From Minisyncoccia bacterium (GTDB taxonomy: Bacteria; Patescibacteriota; Minisyncoccia; Phycocordibacterales; DATDWN01): a stretch of 64,000 nucleotides of DNA. The DNA is taken from contig JBAQTF010000010.1 in assembly GCA_049296855.1 (NCBI GenBank), forward strand, positions 108,610-172,609, in the 5' to 3' direction. The first letter of the stretch is position 1, and every line of letters begins with the position of its first letter. Shown one piece after another: positions 1 through 64,000 of this stretch. The notes under the pieces were generated by a model, which searched no databases, was not told where the DNA came from, and saw nothing but the letters and a program-made list of their open reading frames with translations. A program made the translations under genes and the position numbers.

Positions 1-2
1 CG

Positions 3-314
3 GTGTTTTATAATTCTCCATTCAAAAGAGGTGTCTGTACAAAGGTAACTACAAAAACTCCAAAGAAACCTAACTCAGCTATTCGAAAATACGCTCGTGT
101 ACGCCTTACAAACGGCATGGAAGTTTCAGCCTATATTCCAGGAATGGGACATAACTTGCAGGAACACTCTGTAGTCTTACTCCGAGGTGGAAAAGTAAAA
201 GATGTTGGTCTACGATATACTATTGTTCGAGGTATGTTAGATGCAACTGGCGTAGAGAAGAGAATGAAAGGTAGATCACGGTACGGTGCAAAGCGTCCTA
301 AGGCTGCGAAGTAA
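3..314 (+). CDS. rpsL: 30S ribosomal protein S12, 5'-truncated at the window edge
   Basis: The translation [40 protein letters not shown]...[13 protein letters not shown] is a canonical S12 core. The ORF runs in from the window start. Confidence 0.9.
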
Positions 315-379
315 CCTGAGCAGCACTTATGCTCGAGGTAATCCCCGGGCGAAAGGCTAAAAAAATAATTTAAATAATC

Positions 380-850
380 ATGCGAAGAAAAGTAACTAAC
401 AGAAACATAGTAGGAAAGGATAACGTATACCAATCAGAAAAAGTTGGGAAATTTATAAACTACATAATGATACGTGGTCAGAAAGAAACGGCGCGAAAGA
501 TTGTTTACGATGCATTCAACGTAATAAAAGAAAAAACAAAAACAGAAAACCCGATGGAAGTTTTTGATACAGCCTTGAAAAACACAGGACCTATGACAGA
601 AGTTAGATCTCGACGTGTTGGTGGTGCGAACTATCAAATTCCAAGAGAGGTCAGACCAGAAAGACGAGTTTTTCTTTCAATGAAATGGATCATTGAATCA
701 GCACGTAGTGGAAAGGGTAGCAAGATGGCTTCTCGACTCGCAGACGAAATAATTTTGGCTTCAAAAAACGAAGGTAAGGCAGTGAAAAAACGCGAAGATA
801 CTCATAAGATGGCTGAAGCGAACAAGGCATTCGCCCATTTCGCCTGGTAA
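380..850 (+). CDS. rpsG: 30S ribosomal protein S7
   Basis: The S7 family sequence is recognisable and the position after rpsL matches the str operon order. Confidence 0.9.
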   Translation: MRRKVTNRNIVGKDNVYQSEKVGKFINYIMIRGQKETARKIVYDAFNVIKEKTKTENPMEVFDTALKNTGPMTEVRSRRVGGANYQIPREVRPERRVFLSMKWIIESARSGKGSKMASRLADEIILASKNEGKAVKKREDTHKMAEANKAFAHFAW

Positions 851-1039
851 TCGGCTTCCAAATTTGGCGAACTCCTTGTTTCGTATTGAAAAATTCTCGT
901 CACCGTACTGTTGTACGTCTCCTCTCATTTTCCAATTCTCAACATCGGATTTCATCCAGATTTGAAACCCTCCAAAACTTTATCTACTTGACAATACGTA
1001 CTTATGTATGTTACGCTTGTGGTTAGAAGGAGACTAACA

Positions 1040-1213
1040 ATGTTTGTTCCATTCTTTTTAGTAGGATTGATACTCGCCGGACATTCTCGGGAAAACATTG
1101 AGAACGGATGGTTTTTCAAAGACTACCGTAATCTCTCTGTCGGATTGATTCAAGGAGTATTCTGTCTTACACTTTTCATTCTACCATTTTTTCTGATTGG
1201 TACGAAAATGTGA
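1040..1213 (+). CDS. hypothetical small two-helix membrane protein
   Basis: There is an AAGGAG motif 7 nt upstream of the internal ATG at 1040. The protein has two hydrophobic helices. A 9-bp hairpin with a T-rich tail follows at 1225-1262. Confidence 0.35.
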   Translation: MFVPFFLVGLILAGHSRENIENGWFFKDYRNLSVGLIQGVFCLTLFILPFFLIGTKM

Positions 1214-1283
1214 GACACGGCCAAAGATAGCCCAGTAACGTGCTGGGCTATTCGTTTGTAAAAAATTATCATAAAATACTCCT

Positions 1284-1481
1284 ATGGAAACATTTTTTGA
1301 CTTACTAAAAGATCCAGCTCATTGGGAGTTTGAACTATTTTTGATAATTATTTTTGACGTTATAATCGGACTTATCATTTGGCCGTACATACAAAAAGCT
1401 TTGGTACATCATAAATCTGATCATGAGAGACTTGAGGATTTAGAGAGGGAAGTTGAGAAGTTAAAAAATAATAGACAATAG
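1284..1481 (+). CDS. hypothetical small protein (one TM helix plus a charged coiled-coil tail)
   Basis: Only an ORF. It lies between rpsG and fusA and has no recognisable SD. Confidence 0.25.
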   Translation: METFFDLLKDPAHWEFELFLIIIFDVIIGLIIWPYIQKALVHHKSDHERLEDLEREVEKLKNNRQ

Positions 1482-1574
1482 TTACTCTTATTGCTCAAAA
1501 GAGCTTTTTAGTATATAGTTTTCCATGAATTGCCCTAGGGCTTTTTTGTTTAAATTAACTTCAAATTATTATTT

Positions 1575-3716
1575 ATGAACAGAGACTATTCATTGGACAA
1601 GGTGCGTAATTTTGGAATAATCGCACACATTGATGCAGGAAAAACAACGACCTCAGAGCGTGTGCTTTTCTATACTGGAATGACTCACAAAATAGGTGAG
1701 GTGCACGAGGGTGAAACAGTAACGGACTGGATGGAGCAGGAGAGAGAGCGTGGTATCACTATTACGGCGGCGGCTATTACATGTTTCTGGAATCCGACTT
1801 ACATGACCAAAGGCGCAAAACCTGAATATCGTTTTAATATTATTGACACCCCTGGACATATTGACTTTACTGCTGAAGTGAAGAGAAGTTTGAGAGTTTT
1901 GGACGGCGCGGTTGTTGTATTTGACGGTGTAGCTGGGGTAGAACCACAATCAGAAACAAACTGGAGATATGCCGACGACGCTCAGACCCCTAGAATTTGT
2001 TTTATAAATAAACTGGACCGAACTGGTGCATCTTTTGAACGTTCATACGCATCTATTTTGGAACGTCTTACAAAAAACGCTGTCCGAGTTCAAATCCCAA
2101 TTGGTCTTGAAGATAAATTCGAAGGAGTTATAGACCTTTTGAAAATGAAGGCCTACTATTTTGAAGGAAACATGGGAATGACTATTCGCGAAGAGGAAGT
2201 GCCTAGCGAGTACCTTGAGGAAGCAAAGAAATATCGTGCAGAGCTAATTGAGAAGATTGTTGAACAAGACGATATTCTCATGGCTGAATATCTCGAAGGA
2301 AAAGAACCGTCATATGATGTTTTGAAAAAAACTTTACGAAAAGCATCTCTTGAAGTAAAAATTATTCCAGTTTTTGCAGGTAGTGCTTTGAAAAACAAAG
2401 GTGTTCAGCTCATACTCGACGGTGTAGTTGATTATCTTCCATCTCCAGTTGATATGCCTCCTGTTAGAGGATTGGATCCTGAAACTGGTGAGGAGATATT
2501 TAGAACTGCATCTGACACAGAACCATTTGCTGCATTGGCTTTCAAACTACAGAACGATCCGTTTGTCGGACAGCTAACATTCTTCCGTGTATATTCTGGA
2601 ACAATCGAATCTGGAACATACATTTATAACTCAACAACTGGCGAGAAAGAACGTCTTGGACGTATCGTCCGACTTCAAGCAGACAAACGTGAAGAAGTGA
2701 AAAAAGTTTTCGCTGGAGAGATCGCAGCAGCGGTGGGACTTAAATCTGCAAAGACTTCTCACACACTTTGTGATGAAGACAAACCAATTATTCTCGACCC
2801 AATTAAATTCGTCGATCCTGTAGTATCTCTACGCATAGAGCCAAAGACAAAAGCTGACCAAGAGAAAATGGGTATGGCCATGAAAAAACTTTCTGATGAA
2901 GATCCAACTTTCGTTATTTCTTCAAATACTGACACTGGTGAGAGTATTATTTCTGGAATGGGTGAATTACACCTAGAAATAATGGTTGACCGTATGAAAC
3001 GTGAATTCGGAGTTGAAGTAAATGTTGGTAAACCGCAAGTAGCATACCGCGAAACTATTCTTGGCTCTGCCGAAGCTGAACATAAATACATCAAGCAAAC
3101 TGGAGGTAAAGGTCAATATGGTCACGTTAAACTTACTATCAAACCTCTTCCAAAAATTGAAGAAGGAAAGAAAATCCCAAAGAATGTTCACCGATACGAA
3201 GACTTTGAATTCATCGACTCAATCAAAGGAGGTGTTATTCCACAAGAGTTTATTCCTGCTGTTGAGAAGGGTGTTCATGAAGCCATGGACAGAGGAATCG
3301 TGGCTGGATACAAAATGGTAAATATTTCTTGTGAACTTACATTTGGTTCTTACCACGATGTGGACTCATCTGAAATTGCTTACAAAATTGCCGCTTCACA
3401 AGCTTTCCAAGACGCAGCAAAACGCGCACGACCTGTGATACTAGAACCAATCATGAAAGTCGAAGCTATAATGCCAGAACAGTTCATGGGAGACATCACA
3501 GGCTCACTTTCTGGAAAACGCGGACAAATAGAAGGAATGGCTGAGAGAGGAATGCTTCGAGTAATTCACGCCAAAGTGCCCCTTTCGGAAATGTTTGGAT
3601 ATACAACTGACATACGTTCAATGACACAAGGAAGAGGTTCGGTTCAGATGGAATTTGATCACTACGAAGTGGTACCAGCGAATGTCGAGAAAGTGATTGT
3701 TGAGAGTCGAAAATAA
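1575..3716 (+). CDS. fusA: elongation factor G
   Basis: It has a GTPase G1 motif ([10 protein letters not shown]) and the domains of EF-G. The full length is 713 aa. Confidence 0.95.
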
Positions 3717-3732
3717 CAACTTAGTTTGCAAT

Positions 3733-3763
3733 AAGGTGTTGCTACATAGCAACGCCTTTTTAG
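3733..3763 (+). terminator. rho-independent terminator after fusA
   Basis: The hairpin ggtgttgcta-cat-agcaacgcc is followed by ttttt. Confidence 0.5.
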
Positions 3764-3806
3764 TTTAACTTTGACTTGGAAAGTGGAAGTACTCCTGTGA
3801 TAGAAT

Positions 3807-4952
3807 ATGTATATGTTAGATTCTATGTATAGATCGGGCAGAGAAGAGGGTCAACCATTTGATGTGTTGGATTCACAGAGAGATCCAAATCATCGAGGAG
3901 GTGGGGCAACAAGAATTAAAATAAGGTTTGAAAAACTTAGAAAACCAACAGAGCTGGAGCCATTGTATGAAGAAAAGATTAAAGATAAAAAACCTGTAGA
4001 AACTATTATCACTGCTCTTAAAAAAGCTAGGGAGGAAGAACCCGAAAGATTCAAAGCACCAAGAGTATTAGTTTCTCATATAAATAAACTAGTTTTAGGT
4101 GGACGTAAATTAAAGGCTTTAGCTTTTGATATAGAAGAAGCAACATCAACTGATGAAATAAGAAAAATTTTAAATTCAAAATTCGAAAAAGATTTAATAA
4201 CAAAAAACGAAAGAGATGAAATGCTCACTTTGTTAGATGACTCAAGAACAGGAGATCAAAAAGAAGAAACCGTAACTCCTGAAAAACTGCAAGAAGAAGT
4301 GACAACTGTACAACCAGAAATCATAGAAAATATTCCAGAAGAAGGGCATCCTCTGCAAATTAAACGGAAAAAGATTGACATGCTGAAAAATAGTTACGGA
4401 ATTGTCATTGAACATGTCGGGGGAACACACTCGCAGTTAGAACAACGTATTATTGACAAGTCAAATGCACTATGGAAGGGTAATGACAGAGACGTTACGG
4501 TAGCTTCATTTTTAATGTCTGGTGAGGTTCAAAATTTCGAAAAACAGCCAGAAATAAAGCCAGTTTTTGAACAATCAGTTGATATACCAGTGGTAAATAC
4601 AACTGAACAAGAAGTGAAGGATGGTCCTGAAATAAAACAAGAAACATCTGAGTTATCAACAGGGGCAATAGAAGTAAAAAAAGAAGATAAAACAGAAAAA
4701 GCATCAACCAGAGAAGAAGAAACTTCTCCTGTAGAATTTGAAGGAAAAAATGTTCAAATTGTTCGCAGAGGAAAGAATTCTATTAAAGTCCTATTCGATG
4801 GAAAAGAAATCGCTATCGGATTAATAACTTCAAAAGGCCCGAGTATCAAAATTAAGAATGAGTTCAAAGCTGGATGGTTATTTGCTCCAACAGATGCAGA
4901 AAGAGCATTTCAAAAAGCCCTAAAATTAATAAAAACTTTCAAAATAAACTAA
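3807..4952 (+). CDS. hypothetical highly charged (K/E-rich) soluble protein
   Basis: A 381-aa ORF with no TM helix and no recognisable motif. It sits between fusA and tuf. Confidence 0.5.
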   Translation: MYMLDSMYRSGREEGQPFDVLDSQRDPNHRGGGATRIKIRFEKLRKPTELEPLYEEKIKDKKPVETIITALKKAREEEPERFKAPRVLVSHINKLVLGGRKLKALAFDIEEATSTDEIRKILNSKFEKDLITKNERDEMLTLLDDSRTGDQKEETVTPEKLQEEVTTVQPEIIENIPEEGHPLQIKRKKIDMLKNSYGIVIEHVGGTHSQLEQRIIDKSNALWKGNDRDVTVASFLMSGEVQNFEKQPEIKPVFEQSVDIPVVNTTEQEVKDGPEIKQETSELSTGAIEVKKEDKTEKASTREEETSPVEFEGKNVQIVRRGKNSIKVLFDGKEIAIGLITSKGPSIKIKNEFKAGWLFAPTDAERAFQKALKLIKTFKIN

Positions 4953-4955
4953 CTC

Positions 4956-5252
4956 ATGGATATTTTATCAAAAGATTTAATCAAAGAATGGAATATGACC
5001 TCTCTTTCGCCAATAGAACAAAGAGTGGAAGTTTTGCGTATTGGAGAAATTTTATACCAAGCATTACTGGTAAAATCTTTGGACATACTTTCAGAAAAAG
5101 ATGAGAGTGAGCTAGATACATTACTTGATATTGACACTACTACCACAGAAGACGTTATCCTTTTTCTCAAGTCAAAAATACCCACATTTGATCGATTAAT
5201 CAAAGATTTACACAAAGAATTAAAAAACGAACTGCTTATTCACTCTTCCTAG
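4956..5252 (+). CDS. hypothetical acidic helical protein
   Basis: A 98-aa ORF that starts 4 nt after the previous gene and runs in the same direction. Confidence 0.4.
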   Translation: MDILSKDLIKEWNMTSLSPIEQRVEVLRIGEILYQALLVKSLDILSEKDESELDTLLDIDTTTTEDVILFLKSKIPTFDRLIKDLHKELKNELLIHSS

Positions 5253-5263
5253 TAACAATTGCT

Positions 5264-5292
5264 TGACTATTCCTAACCTTTTGTCTACTATG
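5264..5292 (+). promoter_or_regulatory. sigma70-like promoter upstream of tuf (TTGACT-N17-TACTAT)
   Basis: The -35 TTGACT is at 5264-5269, the spacer is 17 nt, and the -10 TACTAT is at 5287-5292. Confidence 0.45.
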
Positions 5293-5432
5293 ATAGACAA
5301 CGCGAAAGCGGTTTTTATTCAGTTTTAATTTCAGTTTTAATTTCTTGGGAAGTTTCAGAGGCTTAGGTTTCTCGAACATTAAGCTTTCGAAATTTCCAAA
5401 GAAAAATTATTAATTAACATAACAACAAACAT

Positions 5433-6638
5433 ATGGCAGATTCAGCAGTATTTGATCGAAGTAAACCGCACATAAACGTGGGAACAATCGGTCACGTTGA
5501 CCATGGAAAGACTACAATAACAGCAGCTATTTTAACTGTGCTTAGCAGGGCAGGAAACGGTTTTTCAGCTACAGTAAAAGGCGTTGATCAAATTGACTCC
5601 GCTCCTGAGGAAAAAGCACGTGGAATTACTATCGCACTTTCTCACAGTGAATATGCAACTCCTACTCGTCACTATGCTCACGTAGATGCGCCTGGTCACG
5701 CTGACTATATTAAAAACATGATTACTGGTGCCGCTCAAATGGACGGTGCTGTACTCGTAGTAGCAGCAACTGATGGTGTGATGCCTCAAACAAGAGAACA
5801 CGTTCTACTTGCAAAACAAGTTGGAGTTCCAAAAATAATTGTATTTCTAAACAAATGCGACATGGTACCTGACAAAGAACTTATTGATTTGGTTGAGGAG
5901 GAAGTTCGAGAACTCCTTACAAAACAAGGCTTTGATGGTGCAAACGTTCCTATTATTCGAGGTTCAGGATTGAAGGCTCTTGAGTCAAAAGATAACTCTG
6001 ATGAATGGGCAAAGAAAATTCTTGAACTTGCAAACGCGCTTGATACATATTTCCCAATTCCAGAGCGAGATTTAGAGAAACCATTTCTTATGCCAGTTGA
6101 AGATATATTCTCAATCGAAGGACGAGGTACTGTAGTAACAGGACGTATTGAAAGAGGAGTCGTAAAAGTCGGTGAAGAAATTGAATGTATTGGTTTGAAA
6201 GATACACAAAAATACACAGTTACTGGTATTGAAATGTTCAACAAATCACTTGACCAAGGTCAAGCTGGAGACAACGCCGGAATATTGCTTCGAGGTGCAA
6301 AGAAAGAAGAAATTCACCGAGGACAAGTTCTTGCAAAACCAAAAACTGTAACTCCTCACACAGAGTTCACAGCTGAAGTCTACATTCTAAAAAAAGAGGA
6401 AGGTGGACGACACACGCCATTCTTCTCTGGTTACAAGCCACAATTCTACATCCGAACCACAGACGTTACAGGAGATGTGACTCTAAACGACGGAGTAGAA
6501 ATGGTTATGCCAGGAGACACAGTTACTTTCAAAGTAAAACTTGTTGCTCCAGTTGCGCTTGAAGATAAGACTAGATTTGCTATCCGAGAGGGGGGAAAGA
6601 CAGTCGGCGCCGGCGTCGTCACCAAAATAATCGCTTAG
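5433..6638 (+). CDS. tuf: elongation factor Tu
   Basis: It has the GHVDHGKTT motif and the full EF-Tu architecture. Confidence 0.95.
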
Positions 6639-6791
6639 AGAACTTCCAAATCTGGCGAATTTCTGTGTTCTCGGTTTTACTTACTCCACGCGCAGTACTC
6701 TAGTACAGCTTGGTCGCAAGCAAAACCTACGAACTTCGAAATTCATCTAGATTGTTAGAGTTTTTGTTACTATCACTTGCGGAGGAGATAC

Positions 6792-6983
6792 ATGTCTCAA
6801 GATCCAGTTTCGACACAGTCAGAAACAGCGAAGAAAAAGAAAGATCCGATCGATGTTCTGCGAGAACATATGGTTGGTGTCCAAGCATACGGGTATTCTT
6901 GGATGCATCCATCTGATATTGTGAGGGCAATCGATCAAGCAAAAAATGGAACACTGGGCCCATTCAAGCCAAATTTTTCGTAG
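6792..6983 (+). CDS. hypothetical small protein (64 aa)
   Basis: GGAGG lies 6 nt upstream of the ATG. A long hairpin terminator follows immediately at 6984-7035. Confidence 0.4.
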   Translation: MSQDPVSTQSETAKKKKDPIDVLREHMVGVQAYGYSWMHPSDIVRAIDQAKNGTLGPFKPNFS

Positions 6984-7035
6984 TCGCCTCGGGGGGAAAC
7001 CAAATCGGTTTCTCTCCGAGGCGGTTTTCTTTAAC
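6984..7035 (+). terminator. rho-independent terminator
   Basis: The outer stem cgcctcgg...ccgaggcg encloses a nested stem ggaaacc/ggtttc, and the tail is gttttctttaac. Confidence 0.6.
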
Positions 7036-7073
7036 TAAATACTTGACCCCCGAACTAAAATTTAGTTCGGGGG

Positions 7074-7102
7074 TTGAATAAAAAAACATTATCTGCTAGT
7101 AT
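7074..7102 (+). promoter_or_regulatory. promoter TTGAAT-N17-TAGTAT upstream of rpsJ
   Basis: The -35 is at 7074-7079 and the -10 TAGTAT is at 7097-7102, preceded by tctgc. The same tctgcTAGTAT motif recurs at 7881-7892 and 14619-14629. Confidence 0.55.
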
Positions 7103-7120
7103 CTGTAAATCTCAATTGAC

Positions 7121-7525
7121 ATGGCTACAAAAGAAGTAAAAACAAAAAAGACAGCTCCGAAAGCTACAGCTAAAAAAACGGTAACAAAAGCTGTAAAAGC
7201 TCCTGCAAAGGCAGATGTTATTTCAAAACTGCGAATACGTGTTCGTGCTTATGAATACAAAATCCTTGATTTGTCAGTGAAACAGATTATCGATACAGCT
7301 CTTCGCTATGATGCAAAAGTAGAAGGACCAATACCTCTTCCTACAGAAATAAAGAAATACACAGTAAATCGTTCAGCTTTCGTTTACAAAAATGCACGTG
7401 AACAATTTGAAATGCGAGTACACAAACGAGTTATAGATATTTTAAATCCAACTCCAAAAATAATGGAAGCTCTGACAAATCTCAGTTTGCCTAGCGGTGT
7501 GAATATAGACGTTAAGATTATATAA
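7121..7525 (+). CDS. rpsJ: 30S ribosomal protein S10 with a Lys/Ala-rich N-terminal extension of about 30 aa
   Basis: The S10 core is RIRVRAYEYKILD...LPTEIKKYTVNRSAFV. The N-terminal tail is KTKKTAPKATAKK. Confidence 0.9.
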   Translation: MATKEVKTKKTAPKATAKKTVTKAVKAPAKADVISKLRIRVRAYEYKILDLSVKQIIDTALRYDAKVEGPIPLPTEIKKYTVNRSAFVYKNAREQFEMRVHKRVIDILNPTPKIMEALTNLSLPSGVNIDVKII

Positions 7526-7552
7526 AAACAACTTCGAAAGAAGTTGTTTTTA
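7524..7552 (+). terminator. rho-independent terminator after rpsJ
   Basis: The hairpin aaaaacaacttc-gaaa-gaagttgttttt has a GNRA-like loop. Confidence 0.55.
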
Positions 7553-7834
7553 TTAGATTATGTTGTTATTCTAAAGCTTTGGGGGTGTTCTGTGAGAACT
7601 GAAGTCATTTGTAGCAAGAATCCAAATCTTAAGATCGGCAAAATCTACCGGGGTCTAGACAGTGGACCGTGGAAGTATGGACCGTTACCCAATCAATGTT
7701 TTATGGTGATAAGTAAAAGTACCGCCGAAGCATGGATTGAATGCAATGTAGCTTGGGGTGGACCTCGCGACCATTTTGAAATGCTTGTCGATATCAATGG
7801 TCCATGGTTCTACTACGAGATTCAAACGGACTGA
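7544..7834 (+). CDS. hypothetical small Cys/Trp-rich protein (about 80-96 aa; likely GTG start at 7591)
   Basis: The ORF lies between S10 and L3. GGGGGT sits 5 nt upstream of the GTG at 7591, and the local GC is higher than the surroundings. Confidence 0.3.
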   Translation: MFLLDYVVILKLWGCSVRTEVICSKNPNLKIGKIYRGLDSGPWKYGPLPNQCFMVISKSTAEAWIECNVAWGGPRDHFEMLVDINGPWFYYEIQTD

Positions 7835-7863
7835 TTTGCTTAGGCAAGTCAGTCCTTCGTCTA

Positions 7864-7892
7864 TTGATTTAAAAAAGGATATCTGCTAGTAT
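7864..7892 (+). promoter_or_regulatory. promoter TTGATT-N17-TAGTAT upstream of rplC
   Basis: The -35 is at 7864-7869 and tctgcTAGTAT spans 7882-7892. Confidence 0.5.
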
Positions 7893-8002
7893 AGCCAAAT
7901 CGCCGAAGAGGCTTTTTTAATGAGTGACTAGTGAAGGGCAATGTTCGGAAAATCTTTCCGATTACTGTCCGCAAATCGTCACTCCAAAATAGTATTAAGC
8001 AT

Positions 8003-8614
8003 ATGAAGTTTATATTGGGAACAAAAGTAAATATGACTCAAATCTTTGACGACAAAGGTTTGGTACACCCAGTAACTGTTCTGAAAGCAGGACCTGTGGT
8101 TGTTACTGCCGTAAAAACAATCACGACTGATGGTTACAACGCTGTTCAAGTCGGTTTTGGAAAACGAGCAGAGAAAAATATCACAAAAGCTGTAAAAGGA
8201 CAAATGAAAGGTGGCAATTATATGTATCTACGCGAGTTCAAAACAGAAACTGAGCCAACTTTCAAAATTGGTGACAGTATCGATCTCTCCACTTTCACAG
8301 CAGGGGATTTGGTCACTGTTTCAAGTATTTCAAAAGGGAAAGGTTTTCAGGGTGTGGTAAAGCGACATGGTTTCGGCGGTGCTCCACGCTCACATGGACA
8401 AAAACACTCAGAACGTGAGCCAGGTTCTATCGGAGGAGGAGGGCGCGACGGCGGTCGTGTTGCAAAAGGCAAGAGAATGGCTGGAAGAATGGGCGGTGAT
8501 AGAATCACAAGTAAAGGTCTGACCGTTGTATCCGTTAAAACAGAAACCGGCGAGATTTTTATACAAGGAGCTATTCCTGGACGACGTGGGACCCTTGTCG
8601 AAATAAACGGATAA
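8003..8614 (+). CDS. rplC: 50S ribosomal protein L3
   Basis: The N-terminus MKFILGTKVNMTQIF is canonical for L3. The track ORF starts 24 codons upstream, so I chose the internal start at 8003. Confidence 0.9.
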   Translation: MKFILGTKVNMTQIFDDKGLVHPVTVLKAGPVVVTAVKTITTDGYNAVQVGFGKRAEKNITKAVKGQMKGGNYMYLREFKTETEPTFKIGDSIDLSTFTAGDLVTVSSISKGKGFQGVVKRHGFGGAPRSHGQKHSEREPGSIGGGGRDGGRVAKGKRMAGRMGGDRITSKGLTVVSVKTETGEIFIQGAIPGRRGTLVEING

Positions 8615-8629
8615 TTTTAAATTTATAAA

Positions 8630-9349
8630 ATGGAAAAGAAAGTAGTAAAAAAGAATACAAAAACTGACCATCTTATTCCGAACGCTTTAGAAGCAACAGT
8701 TTATAACCAAGAAGGAAAAGAGTCTGGAAAAATAAAAATTCCAGAAAATGTTTTTGGTCTAAGATGGAATGCTGACTTAGTTCACCAGGTAGTTGTTTCT
8801 ATGGAATCAGGTGCTAGAACAAACGTGGCTCATACAAAAAACCGTGGAGAAGTATCTGGAGGTGGAAAAAAACCATGGCAACAAAAGGGAACCGGTCGCG
8901 CACGACACGGCTCAACTCGTTCACCAATATGGCGACACGGAGGAGTTACTCATGGTCCTAGAAATGACAAAAGCTACGAGAAAAAAATAAATAAGAAGAT
9001 GAAAGCAAAGGCTTTATATACTATTCTTTCAGCAAAATACAAAAAAGGTGAAGTTATGTTTGTTGATGACATATCACTTCGAGTTATCAAGACAAAAAAT
9101 GCACTAGGAGTTCTCTCAAATCTTTCAAAAGTAAAAGGTTTTAACGACTTACTATCAAAACGAAAAAATTCTGCTTATATAAATCTTGCTTCAAAAGACA
9201 TCACTACCGAGAAGAGTTTCCGAAATTTTGGAAACTTAGAGGTTGATGAGATTCGAAACATGAACCCCTTAGACCTTATGAAATATAAATACGTTATTAT
9301 TTCAGACGGAGTTAAAGGTCTGCCACAAATCTCTGAAAAATTAAACTAA
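8630..9349 (+). CDS. rplD: 50S ribosomal protein L4
   Basis: It carries the GGGKKPWQQKGTGRARHGS motif. Confidence 0.9.
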   Translation: MEKKVVKKNTKTDHLIPNALEATVYNQEGKESGKIKIPENVFGLRWNADLVHQVVVSMESGARTNVAHTKNRGEVSGGGKKPWQQKGTGRARHGSTRSPIWRHGGVTHGPRNDKSYEKKINKKMKAKALYTILSAKYKKGEVMFVDDISLRVIKTKNALGVLSNLSKVKGFNDLLSKRKNSAYINLASKDITTEKSFRNFGNLEVDEIRNMNPLDLMKYKYVIISDGVKGLPQISEKLN

Positions 9350-9353
9350 ATGT

Positions 9354-9635
9354 ATGAAAAAAGACCTAAATAATATTTTAAAACATCCTCATGTCACAGA
9401 AAAGGCTTCTTTCAAATCAGAAACTGGAGTTTATGTCTTTAATATTGACCCAAAGTCTACAAAAGCACAGGTGACAGAAGCTTTTAAAGAAAAATATAAA
9501 TTTTCTCCAGTGAAAGTTTCTACTGTAACTATACCAGCAAAACGAGTATTTGTACGAGGAAAAATTGGAAAGAAATCAGGTTACAAAAAGGCATATATAT
9601 ACCTAAAGAAAGGGGATAAAATAGAAACATTGTAA
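9354..9635 (+). CDS. rplW: 50S ribosomal protein L23
   Basis: The size and sequence are L23-like, and the position follows L4. Confidence 0.85.
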   Translation: MKKDLNNILKHPHVTEKASFKSETGVYVFNIDPKSTKAQVTEAFKEKYKFSPVKVSTVTIPAKRVFVRGKIGKKSGYKKAYIYLKKGDKIETL

Positions 9636-9651
9636 TTCCTAATTTATAAAC

Positions 9652-10494
9652 ATGAAACGATATAAACCAACATCAAAATCTCGCCGAGGAATGACAACTA
9701 TTTCTTTTGGTGATTTCATAACTACAAACGAACCTGAGAAATCTTTGACTCACGGTTTTAGACGCCTTATGGGACGAAACCATCATGGTCATATTACAAC
9801 TCGCCACAAAGGAGGAGGTCACAAAAGACTTTTCCGTGAGATTGATTTTCGATACAACAAAATAAACGTCCCATATACAATCAAAACCGTCGAGTATGAT
9901 CCGAACAGAAGTGGATTTATCGGTCTTGCTCAATACAAAGACGGTGAAAAAAGATATGTCCTACTTCCGAGTTCAGTTAAAGTAGGAGATGTTCTTGTAA
10001 CATCTGAAAATGCAGAACAGAAAACTGGAAATAGACTACAACTCAAAAATATAAACGTTGGTACCTTTGTTTACAACGTAGAAGTAAAGCCTCAGGGTGG
10101 TGCAAAACTTGCCCGTTCTGCTGGAAACTATGTAGAAGTCATTGCAAAAGATGCTGGGTATGTTGATATCAAACTTCCTTCAACAGAAGTAAGAAAAATA
10201 AAAGACACAGCATGGGCATCTATCGGGGATGTTTCAAACAACGAGAATCGTCTAGTAAATCTAGGTAAAGCAGGACGTTCAAGATGGCTTGGTATTCGTC
10301 CAACAGTCCGCGGTACAGCTCAAAACCCAGTTGACCACCCATACGGAGGTGGAGAAGGTAGACAAGGCCGAGGACGCAGACGAGCAATCTCTGTATACGG
10401 TAAACCAACAGGAAAAGGCCAAAAATCTCGAACTCCAAAGAAGTACTCAAATAAATTCATTGTTTCTAGACGCCGAGTTGGAAAAAACAAATAA
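9652..10494 (+). CDS. rplB: 50S ribosomal protein L2
   Basis: It carries the L2 signature HKGGGHKR...GRNHHGHITTRHKGGG. Confidence 0.95.
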   Translation: MKRYKPTSKSRRGMTTISFGDFITTNEPEKSLTHGFRRLMGRNHHGHITTRHKGGGHKRLFREIDFRYNKINVPYTIKTVEYDPNRSGFIGLAQYKDGEKRYVLLPSSVKVGDVLVTSENAEQKTGNRLQLKNINVGTFVYNVEVKPQGGAKLARSAGNYVEVIAKDAGYVDIKLPSTEVRKIKDTAWASIGDVSNNENRLVNLGKAGRSRWLGIRPTVRGTAQNPVDHPYGGGEGRQGRGRRRAISVYGKPTGKGQKSRTPKKYSNKFIVSRRRVGKNK

Positions 10495-10571
10495 TTTCGG
10501 TCTTTTCGCTCTATAAACTAAGAAACTCTTCAAGGTTCGACCTTGAAGTAGCAACGATGATATGCCTGATT

Positions 10572-10600
10572 GACATTCCTCTGGGTTTTGTATAGTATAA
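10572..10600 (+). promoter_or_regulatory. strong promoter TTGACA-N17-TAGTAT in the rplB-rpsS intergenic region
   Basis: The -35 TTGACA is at 10572-10577, the spacer is 17 nt, and the -10 TAGTAT is at 10595-10600. Confidence 0.55.
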
Positions 10601-10606
10601 ACGCCA

Positions 10607-10685
10607 CTAAGGCTATGAGCCTTTTTACATTCTGTTTGCGGTATTAGGTAAGTCAGTACCACTAACGATGTGGTTTTTGTTTTGA
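10607..10685 (+). ncRNA. candidate small RNA or leader transcript (about 80 nt)
   Basis: It starts just after the promoter above and ends at the hairpin ccac-taacgat-gtgg (10661-10675), which is followed by tttttgtttt. It contains no ORF. Confidence 0.3.
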
Positions 10686-10828
10686 CAAATAGGCAAAATG
10701 AATTCATCTGCGTTGTTGCTGTTCAATTTTGTTCATTCACCTTACTTTTGTAAGGCTTAATCACAAAATCTCCAGCACCTAGCATCTGAATCCATTTAGC
10801 CAATTTGTCTAAGTAGACAAATTAAAAA

Positions 10829-11179
10829 ATGACAAGATCATCCAAAAAAGGTCCATACGTTGACGAACGACTCCTTAAAAAGATTGAGGGCAAGAAATCC
10901 AGTGAAACTGGGGTTATTAAGACATGGTCACGAGCATGCGTAATCTCTCCTGAAATGGTTGGGTTTATTTTTGGTGTTCACAACGGCAAAACTCACATTG
11001 AAGTCTCTGTATCTGAAGACATGGTTGGTCACAGACTAGGTGAGTTCTCTCCAACAAAGAAATTCATAAAACACGGAGGTAAAATGCAGAAAGAGCTTGA
11101 GATGAAGAAGAAAGAAGGTGAAATCGCTTCTGCCCAATCTGCAAAAGCTACAACAGCGGAAGCTGGAGCTAAAAAATAA
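10829..11179 (+). CDS. rpsS: 30S ribosomal protein S19 with a K/A-rich C-terminal extension
   Basis: The S19 core is [12 protein letters not shown]...HNGKTHIEV. Confidence 0.9.
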
Positions 11180-11184
11180 TTATT

Positions 11185-11607
11185 ATGAAAACAGCCAAAG
11201 CAACACTTTCAAGTTTCCGACAAGCTCCTCGTAAAATGCGAATGGTTGTTAATGCTGTAAGAGGGAAAAAAGTTTCCGAAGCTTTAGTCAATTTGGACTT
11301 TATCGCCAAAAAAGCTTCTCTCCCAGTAAAAACTCTTATAATGTCGGCTCTAGCAAATGCAAAAGCTCTTGATATTCCAACAGAGAACTTAATTATAAAA
11401 ACTATAAAAGTAGATGGAGGCGCTATCCTATATAGACGACGTCCAGCAGCTAGGGGGAGTGCTCATCCTATACGAAAGAGAACTTCTAGTATTTTTGTAG
11501 AGCTAGGTGAGGCAATTAGTAAAAAGAAAGTTAAAGTTGTAAAAGAAACTCCAAAGGCTGAAGTAGTTGCACCAAAAGAAAAGACTAAAAAATCAATAAA
11601 GAAATAA
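11185..11607 (+). CDS. rplV: 50S ribosomal protein L22 with a C-terminal extension
   Basis: The sequence is L22-like and the gene order is conserved. Confidence 0.9.
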   Translation: MKTAKATLSSFRQAPRKMRMVVNAVRGKKVSEALVNLDFIAKKASLPVKTLIMSALANAKALDIPTENLIIKTIKVDGGAILYRRRPAARGSAHPIRKRTSSIFVELGEAISKKKVKVVKETPKAEVVAPKEKTKKSIKK

Positions 11608-11608
11608 A

Positions 11609-12271
11609 ATGACACATACCGTACATCCATACTCACATAGACTAGGCATCATAAGAGATTGGAAATCTCGATGGTTTGGTGTAAAAAATAAATACAAAGA
11701 ATTTTTGAAAAGTGATGTCCTTTTGCGTGAATATCTTGAGAAAAAACTTCGTGGAATGTATGTCAGTAATATCGAGATGGAGAGGGGAGAAAAAATTCTA
11801 AGAATTATTATCGAGACTTCACGACCTGGTATGATAATCGGTCGTTCAGGAGATGGCGCAGTGAAATTAAAGAACGATGTACTGGCTTTTCTCGCTAAAT
11901 ACAAACTTTCTTCAGGTGGAGAAGTTAAAATTGACATAAAAGAAATAAAATCCCCAGAGTCTAATTCAGCTATTGTTGCTCAGATGATTGCAGACGGTCT
12001 TGAGAAAAGGCTTCCTTTCCGACGTGTGACAAAACAAATGGTTGAAAAAGTGATGGCTAATCGAGACGTTTTGGGAGTAAAAATAGAACTTTCAGGACGA
12101 CTTGGGGGTGCATCAATGGCTCGACAAGAAAAAATAAAGAAAGGACGAGTTCCACTTCAGACTTTCCGAGCAGATGTTGATTTCACAAAATACGAAGCAA
12201 GACTTCCATACGGTGGAATAGGAATAAAAGTTTGGATATATAAAGGAGATATTTTTTCTTCAAAAAAATAA
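11609..12271 (+). CDS. rpsC: 30S ribosomal protein S3
   Basis: It has the S3 KH domain and C-terminal domain. Confidence 0.9.
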   Translation: MTHTVHPYSHRLGIIRDWKSRWFGVKNKYKEFLKSDVLLREYLEKKLRGMYVSNIEMERGEKILRIIIETSRPGMIIGRSGDGAVKLKNDVLAFLAKYKLSSGGEVKIDIKEIKSPESNSAIVAQMIADGLEKRLPFRRVTKQMVEKVMANRDVLGVKIELSGRLGGASMARQEKIKKGRVPLQTFRADVDFTKYEARLPYGGIGIKVWIYKGDIFSSKK

Positions 12272-12286
12272 TTTCTAAAAAATACC

Positions 12287-12712
12287 ATGTTACTACCAAA
12301 AAAAGTGAAATACAGAAAGTGGCACACGATGCGAAAAAACGCTAACAAAGTTGGAGTGGCTTCTCGTGGTACAACAATTAGCTTTGGTTCACACGGTTTA
12401 AAAGCTCTCCAAGGTGCACGCATCATGTCAAACCAACTCGAAGCTGCTAGAAAAGCTCTTTCCAGAGAAGGAGGAAAAACAGGTAAGATCTGGATTCGTA
12501 TCTTTCCAGACATGCCTCTAACAAAAAAACCGGCTGAAGTAAAACTCGGTAAAGGAAAAGGAGATTTATTCGGATATTGTGCTCCTGTAAAGCCAGGACG
12601 AGTTATTTTTGAGATAGATGGTGTTACAGACGCAGTGGCTAGAGAAGCGTTACGAAAAGCTGGAACAAAGCTTCCTTTAAAGACAAAAGTAATAGCTTTG
12701 CATCATAACTAA
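12287..12712 (+). CDS. rplP: 50S ribosomal protein L16
   Basis: The L16 family sequence is recognisable. Confidence 0.9.
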   Translation: MLLPKKVKYRKWHTMRKNANKVGVASRGTTISFGSHGLKALQGARIMSNQLEAARKALSREGGKTGKIWIRIFPDMPLTKKPAEVKLGKGKGDLFGYCAPVKPGRVIFEIDGVTDAVAREALRKAGTKLPLKTKVIALHHN

Positions 12713-12717
12713 AACAA

Positions 12718-12909
12718 ATGAAAAAGCCGATGAAAAATTTAATAAAGAAAACTCCAAAAGAACTCGGGGCTCTGCTCACTGAAAAGAGCTTGGCTTTGCG
12801 AACATTTCGATTTTCTGTCGCCGGTAGTAATACACGAAATGTCAAAGAAGGAAATGCTTTGAAAAAAGATATCGCTCGAATAAAGACTTTGTTAAACCAA
12901 AAGAAATAA
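12718..12909 (+). CDS. rpmC: 50S ribosomal protein L29
   Basis: The size (63 aa) and the position fit L29. Confidence 0.8.
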   Translation: MKKPMKNLIKKTPKELGALLTEKSLALRTFRFSVAGSNTRNVKEGNALKKDIARIKTLLNQKK

Positions 12910-12923
12910 TAGAATAAAATTTT

Positions 12924-13178
12924 ATGACTACTCAAATATCAAAAAGAAAAACAATGAACGGTATTGTGACTTCAAATAAAATGAAAGATACTGTTGTCGT
13001 AGAAGTGTCACGTTTTGTAAAACATCCAAAGTATGATAAATATATCTCTATAAACAAAAAGTTTAAAGCTCACGATGCTGGAAACATGAAGAAAATAGGG
13101 GATAGGGTTACAATAGAAGAATGTGCACCCATTTCAAAAGATAAGAAATTCCGAATTATTCCGGATTCTAAAATTTAA
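12924..13178 (+). CDS. rpsQ: 30S ribosomal protein S17
   Basis: The motif GIVTSNKMKDTVVVEV...HPKYDKY is S17-like. Confidence 0.85.
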   Translation: MTTQISKRKTMNGIVTSNKMKDTVVVEVSRFVKHPKYDKYISINKKFKAHDAGNMKKIGDRVTIEECAPISKDKKFRIIPDSKI

Positions 13179-13194
13179 AATTGAAAATTATTTT

Positions 13195-13572
13195 ATGATA
13201 CAACCACGTTCAATAGTTAAAATAGCTGACAACACAGGAGCAAAGCTCGGAAGAATTTTTAAAGTGCTTGGAAGCTCAAAAAAAAGATACGCTTCGATAG
13301 GGGAGCTTGTTGTACTTTCTGTTCAAAAGGCAGAACCTCGAAAAACAACAAAGAAAAAAGATGTCTTGTACGCTATAGTTGTCAGACAAAAATCACCTTT
13401 CAGACGAAAGGATGGTTCATACTTACGTTTTGATGAAAATGCAGTTGTTATTGTCACAAAAGATGCTAAGAAAAAGGAGCCTGTAGCTGGTCGTATTTTC
13501 GGTCCAATTCCTCGAGAAATCGGTGAGGTTGGTTATCAAAAAATCATCTCTCTAGCCCCCGAAGTTGTATAA
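13195..13572 (+). CDS. rplN: 50S ribosomal protein L14
   Basis: The N-terminus [17 protein letters not shown] is canonical for L14. I chose the internal start at 13195. Confidence 0.9.
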
Positions 13573-13586
13573 TAATCTTTCAAATT

Positions 13587-13835
13587 ATGAAAATTAAAAA
13601 AGACGACAAAGTAATAGTGCTGACAGGCAAAGACAAAGGTAAAACTGGAGTCGTGTCCAAAGCTTTTCCAAAAGAAAACAGAGTCATTGTTTCTGGTATA
13701 AACGTATTAAAAGTACACCAAAAACCAAGACGATCTGGTGAGAAAGGACAGATCATAGATAAAGCAATGCCGATACACGTATCAAACGTTAAATTATCGG
13801 AGAAAAAGACAAAACAGAAACCAAAGGCAAATTAA
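13587..13835 (+). CDS. rplX: 50S ribosomal protein L24
   Basis: It has an L24 KOW motif. Confidence 0.85.
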
Positions 13836-13891
13836 CATTAGGCGTAAGCTACAACAACAAAGAAATAAAAATCCCACTTTAAACTAAACGT

Positions 13892-14500
13892 ATGGAATCA
13901 ATCAAATCAAAAACAGAAAAAGCATTTGAAACTCTCAAAGGAGAATTTGGTTACAAAAACGCTATGCAAGCACCAAAAATAGAAAAGGTTGTGGTTTCTT
14001 GCGGTGTTGGCTCTCAGAAAGATAAAAAGAAATTAGAACTTGTTGCTGACAGACTTGCAAAAATCACTGGACAGAAACCTGTACGAAAAGGTGCAAAGAT
14101 TTCCATAGCTTCTTTCAAAGTTAGAGCCGGAGATACAGTTGGTATGCAAGTTACTCTCCGTGGAGCACGAATGTATGACTTTCTAGACAGACTAGTAAAC
14201 ATTGCCCTACCTCGAACAAAAGACTTTCGTGGTATCTCTACGAACAGTATAGACGAAATGGGCAACTACACTTTAGGAATAAAAGAGCACACCATCTTTC
14301 CAGAAACAGGAGATGAAGAGCTCAAAGACGTTTTTGGTCTTGCTGTAACGATAGTTACAAACGTATCTGACAAAAAGCAAACGAAAGCTTTTCTAACTCA
14401 CCTCGGCTTTCCTTTCAAAAAAATAGAAACGGGTAAAGAAGTCAAAGAGAAGAAAGTGGAAGTAAAACCAAAGAAGAAGGTTGTAGAAAAAGTAGCTTAA
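13892..14500 (+). CDS. rplE: 50S ribosomal protein L5 with a K-rich C-terminal extension
   Basis: The L5 family sequence is recognisable. Confidence 0.9.
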   Translation: MESIKSKTEKAFETLKGEFGYKNAMQAPKIEKVVVSCGVGSQKDKKKLELVADRLAKITGQKPVRKGAKISIASFKVRAGDTVGMQVTLRGARMYDFLDRLVNIALPRTKDFRGISTNSIDEMGNYTLGIKEHTIFPETGDEELKDVFGLAVTIVTNVSDKKQTKAFLTHLGFPFKKIETGKEVKEKKVEVKPKKKVVEKVA

Positions 14501-14555
14501 ACGGTCACTCTGGTGATCAATTTCTATTTGGCCAGTAACAACGGATAGCTTTCTA

Positions 14556-14600
14556 AAGTCAGCCTACACTCACCATCGAGTGTCGGCTGTTTCGTTTTTA
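14556..14600 (+). terminator. rho-independent terminator after rplE
   Basis: The stem cagcctacactc pairs with gagtgtcggctg over 12 bp with one mismatch. It is followed by tttcgtttttatt. Confidence 0.55.
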
Positions 14601-14629
14601 TTGACTTTCTGTATTCATATTGCTAGTAT
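14601..14629 (+). promoter_or_regulatory. promoter TTGACT-N17-TAGTAT upstream of rpsN
   Basis: The -35 is at 14601-14606 and the -10 TAGTAT is at 14624-14629, preceded by ttgc. Confidence 0.55.
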
Positions 14630-14664
14630 TACCCTCGAGCTTCAAGGCTCTATTTTTAATAGAA

Positions 14665-14850
14665 ATGGCAAAAACATCAGTTAAAGCACGGGCGGCAAAA
14701 AAGCCCAAGTTTAGTACTCGGGCAACAAACCGATGCTTTCGATGTGGACGTGGGAGGGGATTTATGAGAGACTTTGGTCTCTGCCGAATCTGCTTCCGAG
14801 AGTTGGCCAATGAGGGCAAAATCCCAGGAATTAAGAAGAGTTCTTGGTAG
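14665..14850 (+). CDS. rpsN: 30S ribosomal protein S14 type Z (Zn-ribbon form)
   Basis: The protein is 61 aa and has the Cys cluster CFRCGRGRG...CRIC. I chose the internal ATG at 14665. Confidence 0.85.
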
Positions 14851-15043
14851 TCGCTCTGGTCTTTTTGTTCGATTTCTTCGTTTTCAGTTTTGTTTCCTCC
14901 ACGCGCAGTACGATTTGTACAGCTTGGTCACAAACAAAACCTCAAGCCTCGAACTCGAACAAAAATCCGCAGAGCTTGCACAAGTAGTTTCGGTAAGTCT
15001 TTGTTCACTAGAACGAGATACTACCAAGATATAATACAAAAAT

Positions 15044-15430
15044 ATGGATCCAGTATCAGACATGATTGTACGAATAAAGAACGCTTATGATTCAAAAAAA
15101 GAATCTGTGGTTTTACCTTGTTCAAAACTAAAACTTGCTATCCTTGATGTATTAATGAAAGAAGGATTTGTAAAATCCGTTGGGAAAAAAGGAAAGAAAA
15201 TAGCAAAATTTATTGAGGTAGGTTTAATCTACGATAACGGAACCCCTCGAGTTAGTGGAATAGAACGAGTTTCAAAAACATCAAAACGAATTTATAACAA
15301 AGTGAAAGATATAAAAAAGGTCAAAAGTGGAATCGGTTCACTAATACTTTCAACTCCAAAAGGTATTATGACAGACAAGGTAGCAAAGGAAGCGAAGGTT
15401 GGAGGCGAAGCATTGTTCAAAATCTGGTAA
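15044..15430 (+). CDS. rpsH: 30S ribosomal protein S8
   Basis: The S8 family sequence is recognisable. Confidence 0.9.
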   Translation: MDPVSDMIVRIKNAYDSKKESVVLPCSKLKLAILDVLMKEGFVKSVGKKGKKIAKFIEVGLIYDNGTPRVSGIERVSKTSKRIYNKVKDIKKVKSGIGSLILSTPKGIMTDKVAKEAKVGGEALFKIW

Positions 15431-15449
15431 AACTATATTAATTAATCAT

Positions 15450-15983
15450 ATGTCACGTATAGGAAAAAAAGTAATAGCAATTCCAAAAGGTACAGAAGTA
15501 ACAATGTCTCCTGGTGTTATTACTGTAAAAGGACCTCTTGGAACTTTGACTAAGAAATTCAAAAATGAGATTGTCATTACTATTGGAGCGACTGAAATAA
15601 CACTTATACCAAAACGAGTCACTCTAGAAAACAAGGCTTTGTGGGGAACATATGCTTCTCACATTATGAATATGATAGATGGTGTTACAAAACCATATGT
15701 TAAGAAATTAATACTTGAAGGTATTGGATACAAATCAGAGGTAAAGGGTACGAACCTAGTTTTAGCTCTTGGTTTTTCACATCCAGTTATTGTGCCGATT
15801 CCAACTACACTAAAGGTGACAGCAGAAAAGAACGTAATAACTGCCACAGGTAGTGATAAAGAAGTCGTTGGTGAGTTCGTTGCAAAAGTTCGAGCACTGA
15901 AAAAACCTGAACCTTATAAAGGAAAGGGAATGAGATACGAAGGTGAGGTAATTAAACGCAAACAGGGCAAGAAAACTGCTTAA
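15450..15983 (+). CDS. rplF: 50S ribosomal protein L6
   Basis: The N-terminus MSRIGKKVIAIPKG is canonical for L6. Confidence 0.9.
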   Translation: MSRIGKKVIAIPKGTEVTMSPGVITVKGPLGTLTKKFKNEIVITIGATEITLIPKRVTLENKALWGTYASHIMNMIDGVTKPYVKKLILEGIGYKSEVKGTNLVLALGFSHPVIVPIPTTLKVTAEKNVITATGSDKEVVGEFVAKVRALKKPEPYKGKGMRYEGEVIKRKQGKKTA

Positions 15984-16013
15984 AATAATTTCTAATTTTC
16001 AATTTCTAAAAAA

Positions 16014-16364
16014 ATGAAATCATCAAGTTTAAAAAAAGAAAAGAGGACAAGACGACATGTAAGAATACGTGCAAATATTTCTGGTACAAGTGTAATACCT
16101 CGTCTTTCTATCTTTAAATCTAACAAACACGTATCAGCTCAACTTGTTGATGATGAAAAAAATGTAACAATAGCTGGTAGTCATTCACGCAATGTAAAAG
16201 GAAAAACTATGATGGAAAAGTCAGTGCTCGTTGGAGAAGATATTGCAAAGAAAGCAGAAGCCTTGAAAGTAAAAAAAGTCGTCTTCGATCGGGGAGGCTT
16301 TATATATACTGGATGTGTTAAAGCACTTGCAGACGGTGCACGCAAAGGAGGATTGAAATTTTAG
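16014..16364 (+). CDS. rplR: 50S ribosomal protein L18
   Basis: The L18 family sequence is recognisable. Confidence 0.85.
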   Translation: MKSSSLKKEKRTRRHVRIRANISGTSVIPRLSIFKSNKHVSAQLVDDEKNVTIAGSHSRNVKGKTMMEKSVLVGEDIAKKAEALKVKKVVFDRGGFIYTGCVKALADGARKGGLKF

Positions 16365-16390
16365 AAATTGAAAATTAGAAATTAATTACT

Positions 16391-16975
16391 ATGGAACCAG
16401 ATGAAATAAAAATTGAAGAAGAAATATTGGTAGATCCTGCACCTATAACGGAAGAAGTTGCTCCTGTATCTGCACCTTCTCCTCGCGAGTTCCGAAAAAA
16501 CTCTCGAAAAGCTCATCCTAGAAGAGAAGCTCGTGTCAAACCTGAGTTTGACCAGAAAATTATAAGTATTCGCCGAGTAACTCGTGTGGTTACTGGTGGA
16601 CGAAGATTCGCTTTCTCTGTTGGTATCGTTATTGGCGACAGGAAGGGTCGTGTCGGAGTTGGATTAGGAAAAGCAGGAGATACGCCACTTGCTATCGACA
16701 AAGCTGTTAGAAATGCTAGAAAGAACATGATAAAAGTTAACTTAACAAAACATGGTAGTATTCATCACGAAGTTTTCGCAAAATATTCAAGTTCACGAGT
16801 ACTGATAATGCGAGCTCCGGGAAAAGGTATTCTCGCTGGTAGTTCTGTTCGAACTGTTCTAGAATTCGCTGGTATAAAAGAAGTAAGTAGTAAGATATTC
16901 TCTCGAAGTAAGAACAAAATAAACAATGCTAAGGCCGCAATAAAGGCATTGAAGCAGTTGAAACTAAAGAAATAA
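16391..16975 (+). CDS. rpsE: 30S ribosomal protein S5 with an N-terminal extension
   Basis: The S5 dsRBD and C-terminal domain are present. Confidence 0.9.
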   Translation: MEPDEIKIEEEILVDPAPITEEVAPVSAPSPREFRKNSRKAHPRREARVKPEFDQKIISIRRVTRVVTGGRRFAFSVGIVIGDRKGRVGVGLGKAGDTPLAIDKAVRNARKNMIKVNLTKHGSIHHEVFAKYSSSRVLIMRAPGKGILAGSSVRTVLEFAGIKEVSSKIFSRSKNKINNAKAAIKALKQLKLKK

Positions 16976-16976
16976 T

Positions 16977-17420
16977 ATGCAAACACACAATTTAAAAAGA
17001 CAGCATCCGAATAAAAAGGCACAATTAGTCGGTCGTGGCGGCACTCGTGGAAAAACATCTGGCCGTGGGACAAAAGGTCAGAACGCTAGAGCAGGTCACA
17101 AGAAACGGCCAGAAATCCGGGATTTTATTAAAAGGATTCCAAAACTTCGTGGACGAGGTAAAAACCTAAACACAACTATAGAAACTAAGCCATTGGTTGT
17201 AAATATTGGCGTCCTAAATAAATTCTTTAAAGATGGCGACATCGTTACTCCAGCTACTCTTGTAAAATCTGACATCACTCCAAAAACTGCAGGAGCTAAT
17301 CCATCTGTTAAAATACTTGCTACAGGAGAGTTAACAAAGAAATTGACATTCAAAGGATGCTTAGTCTCAGAGGGAGCAAAAGTAGCGATAGAAAAGGCTG
17401 GTGGGAAAATAATATCATAA
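16977..17420 (+). CDS. rplO: 50S ribosomal protein L15
   Basis: The L15 family sequence is recognisable. It follows rpsE directly, with no L30 gene in between. Confidence 0.85.
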   Translation: MQTHNLKRQHPNKKAQLVGRGGTRGKTSGRGTKGQNARAGHKKRPEIRDFIKRIPKLRGRGKNLNTTIETKPLVVNIGVLNKFFKDGDIVTPATLVKSDITPKTAGANPSVKILATGELTKKLTFKGCLVSEGAKVAIEKAGGKIIS

Positions 17421-17424
17421 TTTT

Positions 17425-18696
17425 ATGTCAGAATTCATAAACAAACTGAAGTCAGTCTTTCAAGATAAAATCTTAAGAAAGCGAATGTTTTTCACACTCG
17501 CGGCTCTAGTTGTGTTTCGAATACTTGCGGCAATCCCAATTTCTGGAGTTGATCATGCTAAACTTGCACAATTTTTCTCAAGTAACCAATTCTTTGGTCT
17601 CTTGAACATTTTCTCTGGCGGTGGATTATCTCAACTCTCTATCGTTATGCTTGGAGTAGGTCCGTACATCACTGGTTCTATTATAATGCAACTCTTGACA
17701 ATTATGTCTCCGAAACTAAAGGAGATGTATCAGGAAGAAGGAGAGGCTGGACGACGCAGATTTGCACAGTATGGAAGAATTCTTACAATTCCTCTAGCAC
17801 TATTACAGTCTTTCAGTTTTATAAAAATTCTAGAAAATCAACAGATTCTAGGGCATCTTTCACTGTTTCCTTTAGCAACAAACTTACTCATTATCACTGC
17901 TGGTTCAGTTCTTCTTATGTGGATCGGCGAGTTAATTTCCGAATACGGTATTGGAAACGGAGTTAGTTTAATAATCTTCGCTGGTATCGTTGCTGGACTA
18001 CCTGTATCTATAGCTCAGGTTTTTTATTCTTATGATGTGTCACAAATACCTCTATATCTAGCCTTTATCGTTGCTGCAACGTTTGTCATAGTCGGCGTTG
18101 TTGTCATTACAGAAGCAGAGAGACCTATCCCTGTTACATATGCAAAACAAGTCCGCGGAAATAAAGTTTACGGTGGAACCTCAAGTTACATTCCTCTACG
18201 AATAAATCAGGCTGGAGTTATTCCAATAATCTTTGCTCTGTCTATACTTTTGTTTCCTCAAATGATTTTGAGATTCTTGCAAAACATCAGTAACGTGACT
18301 ATACAATCAATATCTTCGACTCTTCTAAGTATTCTGGCTAACCAGTGGTTCTACGGAATTATGTATTTCTTCCTAGTATTTATTTTCACTTACTTCTATA
18401 CAGCTGTTACTTTTGACCCAGATCAAATTTCAACAAGTCTTCAGAAAAATGGAGCTTTTATTCCGGGAGTACGACCAGGTAAATCAACTTCAGACCATAT
18501 CGCAAAAATACTAACCAGATTAACTCTAGTTGGGGCGTTATTCCTAGGTTTCATAGCTGTTCTCCCTCTTATTATGAGTGGTGTTACTGGTATCACAGCG
18601 GTATCTGTTGGTGGGACATCTCTTCTTATCGTCGTGTCAGTAGTAATCGACCTCATCAAAAAAATTGACGCGCAGGTCTCAATTAGGGAGTACTAG
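17425..18696 (+). CDS. secY: preprotein translocase subunit SecY
   Basis: It has 10 TM helices and SecY motifs. Confidence 0.95.
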   Translation: MSEFINKLKSVFQDKILRKRMFFTLAALVVFRILAAIPISGVDHAKLAQFFSSNQFFGLLNIFSGGGLSQLSIVMLGVGPYITGSIIMQLLTIMSPKLKEMYQEEGEAGRRRFAQYGRILTIPLALLQSFSFIKILENQQILGHLSLFPLATNLLIITAGSVLLMWIGELISEYGIGNGVSLIIFAGIVAGLPVSIAQVFYSYDVSQIPLYLAFIVAATFVIVGVVVITEAERPIPVTYAKQVRGNKVYGGTSSYIPLRINQAGVIPIIFALSILLFPQMILRFLQNISNVTIQSISSTLLSILANQWFYGIMYFFLVFIFTYFYTAVTFDPDQISTSLQKNGAFIPGVRPGKSTSDHIAKILTRLTLVGALFLGFIAVLPLIMSGVTGITAVSVGGTSLLIVVSVVIDLIKKIDAQVSIREY

Positions 18697-18783
18697 GGTT
18701 TAAAAGTAGAAAGTTAAAAGCAAGATGCTATAATGTATCTGTATTACTTTCAACTTTAAAACTTTCTAACTTTTTACTTCCAC

Positions 18784-19371
18784 ATGTCTCCACAAACTTT
18801 TGTTTTTATTGGACGGTCTGGTTGCGGAAAAGGAACACAGGCAGATCTGTTAATGAAAAAACTGAAAGAAAAACAGCCAGACGATTTTATTTTTTATCTT
18901 GAAACTGGTCAAAAATTCCGTGATTTCATTTCTGCCTCTGGATATTCAAACCAATTAGCAAAAACAATTCAAGATAAAGGTGCGTTGCAACCGTCTTTTC
19001 TGGCTGTCTGGATTTGGTCAGATATTTTAATAGAAAAATTAAGGAAAGATGACCATCTTTTCATCGATGGAACACCTAGAAAGCTTGGAGAAGCTATAAT
19101 ATTTTTTGAAGCTCTTAAATTTTATTCTCGAAAACCAAATGTTATATATATAAATGTTTCTCGTACATGGTCCGAGGAGCGCCTCTCTGAACGTCATCGA
19201 TCTGATGATATGTTTGCGCTAGTGAAAAAACGACTAGACTGGTTTGATTCAGAAGTTATGCCAGCAGTTGAATATTTCAAAGATAGTTTAGATGTTAATT
19301 TTTTTGATGTAAATGGTGAGAGGTCTATAGAAGATATTCATACCGACATTGTCTCAAAGCTAAAATGGTAA
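18784..19371 (+). CDS. adk: adenylate kinase
   Basis: It has the P-loop GRSGCGKGTQ. Confidence 0.85.
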   Translation: MSPQTFVFIGRSGCGKGTQADLLMKKLKEKQPDDFIFYLETGQKFRDFISASGYSNQLAKTIQDKGALQPSFLAVWIWSDILIEKLRKDDHLFIDGTPRKLGEAIIFFEALKFYSRKPNVIYINVSRTWSEERLSERHRSDDMFALVKKRLDWFDSEVMPAVEYFKDSLDVNFFDVNGERSIEDIHTDIVSKLKW

Positions 19372-19531
19372 AATAGTTGAAATTATCTCATCTGCGTTGT
19401 TGCTAGTTTTATTTTTTCCGTGCGCAGTAGGTTTACTACAGCTTGGTCAAAAATAAAACGTCGCGCCTAGCATCTGAAACAATTTCAACTATTTTACAAG
19501 TACCAAATTTCATGTAATGTAATGATATAAC

Positions 19532-20299
19532 ATGATTAAACTGAAAAAACCAGAGGAAATAGAGATCCTAAAAGAGGGCGGAAAACGTCATGCTTTTATT
19601 CTATCGGAAATAGTAAAAGCGGTCGCACCCGGTGTATCAACAGACGACCTTGAGGAGCTAGCCAGAAGACTAATAAAAGAAAGTAATGATACGGCGGCGT
19701 TTTTAAATTACACTCCACGTGGTGCAAAGAGAGCATATCCGGCTAGTTTATGTGTATCAATCAACAACGAGATTGTCCATGGTATACCGAACGAGAAACC
19801 AACCATTCTGCAGGAAGGTGACATTGTTTCTCTCGATCTCGGTCTTGTTCACAAAGGCTTGATTACTGATAGTGCTGTAACTATTGGAGTTGGGGAAATA
19901 TCTGATAAAGATGCAAAACTTTTAAAACACTGCAAAGAAGCTCTTGACCTTGGAATCAAAGCTGCACGTGGTGGAGCCCATGTAGGTGATGTAGGAGAAG
20001 CAATAGGAGTATTCTCTAGGAAACTGGGCTATGGACTCTGTGAAGGCTTATCTGGCCATGGTGTAGGGTATAAAGTGCATGAAGACCCTTTTATACCAAA
20101 CGAAGGGCGAAAGGGTGAAGGTGAAATACTACGGCCTGGTATGGTCATTGCTATTGAGCCAATGCTAACTTTGGGTGGAGATAAAATAGTTTTGGCCAAT
20201 GATGGATATACTTACAAAACAGCCGATGGATCAAATGCTTGTCATTTTGAACATACTATAGTCATAACTGATGGAGATCCGATTGTGTTGACAAAATAA
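19532..20299 (+). CDS. map: type I methionine aminopeptidase
   Basis: Metal-binding residues of MetAP are present in the C-terminal half. Confidence 0.9.
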   Translation: MIKLKKPEEIEILKEGGKRHAFILSEIVKAVAPGVSTDDLEELARRLIKESNDTAAFLNYTPRGAKRAYPASLCVSINNEIVHGIPNEKPTILQEGDIVSLDLGLVHKGLITDSAVTIGVGEISDKDAKLLKHCKEALDLGIKAARGGAHVGDVGEAIGVFSRKLGYGLCEGLSGHGVGYKVHEDPFIPNEGRKGEGEILRPGMVIAIEPMLTLGGDKIVLANDGYTYKTADGSNACHFEHTIVITDGDPIVLTK

Positions 20300-20320
20300 T
20301 TAAGATATCATAATAAAGCA

Positions 20321-20938
20321 ATGACGGACAAAAAGACTCATCCAAAAAAAGAAAGAACTTTAATTATTATAAAACCTGATGGAGTGCAGAGAACTCTTAT
20401 CGGAGAAATAATAAAACGCTATGAACGAGTGGGCTTGAAACTAATAGCTATGAAAATGGTCGTCCCAACAGAGGATCACATTGAAAAACACTACACTTTA
20501 GATCCAGATTGGCGAAGAACTACTGGAGAAAAAACTATTGCTAGTTATATAAAAAAAGGTGACACTCCTTGGACAATAGATCCCCTAGAAGTGACTCGAG
20601 TGCTTCTGACTACTTTGAAAAAGTATATGGCTTCTGGGCCAGTTATAGCTATGGTTTGGGAAGGGGTTCACTCGGTAGAAATAGTTAGGAAAATAACTGG
20701 CGGAACGGAACCAAGATCATCTGATGTTGGAACTATACGTGGTGACTTTGTTATTGATTCATACATTGTTTCAGACGTAGACAAAAGAGCAGTGAGAAAT
20801 CTCGTCCACGCGTCAGGAACACCCGCAGAGGCAGAGATGGAAATAAATCACTGGTTCAAACAAGAAGAGTTGCTTGATTACAGGTTGATCCAAGATGAGA
20901 TTTTGTATGATGTTAACCTAGACGGAATTCTCGAATAA
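20321..20938 (+). CDS. ndk: nucleoside-diphosphate kinase with insertions
   Basis: The N-terminal NDK motif IIKPDGVQR...IGEII is present. At 205 aa the protein is longer than a typical NDK. Confidence 0.75.
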   Translation: MTDKKTHPKKERTLIIIKPDGVQRTLIGEIIKRYERVGLKLIAMKMVVPTEDHIEKHYTLDPDWRRTTGEKTIASYIKKGDTPWTIDPLEVTRVLLTTLKKYMASGPVIAMVWEGVHSVEIVRKITGGTEPRSSDVGTIRGDFVIDSYIVSDVDKRAVRNLVHASGTPAEAEMEINHWFKQEELLDYRLIQDEILYDVNLDGILE

Positions 20939-20972
20939 TTTTTATACAGCACGATTATTTTGTTAGTGCAAG

Positions 20973-21000
20973 TTGAATCAGGTTCTACTAGTAGTATAAT
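20973..21000 (+). promoter_or_regulatory. promoter TTGAAT-N16-TATAAT
   Basis: The -35 is at 20973-20978 and the -10 TATAAT is at 20995-21000. Confidence 0.45.
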
Positions 21001-21202
21001 GAAATCAGGATTACGTTTGATATTTTCCGACTAATCATATTTTAGGGAGCTCTACATTTTTGTACCACGATGAGCGTCTTCGGACATTCTGACGAGTACA
21101 TCTGCGGGCACCCACCTAGATTTTTACTAGGGGAATATCTACGTAATCCCATTAATATACTCACGTAATGCGTGGGTATTTTAATTTTGTTATAATTAGC
21201 CG

Positions 21203-21610
21203 ATGTTAAAAACTTCTCTATTTAGAAAATCTGTCACACTGTTTTTAATAATCTTCTTCTTAAAGAAAATTGCCGAAATCTTTTATTTCCACTGGACGTT
21301 ATGGTGGTACGACGTGATATTACACTCTCTATCTGGTGGCCTAATTGGTCTAACTATAGTTTTGGTTTGGTCTAACTATCACGGACTGGAAAACTCCAAC
21401 AAATTAAAGATTATAACAACTACTCTTCTATTAGCTTTTATAATTGGTCTTTTGTGGGAAATTTTTGAGCTTTATTCAGGTGATACTTCTTTTAATGATG
21501 GCATCGTATACATAAGAGACACGGCTTCAGACCTCATAGCTGACGTCTGTGGTTCATTTTTTGGACTATTGTATGCCTATAACAAAGAACTAAAGGTAGA
21601 AAAAATATGA
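21203..21610 (+). CDS. hypothetical membrane protein
   Basis: It has about 4 TM helices. Confidence 0.4.
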   Translation: MLKTSLFRKSVTLFLIIFFLKKIAEIFYFHWTLWWYDVILHSLSGGLIGLTIVLVWSNYHGLENSNKLKIITTTLLLAFIIGLLWEIFELYSGDTSFNDGIVYIRDTASDLIADVCGSFFGLLYAYNKELKVEKI

Positions 21611-23010
21611 GCGATCTACAAATTACATTTTTTGGAGGAGTAGGCACAGTAACTGGTGCTAATTTTCTTTTAGAATCTCTCCAGACTAAATTACTAGTAG
21701 ATTGTGGACTTATTCAGGGCGTAAAAGAAAGTGCTCTGGAAAATAAAAAACTGTTCCCTTATGACGTAAAAAGTATTAATTATCTTTTCATCACTCACGC
21801 TCATATGGATCATATCGGTAGAGTGTGCAAATTAGTCAGAGATGGCTTTCGAGGGACTATCTACTCAACTCCTGAGACCAAAGAGTTGGCTCAGGTCATG
21901 ATTGTGGATGCAATGAAAGTTATGGAAATGAATTACAGAGAAGCTCCTCTGGACATGAAGGAGCCACCACTCTATGACACAAATGATTTTAATGTAACTT
22001 TTTCTCTTTGGAATACTATTCCGTACCATATACAAACAAAAATAAATGACGAGTTTTCTGTATACCTAAAAGATGCTGGACATATACTAGGGTCTTCGAT
22101 GTACGAGTTCAGCTACAAAAATCTTCGTGGGCCATGGAGTAGTAAACCGAAGAAAATTGTTTTTACAGGAGATTCAGGTAATTCACCAGCACCATTACTC
22201 AAAGATACGGAACTAATCACGGACGCTGATTATCTAATAGTAGACTCAGTTTACGGAGACAGAAATCATGAACCAAAAGATGAGAGGGATGAAAAATTCC
22301 GTCGTATTTCAACAGAGACAATACAAGCGAACGGCGCTCTGGTCATTCCTGCCTTTTCTATAGAACGTACGCAAGTTATTTTATATGAATTAAATAATTT
22401 GGTCGAAGAACATAAAATCCCATCTGTTCCTATTTTTCTCGATTCTCCTCTTGGAAGCAAAGTGACTGCTATTTACGCCCACACGATAAGAGACTTTAAT
22501 TCCGGAGTTCAAAAAGAAATAAAAGATGGGGATGATATTTTTCAATTTCCAAAATTAACTATTACTCATGGTTCGCGAGATTCACAAGATATAATAAACA
22601 CACCAAATCCAAAGATAATAATCGCAGGATCGGGTATGTCGTCTGGTGGCAGAGTAGTTGGTCATGAAATACATTTTCTCCCTGACCCAAAGTCGACGAT
22701 TCTTCTTATGGGTTATCAAGCTGTTGGAACTCTTGGCCGTCGTATACAAGACAGACCAAAAGAAGTGGAGATAAAAGACAGTATAATACCTATACGTGCT
22801 CGTATAGAGATGATTTCTGGCTACTCCTCTCACAAGGATTCCGATGGCTTAGTTAATATGGTTTCTGACACATCAAAAACAGTTAAAAAAGTCTTTGTCG
22901 TCATGGGTGAACCAAAATCATCAACATTCTTAGTCCAACGACTTCGGGACGAACTAGAGGTGGATGCTATTTATCCCGAGAGAGGAAAAGTATATGATTT
23001 GAGTAAATAA
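21607..23010 (+). CDS. MBL-fold beta-CASP ribonuclease (RNase J/CPSF-like)
   Basis: It has the HxHxDH motif (HAHMDH) and a beta-CASP C-terminal region. Confidence 0.7.
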   Translation: MSDLQITFFGGVGTVTGANFLLESLQTKLLVDCGLIQGVKESALENKKLFPYDVKSINYLFITHAHMDHIGRVCKLVRDGFRGTIYSTPETKELAQVMIVDAMKVMEMNYREAPLDMKEPPLYDTNDFNVTFSLWNTIPYHIQTKINDEFSVYLKDAGHILGSSMYEFSYKNLRGPWSSKPKKIVFTGDSGNSPAPLLKDTELITDADYLIVDSVYGDRNHEPKDERDEKFRRISTETIQANGALVIPAFSIERTQVILYELNNLVEEHKIPSVPIFLDSPLGSKVTAIYAHTIRDFNSGVQKEIKDGDDIFQFPKLTITHGSRDSQDIINTPNPKIIIAGSGMSSGGRVVGHEIHFLPDPKSTILLMGYQAVGTLGRRIQDRPKEVEIKDSIIPIRARIEMISGYSSHKDSDGLVNMVSDTSKTVKKVFVVMGEPKSSTFLVQRLRDELEVDAIYPERGKVYDLSK

Positions 23011-23038
23011 CAAAAAACCGCCATCTGGCGGTTTTTTG
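23011..23038. terminator. bidirectional terminator
   Basis: The hairpin aaaaaaccgcca-tctg-gcggtttttt sits between two convergent genes. Confidence 0.6.
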
Positions 23039-23383
23039 TTATTTAGCTAGTGCTACTACTTTCTTAAATGTTTCTGGATTTTGTTCTGCTAAGTTTGCGA
23101 GAATCTTTCGATCGATTAGGATTCCTTTTTTCTTTAGCCCACCTATTACTCTACTGTATGAAGTTCCGAGCTCTTTTACCGCATATGAGATTTTTACGTT
23201 CCACATCTTGCGAGCATCACCTTTTTTATCTCGTCTATGTGCAAAAGAATATGCTCCAGCGTGAAGAATAGCTTCTTTTGCCTGTCGTTCCTTTGTAGAT
23301 CGTCCATGTCGAAAACCCTTTGTCCTCGCAAGTCGTGATCGGCGCCTCTTCAATGCATTTACTGCTTTTTTTACTCTTGTCAT
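23039..23383 (-). CDS. rplT: 50S ribosomal protein L20
   Basis: The L20 family sequence is recognisable. Confidence 0.9.
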   Translation of the reverse strand: MTRVKKAVNALKRRRSRLARTKGFRHGRSTKERQAKEAILHAGAYSFAHRRDKKGDARKMWNVKISYAVKELGTSYSRVIGGLKKKGILIDRKILANLAEQNPETFKKVVALAK

Positions 23384-23406
23384 ATGTTGTTCTTATTATT
23401 TTTGTA

Positions 23407-23595
23407 TTACTTCTTTATATAGAAAGCTATGTCTTTATTACTCATGTTAAAAGTTACATCTCGGTTTGAAGCGAGTTGTGCTCGGCGAGTTTTTTTTGCT
23501 CGAAAGTGATTCCGCCCAGTTGCACGAGCTTTTATTTTGCCGTTCTTAGAAATTTTTAATCTCTTTGTAAAACTTTTGTTTGTTTTTGTACTCAT
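23407..23595 (-). CDS. rpmI: 50S ribosomal protein L35
   Basis: It is a small basic protein lying between infC and rplT. Confidence 0.75.
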   Translation of the reverse strand: MSTKTNKSFTKRLKISKNGKIKARATGRNHFRAKKTRRAQLASNRDVTFNMSNKDIAFYIKK

Positions 23596-23602
23596 AATTT
23601 TA

Positions 23603-24130
23603 TTATGCACGCTCGATAATGATGGATAACCCTTTTGGACTCTTTTTGGCTGGATCAGCCACTTTGTATTCTTCAGTAATAAGCTTTAACACACGTTCCA
23701 TACGTTCTTGTAAGAACTTCATGTCCATGTATTTTGTTCTTCCTGGGAGAAAAAGATCTATTTTGATGCGATTTCCTTCCTTTAACCACTGTGACGCTTT
23801 CTTGGCTTTAAGCTCTAAATCGTGGTCTCCGGTGCCTACTTTTACCTGTATATTCTTAACTTCTACTATATGAGCCTTGGTTTTAGCCACCTTTAGCTTC
23901 TTATTTTCAGCATACTGAAATTTACCATAATCCATGATTTTTGCAACCGGTGGATTAGCTTTTGGCGATATTTCGATGAGATCTAGTCCAGTCTCTCTAG
24001 CTTTGTCCAAGGCAACTTTAAAGGAGACAACCCCGAGATTTGTACCATCTTCCATAATGACACGAAGTTCAGGTGCTGTTATTTGGTTATTTATTCTTAT
24101 ATGTGTAGACAAAATTTTTAGAAATCCCAT
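23603..24130 (-). CDS. infC: translation initiation factor IF-3
   Basis: The IF3 N- and C-domains are recognisable. The true start may be a non-ATG codon. Confidence 0.85.
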   Translation of the reverse strand: MGFLKILSTHIRINNQITAPELRVIMEDGTNLGVVSFKVALDKARETGLDLIEISPKANPPVAKIMDYGKFQYAENKKLKVAKTKAHIVEVKNIQVKVGTGDHDLELKAKKASQWLKEGNRIKIDLFLPGRTKYMDMKFLQERMERVLKLITEEYKVADPAKKSPKGLSIIIERA

Positions 24131-24302
24131 ATTCGGCCAATCTCATCGTCTAAAATTTAGAAAACATCTTCACCATACTATGCGTATGTCTCAGATGATT
24201 TTCCAAATTTTATACATGATCTTGTCTCAAATCTGAAATTTCTTTATTAAGCTTATAATAATGTGAGGAAAATATAGCACGTTTTCCCTACGTACGCAAT
24301 TA

Positions 24303-24941
24303 CTACTGCACTTTTAGAGTCTTCAGGATAGATTCAAAGATTTGTGTAGATTTTTCTTTATTTATTATACCAGGAACAGCGAGTGCTTTGTCCATATTTT
24401 CTGTATCAATAGCTCCGGTGAATACAGTTATCAATTCCTCACGAGTGACAAGTGTTTTGCTGTTGTCGATAGGGAAATAGTATGTTGTTTGTCCGCAACC
24501 TTCTGCTCCTTCGAATATTTTAAAACCTTTTAACTCTCCAACACTGTATTCATCAATAAACCCAGGAGACACCACCACTTCTCCATTCACAAAATTTTCC
24601 TGTGGTATGTAAGGACTTTCTGTTTTCATTGTCTCAACCAAACCTTTATTGACGACATGAAAAACAACATTAAAATCAGTCAGAGTCGGTATTGTCATAT
24701 CACCCTCACCTTTGAAATCACAATAGTCGTGATGTGTGAAGGGAACTTCGTGGTGAAGCGTTACTTCACCAGATGTTGTGGACGCTGTTAGAATTTTCGG
24801 ATACGTGAAAGAAATTCCAGATGTGGAGTTTCTATAATTTGAAACCGTTGTATCAACAGGAGTTTTGTTCGTTTTCTTATAGTACCAAAAACCACCAACA
24901 GCAAGAATAATTATAATAAATGGAAGAATTAATTTTTTCAC
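24303..24941 (-). CDS. hypothetical secreted protein with a signal peptide
   Basis: It has an N-terminal hydrophobic signal and no known motif. Confidence 0.5.
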   Translation of the reverse strand: MKKLILPFIIIILAVGGFWYYKKTNKTPVDTTVSNYRNSTSGISFTYPKILTASTTSGEVTLHHEVPFTHHDYCDFKGEGDMTIPTLTDFNVVFHVVNKGLVETMKTESPYIPQENFVNGEVVVSPGFIDEYSVGELKGFKIFEGAEGCGQTTYYFPIDNSKTLVTREELITVFTGAIDTENMDKALAVPGIINKEKSTQIFESILKTLKVQ

Positions 24942-25025
24942 AAAAAGAAGTATAACGCAGGAGACGGATTAACCAGTTGTTTATTACAAAACAAAAACTC
25001 CTATTCGGGAGTTTTTGTTAATTTG

Positions 25026-25421
25026 TGGAGAAGGAGAGAATTGAACTCTCGTGCAAATAAGATTTGATAATGTTTCTACACGACGTATTCAATTTAATTT
25101 TCTCGACTTCTATTCTTTAAATTGAAAAAATAAACAGAAGTCCAGTTTTCTTTTTCTCGAAACTAACTCGAAACTAAGTTAGCTTCCAGTCCGATGATAT
25201 ATCAATCACTTACCGTAACAGACTTAGGGTAGTGACCGCTCACTGAGTTTAATCTAAAAGATTAGACGAAAGCGAGAGCAAACTCATTCGCCATAAATGG
25301 TGAACGAACTGCTTTTGCAAAGGTGTTTTTAGCATCTATGCTTTGAAGCCTTTTAAAGAGTTACTCCAGCTCTGTCGTGCACATTGTCAAAGAATTTATC
25401 TGTCTAAACCTGTCATCCCCC
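25026..25421 (-). ncRNA. ssrA: tmRNA (ssrA)
   Basis: On the minus strand the T-arm GAGAG-TTCAATT-CTCTC is followed by CTTCTCCA, giving an acceptor 3' strand and a discriminator A. The 5' end is GGGGGAU, which provides the G3.U pair. A tag reading frame encodes ANEFALAFV* (25262-25291). The gene lies next to smpB. Confidence 0.6.
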
Positions 25422-25573
25422 CGGAATCAAGCTCCTTTTTATTATAATGTTTTTGGAATATCGCGGAATGCGTGAAGCATGAGCGTTAAAGAAAATTTTC
25501 AACAGAAAATTATTCTGGTTCCAAAAATATTATAATAAAAAAGAGCTAAACTTTGGGCGAACGATAGGGAACA

Positions 25574-26017
25574 TTATCTATCACTGTACTCACGTCTTGT
25601 TTGTTTTTCGGTATCACGCTTTTTCAGCGTTTCTCGTTTATCGAACTTTTTCTTACCACGTCCGACGCCAAGATCCACCTTTAAAACTCTGCCCTCATTG
25701 TACACTGAAAGTGGTACTATTGTCAATCCTTTGGCTTTCTCAATATCAGCCAGAGTTTTTATCTCATTCTTGGTCAAAAGAAGCTTACGGTTACGGTGGG
25801 CATCATAGTCTTTAGGGGTATTTTCGGGCTGATATGGCGGTATAAAGGCGTTTATAAGGAAAGCCTCACCTCCACGTGCTGTGACGTATGAACCCTCCAA
25901 TGAACCCTGTCCTTTGCGGAGGGATTTAACCTCAAAACCAAAAAGTTCTATACCAGCAGTATATTTGTCGGTAATTTCGTAGTTAAAATGGGCTTTTTTA
26001 TTGCTTATTAACGCCAT
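25574..26017 (-). CDS. smpB: SsrA-binding protein SmpB
   Basis: The SmpB family sequence is recognisable. Confidence 0.9.
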   Translation of the reverse strand: MALISNKKAHFNYEITDKYTAGIELFGFEVKSLRKGQGSLEGSYVTARGGEAFLINAFIPPYQPENTPKDYDAHRNRKLLLTKNEIKTLADIEKAKGLTIVPLSVYNEGRVLKVDLGVGRGKKKFDKRETLKKRDTEKQTRREYSDR

Positions 26018-26084
26018 ATTTTACGATTATAACACATTTTTTCGAGCTTTTATTTCCAGACTTTTCGTGTATACTGGGGCTAAT

Positions 26085-28028
26085 ATGAGTATTAATTCAC
26101 CGGAAAACCCAGAAAAAAAGAAGATTATTATAAGAAAAACAAATAAAGGAAATCGAGATCCTGAGGGAAGCTCTTTAATAACCTATGTTGTTTCTGTATT
26201 AGTTATATTTATCGCACTTTCTGCTTTATACTCTTTTATATCTAGTTCGACTTCAAAAAAGACTGAACAAATAGCACTCTCGGACTTAACTTCTGACATA
26301 AAATCTGGACTCGTCACCACCATAATAGTTCGAGGCGATACTCTAGAAGCAAACTATAAATCAGGAACAACAACTACTTCAAAAAAAGAAGAAGGAGTAG
26401 CACTATCACAGACTCTTGTTAATTACGGATTAACAAAAGAAGAAATAGCAAAAATTAAAATTGATATAAAAAACGAAAATAGTCTGGGATATTGGTTTAT
26501 AAATCTTTCTCCTATAATTTTCCCCATTTTATTTATATTAGTTTTTATTTGGTTTATTACTCGACAAGTTAAAGGCGCTGGAATGCAAGCCCTGACTTTT
26601 GGTCAATCAAAAGCTCGCATGATAGACCCAAATGATAAAAGTCAAAGAGTAACTTTCAAAGATGTTGCCGGTAGTAAAGAAGCGAAAGAGGAACTGTCTG
26701 AAATAGTAGATTTTCTCCGTAATCCGAAAAAATTCCTCGATATTGGTGCACGAATCCCAAAAGGAATTCTTCTAATGGGTGCCCCTGGTACTGGTAAAAC
26801 GCTATTAGCTCGTGCTGTAGCAGGGGAAGCTGGTGTGGCATTTTTCTCAATCTCTGGTTCAGAATTCGTCGAGATGTTCGTTGGTGTTGGAGCCTCTCGT
26901 GTTAGAGATTTGTTTTTAATGGCCAAGAAAAATGCTCCTTCTATTATTTTCGTAGATGAAATCGACGCTGTCGGTCGTGTTAGAGGCGTCGGTGCGGGAG
27001 GGGGAAATGACGAAAGAGAGCAGACATTAAACCAGATTCTTGTTGAGATGGATGGGTTTGAACCAAACGAAAAAGTAATCGTCATGGCAGCAACAAACAG
27101 ACCAGACGTTCTAGACCCCGCATTACTGCGACCCGGAAGATTTGATCGTAGAGTGACTCTTGATTTGCCTGACCGAAAAGACCGTGAAGATATCCTGAAA
27201 GTCCACAGCGTAAAAAAACCTTTTGCCGAAGATGTGAATCTTCAAGTCATCGCGGAAAGAACACCGGGATTCTCTGGAGCAGATTTGTATTCACTTATGA
27301 ACGAGGGTGCGATCCTTGCTGCTCGTGAAAATCGTACAAAAGTTTCCCAATACGATCTTATACGTTCTATTGAGAAAGTAATGCTTGGACCAGAACGCAA
27401 GAGCCATATTCTGTCTAAGAAAGAAAAGGAAATTACTGCATATCATGAGGCTGGACATGCTGTACTCGCGTCAATCCTTCCATACGCTGATCCAGTTCAC
27501 AAAATTTCTATAATCGCTCGCGGTCGAGCTCTAGGTTACGTTTTCAAACTTTCTCTTGAAGATAAAAAATTACAATCTAAAAAAGAGTTCTTGGATGATA
27601 TTGCTGTCTCTCTCGGTGGATATGTTACGGAGAAAATGCTTTTTGACGACCTAACGACTGGTCCATCAAATGATTTGCAAGTTTCAACAGCTCTGGCTCG
27701 AGACATGGTTACAAAATACGGCATGTCGGATATGCTCGGACCTGTCGCCCTAGAAGGGCAGGGGGGTAGAGTTTTGTTTGGAAGAGGAGTGGAAGAGAAA
27801 GAGTTCTCTCAGAAAGTCGCGGCGGATATAGATAGTGAAGTAAGCCGTATCATGAGAGAAGCTCATGAAAAAGCAAGTAAAGTAATAACAGAAAACAGAA
27901 AACTTCTGGATGTTATAGCAAGACGACTGATAGAGAAAGAAACTATTGAACGTGCTGAATTCGAAACTATTTTAATAGCCAACGGTGTTACCCCAAAAAA
28001 GAAGCTAGATATAGAACACCAGGTCTAA
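26085..28028 (+). CDS. ftsH: ATP-dependent zinc metalloprotease FtsH
   Basis: It has AAA+ Walker A/B motifs, the SRH region and the HEAGH zinc site. I chose the internal start at 26085 to avoid overlap with smpB. Confidence 0.95.
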
Positions 28029-28073
28029 TTGACTTATTTATTGATTTGATGTATTCTGTACTTGGAGGTGCCG

Positions 28074-28280
28074 GTGATTGAACAATGTAAGAAGTTAGCT
28101 GTTGCAAACAGTAAGCTTGTTCCTTGTAACGGCCCTGTCGAACCTGTCCTGACAGAAATGGGAAAACGAGTCTCGTTGGACTACGTCTGTATGAAATGCG
28201 GACAAGCCCAATCAAGTGAGGCGATTTCCGTCCAGGTGTGGGATCCTAACGAGGATTCCTATAGGAGACTGGATAACTAG
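28074..28280 (+). CDS. hypothetical small protein with four Cys (Zn-ribbon-like)
   Basis: GGAGGTG lies upstream of a GTG start. The Cys residues are spaced CxxxxxC...CMKC. A terminator hairpin follows at 28283-28320. Confidence 0.35.
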   Translation: MIEQCKKLAVANSKLVPCNGPVEPVLTEMGKRVSLDYVCMKCGQAQSSEAISVQVWDPNEDSYRRLDN

Positions 28281-28377
28281 GCCGACATTCATTACGAGTG
28301 TCGGCCTATCGCTTTGTTTATTAATTCATTTTTCATAAAGTATGCTAATTTGTTATAGTTACCTTGTACCAAATCCG

Positions 28378-28451
28378 CCTGTAGCTCAGTTGGTTAGAGC
28401 ATCGAGCTTATACCTCGAGGGTCCCACGTTCGAGTCGTGGCAGGCGGACAA
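28378..28451 (+). tRNA. tRNA-Ile with anticodon UAU
   Basis: The molecule folds as a cloverleaf. The acceptor stem is CCGCCTG/CAGGCGG, the D-arm is GCTC-AGTTGGTTA-GAGC, the anticodon stem-loop is TCGAG-CTTATAC-CTCGA, and the T-arm is CCACG-TTCGAGT-CGTGG. The discriminator is A and CCA is not encoded. Confidence 0.8.
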
Positions 28452-28455
28452 GCGA

Positions 28456-28485
28456 AAAAATCTCCACTGCTGGAGATTTTTTCAG
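28456..28485 (+). terminator. terminator after the tRNA
   Basis: The hairpin atctcca-ctgc-tggagat is followed by tttttt. Confidence 0.6.
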
Positions 28486-28671
28486 ACTTGTTCGAGCCGA
28501 AGCTATATTTTTTAGTAGGAAAATAAGCGAGACGGGGTCGAGGAAATTTTGTTTTGACGAAAACAAAATTATCCGTGACGATAAGCCGAATCTACACGTT
28601 TACTTGCAAAACCCACTGTAGACTTGTAATATTTCTTTAGAACGTTCACCATCTTTCAAAGGATAATTCTT

Positions 28672-28890
28672 ATGTTTAAGTATTGTGGATTCCAAGTCGA
28701 AAAAGCGAGATTTTGCGAGATTAAATTCGCAGAAAAATTTATCGATCAAGGTGGTCGACTTATGTACAAAACTGGAGAGCTAGAATGTACGTGGTTTAAT
28801 AACGGTTTTGTCAGTATTTTCACCCTTCGAACAGAAGAATCTGAGAGGGAATTTCTCAGAGTTATAAAGAGTAATCCAAAAAACAAGTAG
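28672..28890 (+). CDS. hypothetical small protein
   Basis: The ORF is preceded by TTGCAA-N17-TAATAT and AAGGA. Confidence 0.3.
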   Translation: MFKYCGFQVEKARFCEIKFAEKFIDQGGRLMYKTGELECTWFNNGFVSIFTLRTEESEREFLRVIKSNPKNK

Positions 28891-28936
28891 GCTCGTGGAA
28901 AAGCAGACTGCACGTCGCTTACCACGAGCTTTTCCA

Positions 28937-31105
28937 TTATTCAAAATGTATCTTCTTTGTCTGTGTTTTAAAATAATCTATAATTAATGGGTACTTTTTG
29001 AATTCAGAATCTTCCTCAACTATTCGTGTCGCCTCGAAACGAGAAGCTTCTACCATTTTTATATTTTTAATAGCTTCCATGGCGATATCCGAGATGCCCC
29101 ACTGTTTTCTACCGTATAATTCTCCAGCTCCACGTTGTGACAAATCAAACTCAGCAAGCTCAAAACCGTTTTTTGCAGTTACCAAAGCCTTTAATCTATC
29201 TCTAGTTTTTTGTCCGCTACTTTCAGAAAAAACGTAACAATACGCTTGATGATTAGAACGTATCACTCGTCCACGAAGTTGATGAAGTTGGGAAAGTCCA
29301 AATCTCTCAGCACCTTCTATAACAATCGAGGTCGCATTTGGAACATTCACACCAACCTCAACGACAGAGGTAGCCACCAGTATTTTTGTTTTTCCACTAG
29401 AAAAGTCATCCATCACTTTTTCTTTTTCAACCGGAGTCATTTTACTATGAAGAATTGCAATGGAATATTCTGGAAAAACTTCTTTTTTTAGTCTCTCTGC
29501 CTCGAGATTTACCGACTTTGCAATAATAGCTAACTCTTTTGTTGGATCGGGTTCTTCTATACGTGGACAAATAACATACAGTTGTCTTCCAGCCTTTAAT
29601 TCTGTTCGTATTGCTTCGTATGCGATATTTCGCTCTGTTGGTAAAATTATTTTTGTAATAATAGGTTTTCGCCCGTGAGGCATCTGATCAAGAAGAGTTA
29701 TATCTAAATCTCCGTAAATAGTTAGAGCCAGAGTACGAGGAATAGGGGTTGCTGTCATTGAAAGTAGGTGGGGAGTCAGTTCATTCTTAGTTGTCAGTTT
29801 TTGTCTCTGTAATGTACCGAAACGATGTTGTTCATCTATTACAACATAAGCAAGATGTTTAAACGTCACGGATTTCTGAATCAGTGCATGAGTCCCTATC
29901 AAAATGGGTACTTCCCCATTTGCAACCCATTTTAAGAGTTGTGTACGTGAAATTTTTGTCGGTCTACTTGGATTACTTTTGGACGGGAAAATCTGACAAC
30001 CACTACCAGTGATAAGTCCGATTTTGACGGGAAGATGTTCAAAATAAGTTATAAAATTTTCATAGTGCTGTTTAGCCAATATTTCCGTCGGAACCATATA
30101 GGCCGTCTGTAGATTCCCATAATCTTTACCGATTGGTCTTGTAATAGTAACTGCATATATAGTTGTTGCTGCGACAGCAGTTTTGCCAGAACCTACGTCT
30201 CCTTCGAGTAAACGAGACATAGGATAACCTCTTTTGAAATCATTGTTTATTGATTTAATTGCTTGTAATTGTGACTCTGTTGATTCAAAGGGAAATCTTT
30301 TTACGAATTCCGTAATATCTTTTTCATTAATTTCAATTTTGAAAGCGTTTTTTTTGCTCCAAAGTTTCTTCTCTTTTTGTTTTTGAAGCTGAATGAAAAA
30401 TATTTCTTGGAAAGCAAACCTTTTACGAGCAGATAAGGCATCCGCCTCTTTTTTAGGAGTGTGGATCCATATGAGAGCAGTGCGAATGTTTGGTAAATTG
30501 TATTTTTTTAAAATATCTTCTGGTATTGGATCAACTAGAGCGTCGAGGACTCCCTTTGACATAAGTTTTTGCATAGCATGATATATCCAATTTGAACTTA
30601 TTCCTCTACTCTCTGGATAAACAGGATATAGGACATGACTGTTGTCTATATTTTTTATATCTTTACCAAAAAGTGAGTCTCCTACGGCAGTGGGTAAATT
30701 ATTAACTACCTCTATTTTAGGGTTACTCATGTACAACTCTGATTTCCTTTCACTTACTTTTCCGAGAACTCGAACTAACTGGCCCCCATGTACCATTTTT
30801 GCAATGTAAGGCTGATTGAACCAAACCACTTTTATTTTTCCCGTCTCGTCTTCTACAACACCCTCAGACATCGGGATCTTTTTAATCCAAGCCTTACTAG
30901 TTTTAAGCCCTGAGATTTTTCCAAATACCACAGCAGTGTCTCCTTTTAAAATATTTTCAATAGTCTTTATTTGACTAGTATCTCCGTATCGAACGGGAAA
31001 GTAGTAAAGTAAGTCTTCGACTGTAGAAATACCCATTTTGAGCAGAGCTTTCTTTTGAATCTCAACTAATCGGAAAATTTTATCTAATCTGATGTGCAAA
31101 TCCAT
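28937..31105 (-). CDS. recG: ATP-dependent DNA helicase RecG
   Basis: It has a wedge domain, SF2 helicase motifs and a DEQH box. Confidence 0.9.
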   Translation of the reverse strand: MDLHIRLDKIFRLVEIQKKALLKMGISTVEDLLYYFPVRYGDTSQIKTIENILKGDTAVVFGKISGLKTSKAWIKKIPMSEGVVEDETGKIKVVWFNQPYIAKMVHGGQLVRVLGKVSERKSELYMSNPKIEVVNNLPTAVGDSLFGKDIKNIDNSHVLYPVYPESRGISSNWIYHAMQKLMSKGVLDALVDPIPEDILKKYNLPNIRTALIWIHTPKKEADALSARKRFAFQEIFFIQLQKQKEKKLWSKKNAFKIEINEKDITEFVKRFPFESTESQLQAIKSINNDFKRGYPMSRLLEGDVGSGKTAVAATTIYAVTITRPIGKDYGNLQTAYMVPTEILAKQHYENFITYFEHLPVKIGLITGSGCQIFPSKSNPSRPTKISRTQLLKWVANGEVPILIGTHALIQKSVTFKHLAYVVIDEQHRFGTLQRQKLTTKNELTPHLLSMTATPIPRTLALTIYGDLDITLLDQMPHGRKPIITKIILPTERNIAYEAIRTELKAGRQLYVICPRIEEPDPTKELAIIAKSVNLEAERLKKEVFPEYSIAILHSKMTPVEKEKVMDDFSSGKTKILVATSVVEVGVNVPNATSIVIEGAERFGLSQLHQLRGRVIRSNHQAYCYVFSESSGQKTRDRLKALVTAKNGFELAEFDLSQRGAGELYGRKQWGISDIAMEAIKNIKMVEASRFEATRIVEEDSEFKKYPLIIDYFKTQTKKIHFE

Positions 31106-31195
31106 GAAGGTAGTTTAGCACTTTTTATTAATTACACCTCCAGAAAAAGCCTAAATAAGCCCTTGCAAAAATGAATCTTTTGTGATATCCTGTGC

Positions 31196-31465
31196 TTGAT
31201 GCTTACGAAAATGAAAAAAACGAAGGTAATCAAGGGTGTACAGGTTCACGAGAAGGACACTGGCTCTCCTGAGGTACAAATCGCTATTTTGACTCGTCGA
31301 ATTGACGAACTTGCTTCGCATTTGAAGAAAAATGCTAAAGATAACCATTCTAGACGTGGCTTACTACAGATGGTTGCTAATAGAAAGTCTCACATGAAAT
31401 ATCTAGAGAAGAAGAGTCCTCGAAGATATAACTCTCTTATCAAGAAAATCGGTTTGAAGAAGTAA
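31196..31465 (+). CDS. rpsO: 30S ribosomal protein S15
   Basis: The S15 family sequence is recognisable. Confidence 0.9.
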   Translation: MMLTKMKKTKVIKGVQVHEKDTGSPEVQIAILTRRIDELASHLKKNAKDNHSRRGLLQMVANRKSHMKYLEKKSPRRYNSLIKKIGLKK

Positions 31466-31541
31466 ATACTCTTGAGTTTTTGTTCGTGATACAATGTAGG
31501 TAGGTTTATTTTTAATATTGTTAGTCTAATTTTTTAATATA

Positions 31542-32090
31542 ATGAGTGTAATAAAACACAAAAATCAACGAGTTGGTATTTTTATTGATACCCAAAACCT
31601 TTACCATTGCGCTAAAAATATTTATGGAGCGAAGGTTAACTTCGATCAAGTGGTCAAAGATGGTCTATCAGGAAGACTGTTAACTAGAGCAGTAGCCTAC
31701 GTTATCACCACAGAGTCAGGTGAAGAGAAAAATTTTTTTGAAGCTCTAGGAAAAATGGGAATAGAAACAAAAACAAAAAATTTACAGATTTTCTCTGGAG
31801 GAGCAAAAAAGGCTGATTGGGATGTGGGACTTGCAGTAGACGCTATCAAATTAGCGCCGAAACTTGATGCAATCATTCTTGTCACAGGTGATGGAGATTT
31901 TGTCCCACTTATTGAATATTTACAAAATGTTGGTTGTCAGGTAGAAGTTATGTCTTTTGGTAAAGCCACATCAGCAAAACTTATAGAAGTAAGTGACGAC
32001 TTTATAGACCTAGACACAAACCCAGTCAAATACCTTATTGGTTTCGGAGGAAACAAACGTATACGCAGAGGACCACGTACTTCACAATAA
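31542..32090 (+). CDS. NYN/LabA-like (PIN-like) domain protein
   Basis: The N-terminal motif VGIFIDTQNL is NYN-like, and acidic residues are conserved. Confidence 0.7.
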   Translation: MSVIKHKNQRVGIFIDTQNLYHCAKNIYGAKVNFDQVVKDGLSGRLLTRAVAYVITTESGEEKNFFEALGKMGIETKTKNLQIFSGGAKKADWDVGLAVDAIKLAPKLDAIILVTGDGDFVPLIEYLQNVGCQVEVMSFGKATSAKLIEVSDDFIDLDTNPVKYLIGFGGNKRIRRGPRTSQ

Positions 32091-32189
32091 AAAATTTAGT
32101 GATACTCTACAAAAATATCACTAGTATTAAGCTCTTTTTGTGCTGTTAACTTCTAACAAAATTACTATAATTCTGCTACAATACTGGAA

Positions 32190-33047
32190 ATGAATCCTGA
32201 AGAAAATAAAGAAGTAAGGAATGAAATCAAGACCCTTCGTACGTACAAAGGGGACATCGAAGATGCTATATCAGAAAATAAAACCTCCTCTACTACTATA
32301 CTTGTTGCAGAACAGGAAAAGAGAGGCTTTGCTCCACTCCCTTCCGAAGAAAGTGGTCAGGTGAAAAATCGAAATAAAATTATTATTATAGGTGGAGGAG
32401 TTTTACTTTTTCTTGGTCTATTTATTGTAGGTGGAGTATATTATCTGAAATCCGAAAGTGTAGTAATAATAGAAAGAAAAATAAAAACTCCTATAGGGTT
32501 CTCTTTAGAAAAAACCTTGCTGGTAGCAAGTTCAACAAAAGAACAACTTAGAAAACAAATTCTCTCTGAAAAAAACTCGTTTAGTATGCCTAAAAACTCT
32601 GTACTTTATATAAATACTGTGGACCCAAATGGCTACTCAACCAGCCCATCAAATTTTCTATCTATTATTACCACCAAGACCCCATCAACACTAGGAAGAT
32701 CAGTCGGAGACGAGTACATGCTAGGAGCTTATGCTTCTGGAACAAACGAACCATTTATTATTTTTACTACAAACGATTTTCCGACAAGCTATTCGGGAAT
32801 GCTCAGTTGGGAAAAAACTATGGCGTCTGACGTTGGATGGTTATTTGGAATAAATGAACAGGATATGTCAGCTAAATTTCTAGATGAAGAATCACAAAAT
32901 AGAGACTTGCGTATATTAAAAAATAACAACGGAAAAATAATTCTACTTTACACAATTGTAGATAAAGATGCGATTATTATCACGAGTAGTCAAAATATAT
33001 TGAACGCTTTGATAGAAAAATACATCATAAATAAACAGATAAGATAA
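32190..33047 (+). CDS. hypothetical single-pass membrane protein
   Basis: It has one TM helix after a charged N-terminus. Confidence 0.45.
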   Translation: MNPEENKEVRNEIKTLRTYKGDIEDAISENKTSSTTILVAEQEKRGFAPLPSEESGQVKNRNKIIIIGGGVLLFLGLFIVGGVYYLKSESVVIIERKIKTPIGFSLEKTLLVASSTKEQLRKQILSEKNSFSMPKNSVLYINTVDPNGYSTSPSNFLSIITTKTPSTLGRSVGDEYMLGAYASGTNEPFIIFTTNDFPTSYSGMLSWEKTMASDVGWLFGINEQDMSAKFLDEESQNRDLRILKNNNGKIILLYTIVDKDAIIITSSQNILNALIEKYIINKQIR

Positions 33048-33094
33048 GACTTGTGACGACTATTTCCCAAGATAGACTGTGATATAATCAGTCT

Positions 33095-33454
33095 ATGTTA
33101 GACACAAAACATTTCAAAAAACTCCTAGAAAAAGAGGTGGAACTCCTGGAGAGTGAACTCTCTACTATAGGTCGAAAAAATCCAGACAATCCATCTGATT
33201 GGGAAGCTGTAGAAAAAAATAACGATAGAGATACTGCAGAAGACGTTGAAGTAGCTGACAGTATGGAAGAATTCGAAGTGAACAGATCGATACTAACTCA
33301 ACTTGAAATAAGACTTAATGAAACAAAAAACGCTCTTATAAAGATAGAAAAGGGGAACTATGGGATTTGTGAAAAAGGAGGTGAACCTATTGAGGAAGAT
33401 AGATTGGAAGCCAACCCTTCAGCAACAACTTGCAAAAAACATATGGGTGAGTAG
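33095..33454 (+). CDS. DksA/TraR-family C4 zinc-finger protein
   Basis: It has a coiled-coil and a C-terminal CxxC...CxxC-like Cys cluster (ICEKGGEPIEEDRLEANPSATTCKKHM). Confidence 0.55.
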   Translation: MLDTKHFKKLLEKEVELLESELSTIGRKNPDNPSDWEAVEKNNDRDTAEDVEVADSMEEFEVNRSILTQLEIRLNETKNALIKIEKGNYGICEKGGEPIEEDRLEANPSATTCKKHMGE

Positions 33455-33465
33455 ACTACCAGGTT

Positions 33466-35031
33466 ATGGTAGCTAAGATATTCAGTGCACAGGCAACACT
33501 CCTTTCAGCTCAAATAATAGACATAGAGGTAGATTTATCGCGAGGTTTGCATTCATTTTCTATTGTTGGGTTAGCAGACAAATCAGTGGATGAAAGTAAA
33601 GACCGTGTCGGTGCCGCTATAAAAAACTCTGGATGGAAATCTCCAAAAAATAAAAACCAGAAAGTGGTAGTTTCTCTTGCCCCAGCAGATGTGAAGAAAG
33701 AAGGACCTATTTTTGATCTGCCTATTGCACTTGCTTATCTCATCGCATCAGAAGATATAAAAGCCGATACAAAAAACAAATTGTTTATTGGGGAACTTTC
33801 TCTCGACGGAGAACTGCGTCCGATAAAGGGAGCTCTGCCCATCGCTCAAAAAGCTAAAAAGGAGGGTTTTAAGGAAATATTTTTACCTCTAGAAAATGCG
33901 CAGGAAGCTTCCAATATCGCTGATATAAAAATATATGGAGCAAAAAGTCTTTTGGAGATAGTTAAACATATAAATACCAAAGAAATTGTAGAAGATAAAA
34001 ATCCCATACCTCATGTGGAGATGTCGGTTTATAAAAGTAAAAAGAAAAAGAAATTATCTCGAGAAATTGATATTGATTTTGCAGATGTAAAAGGTCAGGA
34101 ATCTGCTAAGCGAGGTTTGGAGATTGCGGCTAGTGGCGGACATAATATCATAATGTATGGTCCACCTGGTACAGGAAAAACCATGTTGGCCAGAGCATTC
34201 ACTCATCTACTTCCATCACTATCATTTGACGACCAGCTCGAAGTAACTTCGATATATTCTATTGGAGGAATACTACAGGAAGATCTTATTGAACATCCAC
34301 CATTTCGTTCACCACACCATACCGCGTCATATGTATCACTCGTCGGTGGAGGAGCCAATTTAAAACCAGGGGAGGTGACTCTTGCACACAAAGGGGTACT
34401 TTTCCTAGATGAATTTCCAGAATTTGATAAAAAGGTTTTAGAAAGTCTGAGACAGCCATTAGAGGACAGGGAGGTAACAGTCTCTCGCGCGAAAGGTTCT
34501 GTTAAATATCCAGCACATTTTATACTCATCGCCACAATGAATCCCTGTCCTTGTGGAAACTATGGAGTAAAAGGTAAAGAGTGTATTTGCTCTGCCCAAA
34601 ATATAGAAAAATATAAAAGAAAACTTTCCGGACCAATCATGGACCGTATTGACTTATGGGTCGAGGTTTCAAAAGTCGAGCACACTAAACTGACCGATAG
34701 TCGCGACATGCACGAAAGTACAAAAGACAAAAAGTTTCGAGTACAAAAGGCTCGTAAAATGCAGGAGGATAGATATAAAGATCTAAAGTTAAAAATAAAA
34801 ACAAACGCACAGCTTAGTCCAAAAGATTTGGTAAGACACACCAAACTTTCGGACAAAGTAAAAGAAACTCTTAACATTTCCGCAAAACAACTAGACCTCT
34901 CCGCCCGTTCCTACCACCGAATCATAAAACTGGCTCGAACTATCGCCGACATGGAAAGCTCTGTTGAAATATCCGAAGGGCACATTCTCGAAGCCTTACA
35001 GTATCGCCCTAAAAGATTCCAAGGAATATAG
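33466..35031 (+). CDS. comM: YifB/ComM family Mg-chelatase-like AAA+ ATPase
   Basis: It has a Lon-like N-domain, a Walker A motif (GPPGTGKT) and a ChlI-like C-terminus. Confidence 0.85.
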   Translation: MVAKIFSAQATLLSAQIIDIEVDLSRGLHSFSIVGLADKSVDESKDRVGAAIKNSGWKSPKNKNQKVVVSLAPADVKKEGPIFDLPIALAYLIASEDIKADTKNKLFIGELSLDGELRPIKGALPIAQKAKKEGFKEIFLPLENAQEASNIADIKIYGAKSLLEIVKHINTKEIVEDKNPIPHVEMSVYKSKKKKKLSREIDIDFADVKGQESAKRGLEIAASGGHNIIMYGPPGTGKTMLARAFTHLLPSLSFDDQLEVTSIYSIGGILQEDLIEHPPFRSPHHTASYVSLVGGGANLKPGEVTLAHKGVLFLDEFPEFDKKVLESLRQPLEDREVTVSRAKGSVKYPAHFILIATMNPCPCGNYGVKGKECICSAQNIEKYKRKLSGPIMDRIDLWVEVSKVEHTKLTDSRDMHESTKDKKFRVQKARKMQEDRYKDLKLKIKTNAQLSPKDLVRHTKLSDKVKETLNISAKQLDLSARSYHRIIKLARTIADMESSVEISEGHILEALQYRPKRFQGI

Positions 35032-35070
35032 TTTATTGAACTCATCGATATGTAGTATACTCGGACATAT

Positions 35071-36561
35071 ATGTCCGAACACAAAATCATCCTCTCGATT
35101 GCTTTTGTGTCAGGTATGGCGATTACCGCTATGGAAATCTCCGCCTCTCGACTTCTAGCCCCATATTTTGGGACTTCACTTTTTGTCTGGACTAATATAA
35201 TCAGTGTTGTACTTTTGGCACTTTCTATCGGGTATTATTTTGGAGGGAAGATGTCAGAAAAAAATCCCGATCTAAGTTTTTTATTTAGAATCATTTTATC
35301 AGCTGGATTATTATGCATATTTTCACCATTACTTATACAGCTACTGTTAATAACATTAGTAGTTGTCTTACCGTCTTCTATCTCTTTATTTATTATTCTA
35401 GGATCTCTTTTATTTTCGATTATTTTATTTGGCGTTCCTTTGGTACTTCTTGGGATGACTAGTCCTTTCTTGATTAAAATAGCAACAATTAATGAAGAAA
35501 AAGTTGGTGATATCTCTGGAAAAATATTTGCCTTTTCTACTATAGGAAGTCTTTTTGGAACATTTTTACCGACATTTATTTTTATTCCGTTTCTTGGAAC
35601 AAAAATAACCATAATGTTTTTCTCCGGAATATTGATCGTCTTAGGTAGTTTTGGCTTGAAAAGAAAATGGTTCTTCGTAACCACAGCGGTAATTATTGCT
35701 ATGCTTTTTTCTCCATTAAAAATACTTGAGCCAGTAGATAAAATACTTGCCGAGAAAGATTCTTTCTACCAATTTATCCAGATAAAAGAAAAAAATGGTA
35801 TACGTCATCTATCAACCGATGGAGGTTTGGGTATACAATCTATATATAATCCAAAACAAGTAACGACTGGAGAATATTATGATTCATTCATGTTGTTACC
35901 ATATTTATTTAACAAAAAGGATCCAGTTAATGTTCTTATTATAGGTCTAGCTGGGGGAACTATAGCCAGAGGACTCTATTCTGAATTCGGAACACGAGTC
36001 AGAATGGACGGAGTAGAGATTGATCCGAAAATTATAGAGTTATCAAAAAAATATCTTGATTTAGAAAGTATCCCCATAAATATTTACGAAACTGATGGAC
36101 GTGTTTTTCTACAGTCAAGTTCTAAAAAATACGACGTTATTATAGTTGATGCTTATCAAAACGAATTTCATGTCCCTTGGACAATGACCACGAAAGAATT
36201 CTGGCAAACTACTCTACAACATCTGACTGAAAAGGGGATTGTAGCAATTAATGTCATATCCCCCAACAGGAAATCCCTACTGATTGAAGCTATAACTAAT
36301 ACTATTTCTTCTGTCTTAAGTTACACTATCGTAGCTCACCCTGGAGACAATAATAATTTTAATTATTTCGTCATTGGAAGTAAAAACAAAATAGAAACTG
36401 CTCTTTTAAAAAATGCTCATAATCTAGAACTAGCAAAGACTGGAGAGAAAATTATAAATAGTGCAGAGATTGTCACGTTCGAACCTCAAGAAAGAATCTT
36501 AACTGATGACAAAGCACCAGTCGAATTCCTTACTGACACCACATTTCTAAATTATTTTTAG
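35071..36561 (+). CDS. fused polytopic membrane domain plus spermidine synthase-like methyltransferase-fold domain
   Basis: There are about 7 TM helices, followed by GLAGG...DVIIVDAYQN, which is a spermine/spermidine synthase fold. Confidence 0.65.
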   Translation: MSEHKIILSIAFVSGMAITAMEISASRLLAPYFGTSLFVWTNIISVVLLALSIGYYFGGKMSEKNPDLSFLFRIILSAGLLCIFSPLLIQLLLITLVVVLPSSISLFIILGSLLFSIILFGVPLVLLGMTSPFLIKIATINEEKVGDISGKIFAFSTIGSLFGTFLPTFIFIPFLGTKITIMFFSGILIVLGSFGLKRKWFFVTTAVIIAMLFSPLKILEPVDKILAEKDSFYQFIQIKEKNGIRHLSTDGGLGIQSIYNPKQVTTGEYYDSFMLLPYLFNKKDPVNVLIIGLAGGTIARGLYSEFGTRVRMDGVEIDPKIIELSKKYLDLESIPINIYETDGRVFLQSSSKKYDVIIVDAYQNEFHVPWTMTTKEFWQTTLQHLTEKGIVAINVISPNRKSLLIEAITNTISSVLSYTIVAHPGDNNNFNYFVIGSKNKIETALLKNAHNLELAKTGEKIINSAEIVTFEPQERILTDDKAPVEFLTDTTFLNYF

Positions 36562-36722
36562 TAAAAAATTAAAACAACATTCGAAAACGACACGTTAGAA
36601 CTTTCACAATCTGGATACAGTTCTAGGCGGAAAGGTAAATGGGCAAGGAGACGTACATGTGGTACGTTGACGAGAATATTTGCCTTTCCAACAACGAAAT
36701 GTGCCAGATTTGGAAGTTCTAA

Positions 36723-37847
36723 CTAGAATGGATTCTTGGCTCCGCGGATTTCAAAGTGTAGATGCGTGCCGGTTATCCCCTTAACGCTACCGGAATGTCC
36801 CATTTTACCTATAACTTGTCCTTGCTGTACATGATCACCAACGTTAACTAAAGTTGCGCTTAAATGTCCGTACAGAGTCTGAGTACCATTTCCGTGTTTG
36901 AGTACGATATAAGAACCATAACCACCATTCCATCCAGTTGCTCGAGAAATGATTACATCTCCCTCGGCCGAAGCGAGAATGTTTGAACCGTATGCTGAAG
37001 CAAGATCAACACCGTTGTGGCCGTGAATACCTTGAGTTTTTATACCGCCTATAATAGGTCGCATGTAATAACCAGCATAAACAGGATAGGAGGGACCAGT
37101 TTTACCAACACCACCAGAAGTAGAGCCAGAAATAGTAACCGCTTCACCATCTGGAACAACGATAATATCTCCTATGGCCAATTTATCATCCTTATTTAAA
37201 TTATTATATTGCAAAATTTCATCTAAATCTCCTTTATGAAGTTTAGCTATACTTTGCAGAGTATCACCAGACTTTACGATATGTTGTATCCCAGAAATAG
37301 GGAGAATGACCAGAGTCTGACCGGAAGTTATAGTATTTCCTTTTATATCGTTTGCCCAACGTACAGTATTTACGCTGACACCAAACATTTTGGCTATAGC
37401 AGGTAGTGTATCTCCAGAATGAACTACGTAGACACTAATCTGATCTTCGTCTAGTGATTTCATCAATGAAGTAGGTGGAGGTACAGTTTCTGGAGAAAGA
37501 GATGTCCCTTCAACAATAGCTAACTCTCCAGTCGAAGTCGCACCTTGACCAGGAGAATTGACTGCCTGAAGTAAAAACATGTTTTGAGAATTTAAAACTA
37601 CCTCTTCAGCCTGTACCTTTTCTGTACAAAAAATCCAAAGAAAACATGTGGTAGAACCCTTAGCACTTACTGTATTAGGCATAAAAATAGACACAAATAA
37701 AACAGGCAAAACCACAGTGTTGCAAAGTAGAAAATTACATATGTTCACCACAGAAAGGCGAGATCCCACGTGACGGCATTTAACAATAAACGCCCTACCC
37801 ATGCTTTTAAGACCTGTCCAGAACAGTGGATCTTGTAGTAGACCCAA
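36723..37847 (-). CDS. LysM-domain M23 peptidoglycan endopeptidase
   Basis: It has two LysM motifs and the M23 zinc motif HxxxD...HLHFE. The start is uncertain. Confidence 0.8.
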   Translation of the reverse strand: MGLLQDPLFWTGLKSMGRAFIVKCRHVGSRLSVVNICNFLLCNTVVLPVLFVSIFMPNTVSAKGSTTCFLWIFCTEKVQAEEVVLNSQNMFLLQAVNSPGQGATSTGELAIVEGTSLSPETVPPPTSLMKSLDEDQISVYVVHSGDTLPAIAKMFGVSVNTVRWANDIKGNTITSGQTLVILPISGIQHIVKSGDTLQSIAKLHKGDLDEILQYNNLNKDDKLAIGDIIVVPDGEAVTISGSTSGGVGKTGPSYPVYAGYYMRPIIGGIKTQGIHGHNGVDLASAYGSNILASAEGDVIISRATGWNGGYGSYIVLKHGNGTQTLYGHLSATLVNVGDHVQQGQVIGKMGHSGSVKGITGTHLHFEIRGAKNPF

Positions 37848-38033
37848 AATAAACTAAATATTAACTTGTATTCAGAAAAACAGAATTGAAATATGGCTCT
37901 GCCTAGCCGTATTTGTATATCTAAAGTACGGTACCCACTCATTATATACGCTCAAAATTCGGGGTCAATGAAAGTTATTAACAGGGTATAAAACTAAATA
38001 TTAAGCAAATTTGACACGTGTTATGATTGTGAA

Positions 38034-38699
38034 ATGGGCTATCTAAAGAAAGTTATTATGCATCCAGTCGGAGTTGTAATTATTTCTATTGTTTTGATAG
38101 TTTTAAGTAATTATCCAAGTTTCTTTTTATCCAAATACGGACTCCTGACAAAGGGAAGCTTAGGATTTTTGTATTTTGTGAACCTTAGTGCTCTAATCTT
38201 GTTATTTATAGTTCCAATATTAATAATAAAATTTATCCTAAAAAGGCCTTTGGAAGAGTTTGGCTTATCTAGCCCTAAAAACTGGAATGAGGCAGTTAAA
38301 CTTACAACTTTAGCTACAATAGTTCTTCTTTCGATTCTTTTTTTTATAGCAAAAGATTCTGGTTTTCAAAAATTCTATGCTGTAAAGGAAGGTTTTGGTG
38401 TCTTTTTTCTATTAGCTACTCTTGGAAGTGGTATCTACTATGTTGGTGAGGAATTTTTGTTCCGAGGATTTATGTTTTTTGCACTTTCGGAGAGAGTTCA
38501 CTTTCATAGCTTTTGGATAACAAGCCTTGTTTTCGCTTTACTACATGCAACAAAACCGAGCGGAGAGGTTATTTTTGCTTTTATTTCAAGCTTAATATTT
38601 TGTTATCTATCTCAAAAAACAAGATCATTTTTACCGGCATTTGCAGTACATTTTATAATCGCACTTGGTTTTAATCTAATGGTCATGTTTCATTATTAA
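38034..38699 (+). CDS. CPBP-family (CAAX/Abi) intramembrane metalloprotease
   Basis: The EExxxR, FxxxH and HxxxN-type motifs (EEFLFRG...LLHA) lie in a multi-TM protein. Confidence 0.65.
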   Translation: MGYLKKVIMHPVGVVIISIVLIVLSNYPSFFLSKYGLLTKGSLGFLYFVNLSALILLFIVPILIIKFILKRPLEEFGLSSPKNWNEAVKLTTLATIVLLSILFFIAKDSGFQKFYAVKEGFGVFFLLATLGSGIYYVGEEFLFRGFMFFALSERVHFHSFWITSLVFALLHATKPSGEVIFAFISSLIFCYLSQKTRSFLPAFAVHFIIALGFNLMVMFHY

Positions 38700-38730
38700 T
38701 ACTCATATTTAACAATGTTATAATCACAAA

Positions 38731-40677
38731 GTGAATTATCTAGAATCTCTAAACGAAGGGCAAAAGAGAGCAGTGTTGGCAACAGAAGGGCCGATACTTA
38801 TTGTTGCTGGAGCTGGAGCTGGAAAAACAAAAACCATAACGCACAGAATACTACATCTTATTGTCTCTGGAATTTCTCCTGATAGGATCCTTGCAATTAC
38901 TTTCACCAACAAAGCAGCTAGAGAAATGCGAGAAAGAGTTAGGGACTTGATTGAAAAAGACAAAAATCTTGCTCATTTTCGAAAATCAATGCCATTCATG
39001 AGTACTTTTCACTCACTTGGTGTACAAATCATCAAAGAAAACTCTGAGCTTCTCAAACTGCCCAGACATTTTAATATTTTTGATACGACTGACTCAAAAA
39101 AAGTTTTGAAGAGTGTTTTGCAAGAGTTAGGTGTAGATCCAAAAGAACATTTGGACAAAATTAGACATACGATCTCGAGGGAAAAAGGTAAAGGGAACAG
39201 CCTAGGGGAATATCTTGAAATCGGAGCCTTTGACTACAACTCCGAGCTAACGAAAAAAGCTTGGGTAAAATATGAAGAAACTCTTGGGATAGAACATGCT
39301 CTAGATTTTGACGATCTTCTTTTAAAAACACTAAAACTTCTACAAAAGTTTCCAGAAATTCTAGAAAAATATCAGGATAAATTCTTGTATATTCACATAG
39401 ACGAATACCAAGATACAAATAAAGTTCAGAATACGATCGTTGAGTTATTAGCGAAAAAGCATCGAAATATCTGTGTCGTCGGCGACACCGACCAAAATAT
39501 TTACAGTTGGAGAGGAGCTGAAATAAAAAATATGTTACATTTTGAAAAAACCTATCCAGAAGTAGAAACCATTTTTCTAGAACAAAACTATCGCTCAACA
39601 AAAAACATACTGGCCGTTGCTAATGAAATAATTGAGAAAAATAACTTTCGTATACCAAAAAAGCTGTTTACTCAAAACGAAAATGGTGAAAAAATAGCTG
39701 TGTTTGAAGCTAGAAACGAAATGGGCGAGGCACATTTTATTGCCTTAAAATCGAAAGAGTTAATATCAAACGGTGTTATAGCCGACAATATAGCTGTTTT
39801 ATACAGAGCAAATTTCCAATCACGTGTTTTGGAAGACGCTTTTCTGTCATACGGAGTGGCGTATCAGATGGTTGGTACAAAGTTTTTTGAGAGAAAAGAA
39901 ATAAAAGACTGTGTTAGTTTTATAAAAGCATCGCTTGGATCTAACTCTGAGAACCTCAGTGATTTTAGTCGAATAATAAACATTCCCCCAAGAGGGATTG
40001 GAAAAGTTACTCTGGAAAAAATAATGTCTGGGCATGAGAGCGAACTGCCAGAAGGAACTAAAGTAAAGATAAATAATTTTCGTAAAATGCTGGGCGACTT
40101 TAAAAGTATCATTTTAAACCAAAGACCATCTGAGGCCTTGAAATATATTATAAAAACTTCTGGTATCGAAAATATGTATAACACTGGGACAGAGGAAGAC
40201 ACTGAGAGACTGGAAAATGTTATGGAACTGGTTACTCTTGGGACTAGATATGATGCATATGTGGGTGAGGAAGGTATTGAGAAATTTCTGACGGACGTAG
40301 CTCTAACGTCGGACCAAGACTCACTTGACGAAACAAAAAGTGGAGTAAAGTTGATGACGGTACACGCATCAAAAGGGCTAGAATTTAAATATGTTTTTGT
40401 TTGTGGACTGGAAGATGGATTATTTCCACACAGTGGGATGAACAAGGATAGAAAATCTGGTGAGGACGGAGAGGAGGAGAGGCGTCTTTTTTATGTTGCT
40501 GTTACTAGAGCGGGTAAAAAACTTTTTTTGACATGGGCCAGAACACGTACTATATTTGGAACAATAGAGATAAATTTGATGTCAGAGTTTATTGAAGATA
40601 TACCAGAAAAATACACTGAACCCGAGTCTTATTCTGAGAAAACTATACACTCACCACTTTTCAGTATTGATTTTTAA
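38731..40677 (+). CDS. uvrD: UvrD/PcrA-family DNA helicase
   Basis: It has a Walker A motif (AGAGAGKT) and the UvrD helicase motifs. Confidence 0.9.
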   Translation: MNYLESLNEGQKRAVLATEGPILIVAGAGAGKTKTITHRILHLIVSGISPDRILAITFTNKAAREMRERVRDLIEKDKNLAHFRKSMPFMSTFHSLGVQIIKENSELLKLPRHFNIFDTTDSKKVLKSVLQELGVDPKEHLDKIRHTISREKGKGNSLGEYLEIGAFDYNSELTKKAWVKYEETLGIEHALDFDDLLLKTLKLLQKFPEILEKYQDKFLYIHIDEYQDTNKVQNTIVELLAKKHRNICVVGDTDQNIYSWRGAEIKNMLHFEKTYPEVETIFLEQNYRSTKNILAVANEIIEKNNFRIPKKLFTQNENGEKIAVFEARNEMGEAHFIALKSKELISNGVIADNIAVLYRANFQSRVLEDAFLSYGVAYQMVGTKFFERKEIKDCVSFIKASLGSNSENLSDFSRIINIPPRGIGKVTLEKIMSGHESELPEGTKVKINNFRKMLGDFKSIILNQRPSEALKYIIKTSGIENMYNTGTEEDTERLENVMELVTLGTRYDAYVGEEGIEKFLTDVALTSDQDSLDETKSGVKLMTVHASKGLEFKYVFVCGLEDGLFPHSGMNKDRKSGEDGEEERRLFYVAVTRAGKKLFLTWARTRTIFGTIEINLMSEFIEDIPEKYTEPESYSEKTIHSPLFSIDF

Positions 40678-40688
40678 ACATTATTAAT

Positions 40689-41501
40689 ATGATCAAAACT
40701 AAAAAATCTCTTGGTCAGCACTTCTTAAACTCTGAAGAGATAATAAAAGATATTGTTTCCGCTGGAAAGGTGATCCCAACAGACACAGTTCTAGAAATAG
40801 GACCTGGGCAAGGGATTTTGACTAAAAAATTACTCTCAACTGGAGCGCATGTTATTAGTGTAGAAAAAGACGACAGGTTGATACCAGAACTCCAAAAAAC
40901 TTTTGTAAAAGAAATTTCTCTAAAAAATCTTGATCTTATACATGCTGATATTTTAGATATTGGACTGCCTCACATTACACATAGTCAATATAAAGTTGTT
41001 GCTAACATTCCTTACTACATCACAGGACAAATCATAAGAATGTTTTTGGAAAGTGATAAACAGCCAACCTCTATGACACTCCTTATACAAAAAGAAGTTG
41101 CTGAACGTATAATAGCGAAACCTGCCCACGCAGGTGGGAACGGTAAAGAGAGTTTACTTTCACTTTCTGTCAAAGTTTTTGGAAATCCGAAGTTAGTAAA
41201 AATTGTTCCACGTAACGCATTCACACCACAACCAAATGTTGACTCAGCTGTTCTAAACATAGAAAATATATCCAAAAATAACTTCTCAAAGGGGACCCCT
41301 TTGCGAATGACGGAGGAGCAGTTTTTTAGATTGATACATGCTGGATTTTCCCACAAACGTAAACAGCTCTTACCCAATCTATCCAGTTTGTATAAAAAAG
41401 AAAATTTAGTAAAGGCATTTGATATTTGTGGTATAAATCTAAAAGCTCGTGCCGAGGACATTCCCCTCGATACATGGATAAAACTTTGCAACATACTTTA
41501 A
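40689..41501 (+). CDS. rsmA: 16S rRNA (adenine1518/1519-N6)-dimethyltransferase
   Basis: It has the LGQHFL and EIGPGxG SAM motifs. Confidence 0.9.
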   Translation: MIKTKKSLGQHFLNSEEIIKDIVSAGKVIPTDTVLEIGPGQGILTKKLLSTGAHVISVEKDDRLIPELQKTFVKEISLKNLDLIHADILDIGLPHITHSQYKVVANIPYYITGQIIRMFLESDKQPTSMTLLIQKEVAERIIAKPAHAGGNGKESLLSLSVKVFGNPKLVKIVPRNAFTPQPNVDSAVLNIENISKNNFSKGTPLRMTEEQFFRLIHAGFSHKRKQLLPNLSSLYKKENLVKAFDICGINLKARAEDIPLDTWIKLCNIL

Positions 41502-41503
41502 TC

Positions 41504-43186
41504 ATGATCAGGAAGATTCTAATAAAAATAGAGAGCGTAGAAATGAGCCTAAGCCAATGGATTTATGGATTTATGGGTATATTGTTTGTGCGTTTTATAT
41601 TTGAATTACTCTCTAGTCCAGCAAGAAAAAATACTATATTGTTTAATCCAATCACTCTTGTGCATTATGGTCTTTTTTGGATTACATTGACATTGGGTCT
41701 AATTATTATTGTTGGATTTTTTAGTAAAAATTATTTATCCACTTCAAAAATCGCTCTGTTTGGGCTACCTATAATATGGTTGGCACCGATTTTTGACATC
41801 ATAATAAGTAGGGGAAACGGATATACACAGTCATATATTTTCGATAACGGATATAAATTAATCTTTGATTTTTTTACTTTCTTTGGTTCAAATCTAAAAT
41901 GGGGAGCAACTTATGGTATTAGAATTGAAATGTTAATAGTACTTATTGGCGTCGGTTGGTATCTTAGAAAATCTGAAATCCGATGGATAAAAACTTTTGC
42001 TGGTATTTTTTCTGTGTATATCTTAGGTTTTATTATGGCTAGTTGGCCTGGAATTTTGTATACGATTTCTCACATTAATGCTGAAATTGGTACACTTCCA
42101 GATATATTTAACCCGAACGGAACTCTTCCTCAGATATATAACTTTTTTGGACAGGCAGTCTTTCAATCGACAATATCACACAATACCCTTTACGAGGGAA
42201 TGTCTTCAGTATCTACTTCAAGATTTTTTGAGCTAGGTTTTGACAAACTTTCATCTCAAATACTGTTTATTGTTTCATGTTTTTTAACAAATTTATTGTT
42301 TTGGAAAATCGATAAGAAAAAATTTATTGCCGTTATTAAAAATATCAGGTTAGAACGTATCGGGTCATACCTTGCACTGCTCTTATGTGGAATGGGTTTT
42401 GCATATATAAATGGATTAAGTAGTCACTTTGTATGGTCAGACATTTTTGGAGTGGTCTGTTTATTTATTTCGTGGATTAGTCTGTGGATGTATGCAGTGC
42501 ACGAGAACGACATTGCTGATGTCGCTATAGATGAAATATCCAATAAAGAAAGGCCTCTTATAAAAAGAGATTTGGCAAAAAAAGAGATGCAGGAAACAGG
42601 ATATATTTGGCTAGTCATAGCTATTTTAGGCGCTTTCTGTGCCGGATTTTACCCGTTTTTTATGAGTTTGGTTTACATTTTTTCCTCACACATATATTCA
42701 TCTCCGCCATTACGTTTAAGACGGTTTCCTTTAATACCATCGTTCCTTATAGGCGTAGCTTCACTTGCCACAATACTAGCTGGATTTTTCTTTATTTCAG
42801 TTGATAAAAATCCAGAAACTTTCCCAATAATTCTGGCTGTAGGAATAGTTGTTATGGTGACACTCGCCATAAACGTAAAAGATATGAAAGACATTGAGGG
42901 GGATAGAGTAAATGGAATAATGACTTTACCTGTAATATTTGAAAAGAATGGTCCAAAAGTAGTGGGGCTGTGTTTTGCTTTAAGTTTTTTGCTATTTCCT
43001 TTTTTCTTATCTTTTTATTTTCTTTATATCATTTCCATACCAGCAGCAATCATAGGATACAGATTGGTTATAAAAAAACCCTACAGCGAAAAACCTATTT
43101 TCATTCTTCGATTCACATTTCTCTTATGTGTTGGGATTGTCTATATAGGAATACTTTGGTTGGTTAACACAATGTTGTTGCAATAA
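41504..43186 (+). CDS. polytopic membrane protein with a C-terminal UbiA-family prenyltransferase domain
   Basis: It has the Asp-rich motif NDIADVAIDE and many TM helices. I chose the start at 41504 to avoid overlap with rsmA. Confidence 0.55.
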   Translation: MIRKILIKIESVEMSLSQWIYGFMGILFVRFIFELLSSPARKNTILFNPITLVHYGLFWITLTLGLIIIVGFFSKNYLSTSKIALFGLPIIWLAPIFDIIISRGNGYTQSYIFDNGYKLIFDFFTFFGSNLKWGATYGIRIEMLIVLIGVGWYLRKSEIRWIKTFAGIFSVYILGFIMASWPGILYTISHINAEIGTLPDIFNPNGTLPQIYNFFGQAVFQSTISHNTLYEGMSSVSTSRFFELGFDKLSSQILFIVSCFLTNLLFWKIDKKKFIAVIKNIRLERIGSYLALLLCGMGFAYINGLSSHFVWSDIFGVVCLFISWISLWMYAVHENDIADVAIDEISNKERPLIKRDLAKKEMQETGYIWLVIAILGAFCAGFYPFFMSLVYIFSSHIYSSPPLRLRRFPLIPSFLIGVASLATILAGFFFISVDKNPETFPIILAVGIVVMVTLAINVKDMKDIEGDRVNGIMTLPVIFEKNGPKVVGLCFALSFLLFPFFLSFYFLYIISIPAAIIGYRLVIKKPYSEKPIFILRFTFLLCVGIVYIGILWLVNTMLLQ

Positions 43187-43214
43187 AAAACAAATCGCAT
43201 GATATAATAGCAAA

Positions 43215-44030
43215 ATGCCTAGCCGTAAAATTCTAACTGTTCTTATCATATGTATCGCTACTATTACATCAACTTGGATTTTACTTCGCATACCAAAAAA
43301 TACCAGCTCTGGAATTCAGAACTCTGAATCCGTCACTGTAAGTTCATACAGAAACATAACGGCGACAACTAGTGATGATTGGAAAAAAGTTATAATTGAC
43401 TTTAATGAAAAAAATCAAAATGTCACGACAAATACAAACCTGCCAGAAGTAATAACCTTAACCAGTGCCTTAGCAAAAGACATATTCGCAAGGGCGTTAA
43501 TGATGGCAAAAGGAGGAGGAGCCCCTAATGAAGAAAATATGAACAAAATGATGCAGTCAATATTATCTTCACCAGAATACTTAAAGAATGGAGGAGCTTT
43601 GTATATAGTTTCAAATTTACATGTAACTGATAAAAACGACAAATTTACAGAAGCTAAATACAAAGAAACTTTTGAGAAAAGCCTTTATGAAAGAATGAAA
43701 CAGGCTGAAGGCAAGGATGACCCTATGGCAATATTAGTGAGAGCATCCGAAGAAAACAACGAGAAAATAATTATGGAAATGGATCCTATAATTAAAGCAA
43801 ACAAAGACTTTATTAACGACTTATTAAACATGGAGGTACCCATTAGTGTTGTAAAAATACACTTAGATATCCTCAATGCAGCAAGTGACATACTTGCAAA
43901 CATTGAAGATCTTCGTTTAACTTTTGAGGATCCTGTCAGAAGTCTTCGAGGCTTAAGCCAATACACTCAACATTTAGATAACTTTACGACATCACTTCAA
44001 AACATGATCTCATACTTTGAGAAAAATTAG
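43215..44030 (+). CDS. hypothetical secreted protein (signal peptide)
   Basis: It has an N-terminal signal anchor and no known motif. Confidence 0.45.
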   Translation: MPSRKILTVLIICIATITSTWILLRIPKNTSSGIQNSESVTVSSYRNITATTSDDWKKVIIDFNEKNQNVTTNTNLPEVITLTSALAKDIFARALMMAKGGGAPNEENMNKMMQSILSSPEYLKNGGALYIVSNLHVTDKNDKFTEAKYKETFEKSLYERMKQAEGKDDPMAILVRASEENNEKIIMEMDPIIKANKDFINDLLNMEVPISVVKIHLDILNAASDILANIEDLRLTFEDPVRSLRGLSQYTQHLDNFTTSLQNMISYFEKN

Positions 44031-44039
44031 GGCTAATAA

Positions 44040-46184
44040 TTGAGCTTTAAGGAAAAGACTTTTCAACAGAAAGGCTGGTTTTTAAAAGACACATTGGTAT
44101 ATAATGTAGGTGTTATATGTCTTTTTAAAAATACCTTGAAAAGTAATAATTTTATTAAGAAAAACTTGGTTATTGTTGCTTTGTTGTTGTCTTTTCTGGT
44201 TCCCCAAAAGAGTCATGCTTATGCTGGAGTTGTAGATGTTGTTATTGACCCAGCCCATATAACAAAATCTGTTATAAATGGAATTCAACTTGCAAAATCA
44301 TTCGCAATGTTTGCTGCGAACACTCTTGCATGGAGATATGCTAAATCACTTGTTCAAGATATAACTGGTTCAACAGTAAATTGGATAAACTCTGGATTCG
44401 AAGGTAATCCAGCATACATAACAGACCCTAGTCAGTTTTTCCTCGATATAGCGGATGATACTGCTGGAGAATTTCTTTCTGGAACAAGGCTAAACGTACT
44501 CTGTACGCCTTTTAGAGGACCAGTTAGATTGGCCCTACTTAATAGCTATCTAAGAAATACTAATAATCAACAATATGCCTGTACATTGTCAAAAATACTA
44601 AACAATTATGACGCCTTTACAAATGATTTCAGTGTCGGAGGATGGGATGGTTGGTTTGAAGTAACTCAAAGTACTGGTGGTAATCCATACTATGTAGCAC
44701 TTTCTACACAAAACGAAATGCTAGATAAAGTTGCTTCTGAACAAACTATCTACAAAGAACAGTCAACACAAAGTGGAGGATTTTTGTCAATGGAGAAATG
44801 TAGACCTGAAGACACAGTAACAGCTGGAAATCAAGCAGCTATGTCAGCTAAATTTGGAAGATCATTAAATGTTGGGGATTGTACTGGTAAAAAAGAAGTG
44901 GTTACACCGGGAAGCGTCATAGCAGACCAACTAAATACTCAACTACCTACGGGAGTACGTTCACTAGAATTAGCTGACTCACTAGGAGAAATAATTAACG
45001 CAGCTATATCAATGCTAACCACAAAAATCCTGGGTCCTGGTCAAGGTCTTCGAGGACTGACTGGTCAATTACCTCCAGGGGCTAGTAGCTCGGGATTTCC
45101 AGTTCTAGACGTAACTGGTGATAACCCAGTGACTCATTATCTAGGTACATTTTATGAAGATGCCAGAGCGACAGCTATTGACATGGAAGATGGTGATATA
45201 ACCAGCAGAATAGTAACAAGTGGAGGTGTTAATTATAATACTATCGGAACTTATAAAATCACGTATAGTGTGACCAATTCTAGAGGCAATACTGCGACCG
45301 CAGTTAGAACAGTCATAGTAAGACCGTTTCAAGAGCCAGGTGCTGGAACTGGAGAGACTTGTGTAGATGGTATCAAAAATCAAGACGAGACAGGAATTGA
45401 TACGGGAGGGATTTGTGGAAGTGGGACTATAGCAACTTGTTCCGATGGTATTAGAAATCAAGATGAAACGGGAATTGATGTTGGTGGGATTTGTGGAATT
45501 GGAAGTTCTGCACCAGTAATAACCTCGATTAGTCCTACAGGAGTTTTACTTGGAGTGGCAACAACAATGACTATTACTGGTAATAACCTAACATCTAGTG
45601 TGCAGTTCACTGATAGTACAGGAAAGGTATTTAATGTAACAGGGACAGTCATAAACGGTGGTACGCAAACTAGAGTATCAGTACCAACAAACCTAGCTCC
45701 TAACGTTACAACTCTAAAAGTATTAAATGGTGGATTTGCATCAAACGCAGTATCATTCATCGTAACTGTATCACCGACTTGTGTCGCCGGATCAAATGAA
45801 ATGTCTTGTGTTGCACCTAACCAAGCTAATCTAGTTTCAGAAGTGATTAAATATTTAATTAGCAAAGGACAAACATTTAACATAAATAACAGTTGTGACT
45901 TCTATGAGATAACTAAACGTGTAGCCTGGGCTCTAAGAAGTACAGACGGCGGATTACTGACAAGTCCTGGTTCTGGATGTAACGCAAATTCTGTTGTCAT
46001 GATAAGTTACATAGATAACTCTCGCGTTAAAATACTATTTTGGGATAACAACGGCTTATTGTTACCAGGTTCTGTCAGATGGGATCCTTTCCCACAAAGT
46101 AACGATGGAAGTATTGTTTATATCCCACCAGTCGATCCAGGTGATCCAGCTAATGCTTGTTACTTAGCAAAAACTCCTTGCTAA
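44040..46184 (+). CDS. large secreted surface protein with an Ig-like domain, two tandem Cys-containing repeats and an IPT/TIG-like domain
   Basis: The motif GTYKITYSVTNSRGNTATAVRTVIV is Ig-like. The repeat CxDGIxNQDETGIDxGGICGxG occurs twice (nt 45361-45516). ITSISPTGV...TITGNNL is IPT-like. The start is uncertain. Confidence 0.55.
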   Translation: MSFKEKTFQQKGWFLKDTLVYNVGVICLFKNTLKSNNFIKKNLVIVALLLSFLVPQKSHAYAGVVDVVIDPAHITKSVINGIQLAKSFAMFAANTLAWRYAKSLVQDITGSTVNWINSGFEGNPAYITDPSQFFLDIADDTAGEFLSGTRLNVLCTPFRGPVRLALLNSYLRNTNNQQYACTLSKILNNYDAFTNDFSVGGWDGWFEVTQSTGGNPYYVALSTQNEMLDKVASEQTIYKEQSTQSGGFLSMEKCRPEDTVTAGNQAAMSAKFGRSLNVGDCTGKKEVVTPGSVIADQLNTQLPTGVRSLELADSLGEIINAAISMLTTKILGPGQGLRGLTGQLPPGASSSGFPVLDVTGDNPVTHYLGTFYEDARATAIDMEDGDITSRIVTSGGVNYNTIGTYKITYSVTNSRGNTATAVRTVIVRPFQEPGAGTGETCVDGIKNQDETGIDTGGICGSGTIATCSDGIRNQDETGIDVGGICGIGSSAPVITSISPTGVLLGVATTMTITGNNLTSSVQFTDSTGKVFNVTGTVINGGTQTRVSVPTNLAPNVTTLKVLNGGFASNAVSFIVTVSPTCVAGSNEMSCVAPNQANLVSEVIKYLISKGQTFNINNSCDFYEITKRVAWALRSTDGGLLTSPGSGCNANSVVMISYIDNSRVKILFWDNNGLLLPGSVRWDPFPQSNDGSIVYIPPVDPGDPANACYLAKTPC

Positions 46185-46246
46185 GGATGAAAAATCTGCC
46201 GTACATTCTAACTAATAGTAGAAAATGACATTGAATAAATCCGATT

Positions 46247-48796
46247 ATGTTTAGAAAAATAACCCAACTAAAATCAGTAGGACATAGCGGTAAAAAATAT
46301 TTCACTCGTGGAGCAATGTCGTTTTTCACTATAGGACTAATACTGGTTATATTTGTGGGAATTTTTAGTCCTGTTGTGAAAATACAAGCACAAGGGATAC
46401 CAGGACAATCATATACAGACATGGGAACTTGTACAGGTAATAATGGAAATTTTAGTGAACGACTGATGCGTGGTGATTGTCAGCAACTGATAGATCAGGG
46501 TATTATTCTTGGAGGAGTGTTCACCCCAGATCCACCTCCACCAGAACCTCCTGCCGCACCAGAACCTCCTAAAACAGACTGTGGTTTTTCTCCATCTACT
46601 TGGACAGATTGTTTCGAAAATGTCATCCAAACCATATTCGTAGCTATACTCAAAATGATGAGTTGGATTACTGGAATCGCTGGTTTACTACTAAACTTTG
46701 TACTGAAGTACACCATTCTAGATATGAAGGTAAATATAGATGGATTAACGGGTATAAACACTGCTTGGAAAATCCTGCGTGATTTGATGAACATTGCATT
46801 TATATTCCTTCTTATATATGAGGGTATAAAAATGATAATAGGACAGAGTAGCACAAATGACGTTAGAAAATTCATCACTGGACTTGTTCTGGCTTCACTT
46901 TTGATAAACTTTAGTTTATTTTTTACCAAAGTGATGATAGATGCATCAAACATTGTTACTATAGGATTCTACCAAGCAATCCTTGTTCCACCTCCCGGTT
47001 CAACTGTTCCTATCGCAGAATATGGGCTCTCTGATCCAATCGCTAGAGCACTGGGACTAGCCGGTTTGTTTGGTGCAACTGGCGATCCAGGTTTTGCTGG
47101 TGGAAACGACATGGGAGGTATACTCATTATGGCTCTTGGATCGGGAATGGTGCTTTTGGTTTCTGCTTTTGTTTTCTTTGCTGTATCTATACTGTTTATT
47201 ATCCGATATATTGCTCTCATAATTCTGATGATGCTATCTCCGATTGCTTATATGGGTATAGCTTTACCTTTTGTAAGTGGTTATGCCAAAGACTGGTGGA
47301 AAGCATTTAATAGTCAGATTATTTTTGGACCAGTCTATATGATTATGACTTGGGTCATACTGACACTTATGTCTAGTCCTGGTTTTGGTATGCAAGGAAG
47401 TTTTGTAAAGTTGTTTAACGATCCAACAAAACCAAGCTTTAGTAACATAGGTCTTCTATTTAATTTTGCTTTAATTATTGGACTTCTCATAGCTTCTCTT
47501 CTTATCGCCAAAAAGGTTTCTTCCAATGGTTCAAATCATATCGCCAATGCAACAAGCAGACTCTCTGCATTTGCTGGTGGAGTGGTAATAGGTGGCGGTG
47601 CAAGACTAATGAGAAACACGGTTGGTAGAGCTGGAGCTGATAGCGCAAACAATGAGGATTTAAAAGAAAGAGCAACGAGAGAAAGATTTGGATTGATAGA
47701 TAAAACCAAGGGAGCTTGGGCCAAAAGCTCACTCGCTGCAGCTAATAAAGCCGCAACAAGTAGTTTTGACGCTCGTGCAACAAGTAGTTTTGAAGGAGTA
47801 GCTAAAGCATCTGGTATGGGTTTTGGAAAAGTTGATGTCAAAAAAGAAAATTTCAAAGCGATTAAAGAAGCTCAAGGAAAAGCTGCTGAAGAAAAAGCAA
47901 AACAATATAAACCAACTGATCTTGCTGTCGAACAAGCTAAAGCAAAACTTAATGAAAAAACTGACGAAGGACAGAAGTTTAGAGATGAAGAGGCGGAGAG
48001 AAAGAGGGCTCATGATATTTATATAAAATCGGATGACTACAAAAATTCTAATGAGTATGAGAATATTCAAAAATTAGAGGATGATAATAGAAGAGATAAA
48101 ATCAAAGTTAGAGATGATAAAGTAGATATCAAATATTCGCAACAAAAACTTGATGACCTAAGAATTAAAATGGACGAATATGCGGAAAATACACCAGAAA
48201 AAACTCAGATTAGAGATAAGATAGATATTCTACAAAAAGAAACTGCCAGAAAACAGGAGTTGCTAAGAGGACTAGAGAATCTTGTTACAAGTCGAGGGGA
48301 TACAATAGATGAGTATGAATTCAACATAGTTAACTATATGTCTGAAGAAAAGAAAGCACTCATTGCAACCGCAGGAGGAACAAAGAACGAGAAAGGCCCA
48401 GGTGGAGTAGATGTGATAAAAGACCAGGCCGGAAATACTGTTGATAGAAAGGTTAAATCTGCATATGAACAAAGAACAGAAGCTACAGCAAGTAGAATTG
48501 AAAACGCTGGACCTATGTGGAGATATGCAGCAAATACTGTTGGAATTGCAGCTAATGTTGTTGGAGTTCCTCTTGTTTCCATTCCAAAAACAAAAGCTGA
48601 CAGAGATGAATTGGCTAGAAGAGTTAGAAAGGCATCGGCTCCGAAAAACGCAGCCCAGCTCCGAAAAGAAGCTGAGAAACTAGAAAAAAAAGAAAGGGTA
48701 GCGAGGGGTGAAAAAGATGAAGATGAGGAAGAAACACCTGAACCAACACCAGCTCCAACACCAACACCAGCTCCAGAAAATCCACCAACAACTTAA
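46247..48796 (+). CDS. VirB6/TrbL-like polytopic membrane protein with a long coiled-coil C-terminal domain
   Basis: It has an N-terminal signal/anchor, a Cys-containing extracytoplasmic loop and about 7 TM helices. The C-terminus is a 400-aa charged coiled-coil that ends in a PT-rich tail. Confidence 0.45.
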   Translation: MFRKITQLKSVGHSGKKYFTRGAMSFFTIGLILVIFVGIFSPVVKIQAQGIPGQSYTDMGTCTGNNGNFSERLMRGDCQQLIDQGIILGGVFTPDPPPPEPPAAPEPPKTDCGFSPSTWTDCFENVIQTIFVAILKMMSWITGIAGLLLNFVLKYTILDMKVNIDGLTGINTAWKILRDLMNIAFIFLLIYEGIKMIIGQSSTNDVRKFITGLVLASLLINFSLFFTKVMIDASNIVTIGFYQAILVPPPGSTVPIAEYGLSDPIARALGLAGLFGATGDPGFAGGNDMGGILIMALGSGMVLLVSAFVFFAVSILFIIRYIALIILMMLSPIAYMGIALPFVSGYAKDWWKAFNSQIIFGPVYMIMTWVILTLMSSPGFGMQGSFVKLFNDPTKPSFSNIGLLFNFALIIGLLIASLLIAKKVSSNGSNHIANATSRLSAFAGGVVIGGGARLMRNTVGRAGADSANNEDLKERATRERFGLIDKTKGAWAKSSLAAANKAATSSFDARATSSFEGVAKASGMGFGKVDVKKENFKAIKEAQGKAAEEKAKQYKPTDLAVEQAKAKLNEKTDEGQKFRDEEAERKRAHDIYIKSDDYKNSNEYENIQKLEDDNRRDKIKVRDDKVDIKYSQQKLDDLRIKMDEYAENTPEKTQIRDKIDILQKETARKQELLRGLENLVTSRGDTIDEYEFNIVNYMSEEKKALIATAGGTKNEKGPGGVDVIKDQAGNTVDRKVKSAYEQRTEATASRIENAGPMWRYAANTVGIAANVVGVPLVSIPKTKADRDELARRVRKASAPKNAAQLRKEAEKLEKKERVARGEKDEDEEETPEPTPAPTPTPAPENPPTT

Positions 48797-48801
48797 AATA
48801 T

Positions 48802-49557
48802 ATGGATAATCAACAAGAAATACCGGAATACATAAAAAATCTACCAAAACCAGTGCAAGATGTAGTTCTTGATGGCGTTTGGGAGAGTAGAACGACTGAA
48901 ATTGCCAAAAAATATGCTCTTAATCCAATTCAGACTGACGGTTTAATAAATTCTGTACTTTTTATTTTAATTGGTCTGGATAAACCTGATGATTTTTTGG
49001 AGAGAATAATTAACGATCTTGGAATATCAAGTCTTCTTGCTGAGCAAATATTGGAAGATGTAAACAATCGAGTATTTGAGTACGCTATAAAAGAAATTGG
49101 TGGTAAAAGTAAATCAGAATTAGCACAAAACATTCCAAGTTCTGTTCCAATTCAATCTAAGACTGTCGAGGGTAGGGTAGAGATAAGACCTGAAAATTTG
49201 CCTAGTAAAAACATCACGACCACGCAAGAAAAACCACCAGCACCAAAATACGTACCAACCTACAAACCAACTGCCACAGTTTTAAACGACCCATCTCTAC
49301 ACCATGAACTACCCAAAGTAGCTCCTGAACCATCACGTATAATATACAAACCCAATGCTTCATCTGAACCCATTCAACAACCAATTCCTGTTCCACGTTT
49401 CGTTCCAAAACCAGTGACAGATATGTCTGCACAGACAGGAACTCTAACTGTACAAACTAGTAAACCACTAGAAACTGTCGCACTAGCTAAGACCGAACAA
49501 AAAGAAAAACCTCCAGAAAGATATACTATCGACCCCTATAGAGAACCAATAGAATAA
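48802..49557 (+). CDS. hypothetical protein with a Pro-rich C-terminal half
   Basis: Only an ORF. It is co-directional with the rest of the cluster. Confidence 0.4.
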   Translation: MDNQQEIPEYIKNLPKPVQDVVLDGVWESRTTEIAKKYALNPIQTDGLINSVLFILIGLDKPDDFLERIINDLGISSLLAEQILEDVNNRVFEYAIKEIGGKSKSELAQNIPSSVPIQSKTVEGRVEIRPENLPSKNITTTQEKPPAPKYVPTYKPTATVLNDPSLHHELPKVAPEPSRIIYKPNASSEPIQQPIPVPRFVPKPVTDMSAQTGTLTVQTSKPLETVALAKTEQKEKPPERYTIDPYREPIE

Positions 49558-49558
49558 A

Positions 49559-49993
49559 ATGAAATACCAAGTACCACAATTTATAGATGTGGAGGACAAA
49601 ATAGTCGGCCCTTTTACTGTAAAACAATTCATTTATGTCGTCGGTGGGGCGGGAATGGCTTTTATTATATACAGATTTCTACCAATATACATATCTGTAA
49701 TACTCTTAGCTGTGACAATCCCTCTTTCTCTAGCACTAGCTTTTTATAAAGTAAATAACAAACCTTTTATTGACTTTCTTGAGTCAGCTTTTCTCTACTA
49801 CACAAAAAACAACTTATACATCTGGAAAAAGGAGGAGAAAAAGATTGCGGAGTCGGAAATCAAAGCGACCAGAATGACACAAGTTCATGTTCCAAGACTT
49901 TCTGACAGTAAATTAAAAGAGCTTTCGTGGTCGCTCGATATTAATGAAAATCTAAATCCACTTACAGGTGATGACGGAAAGAATACCAAATAA
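49559..49993 (+). CDS. PrgI/VirB3-like small membrane protein
   Basis: The protein is 144 aa and has a hydrophobic hairpin (VVGGAGMAFIIY...ILLAVTIPLSLALAF). Its start codon overlaps the stop of the preceding gene, and a VirB4-like gene lies downstream. Confidence 0.4.
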   Translation: MKYQVPQFIDVEDKIVGPFTVKQFIYVVGGAGMAFIIYRFLPIYISVILLAVTIPLSLALAFYKVNNKPFIDFLESAFLYYTKNNLYIWKKEEKKIAESEIKATRMTQVHVPRLSDSKLKELSWSLDINENLNPLTGDDGKNTK

Positions 49994-50070
49994 TTTCTAA
50001 TTTCTAGTTCATTAAAACCGTAGTTTTTAGAAATTGAAAATTAGAAATTACTTTATGTTATAATAAAATC

Positions 50071-50709
50071 ATGACTGCATCTTCAAAAGCAACACAGGAG
50101 TTCGTTCCAATAAAAGAAGTGCGCGACGGCATTATCGTCTTAAAAAGTGGCTCAATGCGAGCTATCGTTCTAGCCTCTTCATTAAACTTCAGTCTAAAGT
50201 CAGAAGACGAGAGAAACGCTATCATATTGCAATTTCAAGATTTTCTTAACTCATTAGACTTTGCAGTACAAATTTCTATAGAGTCCAGACGACTGGATAT
50301 AAGACCGTACTTAGCCCTTTTAGAGGATCGTTACAAAGAACAGATAAATGAACTGATGAAAATCCAGACCAGAGAATACATAGAGTTCGTCAAAAAATTT
50401 ACCGAAACGACAAATATCATGACGAAAAGTTTCTTTGTCGTTGTTTCATATGATCCAGCTATAATAAGCATGAAAAGTGGTATGATGAGCGGTTTATTTC
50501 AGAAAAAGTCTAATGCACAAGAAACCGCTGATAAAAAAGCTGGGTTCGAAGAAAACAAAACTCAACTAGAACAGCGTGTTTCAGTAGTAGAACAGGGCCT
50601 ATCTCGATGTGGAATACGTGTGATAAGACTAGGAACAGAAGAGGTTGTAGAATTGTTCTATAAAATATTTAATCCTGGAGATACGGAGAAACCAATAAAA
50701 GTTAGTTAA
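50071..50709 (+). CDS. hypothetical cytoplasmic protein, possibly an accessory or N-terminal-domain partner of the VirB4-like ATPase
   Basis: A 212-aa ORF lying 9 nt upstream of the ATPase gene. Confidence 0.4.
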   Translation: MTASSKATQEFVPIKEVRDGIIVLKSGSMRAIVLASSLNFSLKSEDERNAIILQFQDFLNSLDFAVQISIESRRLDIRPYLALLEDRYKEQINELMKIQTREYIEFVKKFTETTNIMTKSFFVVVSYDPAIISMKSGMMSGLFQKKSNAQETADKKAGFEENKTQLEQRVSVVEQGLSRCGIRVIRLGTEEVVELFYKIFNPGDTEKPIKVS

Positions 50710-50718
50710 AACAAATTT

Positions 50719-52521
50719 ATGGGAATGTTTGATTTTTTAAAAACAAAAAAAGAAGAATCTCAAATTTCTACTATTCTGCCTCAGACTATTGCTGATTCTT
50801 CTACACTAGAACTGAAAGATATTATTGCTCCAAGTGCCCTAAAAGTCTCCCCAAAGGAGGTCAATCTTGGTGAGAAAGTCCTACGAAGTTTCTTTGTTAT
50901 CTCTTACCCAAGATACCTGTCTGAAAACTGGTTTGCACCAATTATCAATTTAGACAAAGTTTTTGACATTTCCATTTTTATATCACCAATAGAAACGGCT
51001 CAGGTTTTGCGTACCTTTCAAAAAAAAGTAGCTGAAGTTCAGAGCCAGATAAACGCCAGGGAAGCCAAAGGTCTTGTGCGAAACCCAATGCTAGACACAG
51101 CTTATCAGGACCTAGAGAACCTGCGTGATCGACTACAACAAGCTCAGGAGCGTTTATTTGACGTCGGACTATATGTCACTATATACGGAGAATCGGATGG
51201 GGAATTGGACAAAATTGAGTCTGAAATAAAATCCATCCTTGAAGCAAAACTGGTTTATGTAAAACCAGCACTGTTCCAACAGGAACAGGGTTTCAAAACA
51301 ACAATTCCTCTTGGTACTGATGAATTAAAAGTTTACAGTAAACTTAATTCTTCGCCACTTTCATCTCTGTTTCCTTTTGTCTCTTTTGACCTAACATCAG
51401 ACAGGGGAATTCTCTATGGAATAAACAGACACAACTCATCTCTCGTTCTTTTTGATAGATTCTCTCTGGAAAACTACAACTCAATTATATTTGCAAAATC
51501 TGGTTCAGGAAAATCATACTCAACAAAAATTGAGATTCTTCGTACTCTTATGTTTGATACAGATGTTATTGTTATTGACCCAGAAAAAGAATATGAGTAT
51601 TTATCAGAAGCCGTCGGAGGAAGATACTTCAACATTTCACTTAACTCTGAACACCACATCAATCCTTTCGAACTCTCTATTCCTGGAGAAGGAGAATCAT
51701 TCGCTAATGTTTTACGCTCTAACATTATAAATCTGGTTGGGCTTTTCCGTTTGATGATGGGAGGCTTAACCCCAGAGGAAGATGCTATCGTTGACAGGGC
51801 AATAACTGAAACATACGCTTTAAAAGACATCACCGTTGATACAAACTTTGAAAATGTAGAGCCACCACTTATGTCTGACTTTGAACTAGTGCTTTCTGGT
51901 ATGGAGGGAGGAGATTCACTGGCCCAGAGACTGACAAAATACACTAGAGGTACTTGGGCAGGATTTATAAACAGGCCTAGTAATATAGACATAAACAAGA
52001 AATTTGTGGTTTTTTCACTGCGAGATATGGAGGACGAACTCAAGCCTATAGCTATGTACATCATTATGCACTTTATGTGGAATATGATTAGGAAAAAACT
52101 AAAAAAGCGCCTCTTAGTCATTGATGAAGCGTGGTGGATGATGAAGTCGGAAGACACAGCATCTTTCCTACTCTCTCTTGCAAAACGCGGAAGAAAATAT
52201 TATCTAGGACTTGCAACTATCACTCAGGACGTGGATGATTTTATGAAATCCCCATATGGGGTGCCGATTATTACGAACTCTTCTATACAGATTTTACTAA
52301 AACAATCTCCGAGCTCAATAGATAAACTACAACAAACATTTAACCTGACAGATGAGGAAAAATATCTTCTTCTTGAATCAGATGTGGGAGAAGGAATATT
52401 CTTTGCTGGACTAAAGCATGTGGCAATAAAAATTATTGCTTCTTATACAGAGGACCAGATTATAACTTCTGATCCATCACAGATTTTGGCTATAAAAAAA
52501 GCTAAAGCGGATTTGATGTAA
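50719..52521 (+). CDS. VirB4/TraE/PrgJ-like conjugation-type ATPase
   Basis: The N-terminal region (IAPSALKVSPKEV...ISYPRYLSENWFAPIINLD) is typical of Gram-positive VirB4 homologues. It has a Walker A motif (AKSGSGKSY) and a Walker B motif (LLVIDEAWWMM). Confidence 0.75.
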   Translation: MGMFDFLKTKKEESQISTILPQTIADSSTLELKDIIAPSALKVSPKEVNLGEKVLRSFFVISYPRYLSENWFAPIINLDKVFDISIFISPIETAQVLRTFQKKVAEVQSQINAREAKGLVRNPMLDTAYQDLENLRDRLQQAQERLFDVGLYVTIYGESDGELDKIESEIKSILEAKLVYVKPALFQQEQGFKTTIPLGTDELKVYSKLNSSPLSSLFPFVSFDLTSDRGILYGINRHNSSLVLFDRFSLENYNSIIFAKSGSGKSYSTKIEILRTLMFDTDVIVIDPEKEYEYLSEAVGGRYFNISLNSEHHINPFELSIPGEGESFANVLRSNIINLVGLFRLMMGGLTPEEDAIVDRAITETYALKDITVDTNFENVEPPLMSDFELVLSGMEGGDSLAQRLTKYTRGTWAGFINRPSNIDINKKFVVFSLRDMEDELKPIAMYIIMHFMWNMIRKKLKKRLLVIDEAWWMMKSEDTASFLLSLAKRGRKYYLGLATITQDVDDFMKSPYGVPIITNSSIQILLKQSPSSIDKLQQTFNLTDEEKYLLLESDVGEGIFFAGLKHVAIKIIASYTEDQIITSDPSQILAIKKAKADLM

Positions 52522-52541
52522 ATCGTGTTAAAATAAAAGTT

Positions 52542-52970
52542 ATGGGAGACGACGCTAAAATAAAAGACACCACACTATTCCTCATGATTGCCGTGGCACT
52601 GTCTTTTGATTTTTTACAAGCACTTATTGGTTGGATTCCAATAGTAGGCAATATTATGTCTGACCTTATGAGTGTTTTTATCTGTTTAACTTTTGTTTTT
52701 TGGTTTATGATGGTTGGGATAAAGATTAGCCAAAAAAGAATTATGGCTTTGGTTGGTGGAGGAGCGGTTGAAATAATTCCTTTTATAAATATACTACCTG
52801 CTTGGACTGCCGTGGTCGTTTATATTGTGGGCACAACAAGAATCAAAGAACTTACTGCCGAACATCCAAAACTAGCCAGAGGTGCAATGGCTGCTGGGGG
52901 TAAAATAAAAAGTATGGCTAAAGGCAAAACGGAAGAGACCGAATCAGAGACTGCGGAAGTAGTTGCTTAA
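52542..52970 (+). CDS. hypothetical 3-4 TM membrane protein
   Basis: Hydrophobic segments are present. Confidence 0.45.
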   Translation: MGDDAKIKDTTLFLMIAVALSFDFLQALIGWIPIVGNIMSDLMSVFICLTFVFWFMMVGIKISQKRIMALVGGGAVEIIPFINILPAWTAVVVYIVGTTRIKELTAEHPKLARGAMAAGGKIKSMAKGKTEETESETAEVVA

Positions 52971-54045
52971 TGTGCATAAATATATAGTGAAAAGTAGGTG
53001 CTATGGTACAATTAGGCTAATGAGAATTTCTATTTTTTCATTGTTAATTCTATGCTTACTCTTCTTCTTTAGTTTTGACGTAAACGTACGAGCCGAAGAC
53101 ACGGTAATGGCTAAAGACAAGATAAATGTCGAGTTAATCCCAGCAATCCCTAAAGCACATGAAATTGTCACTGCTTTTCTAACAAGCTTTATGACGAACA
53201 TAAATGCAGCTGATATCACTTGGAAAATAGATGGTAAAACTCAAAAAACTGGGACTGGTGAGACAAAATTTCAATTTACTTTGAGTAGTATAAATACAAC
53301 CACCAATCTGGAAGTTACAGTCATCACAGCAGAAGGTGAAACTGTAGTAAGTGAGTATAGTATAAAACCTGCTGATATTGACTTGATTTGGCAAGCAAAA
53401 AGTTTTGTCCCACCTTTTTATAAGGGTAAGGCTATTTTTAGTCATCAAAACGAGATTACTTTCGTAGCCGTACCACACATTGCTTCTGGTAGTGGAGAAA
53501 TCCCCGCAAAAAATCTAATCTATAAATGGTCAAAAGACGGCAGAGTGTTAGAAAGTGATTCTGGGTACGGAAAAAACACATTGACTATGACTGGACCGAT
53601 CATATCTCGACCATTCACTATATATGTAGAAGTAACAACACTAAATACACCGGACAAAGGTTTTTCTTTTACAAATATAACTCCAGCCTTACCGTCCATC
53701 GTTTTTTACAAAAAAGATCCACTTTATGGAATTGAATTTCAAAAAGCTTTAAGTGGTATTATAGATATGGGCAATCTAAGTGAGATGGTTATTATTGCAG
53801 AACCTTTTTTCTACGGGACTACAAATGCTGGGGCATCTGAGTTAACATATAAATGGACTGTTAATGGAACAGTTGTAAACAGTGATCCGCGACAAACAGT
53901 GCAAGTCTTTAGAGTAAAAGAAGGGACTTATGGAACTTCAAACATTTCTCTATCGATTGAAAATAGCCTTAAAATATTTCAGTATGTTTCGAGTAATTTT
54001 AAATTAAAGTTTGGAAAATCAACAACAGAAAATGTAGCTTTTTGA
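52963..54045 (+). CDS. hypothetical secreted beta-rich protein
   Basis: It has a signal peptide (from about 53020) and no known motif. Confidence 0.45.
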   Translation: MLNVHKYIVKSRCYGTIRLMRISIFSLLILCLLFFFSFDVNVRAEDTVMAKDKINVELIPAIPKAHEIVTAFLTSFMTNINAADITWKIDGKTQKTGTGETKFQFTLSSINTTTNLEVTVITAEGETVVSEYSIKPADIDLIWQAKSFVPPFYKGKAIFSHQNEITFVAVPHIASGSGEIPAKNLIYKWSKDGRVLESDSGYGKNTLTMTGPIISRPFTIYVEVTTLNTPDKGFSFTNITPALPSIVFYKKDPLYGIEFQKALSGIIDMGNLSEMVIIAEPFFYGTTNAGASELTYKWTVNGTVVNSDPRQTVQVFRVKEGTYGTSNISLSIENSLKIFQYVSSNFKLKFGKSTTENVAF

Positions 54046-54062
54046 TAATATACGACTAAACC

Positions 54063-54905
54063 ATGCAAACTCTATTTACAACAACAGCCCGTCTAACTCT
54101 AGGTCTCCTCATATGTCTTTGTCTGTTTACTACTGTATATGCCACGGATTATGCTGTTTTAGTTAACCTTCCAGGGGTTGGAGCAACAACAAATTTAACC
54201 TCATATGTTCCTGCAATTTTTAAACTCTCCATGGGTATAGCGGCAGCTATGGCTTTTGCTGTACTTACATTTGGTGGAATCGTATATGCAACGTCAGATG
54301 CTATTTCAGGAAAAGATGACGGCAAAAGATATATGGAAAATGCGATTTGGGGACTACTTCTAGTTATTGGGGCTTATGCTATTTTGTGGACAATAAATCC
54401 ACAAATTCTTTCTTTTGAACTAACACTTAAAGCACCAGAAATCAAAGCAGGAGCTTCAAATGTCTCCGACCAAGGAACACCATTAGATGCAGATCAACTA
54501 GGTGATGATGCTCGTATAAGATCCTACTTATCAACAAACGGTGTTTCTGTTAACAGTCCCGCTTGTACAGCAGGAAATACTATTGGATGTACTAATGTAA
54601 ATGCACTCCCTCCTAATGCACAGGCAGCACTTATATACATAAAGGCGAATTGTTCCTGTTCTGTAGTAATAACGGGTGGAACAGAAGGTGGACATAAATC
54701 ACACGGACCCAACCTAGCAGTAGTTGATTTGAGAGCTGATGTTAATTTAAATAAATATATTAATGGAGATGCTAACACACCACCAAACAACACCACTATT
54801 CAAAAGAACGTTAATGGTGCTAATGTACAATTTACATTTGAAACTACTGGTGGTGGTACGGGAGGTACATCATCAGGGCCACATTGGCACACAGTAATAA
54901 ACTAA
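54063..54905 (+). CDS. TrbC/VirB2-like pilin with a C-terminal extension of about 150 aa
   Basis: It has a long signal peptide, two hydrophobic helices separated by a short charged loop, and a Gly/Thr-rich tail. Confidence 0.45.
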   Translation: MQTLFTTTARLTLGLLICLCLFTTVYATDYAVLVNLPGVGATTNLTSYVPAIFKLSMGIAAAMAFAVLTFGGIVYATSDAISGKDDGKRYMENAIWGLLLVIGAYAILWTINPQILSFELTLKAPEIKAGASNVSDQGTPLDADQLGDDARIRSYLSTNGVSVNSPACTAGNTIGCTNVNALPPNAQAALIYIKANCSCSVVITGGTEGGHKSHGPNLAVVDLRADVNLNKYINGDANTPPNNTTIQKNVNGANVQFTFETTGGGTGGTSSGPHWHTVIN

Positions 54906-54906
54906 T

Positions 54907-56130
54907 ATGTCGAAAAAAACTATTATTATAATATCTACAGTACTCGGTCTTCTTTTGATATTTCTAGTTGTTTACTTTTTATTCTTTCAAAGTGGTCCAA
55001 GCACTCCTGGCGGAATAATTTCTGGATTCAAAAGTTTCTTTCCTTTTGGTGGTGATAACCTGCCTCCACCGACCCCCACATCAGAACCAACACCCACACC
55101 TACTCCAACCCATACTCCAAACACAGACTTTACCCAAAAGCTACGCAAACTCTCTACGAACCCCGTGGCTGGGGCTGGGATAGTGGACACCAAAGCCGGA
55201 AGTGTTGTTCGTTATATAGAAAAAGCAACTGGACATATATTTGAAATTGAACTTTTTTCTCCAAAACAAGGTCGTATTTCGAATACCACTATACCAGTAG
55301 TGTACAACGCTATATGGGGCAACAAGAACAACTCCCTAGTTTCGCAATACTTAAAAGATGACAATCGAACAATAGATACTTATTCATTAGCAATAAAAGA
55401 ACTCTCCACAACAACTGAAAACATTGTTTCCGGAGTAGCCCTACCTCTAAATGTAAATCAGGTAAGTGCTTTAGGTGACAGCATTTTCTACCTAGAGCAA
55501 CTAAAAGACTCTTCCGCAGGGTATATTTCAAAATTTGATGGAAGTTCAAAAAAACAAATATGGAATTCGCCACTCTCGGAATTATTATCTCAGTATGTAA
55601 ATACGAAAATAATAGCCCTAACCACTAAACCCCTATCAGATGTAGCGGGATATCTATATTTTGTAGACGCAACAACCGGACAAGTGAAAAAAATCTTGGG
55701 GGATATACTTGGCTTAGCCACTCTGGTAAACGGCTCTGCTTCGCAAGTACTTTATTTAAATCAAGAAAATTCTATTAGCTTAAACCTGTTCAATTCCAAA
55801 GATAACTCTAGAACAAACATCTCCCCGACAACATTTCCAGAAAAATGTGTCTGGAGCAAAAAAGACGAGTCGATTGTTTACTGTGCTGTACCGAAAGGAA
55901 GTCTTAATGGCGAGAGTCTGACAAATTGGTATAAAGGATTTATTTTATACAGTGACGATATTTGGAAATATGATCTAAAAAATAACACTTCGAATATTAT
56001 AGAAGATTTAAATAGTGACTCTGGAGAAAATATTGATGTTATAAAACCAATACTATCCGAAAATGAACAATATCTGGTGTTTATGAATAAGTTAGATAAT
56101 TTTTTATGGAGCTTGGACTTAACTAAGTAG
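54907..56130 (+). CDS. membrane-anchored protein with a PT-rich linker and a beta-rich ectodomain
   Basis: It has an N-terminal TM helix and the linker PTPTSEPTPTPTPTHTP. Confidence 0.45.
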   Translation: MSKKTIIIISTVLGLLLIFLVVYFLFFQSGPSTPGGIISGFKSFFPFGGDNLPPPTPTSEPTPTPTPTHTPNTDFTQKLRKLSTNPVAGAGIVDTKAGSVVRYIEKATGHIFEIELFSPKQGRISNTTIPVVYNAIWGNKNNSLVSQYLKDDNRTIDTYSLAIKELSTTTENIVSGVALPLNVNQVSALGDSIFYLEQLKDSSAGYISKFDGSSKKQIWNSPLSELLSQYVNTKIIALTTKPLSDVAGYLYFVDATTGQVKKILGDILGLATLVNGSASQVLYLNQENSISLNLFNSKDNSRTNISPTTFPEKCVWSKKDESIVYCAVPKGSLNGESLTNWYKGFILYSDDIWKYDLKNNTSNIIEDLNSDSGENIDVIKPILSENEQYLVFMNKLDNFLWSLDLTK

Positions 56131-56133
56131 TTA

Positions 56134-56853
56134 TTACATCACTATCGCAGATTTATGATACTTCTTTCGTATATATATCTCCTGACCAATGGCGAAAACA
56201 TTGCTTGTGATTAAGTATAGAGCAACGGCAGATGAGATGGTGTAAGCAATGAAAGCCATAAGAATAGGGAAAAAGTATTTCATCTGCATTGACATAGCTT
56301 TTGCTATATCACTTTGGGTGTCTCCAGGGGAACTCTGTGGTGTAGAGAAGCTTATCTGAAAATATGATGTTACACCTGCAATAACAGCTAAAAATAAACT
56401 TTTTTCGGCGATATCAATCAACCCCAAAAACATCATATTTGGCGGAACTGGAGAGCTGATAAATGAATATAATAAAGTACTGTCTATATTAGGAAGTCCT
56501 GATTTCAAAAAAACTTGGTATAAACCAATGAGGAGTGGGAGTTGAATAATGAGTATAATTAAACCAGAAAATGGGTTTATATTGTTTTCTTTGTAGTACT
56601 CCATCGTCTTTTTCGTCTGCTCCTCCTTACTATCTTTATGTTTTTCTTTTATTTGTTGTAGATCTTTCTCTATACTTTTCATTTGAAGTTGAGCTTTTGA
56701 CGCTTTAATAGACAGAGGTAACATTATTATTTTCACCACTATAGTGAAAATAATAATGATGATTCCAGCATCAAAAAAAGGGAGTAGCCCAACAAGAGCT
56801 ATAAGGCCATTGTATAGAGGTTTAGATATAATTGTGTGAAAAATTGAAGACAT
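56134..56853 (-). CDS. yidC: membrane protein insertase YidC/Oxa1 (short form)
   Basis: It has the 5-TM YidC core, and rnpA lies immediately upstream. Confidence 0.85.
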   Translation of the reverse strand: MSSIFHTIISKPLYNGLIALVGLLPFFDAGIIIIIFTIVVKIIMLPLSIKASKAQLQMKSIEKDLQQIKEKHKDSKEEQTKKTMEYYKENNINPFSGLIILIIQLPLLIGLYQVFLKSGLPNIDSTLLYSFISSPVPPNMMFLGLIDIAEKSLFLAVIAGVTSYFQISFSTPQSSPGDTQSDIAKAMSMQMKYFFPILMAFIAYTISSAVALYLITSNVFAIGQEIYIRKKYHKSAIVM

Positions 56854-56857
56854 TTGA

Positions 56858-57208
56858 CTATTCTAACACACCAGACTCTGAAAGTAAGCTTTTGACTTCT
56901 TTTTCAAGATCCAAAAATTTTGGTGGTTTATTGCTTTTTTTGAAAGAGAAAAAGCAGATAAACCCAGGTTTTATTATACTCAAATATTGACTAACTATAG
57001 AGTAACCTCTCCTGCGATATTTATTCCTATCAACCGCCTTTTTGGAAACCTTTTTGGAAACCGAGAAAGAAAACTTGCTGTCTTTTGAGATTGGAGAGGT
57101 ACTATCTTTTATAACATACATTAAAAGGTGAGGGGAGTTATATCTTTTTCCTTTAGAAAGGATATTTCCAAATTCCTTCCTTGATATTCTCCTTTTTCTT
57201 GGAAGCAT
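56858..57208 (-). CDS. rnpA: ribonuclease P protein component
   Basis: It is a small basic protein lying between rpmH and yidC. Confidence 0.8.
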   Translation of the reverse strand: MLPRKRRISRKEFGNILSKGKRYNSPHLLMYVIKDSTSPISKDSKFSFSVSKKVSKKAVDRNKYRRRGYSIVSQYLSIIKPGFICFFSFKKSNKPPKFLDLEKEVKSLLSESGVLE

Positions 57209-57214
57209 ATTATC

Positions 57215-57352
57215 TAGACTGTGCTCAGTTTAGCCCGGCCTTTTCTTCGGCGTCTAAGTAGAGTGTTTCTTCCAGTCTTTGATGAGCTACGAACAAGAAA
57301 GCCGTGAGATTTAGCTCTTTTTCTTTTTTTTGGTTGATATGTTTGAGACATG
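57215..57352 (-). CDS. rpmH: 50S ribosomal protein L34
   Basis: The translation is [45 protein letters not shown]. It is 45 aa, which is why it is missing from the ORF track. Confidence 0.85.
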
Positions 57353-57456
57353 ATGAATAGAGATTTGTACCATAATTACTGTTAACAACTTATACACATA
57401 TTATTAACATATCCACGACTTTTTAACAAGTACTTTATTTTTTAGTTTTCTATATA
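57353..57456. promoter_or_regulatory. oriC-associated region upstream of dnaA with DnaA-box-like 9-mers
   Basis: TTATACACA is at 57391-57399 and ATATCCACG is at 57410-57418. The region lies between the divergent rpmH and dnaA genes. Confidence 0.5.
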
Positions 57457-58806
57457 ATGGTACCCATGATAGAAAATAAGAAACTCTGGGATAGTGTTTT
57501 AGTTGAGATGGAATTAAATCTTTCTAAACCCAACTTCAACACATGGTTTAAAGACACTCACATAATCAAACATGAAGATGGCACTATCTATCTTGGAGTT
57601 CCAAACACTTTTGTTCAAGACTGGCTCGGAAGTAAGTTCCATAACTCAATACTAAAAGCACTACGTGGTATTTCTCAAAACGTTCAATCTCTACAATATG
57701 TAATTTCAAAAGATGAGGTGAAGGAAAAACAGACACAGGACAAACCAATTCAACAAACAAAAGAGCTACCAATCCAAGATACTTATATAAACAAGGAAGA
57801 TAACCTCAATCCTCGCTATACTTTTGAGAATTTTGTTGTGGGACCGTTCAATGAATTCGCTAATGCAGCCTCTCAAGCAATCATTAAAAAACCTGGGATC
57901 GTATATAATCCTCTTTTTATCTATGGTGGAACCGGTCACGGAAAAACACACCTGATCCAAGCTATTGGAAATCATTTAAAAAATTCGAGTAATAAAAAAG
58001 TCTTTTATACTACTTCAGAAAAGTTTTTTCAGGAGTATGTAAATGCACTTCAACTAAACAAGCCAAACTTTTTTAAAGAAAAATACAGAAAATACGATGT
58101 TCTTATTATGGATGACATCCAGTTTTTCTCTGGGAAAATGCAAGCACAGGAACAACTATTTCATTTATTCAACCATTTATATGAAAACAATAAACAAATC
58201 ATATTTTCGTCAGATAAACACCCCGGTCTCATCCAAGATCTAGAGGAAAGAATGAAATCGAGATTTAGTGCTGGTATGGTTGTGGACATACCCACACCAG
58301 ATAACGAGTCCAGAGTTGCTATTATCAAGTCAAAATCAAGTAATACAGCTTATCCATTCTCAAAAGAAGTTGTGGAGTATCTAGCTTATTCCATTGTTGG
58401 AAATATAAGAGAACTTGAGGGTATTATCAACTCTATTACATGTCAGTCCGAACTTAAAGGACGGGAATTGTCACTATCTGAGGTCAAAAATTTTGTAAAA
58501 AACAACACAAAACCCAAAAAATTAGCCTCTACTAAAGAAGTAGTAAAAACTGTGGCTGAATTCTATAACATAGAAGAGCAACTTATTTATGATAAAACTC
58601 GTAAAAAAGAAGTTATTAAACCCAGACAGATAATAATGTATATCCTACGTGAAGACTTTAACATCTCGTATCCTGCTATAGGAGAGAAGCTTGGTGGGAG
58701 AGACCACACAACAGTCATGCATTCGTGTGAAAAGATAAAAAATGATATGAAGGGTGATGATATGCTTATACAAGAAATAAATCAACTTCGATCTATTTTT
58801 GTGTAA
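57457..58806 (+). CDS. dnaA: chromosomal replication initiator DnaA
   Basis: It has an AAA+ Walker A motif (GGTGHGKTHL) and a C-terminal DNA-binding domain. Confidence 0.95.
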   Translation: MVPMIENKKLWDSVLVEMELNLSKPNFNTWFKDTHIIKHEDGTIYLGVPNTFVQDWLGSKFHNSILKALRGISQNVQSLQYVISKDEVKEKQTQDKPIQQTKELPIQDTYINKEDNLNPRYTFENFVVGPFNEFANAASQAIIKKPGIVYNPLFIYGGTGHGKTHLIQAIGNHLKNSSNKKVFYTTSEKFFQEYVNALQLNKPNFFKEKYRKYDVLIMDDIQFFSGKMQAQEQLFHLFNHLYENNKQIIFSSDKHPGLIQDLEERMKSRFSAGMVVDIPTPDNESRVAIIKSKSSNTAYPFSKEVVEYLAYSIVGNIRELEGIINSITCQSELKGRELSLSEVKNFVKNNTKPKKLASTKEVVKTVAEFYNIEEQLIYDKTRKKEVIKPRQIIMYILREDFNISYPAIGEKLGGRDHTTVMHSCEKIKNDMKGDDMLIQEINQLRSIFV

Positions 58807-59033
58807 AACATTGTTTATATTATGTTGATAAGATATTTATAATATATTAATAAATAAAGGATAGAGTGTGGACGACTTGTTTATTTATTTAAATAGTATT
58901 AGGTTATACACATAGATAACTAATTTATACATGTAGGTATTTTAAAAAAATGGCTTATAATATAGATATATTATAAATATCCACAATTACACACCTATAG
59001 TAATAATTAGATCTTAAAAAAACAAAAAATATT
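58807..59033. promoter_or_regulatory. oriC / AT-rich DNA unwinding region with DnaA boxes between dnaA and dnaN
   Basis: TTATACACA is at 58904-58912, aTATCCACA is at 58977-58985 and TTACACACC is at 58987-58995. The region is extremely AT-rich. Confidence 0.55.
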
Positions 59034-60134
59034 ATGAATATAGAATGTATTAAAGAAAAATTAGTTTACGCTATATCTAAAGCGGAAAGAATTACTGGTA
59101 AAAATATAACCCTACCAGTTTTAAGTTGTGTTTTATTAGAAGCTAATAATTCTTTATTAACTATTAAAGCAACAAATCTTGATATTGGTATAGAGATCAC
59201 TCTTCCTGTAAAAGTTATTAAACCAGGTGTTGTAGCTGTTCCTGGGTCAATTTTATATAATTTTATTTCTAATATAACAAATGATAAAAATATTATATTG
59301 GAAGTTGTTGGTGGAAATTTAAAAATACAAACAAAACATTCAGAGTCTATTATAAAAACTTTTCCTATTGATGATTTTCCAAATATTCCAAAAGTTTTAA
59401 ATAATACACCTTTTACATTTAATATACCAAGTTTAATAAAAGGCTTTAAGTCGGTGATGTATAGTTCATCCGTTTCTACAATAAGACCAGTTTTATCTAG
59501 TGTACTAGTTGCTTCAGATGGTGATAGTATAAATTTTGTTGCGACAGATTCATTTAGGTTATCAGAAAAAAGAATCGGAGTAAAAAAACCAAAAGAGTTT
59601 AATCAAATACTCATTCCATTTAAAAACATTCCTGAAATAATTAGAACGTTAGAAGATATTAAAGAAGATGTTAGTGTTTGTTTAAATGATAATCAAATAT
59701 CTTTCTCACACAATGATATCTACATAACATCACGCGTTATTGATGGTGTTTTTCCTGATTATAAACAAATTATTCCAAAGGAAACAAAAACTGAAGTTAT
59801 TGTTTTAAAGCAAGATTTTATTAGTTCACTTAAAATATCCAATATTTTTTCTGATAAATTTAGTCAGGTGGTGTTTAATATATCACCAAAAAACAAGACA
59901 TTTAAAATAACCACCAAAAACATGGATATTGGAGAGAATATTAATACTCTAGACGCTGTTATAAAAGGGGATGAGATTAATATAAGTTTTAACTATAAAT
60001 ACATAATAGATTGTTTCCAATCGATTGATTCAGACAGTATCTCATTGTCTTTTTCTGATGTCAGTAAGCCCATGGTTATTAGGGGTGTGGGGGATAAAAG
60101 TTTTTTGTATCTTGTCATGCCTATGAATAAATAA
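59034..60134 (+). CDS. dnaN: DNA polymerase III beta sliding clamp
   Basis: It has the three-domain clamp architecture and follows dnaA. Confidence 0.9.
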   Translation: MNIECIKEKLVYAISKAERITGKNITLPVLSCVLLEANNSLLTIKATNLDIGIEITLPVKVIKPGVVAVPGSILYNFISNITNDKNIILEVVGGNLKIQTKHSESIIKTFPIDDFPNIPKVLNNTPFTFNIPSLIKGFKSVMYSSSVSTIRPVLSSVLVASDGDSINFVATDSFRLSEKRIGVKKPKEFNQILIPFKNIPEIIRTLEDIKEDVSVCLNDNQISFSHNDIYITSRVIDGVFPDYKQIIPKETKTEVIVLKQDFISSLKISNIFSDKFSQVVFNISPKNKTFKITTKNMDIGENINTLDAVIKGDEINISFNYKYIIDCFQSIDSDSISLSFSDVSKPMVIRGVGDKSFLYLVMPMNK

Positions 60135-60149
60135 TCCGGAATAAATAGT

Positions 60150-60404
60150 ATGTTTAATATTCAAAAATATTTAGAAAAATTTTCTAAAAACATACAATCT
60201 TCTGAAATTTATAAAAATCAAATATTAGATATAATAAACGACAATACAGGGTTAAAATTATCGGGTGCTGATATAGAAATAAAAAACTATATTGTTTATA
60301 TTAAATCTGGAGTAGCTGTAAAAAATAAAATATTTATTAGTAAAAATAAAATATTAGAATATATAGAAAAGTTAATGCCTATAAAAATAGTAGATATTAA
60401 ATAG
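60150..60404 (+). CDS. small protein downstream of dnaN, possibly DUF721/DciA-like
   Basis: An 84-aa ORF whose position matches that of yaaA/DUF721 genes. The similarity to those families is weak and based on pattern only. Confidence 0.35.
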   Translation: MFNIQKYLEKFSKNIQSSEIYKNQILDIINDNTGLKLSGADIEIKNYIVYIKSGVAVKNKIFISKNKILEYIEKLMPIKIVDIK

Positions 60405-60412
60405 AAATATTA

Positions 60413-62572
60413 TTACTGCAAAATACCTTGAGATCGAGCCCATATTTGTACAGGGTATTCCCAGCGCTCGAATTGGGGGTCGTCTAGTGGATTAGTTGGA
60501 GGTGGTCCTCTAGGGTCATCTTTGTTTAACCAGTATAGTATTGAGTGTACACCACCAGAAAGAAGCTCAATTACTCCTTTGTACGGTATGTTCGGATCAA
60601 TGACGGGGTTTTGTATAACATTTGATATTCCACCTTGCCATTTTCCTCTAAGTACTGGTTTTAAGTCATAAGAGTCTTCTTTTTGCGGATTATTAAGAGT
60701 TTCGTTAGGTACTGTTTTTAAGACTTCATCCATAAAAGCTCTCCACATTGGAGCCACAATAAGACCAGACACCTTCTTGGCCATAGGGGTGTTATCGTTA
60801 TTACCAGCCCACGTACCAACGACTACACTTGGTGTATAACCTACAATCCATGCATCTTTATAGTTGTTTGTGGTACCAGTTTTTACTGCCACAGCACGAT
60901 CAGGGAAGTAAATCACAGAGTTCGACCCATAAAGTGGTGTACGAGCGACATTATCAGATAATATATCTGATATTTTTCTTGCTACCTCTTGATCTAATAC
61001 CTGGGTTGGTCTTAGGTTTATTTCTTCTAAAACATTTCCCTTATTATCTTCCACTTTTACAATACCAGTATAAGGATTTCTTATTCCTTCAGTTGCGAAT
61101 ACACCATAGGCAGAGGTCATATCTAAGAGAGAAACCTCTCCGCCACCAAGGACTAATGTAAGTCCATACGCATTTGCATCACCTAGACTTTTTATTCCCA
61201 TATTTGTAGCTAGTTCTATGGAATCTTTTATTCCGGCGAGGTATAGAACTTTAACTGAAGGGATGTTGATAGATTGAGCTAAAGCCTCACGTAAAGTCAT
61301 TGGTCCACGAAACTTATCGTCATAGTTTCCTGGCGCGTAGCATTTGTCATCAGTAGTCATGTCTTCTTTCGGACACTTAGTAGAAAATTGTGTCTGTAGG
61401 TCAAACAGAACTGTATCTGGTGTGTATCCTTTTATAAATGCTTCGGCGTACACAAATGGTTTAAAAGTAGATCCTGGTTGTCTGTGTGCTGTTGTGACAT
61501 TAAAGTTCCCATCTATTTTGGTGTCAAAATAATCCCTTGAGCCGACCATAGTCAATATACCACCAGTTTTTGGATCTATAGCTACAAAAGCATCATTTGA
61601 TCCATTAAAGTTTTTCTCATTTGACTCGGCGTACTGTTTTGCGACAGCTTCGGCTTTTGCCTGAAGTTCGTAGTTTAATGTTGTTGTTACACGTAGTCCT
61701 CCTTGTTCAAGTACATCTAAACCATACTTTTGTTCTAGGTAGTCTTTTACAAACATTACAAAATGAGGGGCTTTTATATTACCACTGGATTTTGGTAGAA
61801 AATTAACAACTTCTTTTTTTGCATTTTCATATTCATCTATTGTTATTTTTTTGTCGTTAAACATTTCTCTTAAAACTACATTTTTTCTATTATCTAAATC
61901 GTTTTTATGTGTTCCGTATGGTGAATAGTATGTTGGTGCTTGAGGCAGAGAAGCTAAATAAGCCGCTTCAGCTAAAGTTACTTCACTTGCGGTTTTACCA
62001 AAGAATGCCTGACTGGCTTCTTCTACCCCATAAATACTTCCGCCGTATGGATTTTCATTAAGATACATATTGAGAATCTGATCTTTATTGAGAATTTTTT
62101 CTAATTTTAAAGCTAGAGCTATTTCTTTTAGTTTTCTTGTTATAGTTTTGTCTCCGATTAATATTGAATTTTTAATAACTTGTTGAGTTATAGTAGATCC
62201 TCCTTGGGAATATTGTCCTGTAAGCGCATTGACAAAAAGAGCACGAAGAAAAGATGTCGGCTTAAATCCTTTATGGGTATAGAAGTCTTTGTCTTCTATA
62301 GAAATAGTTGCTTCTTTTAAATATTGAGATATGTTTTCAAGTGGAACGATTGTTCTTTTTGTGTTCTGGTAGATATCATAAAGGAGAATTTTTCCAGTGT
62401 TATCATATATTTTTGTTGACTGTGCTATTTTTCTTTCCTCTATTGTTTCAAGGGCAGGGATTTTAAAAGTAGATATCCATATAAGTAAAATACCGGTAGC
62501 TAAAATACCACAAGATAGCAGAAAAACGATTAAATTACGTAATTTATGACGCACTAAAACACGTTTTTTCAT
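60413..62572 (-). CDS. class A penicillin-binding protein (transglycosylase/transpeptidase)
   Basis: It has GT51 motifs and the transpeptidase motifs STFKP and KTGT. I chose the start at 62572 (MKKRVLV...) to avoid overlap with tyrS. Confidence 0.9.
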   Translation of the reverse strand: MKKRVLVRHKLRNLIVFLLSCGILATGILLIWISTFKIPALETIEERKIAQSTKIYDNTGKILLYDIYQNTKRTIVPLENISQYLKEATISIEDKDFYTHKGFKPTSFLRALFVNALTGQYSQGGSTITQQVIKNSILIGDKTITRKLKEIALALKLEKILNKDQILNMYLNENPYGGSIYGVEEASQAFFGKTASEVTLAEAAYLASLPQAPTYYSPYGTHKNDLDNRKNVVLREMFNDKKITIDEYENAKKEVVNFLPKSSGNIKAPHFVMFVKDYLEQKYGLDVLEQGGLRVTTTLNYELQAKAEAVAKQYAESNEKNFNGSNDAFVAIDPKTGGILTMVGSRDYFDTKIDGNFNVTTAHRQPGSTFKPFVYAEAFIKGYTPDTVLFDLQTQFSTKCPKEDMTTDDKCYAPGNYDDKFRGPMTLREALAQSINIPSVKVLYLAGIKDSIELATNMGIKSLGDANAYGLTLVLGGGEVSLLDMTSAYGVFATEGIRNPYTGIVKVEDNKGNVLEEINLRPTQVLDQEVARKISDILSDNVARTPLYGSNSVIYFPDRAVAVKTGTTNNYKDAWIVGYTPSVVVGTWAGNNDNTPMAKKVSGLIVAPMWRAFMDEVLKTVPNETLNNPQKEDSYDLKPVLRGKWQGGISNVIQNPVIDPNIPYKGVIELLSGGVHSILYWLNKDDPRGPPPTNPLDDPQFERWEYPVQIWARSQGILQ

Positions 62573-62609
62573 CTTTCGTATTTTACCACATATATGATAA
62601 AGTAATAAT

Positions 62610-63824
62610 ATGTTTGGTCTCAATAAAGAAGCAAATATAGACACAGATTCGCATAAAATAGATGAACTTCTGGCTCGAGGAACAGAAGAAATTTTTATAA
62701 AAGAGCATCTTCGTGAAGCTCTTCTTTCAGGAAAACAACTACGCGTTAAATTGGGAATAGACCCTACTGGACCAGCTATTCACTTAGGTAGGGCTATTCC
62801 ATTACGAAAACTAAAAGCATTTCAAGACCTTGGGCATAAAGTTGTTCTTATTGTGGGTGATTTTACTGCCAAAATTGCTGATCCTTCAGATAAATTGGAA
62901 AAAAGACCGATGCTCACGGATGAGCAAATTAAAGAAAATCTTAAGGATTATTTAAAACAGATCGGCAAGGTTATTGATTTATCCAAAACTGAAATTCATT
63001 ATAATTCTGAATGGCAAAACAAAATGAATTCTTTAGAACTTAGCGAACTTCTAGAGTGTTTTAGTGTTCAGCAAATGACTAGAAGAAGAAATTTCAAAGA
63101 AAGGTTAGAACAAGGACAAGATATTTCTGTGGTTGAACTTATTTATCCAGCACTTCAAGGGTACGACAGTGTAAAAGTGAAGGCTGATGTAGAAATTGGA
63201 GGTTTTGATCAGTTGTTTAATTTGAAAGCAGGCCGGACAGTCCAAAAAAAATACGGACAAAAGGAACAAGATATTATGACCCTCTCTATGCTTTTGGGCA
63301 CAGATGGAAGAAAAATGTCTTCCTCGTGGGGGAATGTGATTTCTCTCCTCGATAGTTCGGATGACATGTTTGGAAAGATTATGTCTATTCAAGATAATCT
63401 TATTATCCAGTATTTTACTTTGTGTACAGATATAACAGCTGAGGAAATTTCGAGTATTGAAAACGAATTATCATCTGGGACAAATCCAAAAAACATAAAA
63501 TTAAGATTAGCTAGAGAAATAGTAAAAATATATCACGGAGAAGAAAAGGCACAGGAAGCGGAGGAGAATTTTGAAAACACTTTTGTAAAAGGTGGGGTAC
63601 CAGAGGATATTGTAGAGGTTACTGTTGCAAGTGAGGTAAAACTAATTGATGTTTTAATAGCAGAGCAGATAGTGGTTTCTAAGTCAGAGTTTAGAAGGCT
63701 TGTTTCTGAAGGAGCAATAACTAACATGGGGACAAGTGAGAAGGTGATTGACTCTGAAACAAAAGTTTTCTCTGGAGTCTACAAAATAGGTAAGAGGCGT
63801 TTTATAAAAATTAATGTCCTGTAA
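62610..63824 (+). CDS. tyrS: tyrosine--tRNA ligase
   Basis: It has a HIGH-like motif (HLG), a KMSKS-like motif (KMSSS) and a C-terminal S4 domain. Confidence 0.85.
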   Translation: MFGLNKEANIDTDSHKIDELLARGTEEIFIKEHLREALLSGKQLRVKLGIDPTGPAIHLGRAIPLRKLKAFQDLGHKVVLIVGDFTAKIADPSDKLEKRPMLTDEQIKENLKDYLKQIGKVIDLSKTEIHYNSEWQNKMNSLELSELLECFSVQQMTRRRNFKERLEQGQDISVVELIYPALQGYDSVKVKADVEIGGFDQLFNLKAGRTVQKKYGQKEQDIMTLSMLLGTDGRKMSSSWGNVISLLDSSDDMFGKIMSIQDNLIIQYFTLCTDITAEEISSIENELSSGTNPKNIKLRLAREIVKIYHGEEKAQEAEENFENTFVKGGVPEDIVEVTVASEVKLIDVLIAEQIVVSKSEFRRLVSEGAITNMGTSEKVIDSETKVFSGVYKIGKRRFIKINVL

Positions 63825-63830
63825 CAAATA

Positions 63831-63855
63831 AACACCGCGTATGCGGTGTTTATTT
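63831..63855. terminator. bidirectional terminator
   Basis: The hairpin aaacaccgc-gtat-gcggtgttt is followed by atttgtt. Confidence 0.55.
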
Positions 63856-64000
63856 GTTACCAGAGATCTATATCGTCGAAACTGTCTTCGGGAAGAACCT
63901 CTTCCTCCTCCTCAGCAAGGGTATCGAGCGAGTCATCTTCTACAGGAAGTTTTTTCCCCTTTTTTTTGCCGGGGACCAATTCATCATCCAAATCTTCGAC
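63856..64000 (-). CDS. 3' end of a gene encoding a protein with an acidic C-terminal tail (...EEEEEVLPEDSFDDIDLW); possibly an SSB-like tail
   Basis: The reading frame runs off the window end. The stop codon is at 63856-63858. Confidence 0.35.

Follow-up and report, generated by a model that had tools for sequence, protein, structure and literature searches.

The hairpin core that a first-pass annotation had noted three times in the 64,000-nt stretch of Minisyncoccia DNA analyzed here (the window) is the apical hairpin of one subfamily of a larger repeat located next to stop codons. On balance, we favor the view that this repeat represents a lineage-specific (Paceibacteria/Minisyncoccia, Patescibacteria) family of non-coding, dispersed palindromic elements of approx. 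125 to 130 nt, similar to REPs and MITEs, which apparently has not been described so far. The striking feature of the family is the exact abutment of stop codons in a single orientation; neither this abutment nor the strong sense bias is explained by known REP or MITE biology.

Patescibacteria (CPR) are uncultivated and have tiny genomes, and their post-transcriptional biology and mobile DNA are almost unknown. The literature searched, which gave partial coverage, contained no description of such repeats in CPR bacteria, and no family in Rfam 15 matched the repeat at gathering or permissive thresholds. E-value based Rfam scans of copies A, B, and C (see Table 1) and of the copy at 36.6 kb returned only hairpin noise of the miRNA/snoRNA type far below threshold, and at gathering thresholds the whole window matched tmRNA and tRNA only. 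The tmRNA gene in the window is located on the minus strand (25023-25420; tag AKNTFAKAVRSPFMANEFALAFV), and the window also contains a tRNA-Ile gene with the unusual anticodon UAU (28375-28449).

The three cores all lie on the plus strand at the positions where the annotation had reported them (Table 1). Their recurrence is not random, as the pattern GCGCAGTAS-N5-STACAGCTTGGTC, which matches copies B and C, was not found in any of 100 shuffles; the core of copy A departs from this pattern only by its 4-nt loop, and ACAGCTTGGTC occurs exactly three times in the window. All three copies directly follow a stop codon (stop-to-core distances of 51, 52, and 50 nt for copies A, B, and C, respectively), and Pfam agreed with the gene contexts inferred in the annotation (i.e., tuf, rpsN/S14, rpsH/S8, adk, and map). 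The similarity noted in the flanks of copies A and B proved genuine and belongs to a far longer hairpin; the element size of 31 to 105 nt given previously was thus replaced by the full length of approx. 125 to 130 nt obtained by folding. The number of copies was revised as well: the three cores stand, but the window holds seven family members with at least three different apical cores, as four divergent members have to be added. Three divergent copies were found with a first covariance model (R1), and a model built from three subfamilies (R2) recovered all six window copies as well as the seventh member.

Table 1. Coordinates and properties of the seven repeat family members in the 64,000-nt window (scores in bits; R1 and R2, covariance models)
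Member	Coordinates	Strand	Gene context	Arms or basal helix	Apical core	Score	Fold
Member after rpsG (S7)	853..979	+	S7 by Pfam; rpsG stop TAA 848-850	Type I, CTTCCAAATTTGG / CCAGATTTGAAAC	Subfamily 2, CTCGTCACCGTAC-TGTT-GTACGTCTCC at 896-922	R1 29.8 (hit 862-967); R2 94.6	Rod
Copy A	6639..6770	+	tuf 5433-6638, stop TAG 6636-6638	Type I	Subfamily 1, 6686-6715	103.7	Rod from 1 nt past stop
Divergent member	10689..10814	+	rplB/rpsS gap; no long-ORF stop adjoining		Subfamily 3, TTCATTCACCTTAC-TTTT-GTAAGGCTTAATCAC	R1 31.1 (hit 10698-10802); R2 76.5	-39.2 kcal/mol
Copy B	14851..14983	+	rpsN (S14) 14620-14850, stop TAG 14848-14850; upstream of rpsH/S8	Type II, GCTCTGG-TCTTTTTG / CAAAAA-TCC-GCAGAGC	Subfamily 1, 14899-14929	126.4	Rod from 3 nt past stop
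Copy C	19368..19502	+	Between adk and map; adk stop TAA 19369-19371	Perfect 14-bp basal helix AAATAGTTGAAATT / AATTTCAACTATTT from third base of adk TAA	Subfamily 1, 19418-19448	100	Helix continues through stop codon to G19368
Divergent seventh member	24122..24250	+	Just upstream of infC; antisense to both flanking minus-strand genes			R1 15.2 (weak); R2 44.7 (E 2.6e-8; outside training set)	Rod
Minus-strand member	36591..36722	-	Directly after stop 36723-36725 of minus-strand LysM/M23 peptidase gene; between convergent genes	Type I, TTAGAACTTCCAAATCTGG / CCAGATTGTGAAAGTTCTAA	Subfamily 2	R2 109.5 (R1 hit 36603-36709)	

All copies fold to one rod architecture. The basal helix comprises 15 to 20 bp and starts 0 to 5 nt after the stop codon or includes it, i.e., its first bases are the stop codon itself or are located directly 3' of it. 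Further in, conserved middle blocks (GGCGmATTTCTTyGTTGC ... GCGCCTCGAAyTnCATCC) are followed by a variable AU-rich helix and by an apical hairpin, which is swappable and occurs in at least three types, i.e., CCACGCGCAGTAS-loop-STACAGCTTGGTC in subfamily 1 (the core of the annotation), CTCGTCAmCGTAC...GTACGTCTCC in subfamily 2, and GTTCGTCACCTTAy...rTAAGGCTTCTC in subfamily 3. The middle blocks are common to all subfamilies, and arms are often shared between them; type I arms (TA[A/G]AACTTCCAAATyTGGCG ... CCArATTTGAAAGTTyTA) as well as type II arms are found repeatedly in different genomes and subfamilies. Many copies have unique outer helices, and identity averages 44% in the arms as compared to 70% in the interior. 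In the folds of copies A, B, and C, the apex consists of a GUAC/GUAC or GUAG/CUAC stem, an A.A mismatch, GC/GC, and CCA/UGG. The AU-rich helix varies yet remains complementary (GUUUUGUUU/AAACAAAAC in copy B and GUUUUAUUUUU/AAAAAUAAAAC in copy C), and more helices reach down to the stop codon, giving full rods of -37 to -43 kcal/mol.

Structure statistics were calculated for 65 distinct copies, using 161 aligned columns and a consensus of 35 pairs. Standard pairs represented 90.7% of cells, as compared to 71.2% in column shuffles (0 of 500 shuffles reached the observed value) and 31 to 44% with slid partners. Changes on both sides were observed for 25 of the 35 pairs, with a covariation score of 0.488 as compared to 0.153 for the control, and some pairs showed four to five pair types with almost no broken cells (e.g., columns 15/138, with AU 33, UA 16, GC 9, CG 6, and GU 1). 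This pattern is that of a helix and not that of a coding sequence. The family-wide covariation also supports the hairpin with a compensatory change that had been proposed from three copies; the double change from GTAC/GTAC to GTAG/CTAC in copy C is real, with C-G found in 43 and G-C in 22 of the 65 copies. As the search pattern determined the core columns, invariance in these columns is uninformative, and core variation is visible only in model-found copies. Core compensation was observed in L070 2130-2258 (C-G to G-C and C-G to U-A) and in L005 1456-1563, where GCA/AGC is replaced by AAU/AUU; the latter copy is the exception to the retention of the A.A mismatch, which here has become a U-A pair along with a change of two neighboring G-C pairs to A-U.

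A scan for the exact core, using one genome per species, returned 69 loci; 67 of these, from 47 assemblies with up to five loci per assembly, represent real full-length hairpins. The hosts are almost all Patescibacteria/Paceibacteria, including Zambryskibacteria, Taylorbacteria, Nomurabacteria, and Minisyncoccia. Model R2 gave 121 matches in 778 kb (seven in the window), and the subfamily-2 core was found at 29 loci in metagenome contigs, with the same properties. The suggestion of a small dispersed repeat family is thus strongly supported, and a random repeat of the kind envisaged in the annotation, i.e., a motif found in only three places and showing no covariation, is not what these genomes contain. 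Among relatives of the window, which were gathered through S8 homologues, copies were located at the S14/S8 junction and after rpsJ (both in L005), after rplE (L008), and after tuf (L011). The exact-core locus in Hydromonas (L040) was rejected as a chance match with a non-complementary stem. A true hairpin with an exact subfamily-1 core was also found at 2697-2818 of a contig with 51 to 57% GC that was binned as Deltaproteobacteria (L038), adjoining mnmG and toxin-antitoxin genes; this represents either a misbinned GC-rich CPR contig or a sign of transfer. IMG/VR viral contigs gave 0 matches to the element, leaving horizontal vehicles without support.

The position of the repeat was defined by the upstream gene. 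Among the 121 R2 matches, 93 abutted a stop codon on the same strand (16 of these also abutted the stop codon of a convergent gene), 8 abutted a stop codon on the opposite strand only, and 20 abutted neither; sense-only abutment was found for 77 and antisense-only abutment for 8 copies. The 36 matches without the searched core were distributed similarly, with 23 at same-strand stop codons, 3 at opposite-strand stop codons only, and 10 at neither. The repeat hence does not occur equally on both strands or inside genes, which the annotation had named as further signs of a random repeat. For core-bearing copies, at least 57 distinct same-strand ORFs (of at least 55 codons) ended 40 to 52 nt before the core, and stop-to-core distances clustered at 45 to 52 nt. 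The orientation bias also holds for the lone minus-strand gene at 36.7 kb, where the copy is on the minus strand as well; the member at 24122-24250 is an exception to the orientation rule. In L070 (2130-2685), two members in opposite orientation flank an HU gene; one is in sense orientation after the HU stop codon, and the other (2557-2685) is an exception that is located in the promoter region of HU and runs antisense to the RNase Y gene upstream of it. On the downstream side, the neighbor was in tandem for 36 copies, convergent for 13, and absent or far for 9, at distances of approx. 45 to 1500 nt; in about one third of the tandem cases, the next start was located 12 to 30 nt past the 3' arm. 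As downstream neighbors and distances vary, the constant partner of the repeat is the upstream gene end and not the downstream start.

The upstream ORFs (n = 59) represented 64 Pfam families, including S7 (6 cases), S14 (4 cases), EF-Tu/EF-G/LepA, L2, DnaB, transketolase, M23 peptidase, KhpA, a mechanosensitive channel, adenylosuccinate synthetase, ribonucleotide reductase, and a tRNA synthetase. The C-termini of upstream ORFs, as read by eye, also suggest GyrB, S18, L5, L6, HU, NusG, and ATP synthase subunit c as further hosts. Genes for translation and other core functions with high expression seem to be over-represented, with counts inflated by orthologous repeats. L041 carries a copy at the same M23 peptidase host gene as the 36.6-kb member of the window. 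The family thus extends beyond the ribosomal-protein operons, in which the annotation had placed its three copies. This range of hosts also bears on the suggestion, made in the annotation, of a cis-regulatory RNA or protein-binding operator, which in this context would be a site for autogenous control by a ribosomal protein. In favor of such an operator or leader, the str/S10/spc cluster contains five of the seven members in the window, and S7 and S14 gene ends are recurrent hosts, but the same element follows GyrB, DnaB, LepA, HU, transketolase, M23 peptidase, and other genes, it sits at gene 3' ends with no fixed distance to a regulated start, and relatives lack it at the same junctions. Moreover, 13 of 72 copies (the 36.6-kb copy among them) are located between convergent genes and thus have no downstream gene to regulate. 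No Rfam ribosomal leader matched the element except the S15 leader, at 12.4 bits (gathering score 39.5; E 0.99) and thus far below threshold. By inspection, the core, which we take to resemble 16S h20/h21, has neither the bulged 3' strand of the S8 site, with its two extra bases, nor the tandem G.A/A.G pairs of a K-turn; a mimic of either was rejected on this basis, and the spread over unrelated genes is decisive. We therefore regard a ribosomal-protein operator as hardly credible.

A factor-independent terminator or attenuator of this lineage could account for a stable hairpin at gene ends, also where these are convergent. The 3' flanks, however, contain no T-run, a terminator scan reported no element position, and the element is found inside operons with essential downstream genes (S14/S8 and adk/map). 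Moreover, canonical terminators are separate from the element; L011 has a GC stem with a T-run after the element, and L005 has one without the element. Termination of transcription thus seems a very improbable role. Promoters were likewise not enriched inside the elements (44 found as compared to 48.8 expected).

Copy B is orthologous to copies in L005/L027, L049, and L056. These S14/S8 copies were 74 to 85% identical to the window copy, as compared to 56 to 72% for the adjacent spacer and approx. 50% for four-fold sites, and their outer helices showed compensatory differences (AATCTACC/GGTAGATT, AATTTAC/GTAAATT, AATTTGC/GCAAATT, and GCTCTG/CAGAGC). In several copies, the basal helix extended into the coding sequence, e.g., CAAACGTAAAAAATAGTCT / AGACTATTTTTTACGTTTG in L110 and a perfect helix of 20 bp in L087; between L111 and its orthologue L085, which differ in their last codons, the 3' arm has changed accordingly. 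Helices that continue from the stop codon into the upstream ORF for 7 nt or more were observed in 7 copies, as compared to 0.5 expected by permutation (maximum of 4 in 500 permutations). The more general claim that the stop codon is always paired was rejected, as pairing of all three stop bases (62 observed, 57.6 permuted) was not above background in these AT-rich flanks. Wobble pairs were also rejected as evidence for a sense RNA; a count of 201 as compared to 73, apparently in favor of the sense strand, was biased by the sense-derived structure and was withdrawn, and on the union of sense- and antisense-derived pairs, G.U and A.C wobble pairs were equally frequent (133 each), with no strand preference. 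The antisense strand folded more stably in 63 of 65 copies. Given the equal wobble and the more stable antisense fold, sense-RNA activity is deduced from the orientation bias only.

These observations are also relevant to a host cis-acting RNA coupled to translation termination, in which the terminating ribosome would melt the basal helix that contains the stop codon, and in some cases also the last codons, and thereby decide between the full rod (cleaved or protected if untranslated) and an open form, or hand the ribosome to a downstream start that the rod keeps close by. The start of the basal helix at or including the stop codon in most copies, its extension by up to 13 to 17 nt into the coding end above permutation (L087, L110, and L111), the covariation of the 3' arm with synonymous or coding changes (L085 and L111), the strong sense bias, the conservation above four-fold sites, and the tandem cases with a start close behind the 3' arm are all consistent with such a role. 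On the other hand, the element is dispensable, as close relatives have the same junctions without it; many copies are convergent or far from any downstream gene; the apical cores are interchangeable; and the antisense exceptions (window 24122-24250 and L070 2557-2685), the lack of wobble asymmetry for a sense RNA, and stop codon pairing at background level also argue against it. We consider a termination-coupled host RNA unlikely, but far from negligible.

Several observations are in line with mobility of the repeat. The tuf downstream site is filled in the window and in L011 and empty in L005, and the S14/S8 site is filled in the window and in L005 and empty in L011. Similarly, adk and map are separated by 160 nt in the window, where the gap contains copy C, as compared to 13 nt in both L005 and L011 and 1 nt in L008. 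The family hence shows the insertion polymorphism typical of MITEs, and it shares with these the small size (approx. 100 to 400 bp in MITEs), the multiple copies, and the non-coding nature. Depending on the genome, either subfamily 1 or subfamily 2 is found at the ends of the S7, LepA, and GyrB genes, and the ends of the genes for a 104-aa protein (...DLKL) and for the M23 peptidase also vary in subfamily or arm type between genomes. Between non-orthologous copies (L021/L059 and L037/L071), interiors of 85 nt were 98 to 100% identical, whereas the arms were only 35 to 57% identical, and two copies within one genome (L037, L042) have genome-specific interior variants in common. In L005, the stop codons of secY and rplE are directly followed by truncated relics (13608-13690 and 8901-8930); in one of these, type I arms are present but most of the interior has been lost, and the other is reduced to a lone left arm. 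A further relic, probably a truncated type II arm (TAATTTCGGTCTTTTCGCTC), follows directly after the rplB stop codon in the rplB/rpsS gap of the window (10495-10690). The same gap contains a promoter-like sequence (TTGACA-17-TAGTAT, 10570-10598) and small terminator-like hairpins (10609-10623 and 10658-10674).

Most copies have TA(A/G) at their start and (T/C)TA at their end; as TA is palindromic and merges with the helix, any TA target duplication would be masked. By manual count, the base after the 3' TA was A or G in approx. 24 of 35 copies, a share that does not clearly exceed the one expected from composition. The empty tuf site of L005 (AACTTTAAAAAGTT) hints that the outer helix may pre-exist in the target. 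Some observations weigh against a mobile repeat. The outermost helix is the most variable part, which is atypical for MITEs, with type I and type II arms each forming a conserved set; and the conservation above four-fold sites together with covariation in the orthologous series would equally fit an RNA function selected by the host. No transposase or partner protein was identified among the handful of neighboring ORFs scanned, and no full-length autonomous element was seen.

Under the mobile, REP/MITE-like reading that we favor, we infer that a trans-acting enzyme, by recognizing the folded single strand or the conserved arms, would help, or would have helped, the element to spread in the form of DNA, and that the element would settle preferentially at gene 3' ends in sense orientation. 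The complementarity of the arms would be kept by selection or by palindrome-correcting replication; the covariation itself could come from a DNA-level process, i.e., recognition of a single-strand hairpin or replication template switching that corrects quasi-palindromes. Once inserted, the element would be co-transcribed with the upstream gene and form a rod of approx. -40 kcal/mol in the 3' UTR or intercistronic RNA. We infer that this rod most plausibly would either block 3' exonucleases or serve as a site of double-strand-specific processing, which would give the upstream and downstream parts of the message different fates. The compact fold would keep the upstream stop codon near the downstream start, which may explain why operons tolerate the element.

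The junctions used by the repeat also contain other inserts. In relatives, the rplE/rpsN-rpsH junction within the spc operon carries different inserted genes (L005 9012-9437, L008 8976-9632, and L011 9294-9647), which include ORFs of 141 and 218 aa without known function and a response-regulator receiver domain; in this lineage, ribosomal-protein operons thus tolerate insertions at junctions that the repeat also uses. In the window, a 63-aa ORF (6792-6983) is inserted directly after copy A between tuf and rpsJ; it has a strong ribosome-binding site (GGAGGAG), lacks a Pfam match, and is followed by two strong terminator-like hairpins (6982-7026 and 7043-7077); the first hairpin begins at the stop codon of this ORF, and its stem (GTCGCCTCGG/CCGAGGCGG) resembles a type II arm. 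Two small hydrophobic ORFs of 69 and 65 aa (1004-1213 and 1284-1481) are located downstream of the S7 copy in the 725-nt rpsG/fusA gap. Between rpsJ and rplC, the window contains a 96-aa ORF with no Pfam match (7544-7834), and relatives contain other unknown ORFs at this site (L006 1680-2039, L008 517-963, and L011 1857-2423).

A structure-specific DNA recombination site analogous to integron attC, with cassettes inserted downstream of resident genes, would be in line with small ORFs of this kind following some copies within conserved operons (window 6792-6983 and 1004-1481, L006 1680-2039, and L008 8976-9632), with an attC-sized imperfect palindrome placed right after ORFs in fixed orientation, and with the folding of both strands, the bottom strand being more stable. 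However, the RYYYAAC and GTTRRRY end boxes are absent, conservation is highest in the center and lowest at the ends, opposite to the gradient of attC, the copies follow housekeeping genes of the core genome rather than cassettes, and the next conserved gene directly follows many copies (e.g., copies B and C). No integrase was seen beside the copies in a non-systematic look. Overall, an attC-like site appears improbable.

Recognition of the family explains the odd gaps of 150 to 200 nt in the otherwise compact ribosomal-protein operons of these MAGs and marks small ORFs predicted across the repeats as spurious. The family can now be annotated with a covariance model and with sequence patterns, and its insertion polymorphisms may serve as strain markers. 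As the repeat is found at the ends of highly expressed core genes, it represents a handle either on the formation and processing of mRNA 3' ends or on insertion that targets stop codons in this lineage. A bolder view, which we hold only tentatively and judge rather unlikely, is that the family, rather than being a passive repeat, is either a new mobile element that homes to ORF ends through transcription or translation termination, or an RNA module that senses termination. Homing, if true, would explain the sense orientation and exact stop codon abutment across dozens of unrelated genes; a sensing module, if true, would mean that the terminating ribosome, by opening the basal helix with the stop codon, controls message processing or the hand-over to the next cistron.

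Among known systems, the REP, BIME, and REPIN sequences of Enterobacteria and Pseudomonas also are multi-copy extragenic imperfect palindromes that are located in 3' UTRs, intercistronic regions, or between convergent genes, are co-transcribed as hairpins, and, like the repeat described here, are largely excluded from promoter regions. REPs stabilize upstream mRNA against 3' exonucleases, and if located within approx. 15 nt of a stop codon, they influence how the preceding gene is translated; REPINs are hairpins of approx. 100 nt. In contrast to REPs, the repeat has, by inspection of the alignment, no conserved 5' GTAG-type tetranucleotide at the foot of the hairpin, its best conserved part within a subfamily is the apical region and not the arm, its sense bias is strict (77 as compared to 8 copies), and its helix begins at the stop codon itself. 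REPs are accompanied by RAYT (Y1 HUH) transposases; no RAYT partner of the repeat was seen in a non-systematic look. The Correia/NEMIS elements of Neisseria and the ERIC/IRU elements of Enterobacteria and Yersinia represent MITEs with a similar range of properties, i.e., they are transcribed intergenic imperfect palindromes of 100 to 155 nt with several subtypes, presence/absence polymorphism, and truncated copies. Once transcribed, their hairpins are cleaved by RNase III or RNase E, which changes the stability of the flanking mRNA; insertion of these elements takes place at TA. The repeat described here differs from them by its termini, which comprise two or more conserved types in addition to many unique ones, by far stricter orientation and stop codon abutment, and by its occurrence in another phylum, with no sequence similarity detected.

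Integron attC sites share with the repeat the structured imperfect palindrome (approx. 60 to 140 nt) right after an ORF in fixed orientation and a structure that partly outlasts sequence, but the repeat lacks R''/R' boxes, has ends of the form TA(A/G)AACTTCC... or TAGTCGCTCTGG..., is most conserved in its center, and follows core host genes. In functional terms only, the RNase III hairpins of phage T7 early mRNA can also be compared, as they are long intercistronic hairpins with conserved internal loops. T7 sites, in contrast to the repeat, are not dispersed repeats of a cellular genome; they provide a model for a rod that separates or stabilizes segments of a message.

Follow-up and report, generated by a model that had tools for sequence, protein, structure and literature searches.

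The locus

The stretch of DNA analysed here, 64,000 nucleotides long and referred to below as the window, comes from a CPR bacterium and represents its str-S10-spc ribosomal-protein region; the RplB encoded there is 91% identical to that of MAGs labelled Minisyncoccia, Parcubacteria, Zambryskibacteria or Paceibacterota. The junction between rplB and rpsS in bacteria normally measures only a few bases; in the window the gap from the end of rplB (10494) to the start of rpsS (10829) is 334 nt. It holds a promoter-like site with a leader, followed by a long imperfect hairpin designated element D. The features of the gap and the gene that follows it are listed below.

10570 to 10683, plus strand: rpsS promoter-like site TTGACA-17-TAGTAT (10570-10598) and the conserved leader behind it, delimited by comparison with relatives
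10684 to 10809, plus strand: element D, the full imperfect hairpin with the copy-specific outer stem GACAAAT/ATTTGTC, from its fold, a covariance model and relatives
10692 to 10800, plus strand: element D proper, with bounds set by homology with copy C
10704 to 10720, plus strand: 5'-arm motif TCATCTGCGTTGTTGCT, identical in copy C
10740 to 10755, plus strand: apical hairpin CCTTAC-TTTT-GTAAGG (10740-45, 46-49 and 50-55), the 'beta' variant of the apical module, from the sequence and the family alignment
10778 to 10790, plus strand: 3'-arm motif CCTAGCATCTGAA, identical in copy C and paired with the 5'-arm motif
10815 to 10821, plus strand: second direct copy of GACAAAT, the native sequence before the rpsS start in relatives
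10829 to 11179, plus strand: rpsS (S19), the gene downstream of element D

In the window the rpsS leader contains two terminator-like hairpins (10609-10623 and 10658-10674), the second of which is directly followed by TTTTTGTTTTG. The leader and the promoter-like site have no Rfam match, and the ~85-nt leader with its two hairpins is a candidate ribosomal-protein leader or attenuator. A second conserved leader, of ~60 nt (AGTYTRGGTAAGTC...GAGAWACTRCC.AGATATAAT; 14976-15043 in the window), is present in the rpsN-rpsH spacer of most close relatives and may be an S8 autoregulatory site; GGTAAGTC is common to this leader and that of rpsS.

Elsewhere in the window lie a tmRNA gene (25023-25420, minus strand), a tRNA-Ile gene with anticodon TAT (28375-28449, plus strand) and dnaA with dnaN (57457-60134). 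The GC skew is positive on both sides of the latter and has no sign switch, so that a replication origin is not evident from the skew in the window. A separate AT-rich repeat, TTTTAGAAATTGAAAATTAGAAATTA, is found at 15981-16012, 16359-16387 and 49983-50055; it brackets an ORF (16014-16364) in inverted orientation and recurs near 50 kb.

Element D is a single long hairpin

A preliminary description of this DNA had reported two end motifs at element D and a second element with the same ends at 19389-19478. Both motifs were found: TCATCTGCGTTGTTGCT is at 10704-10720, and its sole other match in the 64 kb at up to three mismatches is at 19388-19404 (chance expectation 0.11), while CCTAGCATCTGAA is exact at 10778-10790 and at 19466-19478. 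The second copy therefore holds both motifs as described, but its TCATCTGCGTTGTTGCT begins one base earlier, at 19388. Taken alone, CCTAGCATCTGAA is not rare at up to two mismatches (1.37 expected); the two motifs keep their order, with similar spacing, in both exact copies (C and D), and chance similarity of these copies is excluded. The hairpin CCTTAC-TTTT-GTAAGG was also located at 10740-10755, as had been claimed.

The motifs were described as separate ends of an element extending over 10704-10790; they are instead the opposite arms of one hairpin, and the element is wider, reaching from 10684 to 10809. The CATCTG that had been noticed in both motifs arises from TTCA-TC-TGC in the 5' arm pairing with GCA-TC-TGAA in the 3' arm, and represents two short helices (in TCATCTGCGTTGTTGCT, TTCA/TGAA and TGC/GCA) around a TC/TC internal loop. 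TCATCTGCGTTGTTGCT also contains the GTTG box that is found throughout the family described below. Folding, which had been suggested as a check, gave a minimum free energy of -43.2 kcal/mol for 10684-10809 against -20.2 +/- 3.0 kcal/mol for shuffled sequences (z = -7.7), and the family covariance model matches element D at 10689-10802 with 73.4 bits (E = 2e-15).

Element D proper has TA (10690-91) as its left-hand and AA (10801-02) as its right-hand flanking dinucleotide. In copies C and D alike, the flanking dinucleotide and the shared motif are 12 nt apart at the 5' end and 11 nt apart at the 3' end. Beyond the dinucleotides lie complementary flanks of 6 nt, GACAAA/TTTGTC at D and GTAAAA/TTTTAC at C. 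GACAAAT occurs three times around element D, directly at 10684-90, inverted at 10803-09 and again directly at 10815-21, and the element ends 20 nt before the rpsS start codon, within the rpsS 5' UTR. The outermost stem is made of sequence that is native in the flanks of relatives, namely GACAAAT at D and GTAA..TTAC at C (19368-19375 with 19490-19497). The outermost stems at C and D would be either TA-centred palindromic targets or the result of a palindrome extended into its flanks after insertion. That outer stems are leftovers of earlier target hairpins was rejected, as no such palindrome is present at empty rpsN-rpsH sites; pre-existing target hairpins were likewise dismissed at the tuf site, where the small hairpins look like deletion remnants and not virgin targets.

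Some other candidates were tried and set aside. A decayed copy right after rplB (GGTCTTTTCGCTC, ~10505) gave alignment scores inside the range of shuffled sequences. On inspection, none of the hammerhead (CUGAUGA), twister, pistol, K-turn and loop-E cores fits the sequence of element D. The hairpin does not qualify as an intrinsic terminator, since no U-tract or T-run follows copies B, C, D, E or F.

Six copies in the window form a mosaic family

Repeat finding and alignment indicated that copy C also resembles an element after tuf (A) and one between rpsN and rpsH (B). A single covariance model, R1, was built from 14 aligned copies of the window and its relatives. Run on the window without filters, R1 gives six copies, with 118.6, 98.3, 93.5, 73.4, 35.2 and 31.6 bits; copies A to D were recovered at 73-119 bits, and E and F were added. 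The copies other than D are as follows.

851 to 972, plus strand: copy E (R1 match 853-967), directly after the stop of rpsG (S7), with type-1 arms and a 'gamma' apex
6639 to 6763, plus strand: copy A, directly after the TAG stop of tuf, with type-1 arms (AGAACTTCCAAATCTGG...) and an alpha apex
14853 to 14975, plus strand: copy B, in rpsN-rpsH and starting at the rpsN stop codon, with type-2 arms (GGTCTTTTTGTTCGA...) and an alpha apex
19376 to 19489, plus strand: copy C, between adk and map, with arms as in D and the 'alpha' apical module
36595 to 36722, minus strand: copy F (R1 match 36602-36718), 2 nt after the stop of a minus-strand Peptidase_M23/LysM gene, with a gamma apex

Copies A to D all fold as hairpins of 110-125 nt (z = -2.4, -5.9, -6.7 and -7.7, the last being D). 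Copy C is flanked by TA on either side, and further out by its complementary GTAAAA/TTTTAC, and copy F has the termini ttTA-GAACTTCC...GGAAGTTC-TAa. Between the element after tuf and a GC-rich hairpin at 6983-7030, which precedes the next promoter-like site, lies a small ORF (6793-6983) with a GGAGG ribosome-binding site.

The family is an imperfect hairpin of ~110-130 nt in which the inner boxes (..TTTCTNCGTTG.. / ..GCGCCTNGAAC..) are conserved and the apical module comes in several homologous variants; its outer stems are copy-specific in sequence but still complementary. The inner boxes and the apex are the most conserved parts and the outermost stems the most variable, though these are always paired. 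In the 14-copy alignment 82% of cells are paired, a share that falls to 35-48% on sliding the partners, and both sides are altered in 18 pairs; in an alignment of 66 metagenome copies the corresponding values are 80% and 35-45%, with 26 of 35 pairs changing on both sides.

Arms and apices are combined freely among the copies. Type-1 arms are common to A, E and F, the arms of B differ, and C and D have a third kind; the apical module CCACGCGCAGTAC-loop-GTACAGCTTGGTC is held in common by A, B and C, the apex CTCGTCAcCGTAC..GTACGTCTCC by E and F, and D has CCTTAC..GTAAGG. The centre of D had been called unrelated to that of C. It is a diverged homologue that occupies the same alignment columns: GCTT, TC and the inner T-A/A-T pairs are kept, and CC/GG is replaced by TT/AA in a compensatory manner. 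The D subtype CCTTAY...RTAAGG with similar flanking loops is also found in the relative L005 (3880-3993), and a related form in elements after tuf of five others (L004, L009, L021, L022 and L025).

No ORF is present inside the element, and no Rfam match to it reaches the gathering threshold; the scan of the window yields only tmRNA and tRNA, and E-value-mode scans of D and B only miRNA matches at chance level. Nested extra hairpins or insertions occur in some copies (L152 5032-5149, L103 3540-3654, L134 199-386, L097 634-784 and L006 19708-19900), which suggests that the elements are themselves insertion targets or grow internally.

Element D is an insertion in the rpsS leader

Eighty relatives (loci L001-L080) were taken with 10-kb flanks, and the region upstream of rpsS was compared in 19 of them. 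The rplB-rpsS gap ranges from 52 to 9692 nt among the relatives and contains 0-12 unrelated ORFs; the junction (10495-10828 in the window) is a hypervariable insertion hot spot in the clade. An ORF of ~230 aa recurs just before rpsS in more distant relatives, often preceded by one of ~185 aa.

Common to most of the 19 relatives are the promoter-like TTGACAT-N17-TATAGTAT and the ~85-nt leader, which ends with the hairpin TACCAC-TAACAAT-GTGG and then TTTTTGTTTTG. In four of them (L021, L018, L005 and L016) the leader continues directly into (G/A)ACAAATTAAAAT-ATG, and L010 and L024 have a similar short A-rich spacer, so that in six relatives in total the leader abuts the rpsS start; the remainder of the 19 have short extra hairpins or short unrelated inserts before rpsS. 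In the window, a hairpin of ~125 nt stands between TTTTG and the rpsS start region. Presence or absence of this insert in relatives had been named as a check: a ~125-nt insert of the D type is present in none of the 19 on the 5' side of rpsS, and R1 has no match at the position of D in any of the 80 loci. Since it is absent from the rpsS leader of the relatives compared, element D is a lineage-specific insertion.

It has been proposed that D is either a MITE-like element or a conserved bipartite regulatory RNA of the rplB-rpsS junction. The first part of this proposal is supported, given a dispersed family and an insert that the relatives compared lack; the second is not, as what the junction conserves is the promoter and the ~85-nt leader upstream of D, and not D. 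A dedicated cis-regulatory element of rpsS, in the form of a bipartite leader RNA bound by a ribosomal protein, would suit the position of D in the rpsS 5' UTR, downstream of a promoter-like site and terminator-like hairpins. However, relatives retain the promoter and leader without D, homologous copies follow unrelated genes, and D shows neither the syntenic conservation of a ribosomal-protein leader nor a match to a curated cis-regulatory model of Rfam, so that such a role is highly improbable. Element D is best read as a selfish-DNA-type insertion in the rpsS leader and not as a dedicated regulator of rpsS.

Distribution, empty sites and decay

The search for further copies that had been recommended was productive: in addition to the six of the window, R1 found 33 in relatives and ~90 in metagenomes. 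The 33 copies are all in the closest relatives (L001-L025 and L039), on both strands and at varying positions, with up to four per 20-kb locus. The rpsN-rpsH site is filled in the window, L001 and L010 and empty in most relatives; the outer stems of these three elements differ, and each is fully paired. Similarly, the adk-map site is filled in the window and empty in most relatives.

In many relatives a full copy separates the tuf stop codon from a canonical terminator (CAAAAAACCACC-GAAA-GGTGGTTTTTTG); in others only outer-stem remnants are left after tuf, e.g. AACTTCCAAATCT-AAAA-AGATTG or AAACTT-TAAT-AAGTTT, which fits an internal deletion of the palindrome. Copies and remnants at this site are always upstream of the separate canonical terminator.

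A scan of metagenomes with the apical core (GCGCAGTA-N5-8-TACAGCTTGGTC) gave at least 120 contigs. The ~90 copies are on the 80 metagenome contigs searched with R1, and the GC content of the elements ranges from 31 to 60%; because this sample was chosen by the exact apical core, the apparent conservation of the core is inflated. A clean empty allele showing TA duplication was not recovered among the compared sites. Carriage by phages was discarded, as the single viral match is a 29-nt core inside a phage ORF and is due to chance.

Copies are anchored at stop codons

Among 74 metagenome copies, 55 follow a gene in the same orientation, and the start of 42 of these falls between -15 and +14 nt relative to that gene's stop codon. 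In the same sample a stop codon is abutted by the 5' end in 42 copies and by the 3' end in 2, and the distance to the downstream gene is broad. Copies of the window and the relatives show the same behaviour, to which F conforms on the minus strand, and some copies are antisense to, or upstream of, genes. The upstream genes have diverse housekeeping roles and encode S7, S18, SSB, HU, RecA, SecY, SecG, GyrB, DEAD-box helicases, aldolase and ATP synthase subunit c, and copies recur after rpsG across many divergent contigs. With regard to replication direction as a possible cause of the orientation, the GC skew has no switch and F follows its own minus-strand gene; the evidence leans towards transcription.

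The termini are frequently TA-G(G/A)AC...GT(C/T)C-TA, e.g. ataTA-GGACTTACGC...GCGTAAGTCC-TAt. TA-RRAY...RTYY-TA is present on both sides in 30 of 112 copies, and the motif is found on the 5' side in 43 and on the 3' side in 42 of the 112, compared with 3 and 9 in displaced control windows; as TA is palindromic, the flanking TA could belong to the inverted repeat itself. Copies C and F and several metagenome copies have TA on both sides; at D the two flanking dinucleotides are TA and AA. Outside the TA, complementarity of the flanks is frequent too, with sequences that vary among copies. TA followed by G reads TAG, and therefore insertion into the TA of a stop codon preserves the stop.

The orientation bias bears on the reading of the family. 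A tie of 42 to 2 between orientation and stop codons is not predicted by a symmetric TA-targeting transposon. One alternative is that the family is a functional or exapted structured RNA module of 3' UTRs and leaders, in which case D would modulate the rpsS mRNA. A long hairpin with conserved pyrimidine-rich internal loops, directly after stop codons, could serve as an RNase III-type processing site, a 3'-exonuclease barrier or a C-rich, G-poor Rho entry site. In agreement with this, the sense orientation to the upstream gene is strongly favoured, rpsG is followed by a copy in many divergent contigs, and conservation of the inner boxes and apex extends across elements of widely differing GC content while the stems covary. 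Nevertheless, the selection of the metagenome sample inflates this conservation; D is missing at the orthologous site of the relatives compared; most sites are filled sporadically; copies decay into remnants; and some are antisense to or upstream of genes.

A different alternative sees in the elements structure-recognised sites of single-stranded DNA recombination, similar to attC or to RAYT/HUH-REP systems, on one folded strand of which a tyrosine or HUH recombinase would act. It would account for the fixed orientation immediately downstream of ORFs, the conserved boxes around a variable centre, the variable but paired stems, the length of 110-130 nt, within the range of attC and Vibrio cholerae repeats (VCR), and the terminal AAC (5') and GTT (3') with the polarity of attC. 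On the other hand, the termini (e.g. TTAGAAC/GTTCTAA) misfit RYYYAAC/GTTRRRY, the conserved GTAG or CGTC head is absent, no integrase or RAYT was seen, and the neighbours are core housekeeping genes (tuf, rpsG, rpsN, adk, ssb, recA, gyrB) and not promoterless cassettes.

Strand asymmetry and the level at which pairing is kept

For 37 of 38 copies, folding favours the complement of the mRNA strand (-49.9 vs -37.4 kcal/mol), and mismatches at model pairs of the sense strand are pyrimidine-pyrimidine in 283 cases and purine-purine in 39. The better antisense folding arises because these pyrimidine-rich mismatches were inherited by the whole family. Hence, although one strand is markedly more foldable, as expected for a single-stranded DNA site, the asymmetry stems from inherited loops and is not independent wobble evidence; together with the misfits listed above, this makes a recombination site of that kind quite improbable.

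Paired columns of the sense strand contain 170 G-U and 107 A-C combinations, with a few fixed positions in either class. As the ratio of G-U to A-C singles out no strand, the strand asymmetry was not taken to indicate an antisense RNA or a site in the bottom strand of the DNA. For an RNA module speak alternations between G-U and Watson-Crick pairs at several fixed pairs of the sense strand, and a sense strand that is C-rich and G-poor (986 C vs 630 G). Against it, A-C mismatches are not much rarer than G-U, unlike in typical RNA families, and the complementary strand would fold ~12 kcal/mol better. Overall, an RNA module appears possible but rather unlikely. The pairing may be maintained at the level of RNA or of single-stranded DNA, or it may be kept up by a process acting on the DNA, e.g. 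arm-to-arm correction.

Proposed origin and spread

Repetition, homology, hairpin architecture, insertion polymorphism, decay, mosaicism and stop-codon anchoring are all observed in the family. Its members are short (110-130 nt) and non-coding, their arms are paired along the entire length, and the many dispersed copies vary in their presence at orthologous sites (those of D, B and C). Overall, it is probable that element D is a copy of a non-autonomous, palindromic, MITE- or REP-like repeat family specific to a Paceibacteria/Zambryskibacteria (CPR) clade.

One possible scheme is that copies spread by cut- or copy-and-paste at TA dinucleotides, with an enzyme supplied in trans. The TA of a stop codon may be a preferred or the best-tolerated landing site because TA and G restore a TAG stop. 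Recombination between copies would shuffle arms and apical modules, and would lead to copies such as C and D with identical arms and different centres. In the window, transcription from the rpsS promoter presumably includes D, which would form a fold of its own within the 5' UTR; since this would leave the start region free, D would be tolerated and not required.

With regard to the enzyme, no transposase domain was found in 10 candidate ORFs of the window, and no transposase with matching ends in the window. Half-element HMMs detected no widely spaced end pairs (>160 nt), such as an autonomous IS with matching ends would have, in ~1.9 Mb of related DNA. In ordinary MITEs, the termini are the most conserved part. 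The combination seen here, with outer stems that vary but pair and with the inner boxes and apex conserved, is more usual in a nucleic-acid module that is recognised by its structure. That the family as a whole is such a module, genome-wide in Paceibacteria and not merely selfish DNA, is doubtful. If true, it would mean that a hairpin with a conserved core sits in fixed orientation exactly at the stop codons of genes that are highly expressed or have housekeeping roles. The hairpin would serve either in the mRNA, as a signal for the 3' end, for processing or for Rho entry, or as a recombination site formed by one folded strand in the manner of attC. Its outer stems would then be made from flanking sequence at insertion or by extension of the palindrome.

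The non-autonomous repeat that is favoured here is of interest for several reasons. CPR/Patescibacteria genomes are small and streamlined, and are usually called poor in mobile DNA. In one CPR clade, a hairpin repeat has colonised even the core ribosomal-protein operons, where it splits intergenic spacers that in other bacteria measure only a few bases. For annotation, the family accounts for long gaps in the str, S10 and spc clusters that would otherwise be puzzling, and it cautions against taking conserved motifs as gene-specific regulators. Anchoring at stop codons, a 42:2 bias and a conserved core with free but paired stems make the family a tractable case for how palindromic repeats choose their sites and whether hosts domesticate them.

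Comparison with known repeat families

Neither an Rfam model nor a paper was found for this hairpin-repeat family, which is previously undescribed; literature searches on MITEs or hairpin repeats of CPR bacteria yielded nothing specific to it.

RUP of Streptococcus pneumoniae and Correia/NEMIS of Neisseria are MITEs mobilised by IS630-type transposases. The present family is like them in being non-coding elements in the range of 100-160 nt whose halves pair into a long hairpin, with many dispersed copies beside genes and mosaic subfamilies; TA at both junctions, which many copies of the present family have, and co-transcription with neighbouring genes, which is presumed for it, are further similarities. 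The TA-GRAC...GTYC-TA termini of many copies also resemble those of MITEs derived from IS630/Tc1-mariner elements, such as RUP and Correia. In contrast to these, no cognate transposase or matching IS ends were found for the family, its outermost stems are copy-specific, and it has a strong orientation bias, stop-codon anchoring, a CPR host and an unrelated sequence.

Like the ERIC/IRU elements of enterobacteria, the family consists of imperfect palindromes (~127 bp in ERIC) in transcribed intergenic regions, which are present or absent at orthologous sites and have internal insertions in a conserved core. There is no sequence relationship between the two, and anchoring at stop codons is not known for ERIC elements.

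Integron attC sites (60-140 nt) share with the family an imperfect inverted repeat directly after an ORF in fixed orientation, a recognition that is apparently by structure over sequence, a variable centre and one strand that folds better. The family differs from them in its core-gene neighbours, in the absence of an integrase or cassette array, and in its termini: TAGRAC...GTYCTA shares only AAC/GTT with the R-box consensus RYYYAAC...GTTRRRY.

The general properties of MITEs, and those of REPs, have been summarised (PMC3733652). [quoted passage not shown] REPs are 20-40 nt long, have a conserved GTAG or CGTC head and are associated with RAYTs (PMC3733652). In the present family, elements of 110-130 nt have no conserved tetranucleotide head, conservation is also lacking at the base preceding the terminal TAG, and a RAYT was not seen. 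Therefore, while it shares no sequence with any of these systems, in its behaviour the family is closest to RUP and Correia, and also to ERIC and the REPs.

Follow-up and report, generated by a model that had tools for sequence, protein, structure and literature searches.

A hairpin repeat between rpsN and rpsH of a Minisyncoccia bacterium belongs to a REP/ERIC-like family of Parcubacteria

In the ribosomal protein operon examined here, the genes for S14 (rpsN) and S8 (rpsH) are separated by 193 nt (14851-15043), whereas the same gap measures 5-86 nt in relatives without an insertion. What occupies this interval inside an operon of essential genes? A preliminary description of the 64,000-nt stretch of DNA that was analysed (hereafter the window) had proposed that a repeated hairpin element fills an atypical 190-nt gap. 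The gap is indeed atypical; the element, however, takes up only about 123 of its 193 nt. Positions of the features discussed are collected in Table 1.

Table 1. Features of the rpsN-rpsH junction and copies of the hairpin element in the window
Feature	Position	Strand	Basis
Copy F, after rpsG (S7, ...AHFAW*)	853..970 (CM 843-984)	+	CM 24.9 bits, E 0.009; fold
Copy A, between tuf (ends 6638) and next gene	6640..6763 (CM 6631-6775)	+	CM 96.7 bits; fold
Copy D, rplB-rpsS gap	10684..10809 (CM 10679-10818)	+	CM 48.3 bits; fold -43.2 kcal/mol, z -8.4
Promoter-like site TTGACT-N17-TAGTAT (TG-extended), before rpsN	14601..14629	+	promoter scan
rpsN (zinc-type S14, 61 aa)	14665..14850	+	ORF, translation; stop codon adjoins copy B
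Copy B, long imperfect hairpin (rod) of repeat family	14853..14975	+	fold, CM, orthologous copies
Apex module 'core 1' of copy B	14899..14929	+	exact match; apex covariation
Conserved leader directly upstream of rpsH (~65 nt)	14980..15043	+	relatives, covariation
rpsH (S8), downstream of copy B	15044..15430	+	ORF; relatives 45-84% identity
Copy C, between adk and map	19368..19497 (CM 19362-19507)	+	CM 104.4 bits; fold -44.5 kcal/mol, z -6.7
Copy E, right after M23/LysM peptidase gene	36597..36720 (CM 36585-36728)	-	CM 43 bits; fold

The core of the element at this junction, copy B (CCACGCGCAGTAC-gattt-GTACAGCTTGGTC), was found by exact match precisely where it had been placed. It occurs once in the window, with 0 occurrences expected by chance at up to three mismatches. 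This core forms the tip of a longer, imperfect hairpin (14853-14975), so that the extent originally assigned to the element (14865-14960) falls within that hairpin. The 5' edge lies 3 nt past the rpsN stop codon (TAG, 14848-14850). As RNA, copy B folds with a minimum free energy of -41.9 kcal/mol, compared with a shuffle mean of -22.1 (z = -5.48), and none of 200 shuffled sequences was as stable. A covariance model (CM) scored it at 109 bits (E 4e-21) on the + strand and at 12.5 bits on the - strand, with a match spanning 14844-14988. The apex module, referred to as core 1, consists of CCA/TGG, GC/GC and GTAC/GTAC mini-helices around small pyrimidine-rich loops. Orthologous copies were found in three genomes (L070, L082 and L128), and substitutions in their stems are paired: GCTCTG/CAGAGC is replaced by TTTACAG/CTAGTAAA or TTTCTGA/TTCAGAAA.

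Four open reading frames of 47-86 codons overlap copy B (14774..15034, 14890..15090 and 14844..14987 on the + strand, 14884..15063 on the - strand), and their existence is what speaks for a small protein encoded here. The first two had been judged spurious, an opinion that the orthologous loci bear out for the set: in L070, L082 and L128 the frames are broken by 1-nt indels, and frame, extent and boundaries differ between the three. A conserved translated frame in relatives, the finding that would have told against a nucleotide element, was sought in these genomes; no conserved translation was found, and the substitutions are paired across the stem, tracking base-pairing and not codons. Moreover, the sequence is missing altogether in 19 of 20 relatives. 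We regard a small protein as next to impossible.

The rest of the gap is occupied by a separate conserved leader directly upstream of rpsH. It contains a helix P1 (TTTCGGTA/TACCAAGA) and invariant AAGTC and GATAC motifs that flank a variable hairpin, and it is kept in relatives both with and without copy B. Compensatory changes occur in six of nine predicted pairs, including four of the five P1 pairs; a permissive Rfam scan of 14970-15070 returned nothing relevant. We take the leader to resemble the S8 site in 16S rRNA helix 21, which makes it a candidate S8-binding mimic of that helix. A ribosomal protein autoregulatory leader was also considered for copy B itself and rejected: copy B is one of many, found after genes as unrelated as those for HU, SSB, M23 peptidase and Adk, and 14980-15043 fits that role instead. 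Dissection of the gap exposes a candidate S8 autoregulatory leader of a type absent from Rfam.

Total counts in the promoter scan did not exceed those of shuffled sequence (44 versus 48.8), and only recurring TTGAC(A/T)-N17-TAGTAT sites were used. One of these precedes rpsN, and the TTGACT-N17-TAGTAT motif is found upstream of rpsN in L121 and L125 as well; judged by this recurrence, it is likely the start of the transcript that contains copy B. The S14 C-terminus (...IPGIKKSSW) is kept in 20 relatives. Within the rpsN-rpsH gap the + strand scan lists no site, and a -10-like TATAAT (15030-15035) lacks an acceptable -35.

A stable hairpin directly 3' of a stop codon could terminate transcription after rpsN, whether as an intrinsic terminator that lacks a U-tract or as a factor-dependent one. 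In agreement with this, several copies of the element lie upstream of promoter-like sites (copy F, for example), and the downstream gene is convergent in 15 of 65 cases. However, no U-tract follows the stem of copy B, whereas other places in the window (3733-3758 and 6982-7026) do have canonical U-tract terminators, and rpsH and the essential genes behind it have no promoter of their own. As the U-tract is missing and the S8 leader fills the remainder of the gap, leaving no room for a promoter, read-through is needed for rpsH expression. Relatives without the element have short gaps at this place (53-86 nt), and a reversed copy is found between rplN and rplX, some 15 nt before the next start codon. 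An intrinsic terminator in particular was rejected: the terminator scan did not call copy B, no T-run follows the stem, and read-through is required. Termination in either form is therefore very improbable.

A CM built from 87 copies finds six copies in the window, five on the + strand and one on the - strand (Table 1). The extended flanks that had been reported as common to copies A and B reflect a real similarity, which includes other copies; paralogous copies within the window are 50-67% identical. The apex of copy A is core 1, as is that of copy C, where it carries a GTAG/CTAC apex and where the adk stop codon (TAA) lies within the basal stem. Copy F shares the family's outer arms, but its apex is another one, core 2 (TCGTCACCGTAC..GTACGTCTCC), which copy E has as well. 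Copy D, with a promoter-like site upstream (10570-10598), has outer arms like those of copy C and a third apex (TCACCTTAC..GTAAGGCT). The gene upstream of copy E, identified with Pfam, encodes an M23/LysM peptidase (36726-37847, - strand). Fold, CM score, the six window copies and the paired substitutions together establish copy B as a copy of a repeated nucleotide hairpin element and not a gene, as first described.

A pattern scan of a genome collection matched at least 117 loci. Four of the loci listed are chance matches; all the others have the complete rod and belong to Parcubacteria/Patescibacteria genome bins. One match on a viral contig comprises the core only and lacks the arms, and is therefore a chance match. 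On present evidence from these sequences, the family appears to be confined to Parcubacteria (CPR/Patescibacteria). At Rfam 15 gathering thresholds the whole window yields only tmRNA and one tRNA, and a permissive scan of 14840-14990 gives only noise (miRNA-precursor hairpins and unrelated families, E ≥ 0.75, far below gathering). No description of the element was found in the literature on repeats, MITEs and structured RNAs in Parcubacteria, Patescibacteria and CPR or on REP biology.

Each copy, about 125 nt long, folds as a rod. Its base is a variable stem that begins at, or takes in, the stop codon of the upstream gene; the conserved middle section pairs GGCGCA-TTTCT-TCG-TTGC with GCGCC-TCGAA-CTGCA-TCC; above it follow another variable stem and one of about three alternative apex hairpins. 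In the 117 CM-aligned copies among the matches listed, 92.3% of cells are paired, compared with 68% after shuffling and about 40% when partners are slid, and 30 of the 33 modelled pairs show double (compensatory) changes. RNAalifold on a MAFFT alignment gave double changes at 24 of 33 pairs. Core 1 is invariant in most of the sample, an artefact of collecting the copies with a search pattern; in copies outside that selection the apex pairs covary as well (GC to AU, CG to GC or AU). From this covariation in alignments, the hairpin structure is shown to be under selection. The middle section, which was not selected by the pattern, is at least 80% conserved across many species (TtCTTnGTT ... gCCTcGaAcT). 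Copies are dense, with six in the 64 kb of the window and five in 82 kb of S8-anchored loci, or about one per 10-16 kb sampled, and many assemblies hold at least three or four loci each among the matches listed.

Placement follows the upstream gene. Using ORFs of at least 60 codons, stop to stop, the 5' edge meets the end of a same-strand ORF in 91 of 121 copies among the matches listed; an antisense ORF alone is met in three and neither in 27, so that sense abutment exceeds antisense-only abutment about 30:1. The spacing to the downstream gene is variable (40 to more than 1000 nt). Most of the upstream genes have housekeeping functions, and they recur in different species: among the matches listed, S7 was found 12 times, HU and KhpA five times each, EF-Tu, M23 peptidase and LepA three times each and S14 three to four times, with SSB, L20, S6, L2, L6, SecY and Adk also represented. 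The S7-linked position of copy F was found again in 12 other genomes among these matches. We asked whether the element might supply its own stop codon and rejected this: TAG ends 34% of linked and 27% of other genes (p = 0.22), which is therefore not significant. TGA is under-used by linked genes (3 of 74, versus 96 of 677), which may reflect only highly expressed genes.

Occupancy of any one site is patchy. Only one of 20 unbiased S8-anchored relatives has the element at the S14|S8 junction, and it is not a fixed feature of that junction; other relatives have it behind S8 or, in reversed orientation, behind L14 or in the rpsN 5' UTR. The 5' arm found here after S14 (TAGTCGCTCYGGTCTTTTTG) recurs in nearly identical form after S7 (L097) and after HU (L071). 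Orthologous B copies are 76-86% identical, compared with 50-63% at S14 third codon positions, and this comparison shows that copies, once present, are constrained. Among these orthologues the unpaired bases are less conserved (59-84%) than the paired ones (83-87%).

These data bear on the possibility that the element is a dedicated cis-acting RNA signal, its conserved internal loops and apex being bound or cut by a single Parcubacteria RNA-binding protein or RNase; it would then be host punctuation that tunes expression cistron by cistron, and not a selfish repeat. Conservation of the middle section, recurrence after S7, HU, KhpA and EF-Tu in different species, the slow change of orthologous copies, the bias towards sense abutment and G.U pairs fixed at defined positions all agree with this, and the window encodes a beta-CASP RNase and a NYN-domain nuclease as mere candidates for the partner. 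On the other hand, unpaired bases are less conserved than paired ones, the three apex modules are interchangeable, occupancy of the S14|S8 junction is low, and operons and 5' UTRs tolerate copies in reversed orientation. We consider this account rather unlikely.

The two strands of the element differ markedly. Unpaired bases of the sense strand are 73% pyrimidine and only 6% G; each element has on average 0.39 SD-like 4-mers in the sense and 2.95 in the antisense direction, and SD-plus-start combinations total 7 and 94, respectively. The sense strand is translation-silent. The orientation bias could arise from selection against the SD-rich antisense orientation alone, without a positive function. 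Conserved G.U pairs are present at four positions of the sense strand, and in columns 29-192 G.U is the commonest pair (48 of 116). Nevertheless, folding is more stable for the reverse complement, with a mean of -46.7 kcal/mol compared with -38.4 for the sense strand, which is the better of the two in only four of 121 copies. The basal stem, moreover, contains more A.C/C.A mismatches (53) than G.U pairs (32). On thermodynamic grounds, therefore, the sense RNA cannot be identified as the fold under selection. The folding-energy test points towards the antisense strand, opposite to the evidence from gene linkage, in part because pyrimidine-rich sense loops are scored worse than their purine-rich complement.

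A better-folding bottom strand has been reported for attC sites. The advantage of about 8 kcal/mol is in line with a purely DNA-level element, in which the hairpin acts as single-stranded DNA, a substrate of HUH/tyrosine enzymes as in REP-RAYT systems, IS200/IS605 ends or integron attC sites, with the bottom strand folding and the RNA an irrelevant by-product, shaped only so as to do no harm. Conserved bulges and asymmetric loops, the presence of one subtype at different genes in different genomes and the patchy site occupancy fit this as well, and the core-2 apex, in which CGTC or CCTC precedes a stem with a loop of 4-5 nt, is similar to the CGTC-tagged REPs of PMC3733652. Against it, the 20 ORFs annotated with Pfam (21.2-48.8 kb of the window) include no match to a RAYT, transposase or integrase family, the termini are the least conserved part, and inspection of the consensus revealed no attC core sites (GTTRRRY/RYYYAAC). 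Moreover, the conserved G.U pairs of the top strand are A.C mismatches on the bottom strand, and a DNA-only mechanism leaves unaccounted for an orientation and a 5' abutment that follow the upstream gene. A purely DNA-level element is improbable.

We rather favour, with some confidence, the reading that copy B belongs to a family of co-transcribed REP/ERIC-like palindromic repeats that are likely to serve as 3' protective or insulating hairpins, a function suggested by position and fold. The element would be transcribed within the mRNA of the gene that precedes it, here the rpsN-rpsH-... transcript from the site at 14601, and RNA polymerase would read through it. The stable, translation-silent 3' hairpin might then punctuate the polycistronic mRNA in one of two modes, either by blocking 3'-to-5' exonucleases and so protecting the upstream cistron or by serving as a processing site for a double-strand-specific RNase. 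Hairpins at 3' ends are known to protect upstream mRNA, as in REP elements and T7 RNase III sites, and REPs near stop codons reportedly affect translation and mRNA decay. S8 retroregulation has been described in E. coli; in the present operon, copy B may keep decay or repression directed at the neighbouring S8-regulated leader from reaching rpsN. The family would have spread to different sites in different genomes, a settled copy being kept as a hairpin by selection.

A stabilising role alone does not explain the stop-codon abutment. More speculatively, and with a rather low probability, the family forms an mRNA punctuation system in which the base of the rod encloses the stop codon and a dedicated Parcubacteria nuclease or RNA-binding protein cuts or caps transcripts gene by gene. 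If true, this would explain purifying selection at the S7|EF-G, EF-Tu|S10 and S14|S8 junctions and would amount to post-transcriptional control of ribosomal and other housekeeping operons. The family, abundant and with unusually strong covariation support, is ready for a curated model; it explains why Parcubacteria annotations contain many 'atypical' gaps and spurious small ORFs, and may offer a handle on mRNA processing and stabilisation in organisms not yet growable alone.

How does the element relate to known repeats? REP/BIME elements and REPINs comprise GTAG- and CGTC-tagged palindrome families (PMC3733652, PMC3337134). REPs mostly lie 3' of coding regions, in the gaps of co-directional as well as convergent gene pairs, and are plausibly transcribed (PMC3733652); REPINs are long hairpins of about 100 nt that persist vertically over long periods. 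The present family shares with them high copy number, an extragenic location mainly downstream of genes and, in copies with core 2, the tagged apex described above. It differs in its unit, a single rod of about 125 nt with arms that are not REP-like, compared with the 20-40 nt palindrome with an unpaired GTAG or CGTC tag that makes up a REP or, as an inverted pair, a REPIN. The element has a conserved non-palindromic middle, interchangeable apexes and a very strong bias towards the sense orientation, and its ends carry no conserved terminal tetranucleotide tag.

Like ERIC and Correia elements, it is an imperfect palindrome of the 100-155 bp class in transcribed intergenic regions, including operons. 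ERIC/IRU (127-bp) and Correia/NEMIS repeats form long RNA hairpins that can alter mRNA stability or be cut by RNase III. Many type-1 copies read, by eye, TA-GAACTT...AAGTTC-TA, reminiscent of the Correia TA duplication, though TA is self-complementary and may be part of the palindrome. Repeats of the form TAG...TAG (window) or TAA...TAA (L128), located 8-9 nt outside the stem, are no more than suggestive; filled and empty S14|S8 sites have diverged too far to set boundaries. There is no sequence similarity to ERIC or Correia, and stop-codon placement and orientation are much stricter here. MITEs such as the IS630-derived Correia elements have conserved terminal inverted repeats, whereas in the present family the basal stem is the most variable part, with double changes at all nine pairs, the termini vary and covary, subtypes differ wholly and the interior is conserved; in this it departs from a MITE. 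No known mobilisation mechanism explains the combination of strict stop-codon abutment, sense orientation and pyrimidine-only loops.

The likeness to attC sites (57-141 nt) lies in an imperfect hairpin right after the stop codon of the preceding ORF, in fixed orientation, with a better-folding bottom strand, ends conserved in shape and a variable centre. Unlike attC, the element has no R''/R' core sites in the consensus of either strand, no integrase and no cassette array, and its neighbours are core housekeeping genes in conserved operons, chiefly those for ribosomal proteins; an integron attC site was rejected. K-turn, loop E/sarcin-ricin and 11-nt receptor motifs, compared with the consensus by eye, do not fit either. 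TRIT repeats of Mycobacterium tuberculosis, which are proposed terminators, are likewise hairpins of conserved sequence that recur many times 3' of stop codons; most of them separate convergent genes, whereas the present element is found inside operons and must be read through. Cleavage of RNase III hairpins (T7 R1.1-type sites, rplL-rpoB and rpsO-pnp in E. coli) leaves the upstream RNA with a protective 3' stem. These intercistronic sites are likewise irregular hairpins with internal loops that are read through, cleavage of the present element being a prediction; they are single-copy and locus-specific, whereas the element forms a dispersed repeat family. That family, apparently a new one, most resembles the REP and ERIC palindromic repeats of other bacteria.

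The sequence is part of a low-GC bacterial chromosome carrying the str, S10 and spc ribosomal-protein clusters, with the gene order rpsG, fusA, tuf, ... rplB, rpsS ... rplE, rpsN, rpsH, rplF ... secY, adk, map. The gap between rpsN and rpsH measures 193 nt. The core CCACGCGCAGTAC-gattt-GTACAGCTTGGTC, which the preliminary description placed in this gap at 14899-14929, matches there exactly and is the single occurrence in the window at up to three mismatches, with 0 expected by chance. It forms the apex of an imperfect hairpin, copy B, whose previously proposed extent (14865-14960) has to be widened somewhat to 14853-14975. As RNA, copy B folds at -41.9 kcal/mol against a shuffle mean of -22.1 (z = -5.48), and none of 200 shuffled sequences was equally stable.

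Copy B had been regarded as one copy of a repeated element, and related copies were indeed recovered elsewhere in the window by repeat finding and alignment. A scan of bacterial and archaeal genomes, one per species, with the pattern GCGCAGTA-N4-10-TACAGCTTGGTC yielded at least 117 loci (numbered with the prefix L). Four of those listed, from unrelated phyla (L053, L059, L068, L075), are chance matches, approximately the expectation for 20 specified bases; all others listed belong to Parcubacteria/Patescibacteria metagenome-assembled genomes, with record labels including Zambryski-, Taylor-, Yonath-, Vogel-, Nomura- and Harrisonbacteria, Paceibacterota and Minisyncoccia, and with many records titled 'uncultured Saccharibacteria'. 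Many assemblies give three to four loci each among the matches listed, and every real match listed shares a rod of ~125 nt around the core, consisting, from base to tip, of a variable basal stem, a conserved middle (TTTGG-CGCA-TTTCT-TCG-TTGC ... GCGCC-TCGAA-CTGCA-TCCAAA), a second variable stem and the apex. A covariance model built from 87 copies (R1) finds six copies in the window, while the strong copies score just ~12-18 bits each on their opposite strand. Copies D, E and F retain the outer and middle parts, the apex being replaced by TCGTCACCKTAC...GTAMGGCTCCTC or TCACCKTAC...GTAMGGCT. The near-invariance of the copy B-type apex (core 1) in the alignments is a product of the search pattern; conservation outside it is not. 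Composite forms, including a tandem pair and a head-to-head pair, also occur (L081 1014-1155 and 1166-1306; L092 3027-3171(+) and 3171-3310(-); L012 4014-4158; L008 26-52; L055 7701-7845). In some copies the second stem contains an additional small hairpin, and others have no 3' arm.

Coordinates of genes, repeat copies (covariance-model matches) and promoter-like motifs
Feature	Coordinates	Strand	Context
rpsN	14665-14850		zinc-type S14, 61 aa
rpsH	15044-15430		S8
Copy F	843-984	+	after rpsG
Copy A	6631-6775	+	after tuf
Copy D	10679-10818	+	rplB-rpsS gap
Copy B	14844-14988	+	after rpsN; 109 bits, E 4e-21
Copy C	19362-19507	+	after adk
Copy E	36585-36728	-	after minus-strand M23/LysM peptidase gene
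Promoter-like motif	14601-14629		start of proposed transcript through copy B
Promoter-like motif	10570-10598		
Promoter-like motif	5263-5291		
Promoter-like motif	7074-7111		
Promoter-like motif	7864-7901		
Promoter-like motif	~1957-1990		locus L121
Promoter-like motif	~414-447		locus L125

Several lines of comparative evidence argue that the hairpin is under selection. RNAalifold applied to a MAFFT alignment predicted 33 pairs, of which 24 carry compensatory double changes. Among 117 model-aligned copies, standard pairs fill 92.3% of cells compared to 68.2% after shuffling (reached in 0 of 500 shuffles) and to 35-43% after displacing the partners by 1-3 columns, and double changes are found at 30 of the 33 pairs; fitting to the model flatters these numbers, but the MAFFT alignment, which is independent, points the same way. 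Covariation extends to the apex mini-helices of copies outside the pattern selection (L128 1446-1589 and 244-386; L063 2879-3022).

Neither strand is singled out as the selected fold, since the reverse complement is the more stable (mean -46.7 versus -38.4 kcal/mol, with the sense strand folding better in 4 of 121 copies) and the mismatch counts are mixed. Four positions have fixed G.U pairs on the sense strand, where such pairs outnumber A.C mismatches overall (239 versus 108, 98 of the former stemming from the pattern-selected core), whereas A.C mismatches prevail in the variable basal stem (53 versus 32). We consider it rather unlikely that the element is a dedicated RNA signal with a specific partner, and distinctly improbable that it is a DNA-only element; the better folding of the reverse complement does make a single-stranded-DNA role in mobilisation possible, as for attC sites or REP-RAYT. 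Minor alternatives share the remaining probability.

Of 121 copies among the matches listed, 91 are abutted at their 5' edge by the end of a same-strand ORF spanning 60 or more codons between stops; the first base of the ORF's stop codon falls 1-11 nt into the model match, which places it either immediately ahead of the first basal pairs or within them. Just 3 of these listed copies have instead a lone opposite-strand ORF, which ends at the other edge; the 27 with neither arrangement lie in 5' UTRs, in tandem or head-to-head pairs or at contig ends. The downstream gene lies at a variable distance and is convergent in 15 cases. Variable downstream spacing combined with 5'-edge abutment thus ties the element to the 3' end and strand of the upstream gene. 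Judged from C-terminal sequences and Pfam, this gene encodes S7 in at least 12 genomes, HU, KhpA, EF-Tu, S14, an M23 peptidase or LepA in several genomes each, and elsewhere SSB, L20, S6, L2, L6, SecY or Adk. Stop-codon usage of the linked genes was uninformative, and no mechanism that could be tested accounts for the strict stop-codon abutment. The basal stem of some copies takes in the end of the upstream gene, namely its last 1-5 codons and stop codon (L009, L014, L020, L033 and L100, after khpA; window 19368-19371), so part of the element is coding; after khpA, ...GAC CTA AAA ATC TAA pairs with the 3' arm.

The hairpin is not a fixed feature of the S14|S8 junction. In a sample of 24 metagenome loci collected by S8 similarity (45-84% identity), and hence not biased by the element, it occupies the junction in 1 of the 20 loci covering it (L128). 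The pattern-scan genome loci L070 and L082 also carry it after S14; it follows S8 in L122, and is reversed between rplN and rplX in L128 and between the rpsN promoter and start codon in L121 and L125. A near-identical 5' arm, TAGTCGCTCYGGTCTTTTTG, follows S14 in the window, S7 in L097 and L110, and HU in L071 and L037. The differing sites and the shared arm point to patchy occupancy, with subtypes moving between sites, and such behaviour is consistent with an interspersed, at least anciently mobile, repeat. TA...TA flanks, present in many copies, are either target duplications or palindrome ends. The four orthologous B copies are 76-86% identical, compared to 50-63% at adjoining S14 third codon positions (15-19 of 30 sites), which suggests, few sites having been sampled, that copies are old and under purifying selection once in place. 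Differences among them are paired changes in the basal stem, and paralogues within the window are just 50-67% identical.

Relatives without copy B often have other, unrelated AT-rich hairpin insertions at this junction (L118/L125, L126/L127, L121), and palindromic sequences seem to land recurrently right after the S14 stop. TTTTAGAAATTGAAAATTAGAAATTA and its inverse form a second, AT-rich repeat family, found at 15981-16012, 16359-16392, 49983-50055 and 13171-13195, in which inverted copies lie on either side of rplR (L18) and a further pair near 50.0 kb; the S14-S8 gap of L119, L129 and L131 is occupied by similar AATTTTCAATT...GAAAATTGA sequences.

The ORFs overlapping copy B, earlier suspected to be spurious, are indeed so: in L070, L082 and L128 1-nt indels break the frames, ORF extents differ and no conserved translated ORF was found, while the copy B sequence, and hence the ORFs, is absent altogether from the other 19 relatives.

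The view that one element fills an atypical gap of ~190 nt holds for the size of the gap only, as a conserved leader takes up its remainder, making two stacked elements. Gaps of 53-86 nt in relatives without an insertion consist of one conserved motif, GTAGTTTCGGTA-AGTC-[variable hairpin]-GATAC-TACCAAGA-TATAATACAAAAAT-ATG, located at ~14980-15043 in the window. AGTC (AAGTC) and GA(T/A)AC are nearly invariant, and compensatory changes affect 6 of 9 predicted pairs, including 4 of 5 in the outer helix. The same ~60-nt structure precedes rpsH in L118-L136; in distant relatives (S8 identity 45-55%) the gaps measure 5-16 nt and the leader is absent. It matched no Rfam family. Its architecture resembles that of the S8 site of 16S rRNA helix 21 (E. 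coli A595-C599/G639-C643), making it a candidate S8 autoregulatory leader.

With the leader occupying the remaining space, rpsH has no promoter of its own; copy B has no U-tract, canonical U-tract terminators being found elsewhere in the window, so RNA polymerase must read through it. The proposed transcript would start upstream of rpsN at a promoter-like site conserved in relatives. The underlying motif, TTGAC(A/T)-N17-TAGTAT, often TGCTAGTAT, recurs inside the ribosomal-protein cluster, which thus appears to be split into several S10/spc transcription units, for example by a terminator and promoter between rplE and rpsN.

Unpaired bases of the sense strand are 73% pyrimidine and just 6% G. 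Shine-Dalgarno-like tetramers average 0.39 per element in sense versus 2.95 in antisense, and combinations with a start codon number 7 versus 94. The sense orientation is therefore predicted to be translation-silent, while the antisense would seed spurious ribosome binding, which alone could account for much of the orientation bias.

A positive function would most likely lie in stable folding at the 3' end of the cistron upstream, where the hairpin would either block 3'-5' exonucleases or be processed by a double-strand-specific RNase. REP elements and T7 RNase III sites work in the same manner. At rpsN-rpsH, the element would keep decay that sets in at the S8-repressed leader from reaching rpsN; S8 retroregulation is known in the E. 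coli spc operon. The stem base would bring the stop codon beside sequence 3' of the element, so that inserting 125 nt may also leave ribosome hand-over to the next cistron nearly unaffected.

The window has several further features. A beta-CASP/RMMBL ribonuclease (RNase J/CPSF-like; 21607-23007, +) and an NYN-domain nuclease (31542-32087, +) are encoded, either of which could be a candidate processor of structured mRNA. A tmRNA (102.6 bits) adjoins smpB (25023-25420 and 25577-26017, both -), with a 50-nt inverted repeat, 78% complementary, between them (25409-25458/25519-25568). The rplB-rpsS gap (10495-10828, 334 nt) contains a hairpin (10528-10548) followed by a promoter-like site, two small hairpins, each with T-runs on its 3' side (10609-10623, 10658-10674), and a 5-codon mini-ORF, MWFLF* (ATG 10668 ... 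TGA 10683-10685), ending at the base of copy D; these features may constitute a leader or attenuator for rpsS. At 6793-7030, copy A is separated by a short ORF (ATG 6793, MSQDPVSTQSETAKKKKDPIDVL...) from a strong canonical terminator with a 20-bp stem and T-run (6982-7026).

The preliminary description is thus upheld with two corrections, concerning the two elements in the gap and the variable occupancy of the junction. We think it probable that the element belongs to the REP/ERIC-like palindromic repeats, is co-transcribed and, if it acts at all, does so as an mRNA 3' hairpin. It matched no Rfam family, and no description of it was found in the literature searched. Variable termini set it apart from MITEs, the absence of attC core sites from integron attC, the lack of a U-tract from terminators, and a composition other than 20-40 nt tagged units from REP/REPIN proper, although the alternative apex of copies E and F (core 2) resembles a CGTC/CCTC-tagged REP. 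REPs share its placement downstream of genes (PMC3733652). Like REP/REPIN, ERIC and Correia repeats, the element is multi-copy, hairpin-forming, co-transcribed and located downstream of genes, and belongs with them to one general kind of repeat.

Follow-up and report, generated by a model that had tools for sequence, protein, structure and literature searches.

A family of palindromic hairpin repeats with their left edge on stop codons in Patescibacteria and other bacteria

Several kinds of small palindromic mobile repeat are already known from bacteria. The ERIC (or IRU) element, 127 bp long, is a near-complete imperfect palindrome with TA termini that lies in transcribed intergenic or untranslated sequence and yields a long stem-loop transcript. 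The Correia (NEMIS) elements of Neisseria and the RUP elements of S. pneumoniae are MITEs of 100-155 bp that have a TA target duplication, are co-transcribed as hairpins and occur in short and long forms differing by an internal segment; Correia hairpins are RNase III substrates, and RUP is linked to IS630-Spn1. The REP/REPIN-RAYT system consists of high-copy extragenic palindromes at gene ends, the hairpins of which are thought to be important as single-stranded DNA or as RNA. Individual REPs are 20-40 nt long with a GTAG tetranucleotide and a nearby RAYT gene, and REP doublets form long hairpins.

Here we analyse a hairpin between adk and map, designated copy C, in a 64-kb stretch of Minisyncoccia DNA (the window), together with the family to which it belongs. 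The family resembles ERIC in size, in its near-complete imperfect palindrome with TA termini, and in its transcribed intergenic or UTR location and predicted long stem-loop transcript, although the two have no sequence similarity. It is likewise similar to the Correia and RUP elements in length, in hairpins that are expected to be co-transcribed, in the occurrence of forms that differ internally and, at copy C, in a joint that would fit a TA duplication, but those elements are genus-limited, have well conserved inverted repeats and come with no reported stop-codon rule, and the copy C family has no known cognate insertion sequence. With REP/REPIN it shares a high copy number and an extragenic position at gene ends; its unit, however, is ~130 nt, and neither the REP tetranucleotide nor a nearby RAYT gene was found. 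What distinguishes the family is strict docking of its left edge on a stop codon, a polarity that is ~95% sense, exchangeable tips on a conserved module that occurs in at least three phyla, and termini that are less conserved than the interior. We count the analogy with bacterial MITEs (TA termini and long stem-loop transcripts) in favour of reading copy C as a mobile hairpin. The family is apparently undescribed: no copy tested matched Rfam 15, even at E<=10 (gathering and permissive thresholds, five regions), the tip pattern given below had 0 matches in IMG/VR, and literature searches by sequence strings and by topic found no description of it.

An earlier note on this DNA had taken copy C to extend from 19385 to 19480 and to end in two short motifs. 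Both motifs are real. The window contains exactly two occurrences of the 17-nt motif TCATCTGCGTTGTTGCT, at 10704-10720 and 19388-19404 (the latter had been placed one base off, at 19389-19405), and exactly two of the 13-nt motif CCTAGCATCTGAA, at 10778-10790 and 19466-19478. Shuffled sequence contains on average 0.11 matches to TCATCTGCGTTGTTGCT even with up to 3 mismatches; CCTAGCATCTGAA by itself does not reach significance if 2 mismatches are tolerated, whereas the two motifs in this order and at similar spacing do. The proposed extent is nevertheless too short, and the motifs, rather than being ends, form the opposite strands of a mid-stem module within a 128-nt hairpin (Table 1), which folds with z scores of -6.5 on the sense and -9.9 on the antisense strand and matches our covariance model with 108 bits over 19362-19507.

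The element is a rod-like hairpin in which an exchangeable tip tops a conserved mid-stem module and a variable outer stem. The paired outer stem continues for 17-20 nt beyond both motifs on each side, up to the stop codon of adk (ORF 18784-19371), and AAATAGTTGAAATT, which follows this stop directly, pairs with AATTTCAACTATTT at 19481-19494. In the module, the 17-nt motif is made up of a helix strand UCA, a tandem mismatch UC, a second helix strand UGC and the internal loop GUUGUUGC, and the 13-nt motif of a CCUAG loop, GCA, UC and UGA. The strands UCA and UGA form one helix and UGC and GCA the other; in between, UC lies opposite UC, forming a tandem U.C mismatch on the sense strand and a tandem G.A on the antisense strand, and beyond them lies the internal loop GUUGUUGC / GCGCCUAG. 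The two motifs are thus one sequence variant of the module. The CATCTG direct repeats, which had been put forward as possible target-site duplications at the boundaries, are found here in mid-stem, where TCA pairs with TGA, TGC pairs with GCA and the central TC faces TC; lying inside the stem, they are neither boundaries nor target duplications. The compensatory stem change noticed earlier in the tip is confirmed, the core of copy C reading GTAG...CTAC at 19422-19448 where copies A and B read GTAC...GTAC.

Repeat search and alignment revealed four copies in the window (A to D), and the covariance model seven. The diverged copy upstream of infC was absent from the training set of the model and is the orientation exception of the window.

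Table 1. Parts of copy C and positions of the family members in the window.
Feature	Position	Strand	Evidence
Copy C, whole 128-nt imperfect hairpin between adk and map	19369-19496	+	fold and covariance-model match
adk stop codon TAA, bases 1-3 of the copy C hairpin	19369-19371	+	pairs with TTA 19494-19496
17-nt motif, 5' strand of the mid-stem module in copy C	19388-19404	+	
13-nt motif, 3' strand of the mid-stem module in copy C	19466-19478	+	
Tip type 1 of copy C, GCGCAGTAG GTTTA CTACAGCTTGGTC, with covarying G-C/C-G pair	19422-19448	+	
Copy A, directly after tuf stop TAG; outer stem type 1, tip type 1	6636-6775	+	100 bits (model match 6631-6775)
Copy B, directly after rpsN (S14) stop TAG; outer stem type 2, tip type 1	14848-14982	+	114 bits (match 14844-14988)
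Copy D, rplB-rpsS gap; mid-stem module of copy C, tip type 2	10684-10809	+	69 bits (match 10679-10818)
Copy after rpsG (S7) stop TAA; outer stem type 1, tip type 2	848-978	+	63 bits (match 843-984)
Inverted copy behind the stop of a LysM/M23 peptidase gene on the minus strand; stem type 1, tip type 2	36586-36728	-	85 bits
Diverged copy ahead of infC, antisense to the genes on either side	24112-24255	+	47.5 bits, E 2e-8

Copy D is the second place at which the motif pair occurs. Both motifs are present there as noted before, but the hairpin between them is not the unrelated structure that it had been taken for: copy D aligns over its full length with the other copies and is a diverged homologue with a different tip (CCTTAC 10740-10745 / GTAAGG 10750-10755). 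Its position is not behind a stop codon but in a 5' leader, downstream of a promoter-like TTGACA-17-TATAGT. The idea of a modular element therefore holds in so far as copies C and D keep the same conserved pieces around different internal hairpins, although these pieces are not the ends. Outer stems recur in types, type 1 with TAAAACTTCCAAA..., type 2 with TAGTCGCTCTGGTCTTTTTG... and type 3 with the 17-nt and 13-nt motifs, and at least two tips are present in the window, GCGCAGTAG..CTACAGCTTGGTC in copy C and CACCTTAC..GTAAGGC in copy D. Stems and tips reassort: stem 3 carries tip 1 in C and tip 2 in D, and stem 1 carries tip 1 in A and tip 2 in the S7 and 36.6-kb copies. Both tip types are found on other outer stems, in the window and in relatives.

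Some further features of the window were seen alongside these copies. The sequence upstream of copy D (10492-10683) is a mosaic: the left end of a type-2 element (TAATTTCGGTCTTTTCGC) immediately behind the rplB stop, then a small hairpin CTTCAAGG-TTCGA-CCTTGAAG and an inverted fragment of an element left half (GCAACGATGATATGCC), followed by the near-consensus promoter TTGACA-17-TATAGT directed into copy D and rpsS. The secY-adk spacer (18697-18783) contains a ~65-nt hairpin with arms TAGAAAGTTAAAAG / CTTTAAAACTTTCTA that are like type-1 termini in swapped order and flank an extended -10-like TGCTATAAT; this hairpin may be a footprint or derivative of the element. The 725-nt S7-fusA gap (851-1575) contains, besides one element copy, small ORFs at 1004-1213 and 1284-1481 that are small-membrane-protein-like. 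Elsewhere in the window are a tRNA-Ile with UAU anticodon (28375-28449), a minus-strand tmRNA with tag peptide AKNTFAKAVRSPFMANEFALAFV (25023-25420), a 29-nt repeat TTTTAGAAATTGAAAATTAGAAATTA present twice at 97% identity (16359-16387 and 50025-50053), and a 78-nt tandem duplication within coding sequence as well as several Pro/Thr-rich repeats of 12-nt period (45344-45499 and 46532-55119).

Searching one genome per species with the exact tip pattern GCGCAGTAS N3-6 STACAGCTTGGTC returned 81 genome loci, nearly all in Patescibacteria MAGs (the Parcubacteria/Paceibacterota/Minisyncoccia group) and often several per genome. The S...S tip position is complementary in 84/84 exact-core copies; in an alignment of 79 copies this pair is C-G in 53 and G-C in 26, and 27 of the 33 consensus pairs show compensatory double changes. 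The covariation test and the covariance model are based on a 48-sequence alignment that includes both tip types and has a 35-pair structure. Here 85.9% of paired cells can pair, against 61.8% after shuffling, and double changes occur in 33/35 pairs; the covariation score of 0.574 compares with 0.162 for shuffled alignments (0/500 shuffles reach it) and 0.09-0.19 for slid controls. The pairing is thus maintained by compensatory change. The covariance model gave 109 matches in 608 kb of relatives' loci in addition to the 7 in the window.

The motif pair has a wider range than the exact tip. A metagenome scan with the pattern TCATCTGCKTYGTYGC N40-70 GCATCTRA found at least 120 loci with many different interiors, on contigs of 32-66% GC. 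Among the matches listed, 50 have long GTAC...GTAC-type tips, three short forms account for 24, 8 and 7, and 31 have other interiors; GCGCCTM ahead of the second motif is conserved among them, though the pattern did not demand it, and each example that we folded has the same hairpin architecture. Hosts outside the Patescibacteria are a Casimicrobiaceae betaproteobacterium (L104) and an Oscillospiraceae firmicute (L156), in which the hairpin begins at the TAA of SecA. The earlier note had made the modular reading depend on the motifs being present in relatives; the pair is present both there and in metagenomes.

Individual loci of relatives show variations on this plan. Two (L074 2150-2230 and L030 7795-7870) contain an extra conserved module of ~75 nt, TGAGAAG..GCAAGACCTTGAAyrTTTTGTArwCAAAATGTGAAAGGTGTACTGyTCCTGTAAGGA, which lies 3' of the tip in one genome and 5' of it in the other and may be a nested insertion or a branch domain. 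At L050 (3027-3310) two copies stand back to back in opposite orientation (3027-3171 plus, 3171-3310 minus), and at several other loci convergent genes are separated by nothing but a single element, both ends of which carry a stop codon. Contigs assigned to a WWE3 MAG and to a Zambryskibacteria MAG (L042 and L052) share an element that is identical together with its flanks, so one of the bins is probably wrong. Of the entries L028 and L077, the match in a Nitrospira MAG looks like a mis-binned Patescibacteria contig, and that in a Deltaproteobacteria MAG is partial only.

The elements spread within and between genomes. Copies that are 90-95% identical stand behind unrelated genes, including within one genome (L027/L031) and on one contig (L060/L070), and orthologous junctions differ in occupancy. 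The S14-S8 junction is filled in the window and in two relatives (L039, L046) and empty in two others (L019, L042); the SecY-adk junction is filled in L003 and L074; and behind EF-G there is an element in L035 but plain terminators in L012, L036 and L053. At the site of copy C itself, the adk-map junction is empty, with a spacer of 11-16 nt, in the five closest Adk homologues found (74-85% identity). Copy C is a recent insertion. Two independent unitig assemblies share it, and both break within it, as is expected of a repeat.

These observations bear on the possibility that the hairpin is a vertically inherited, non-mobile cis-regulatory RNA of ribosomal-protein and housekeeping operons, acting as a protein-binding leader, attenuator or processing site. 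Such an RNA would account for the strong covariation and conserved loops, for the recurrence of elements behind S7 and S14 in several genomes, and for the fact that elements are far more conserved than codon third positions at the same loci. As sole explanation, however, it is largely refuted by the empty sites and by the near-identical paralogous copies behind different genes; elements also lie behind dozens of unrelated genes, and related modules are found inside an IS5-type betaproteobacterial element. We therefore hold it to be improbable.

The conservation itself can be read in two ways. At loci that share the upstream gene, element identity is 0.63-0.96 against 0.28-0.68 for codon third positions, and 43 double compensatory changes stand against 35 broken pairs, the doubles exceeding the expectation for independent mutation. 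Some elements are even more alike than codon positions 1+2, and the S7 site carries three different combinations of outer stem and tip in different genomes, which also speaks against a purely vertical regulator. Because repeated insertion or replacement could produce both of these patterns and so mimic constraint, we do not take the conservation as proof of it.

The joint of copy C with its flanks gives an indication of how it may have been inserted. The window reads TGG-TA/A...element...TTT/TA-C-AAGTACCAAATTTC, with slashes at the joints, and the relative L085 reads TGG-TAG-AGTACATTTCT. This one comparison, in which the homology of the spacers is judged by their resemblance, agrees with an insertion that hit the TA of the stop codon and duplicated it. 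A simple TA duplication does not fit all copies, since TA is present on the right side of only ~9/16 type-1 copies and copies at TGA stops end in TCA. The outer stems pair as terminal inverted repeats, and subfamily termini, for example AACTTCCAAA...TTTGRAAGTT, recur behind unrelated genes, yet the termini are the least conserved part of the element and the interior the most conserved. The elements are 125-145 bp long and non-coding, with no ORF beyond the stop codon of the host gene. We found no autonomous element with type-1 termini 0.3-3 kb apart in ~690 kb of loci, and saw no transposase, including Y1/RAYT, next to copies or between inverted ones, where the genes are not transposases.

Nearly all elements have their left edge on the stop codon of a gene and the same orientation as that gene. 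In 65 seed copies the upstream gene is on the same strand and its stop (TAA in 39, TAG in 21, TGA in 5) ends 46-52 nt ahead of the tip. The genes are diverse and of housekeeping type, encoding among others S7, HU, EF-G, EF-Tu, S14, SecY, Adk, SSB, DnaB, GAPDH, transketolase and RNR. An independent set of 35 copies from outside the search seed divides into 23 sense, 1 antisense and 11 in other contexts such as 5' leaders, and in the 23 sense copies the ORF stops 4-10 nt into the model. A strict polarity test on the motif-pair matches listed gave 19 sense, 4 antisense and 5 both. The docking is exact to the base: the stop codon and the next 5 nt have a reverse-complement partner at the mirror position in 32/60 copies, compared with 2/60 for the 8 coding nt before the stop, so that the edge of the palindrome is the first base of the stop. 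Stops and right ends accordingly form the pairs TAA...TTA, TAG...CTA and TGA...TCA.

Polarity tracks the gene, as is seen from the 36.6-kb copy, which is on the minus strand behind a minus-strand gene although GC skew is positive across the whole window, and from closely spaced copies of opposite orientation, each of which stands behind its own gene. The elements lie in the 3'UTR or intercistronic spacer of a transcription unit, and transcription of the gene should therefore include the sense copy. They show no enrichment at convergent junctions (29% versus 28%) or at the ends of transcription units. In relatives L039, L046, L012, L036, L053 and L043, canonical intrinsic terminators interrupt the ribosomal-protein cluster after L5, EF-G and L2, and this 'operon' therefore seems to be split into several transcription units.

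A position at gene ends, together with canonical terminators at the same junctions elsewhere (after EF-G and L2), would suit a terminator or attenuator of transcription, whether factor-dependent or intrinsic but lacking a U-tract. We doubt this strongly. The hairpin lacks a U-tract; a canonical intrinsic terminator follows 11/58 element-bearing gene ends (19%), about as often as it follows other ends (97/637, 15%), and where present it is separate from and downstream of the element; convergent junctions are not enriched; and several copies separate tightly linked essential genes, as at S14-S8 and adk-map. Lying between stop codon and terminator, the element is 3'UTR sequence and not a substitute terminator.

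The strand that folds better is the antisense one, in 75/82 copies and with alifold energies of -25.5 against -10.7 for the sense strand. A tally of G.U against A.C on the RNAalifold table (118:43) had led us to regard the antisense strand as the selected one, a conclusion that we have withdrawn because structure prediction on one strand biases this tally. In controls that use the structures of both strands the counts are symmetric, 183 versus 198 by MFE per strand and 165 versus 145 on the union of both strands' pairs, and each strand has its own conserved wobble positions. The energy advantage of the antisense strand is explained by its purine-rich loops, including the tandem G.A in the mid-stem module, and from the position of the elements inside transcription units the sense strand is expected to be transcribed.

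The functional molecule might still be an antisense RNA, or the element a bottom-strand recombination site of the integron attC type, a pair of readings to which we give very little credence. The folding preference, the purine-rich internal loops with tandem G.A and the conserved U.G pairs point in this direction, and attC sites likewise follow ORFs and use the bottom strand. Against an antisense RNA stands, in addition to the symmetric counts, a bidirectional terminator within ~10 nt behind some copies, which leaves no room for an antisense promoter. Against attC, core sites of the form R''(RYYYAAC)/R'(GTTRRRY) are not matched by the termini, the elements are flanked by core housekeeping genes instead of cassettes, and the conserved part is the tip and centre rather than the ends, whereas the centre of attC is variable. 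The readings as a terminator, a vertically inherited cis-regulator and an attC-like site each conflict with our tests. By eye, against consensus motifs, the hairpin fits none of retron, SECIS, K-turn, C/D-box, hammerhead or hairpin ribozyme, T-loop, IHF site or attC-like structure. A promoter on the right terminus (TTGAAA) was also considered and dropped for its inconsistent spacing.

The main rival, which we regard as unlikely although clearly the strongest of the alternatives, is a single-stranded DNA element of the IS200/IS605-RAYT (HUH/Y1) type, like REP/REPIN or PATE. The hairpin with its mismatches would be recognised as folded single-stranded DNA and inserted directly 3' of a short TAA- or TAG-containing target on the exposed coding strand (lagging-strand template, or non-template strand of transcribed genes), giving fixed polarity and no target duplication. 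This would explain jointly the abutment on TAR, the strong polarity, the inconsistent duplication on the right, and the conserved mismatches and asymmetric loops; for the polarity and the missing duplication it would do better than the reading that we prefer. The plus strand of the window is G-rich (leading), and 6/7 copies are plus-oriented, including the one that is antisense to its neighbours. The spread across phyla also resembles that of IS200/IS605 elements. Against this rival, no Y1/RAYT gene was seen beside any copy, copy C compared with the empty sites fits a TA duplication, the element forms a single long hairpin and not two distinct subterminal ones, and close copies of opposite orientation behind their own genes speak against a pure replication-strand rule.

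A composite repeat of GC-rich contigs links related modules to a known type of insertion. At L104 (4702-4977) and 14 similar loci, of which only L104 is typed (Casimicrobiaceae), a repeat of 273-297 bp holds two module hairpins in opposite orientation, an arrangement that is REPIN-like. Its ends, GGAACCTCTGAACAAGTCCC, match the end of E. coli IS5, GGAAGGTGCGAACAAGTCCC, at 15/20 positions (the IS5 end was checked in an annotated genome), and it is flanked by 4-bp CTAA/TTAG duplications, an IS5-type target that contains a stop codon. Its predicted fold has -218 kcal/mol, and in L104 it starts directly after the stop codon of CoxL. We count the IS5-like ends and the duplication in favour of a mobile hairpin. 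The likeness to IS5-family elements and MITEs, with IS5-like ends and a 4-bp YTAR duplication, is confined to this betaproteobacterial composite: copy C, the other copies in the window and the Patescibacteria elements are without IS5-like ends and are flanked by TA or TAR only.

In summary, copy C is probably one insertion of a family of mobile, non-coding, nearly full palindromes of ~125-135 bp and of the ERIC, Correia/NEMIS, RUP and REPIN kind that is expected to be transcribed in 3'UTRs. As judged from the joint, it would have entered adk at the TA of its stop codon; an A supplied by the element as its first base would have restored the stop, and the old spacer of 11-16 nt would have been pushed downstream. 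In compact genomes the TA of a stop codon may be a rare spot at which an insertion spares both the reading frame and the start signals of the next gene, and selection on the transcript could then keep sense polarity and hairpin integrity. By analogy with ERIC and Correia hairpins, the hairpin may affect mRNA processing or stability, and a stop codon within its base would be an ideal position for such coupling; the conserved module is presumably a binding site for a mobilising enzyme or a host factor. Several observations count against this preferred reading: no autonomous partner was found in the loci searched, the right TA is inconsistent, the termini are less conserved than the interior, symmetric termini leave the strong sense polarity unexplained, folding energies favour the antisense strand, and the ends of transcription units are not enriched in elements.

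A bolder interpretation, which we offer as a speculation with perhaps a slim chance of being right, is that the stop-codon-docked hairpins found across phyla, with the module UCAUCUGC-GUUGUUGC / GCGCCUAG-CAUCUGA and its variants, contain a candidate binding site of a widely conserved factor, and that their placement is directed rather than being what survives of random TA insertions. Insertion might be coupled to transcription or targeted to single-stranded DNA 3' of TAR. Alternatively, the hairpin might be an RNA switch in which the terminating ribosome melts the base of the stem and so sets the fate of the mRNA.

In practice, short-read assemblies break at the elements, which can be taken wrongly for riboswitch-like RNAs or operon leaders and may be used as strain-typing markers for uncultured lineages. 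Patescibacteria are regarded as extremely streamlined, and about one gene end in 10 of the window, including in the ribosomal-protein cluster, bears a mobile hairpin of ~130 bp. Beneath the exchangeable tips, a conserved module is common to Patescibacteria, a betaproteobacterium and a firmicute. Directed placement, if true, would amount to a novel logic of targeting by mobile DNA; should the host use the hairpin, it would be a widespread, unannotated 3'UTR signal and a general layer of 3'-end control.
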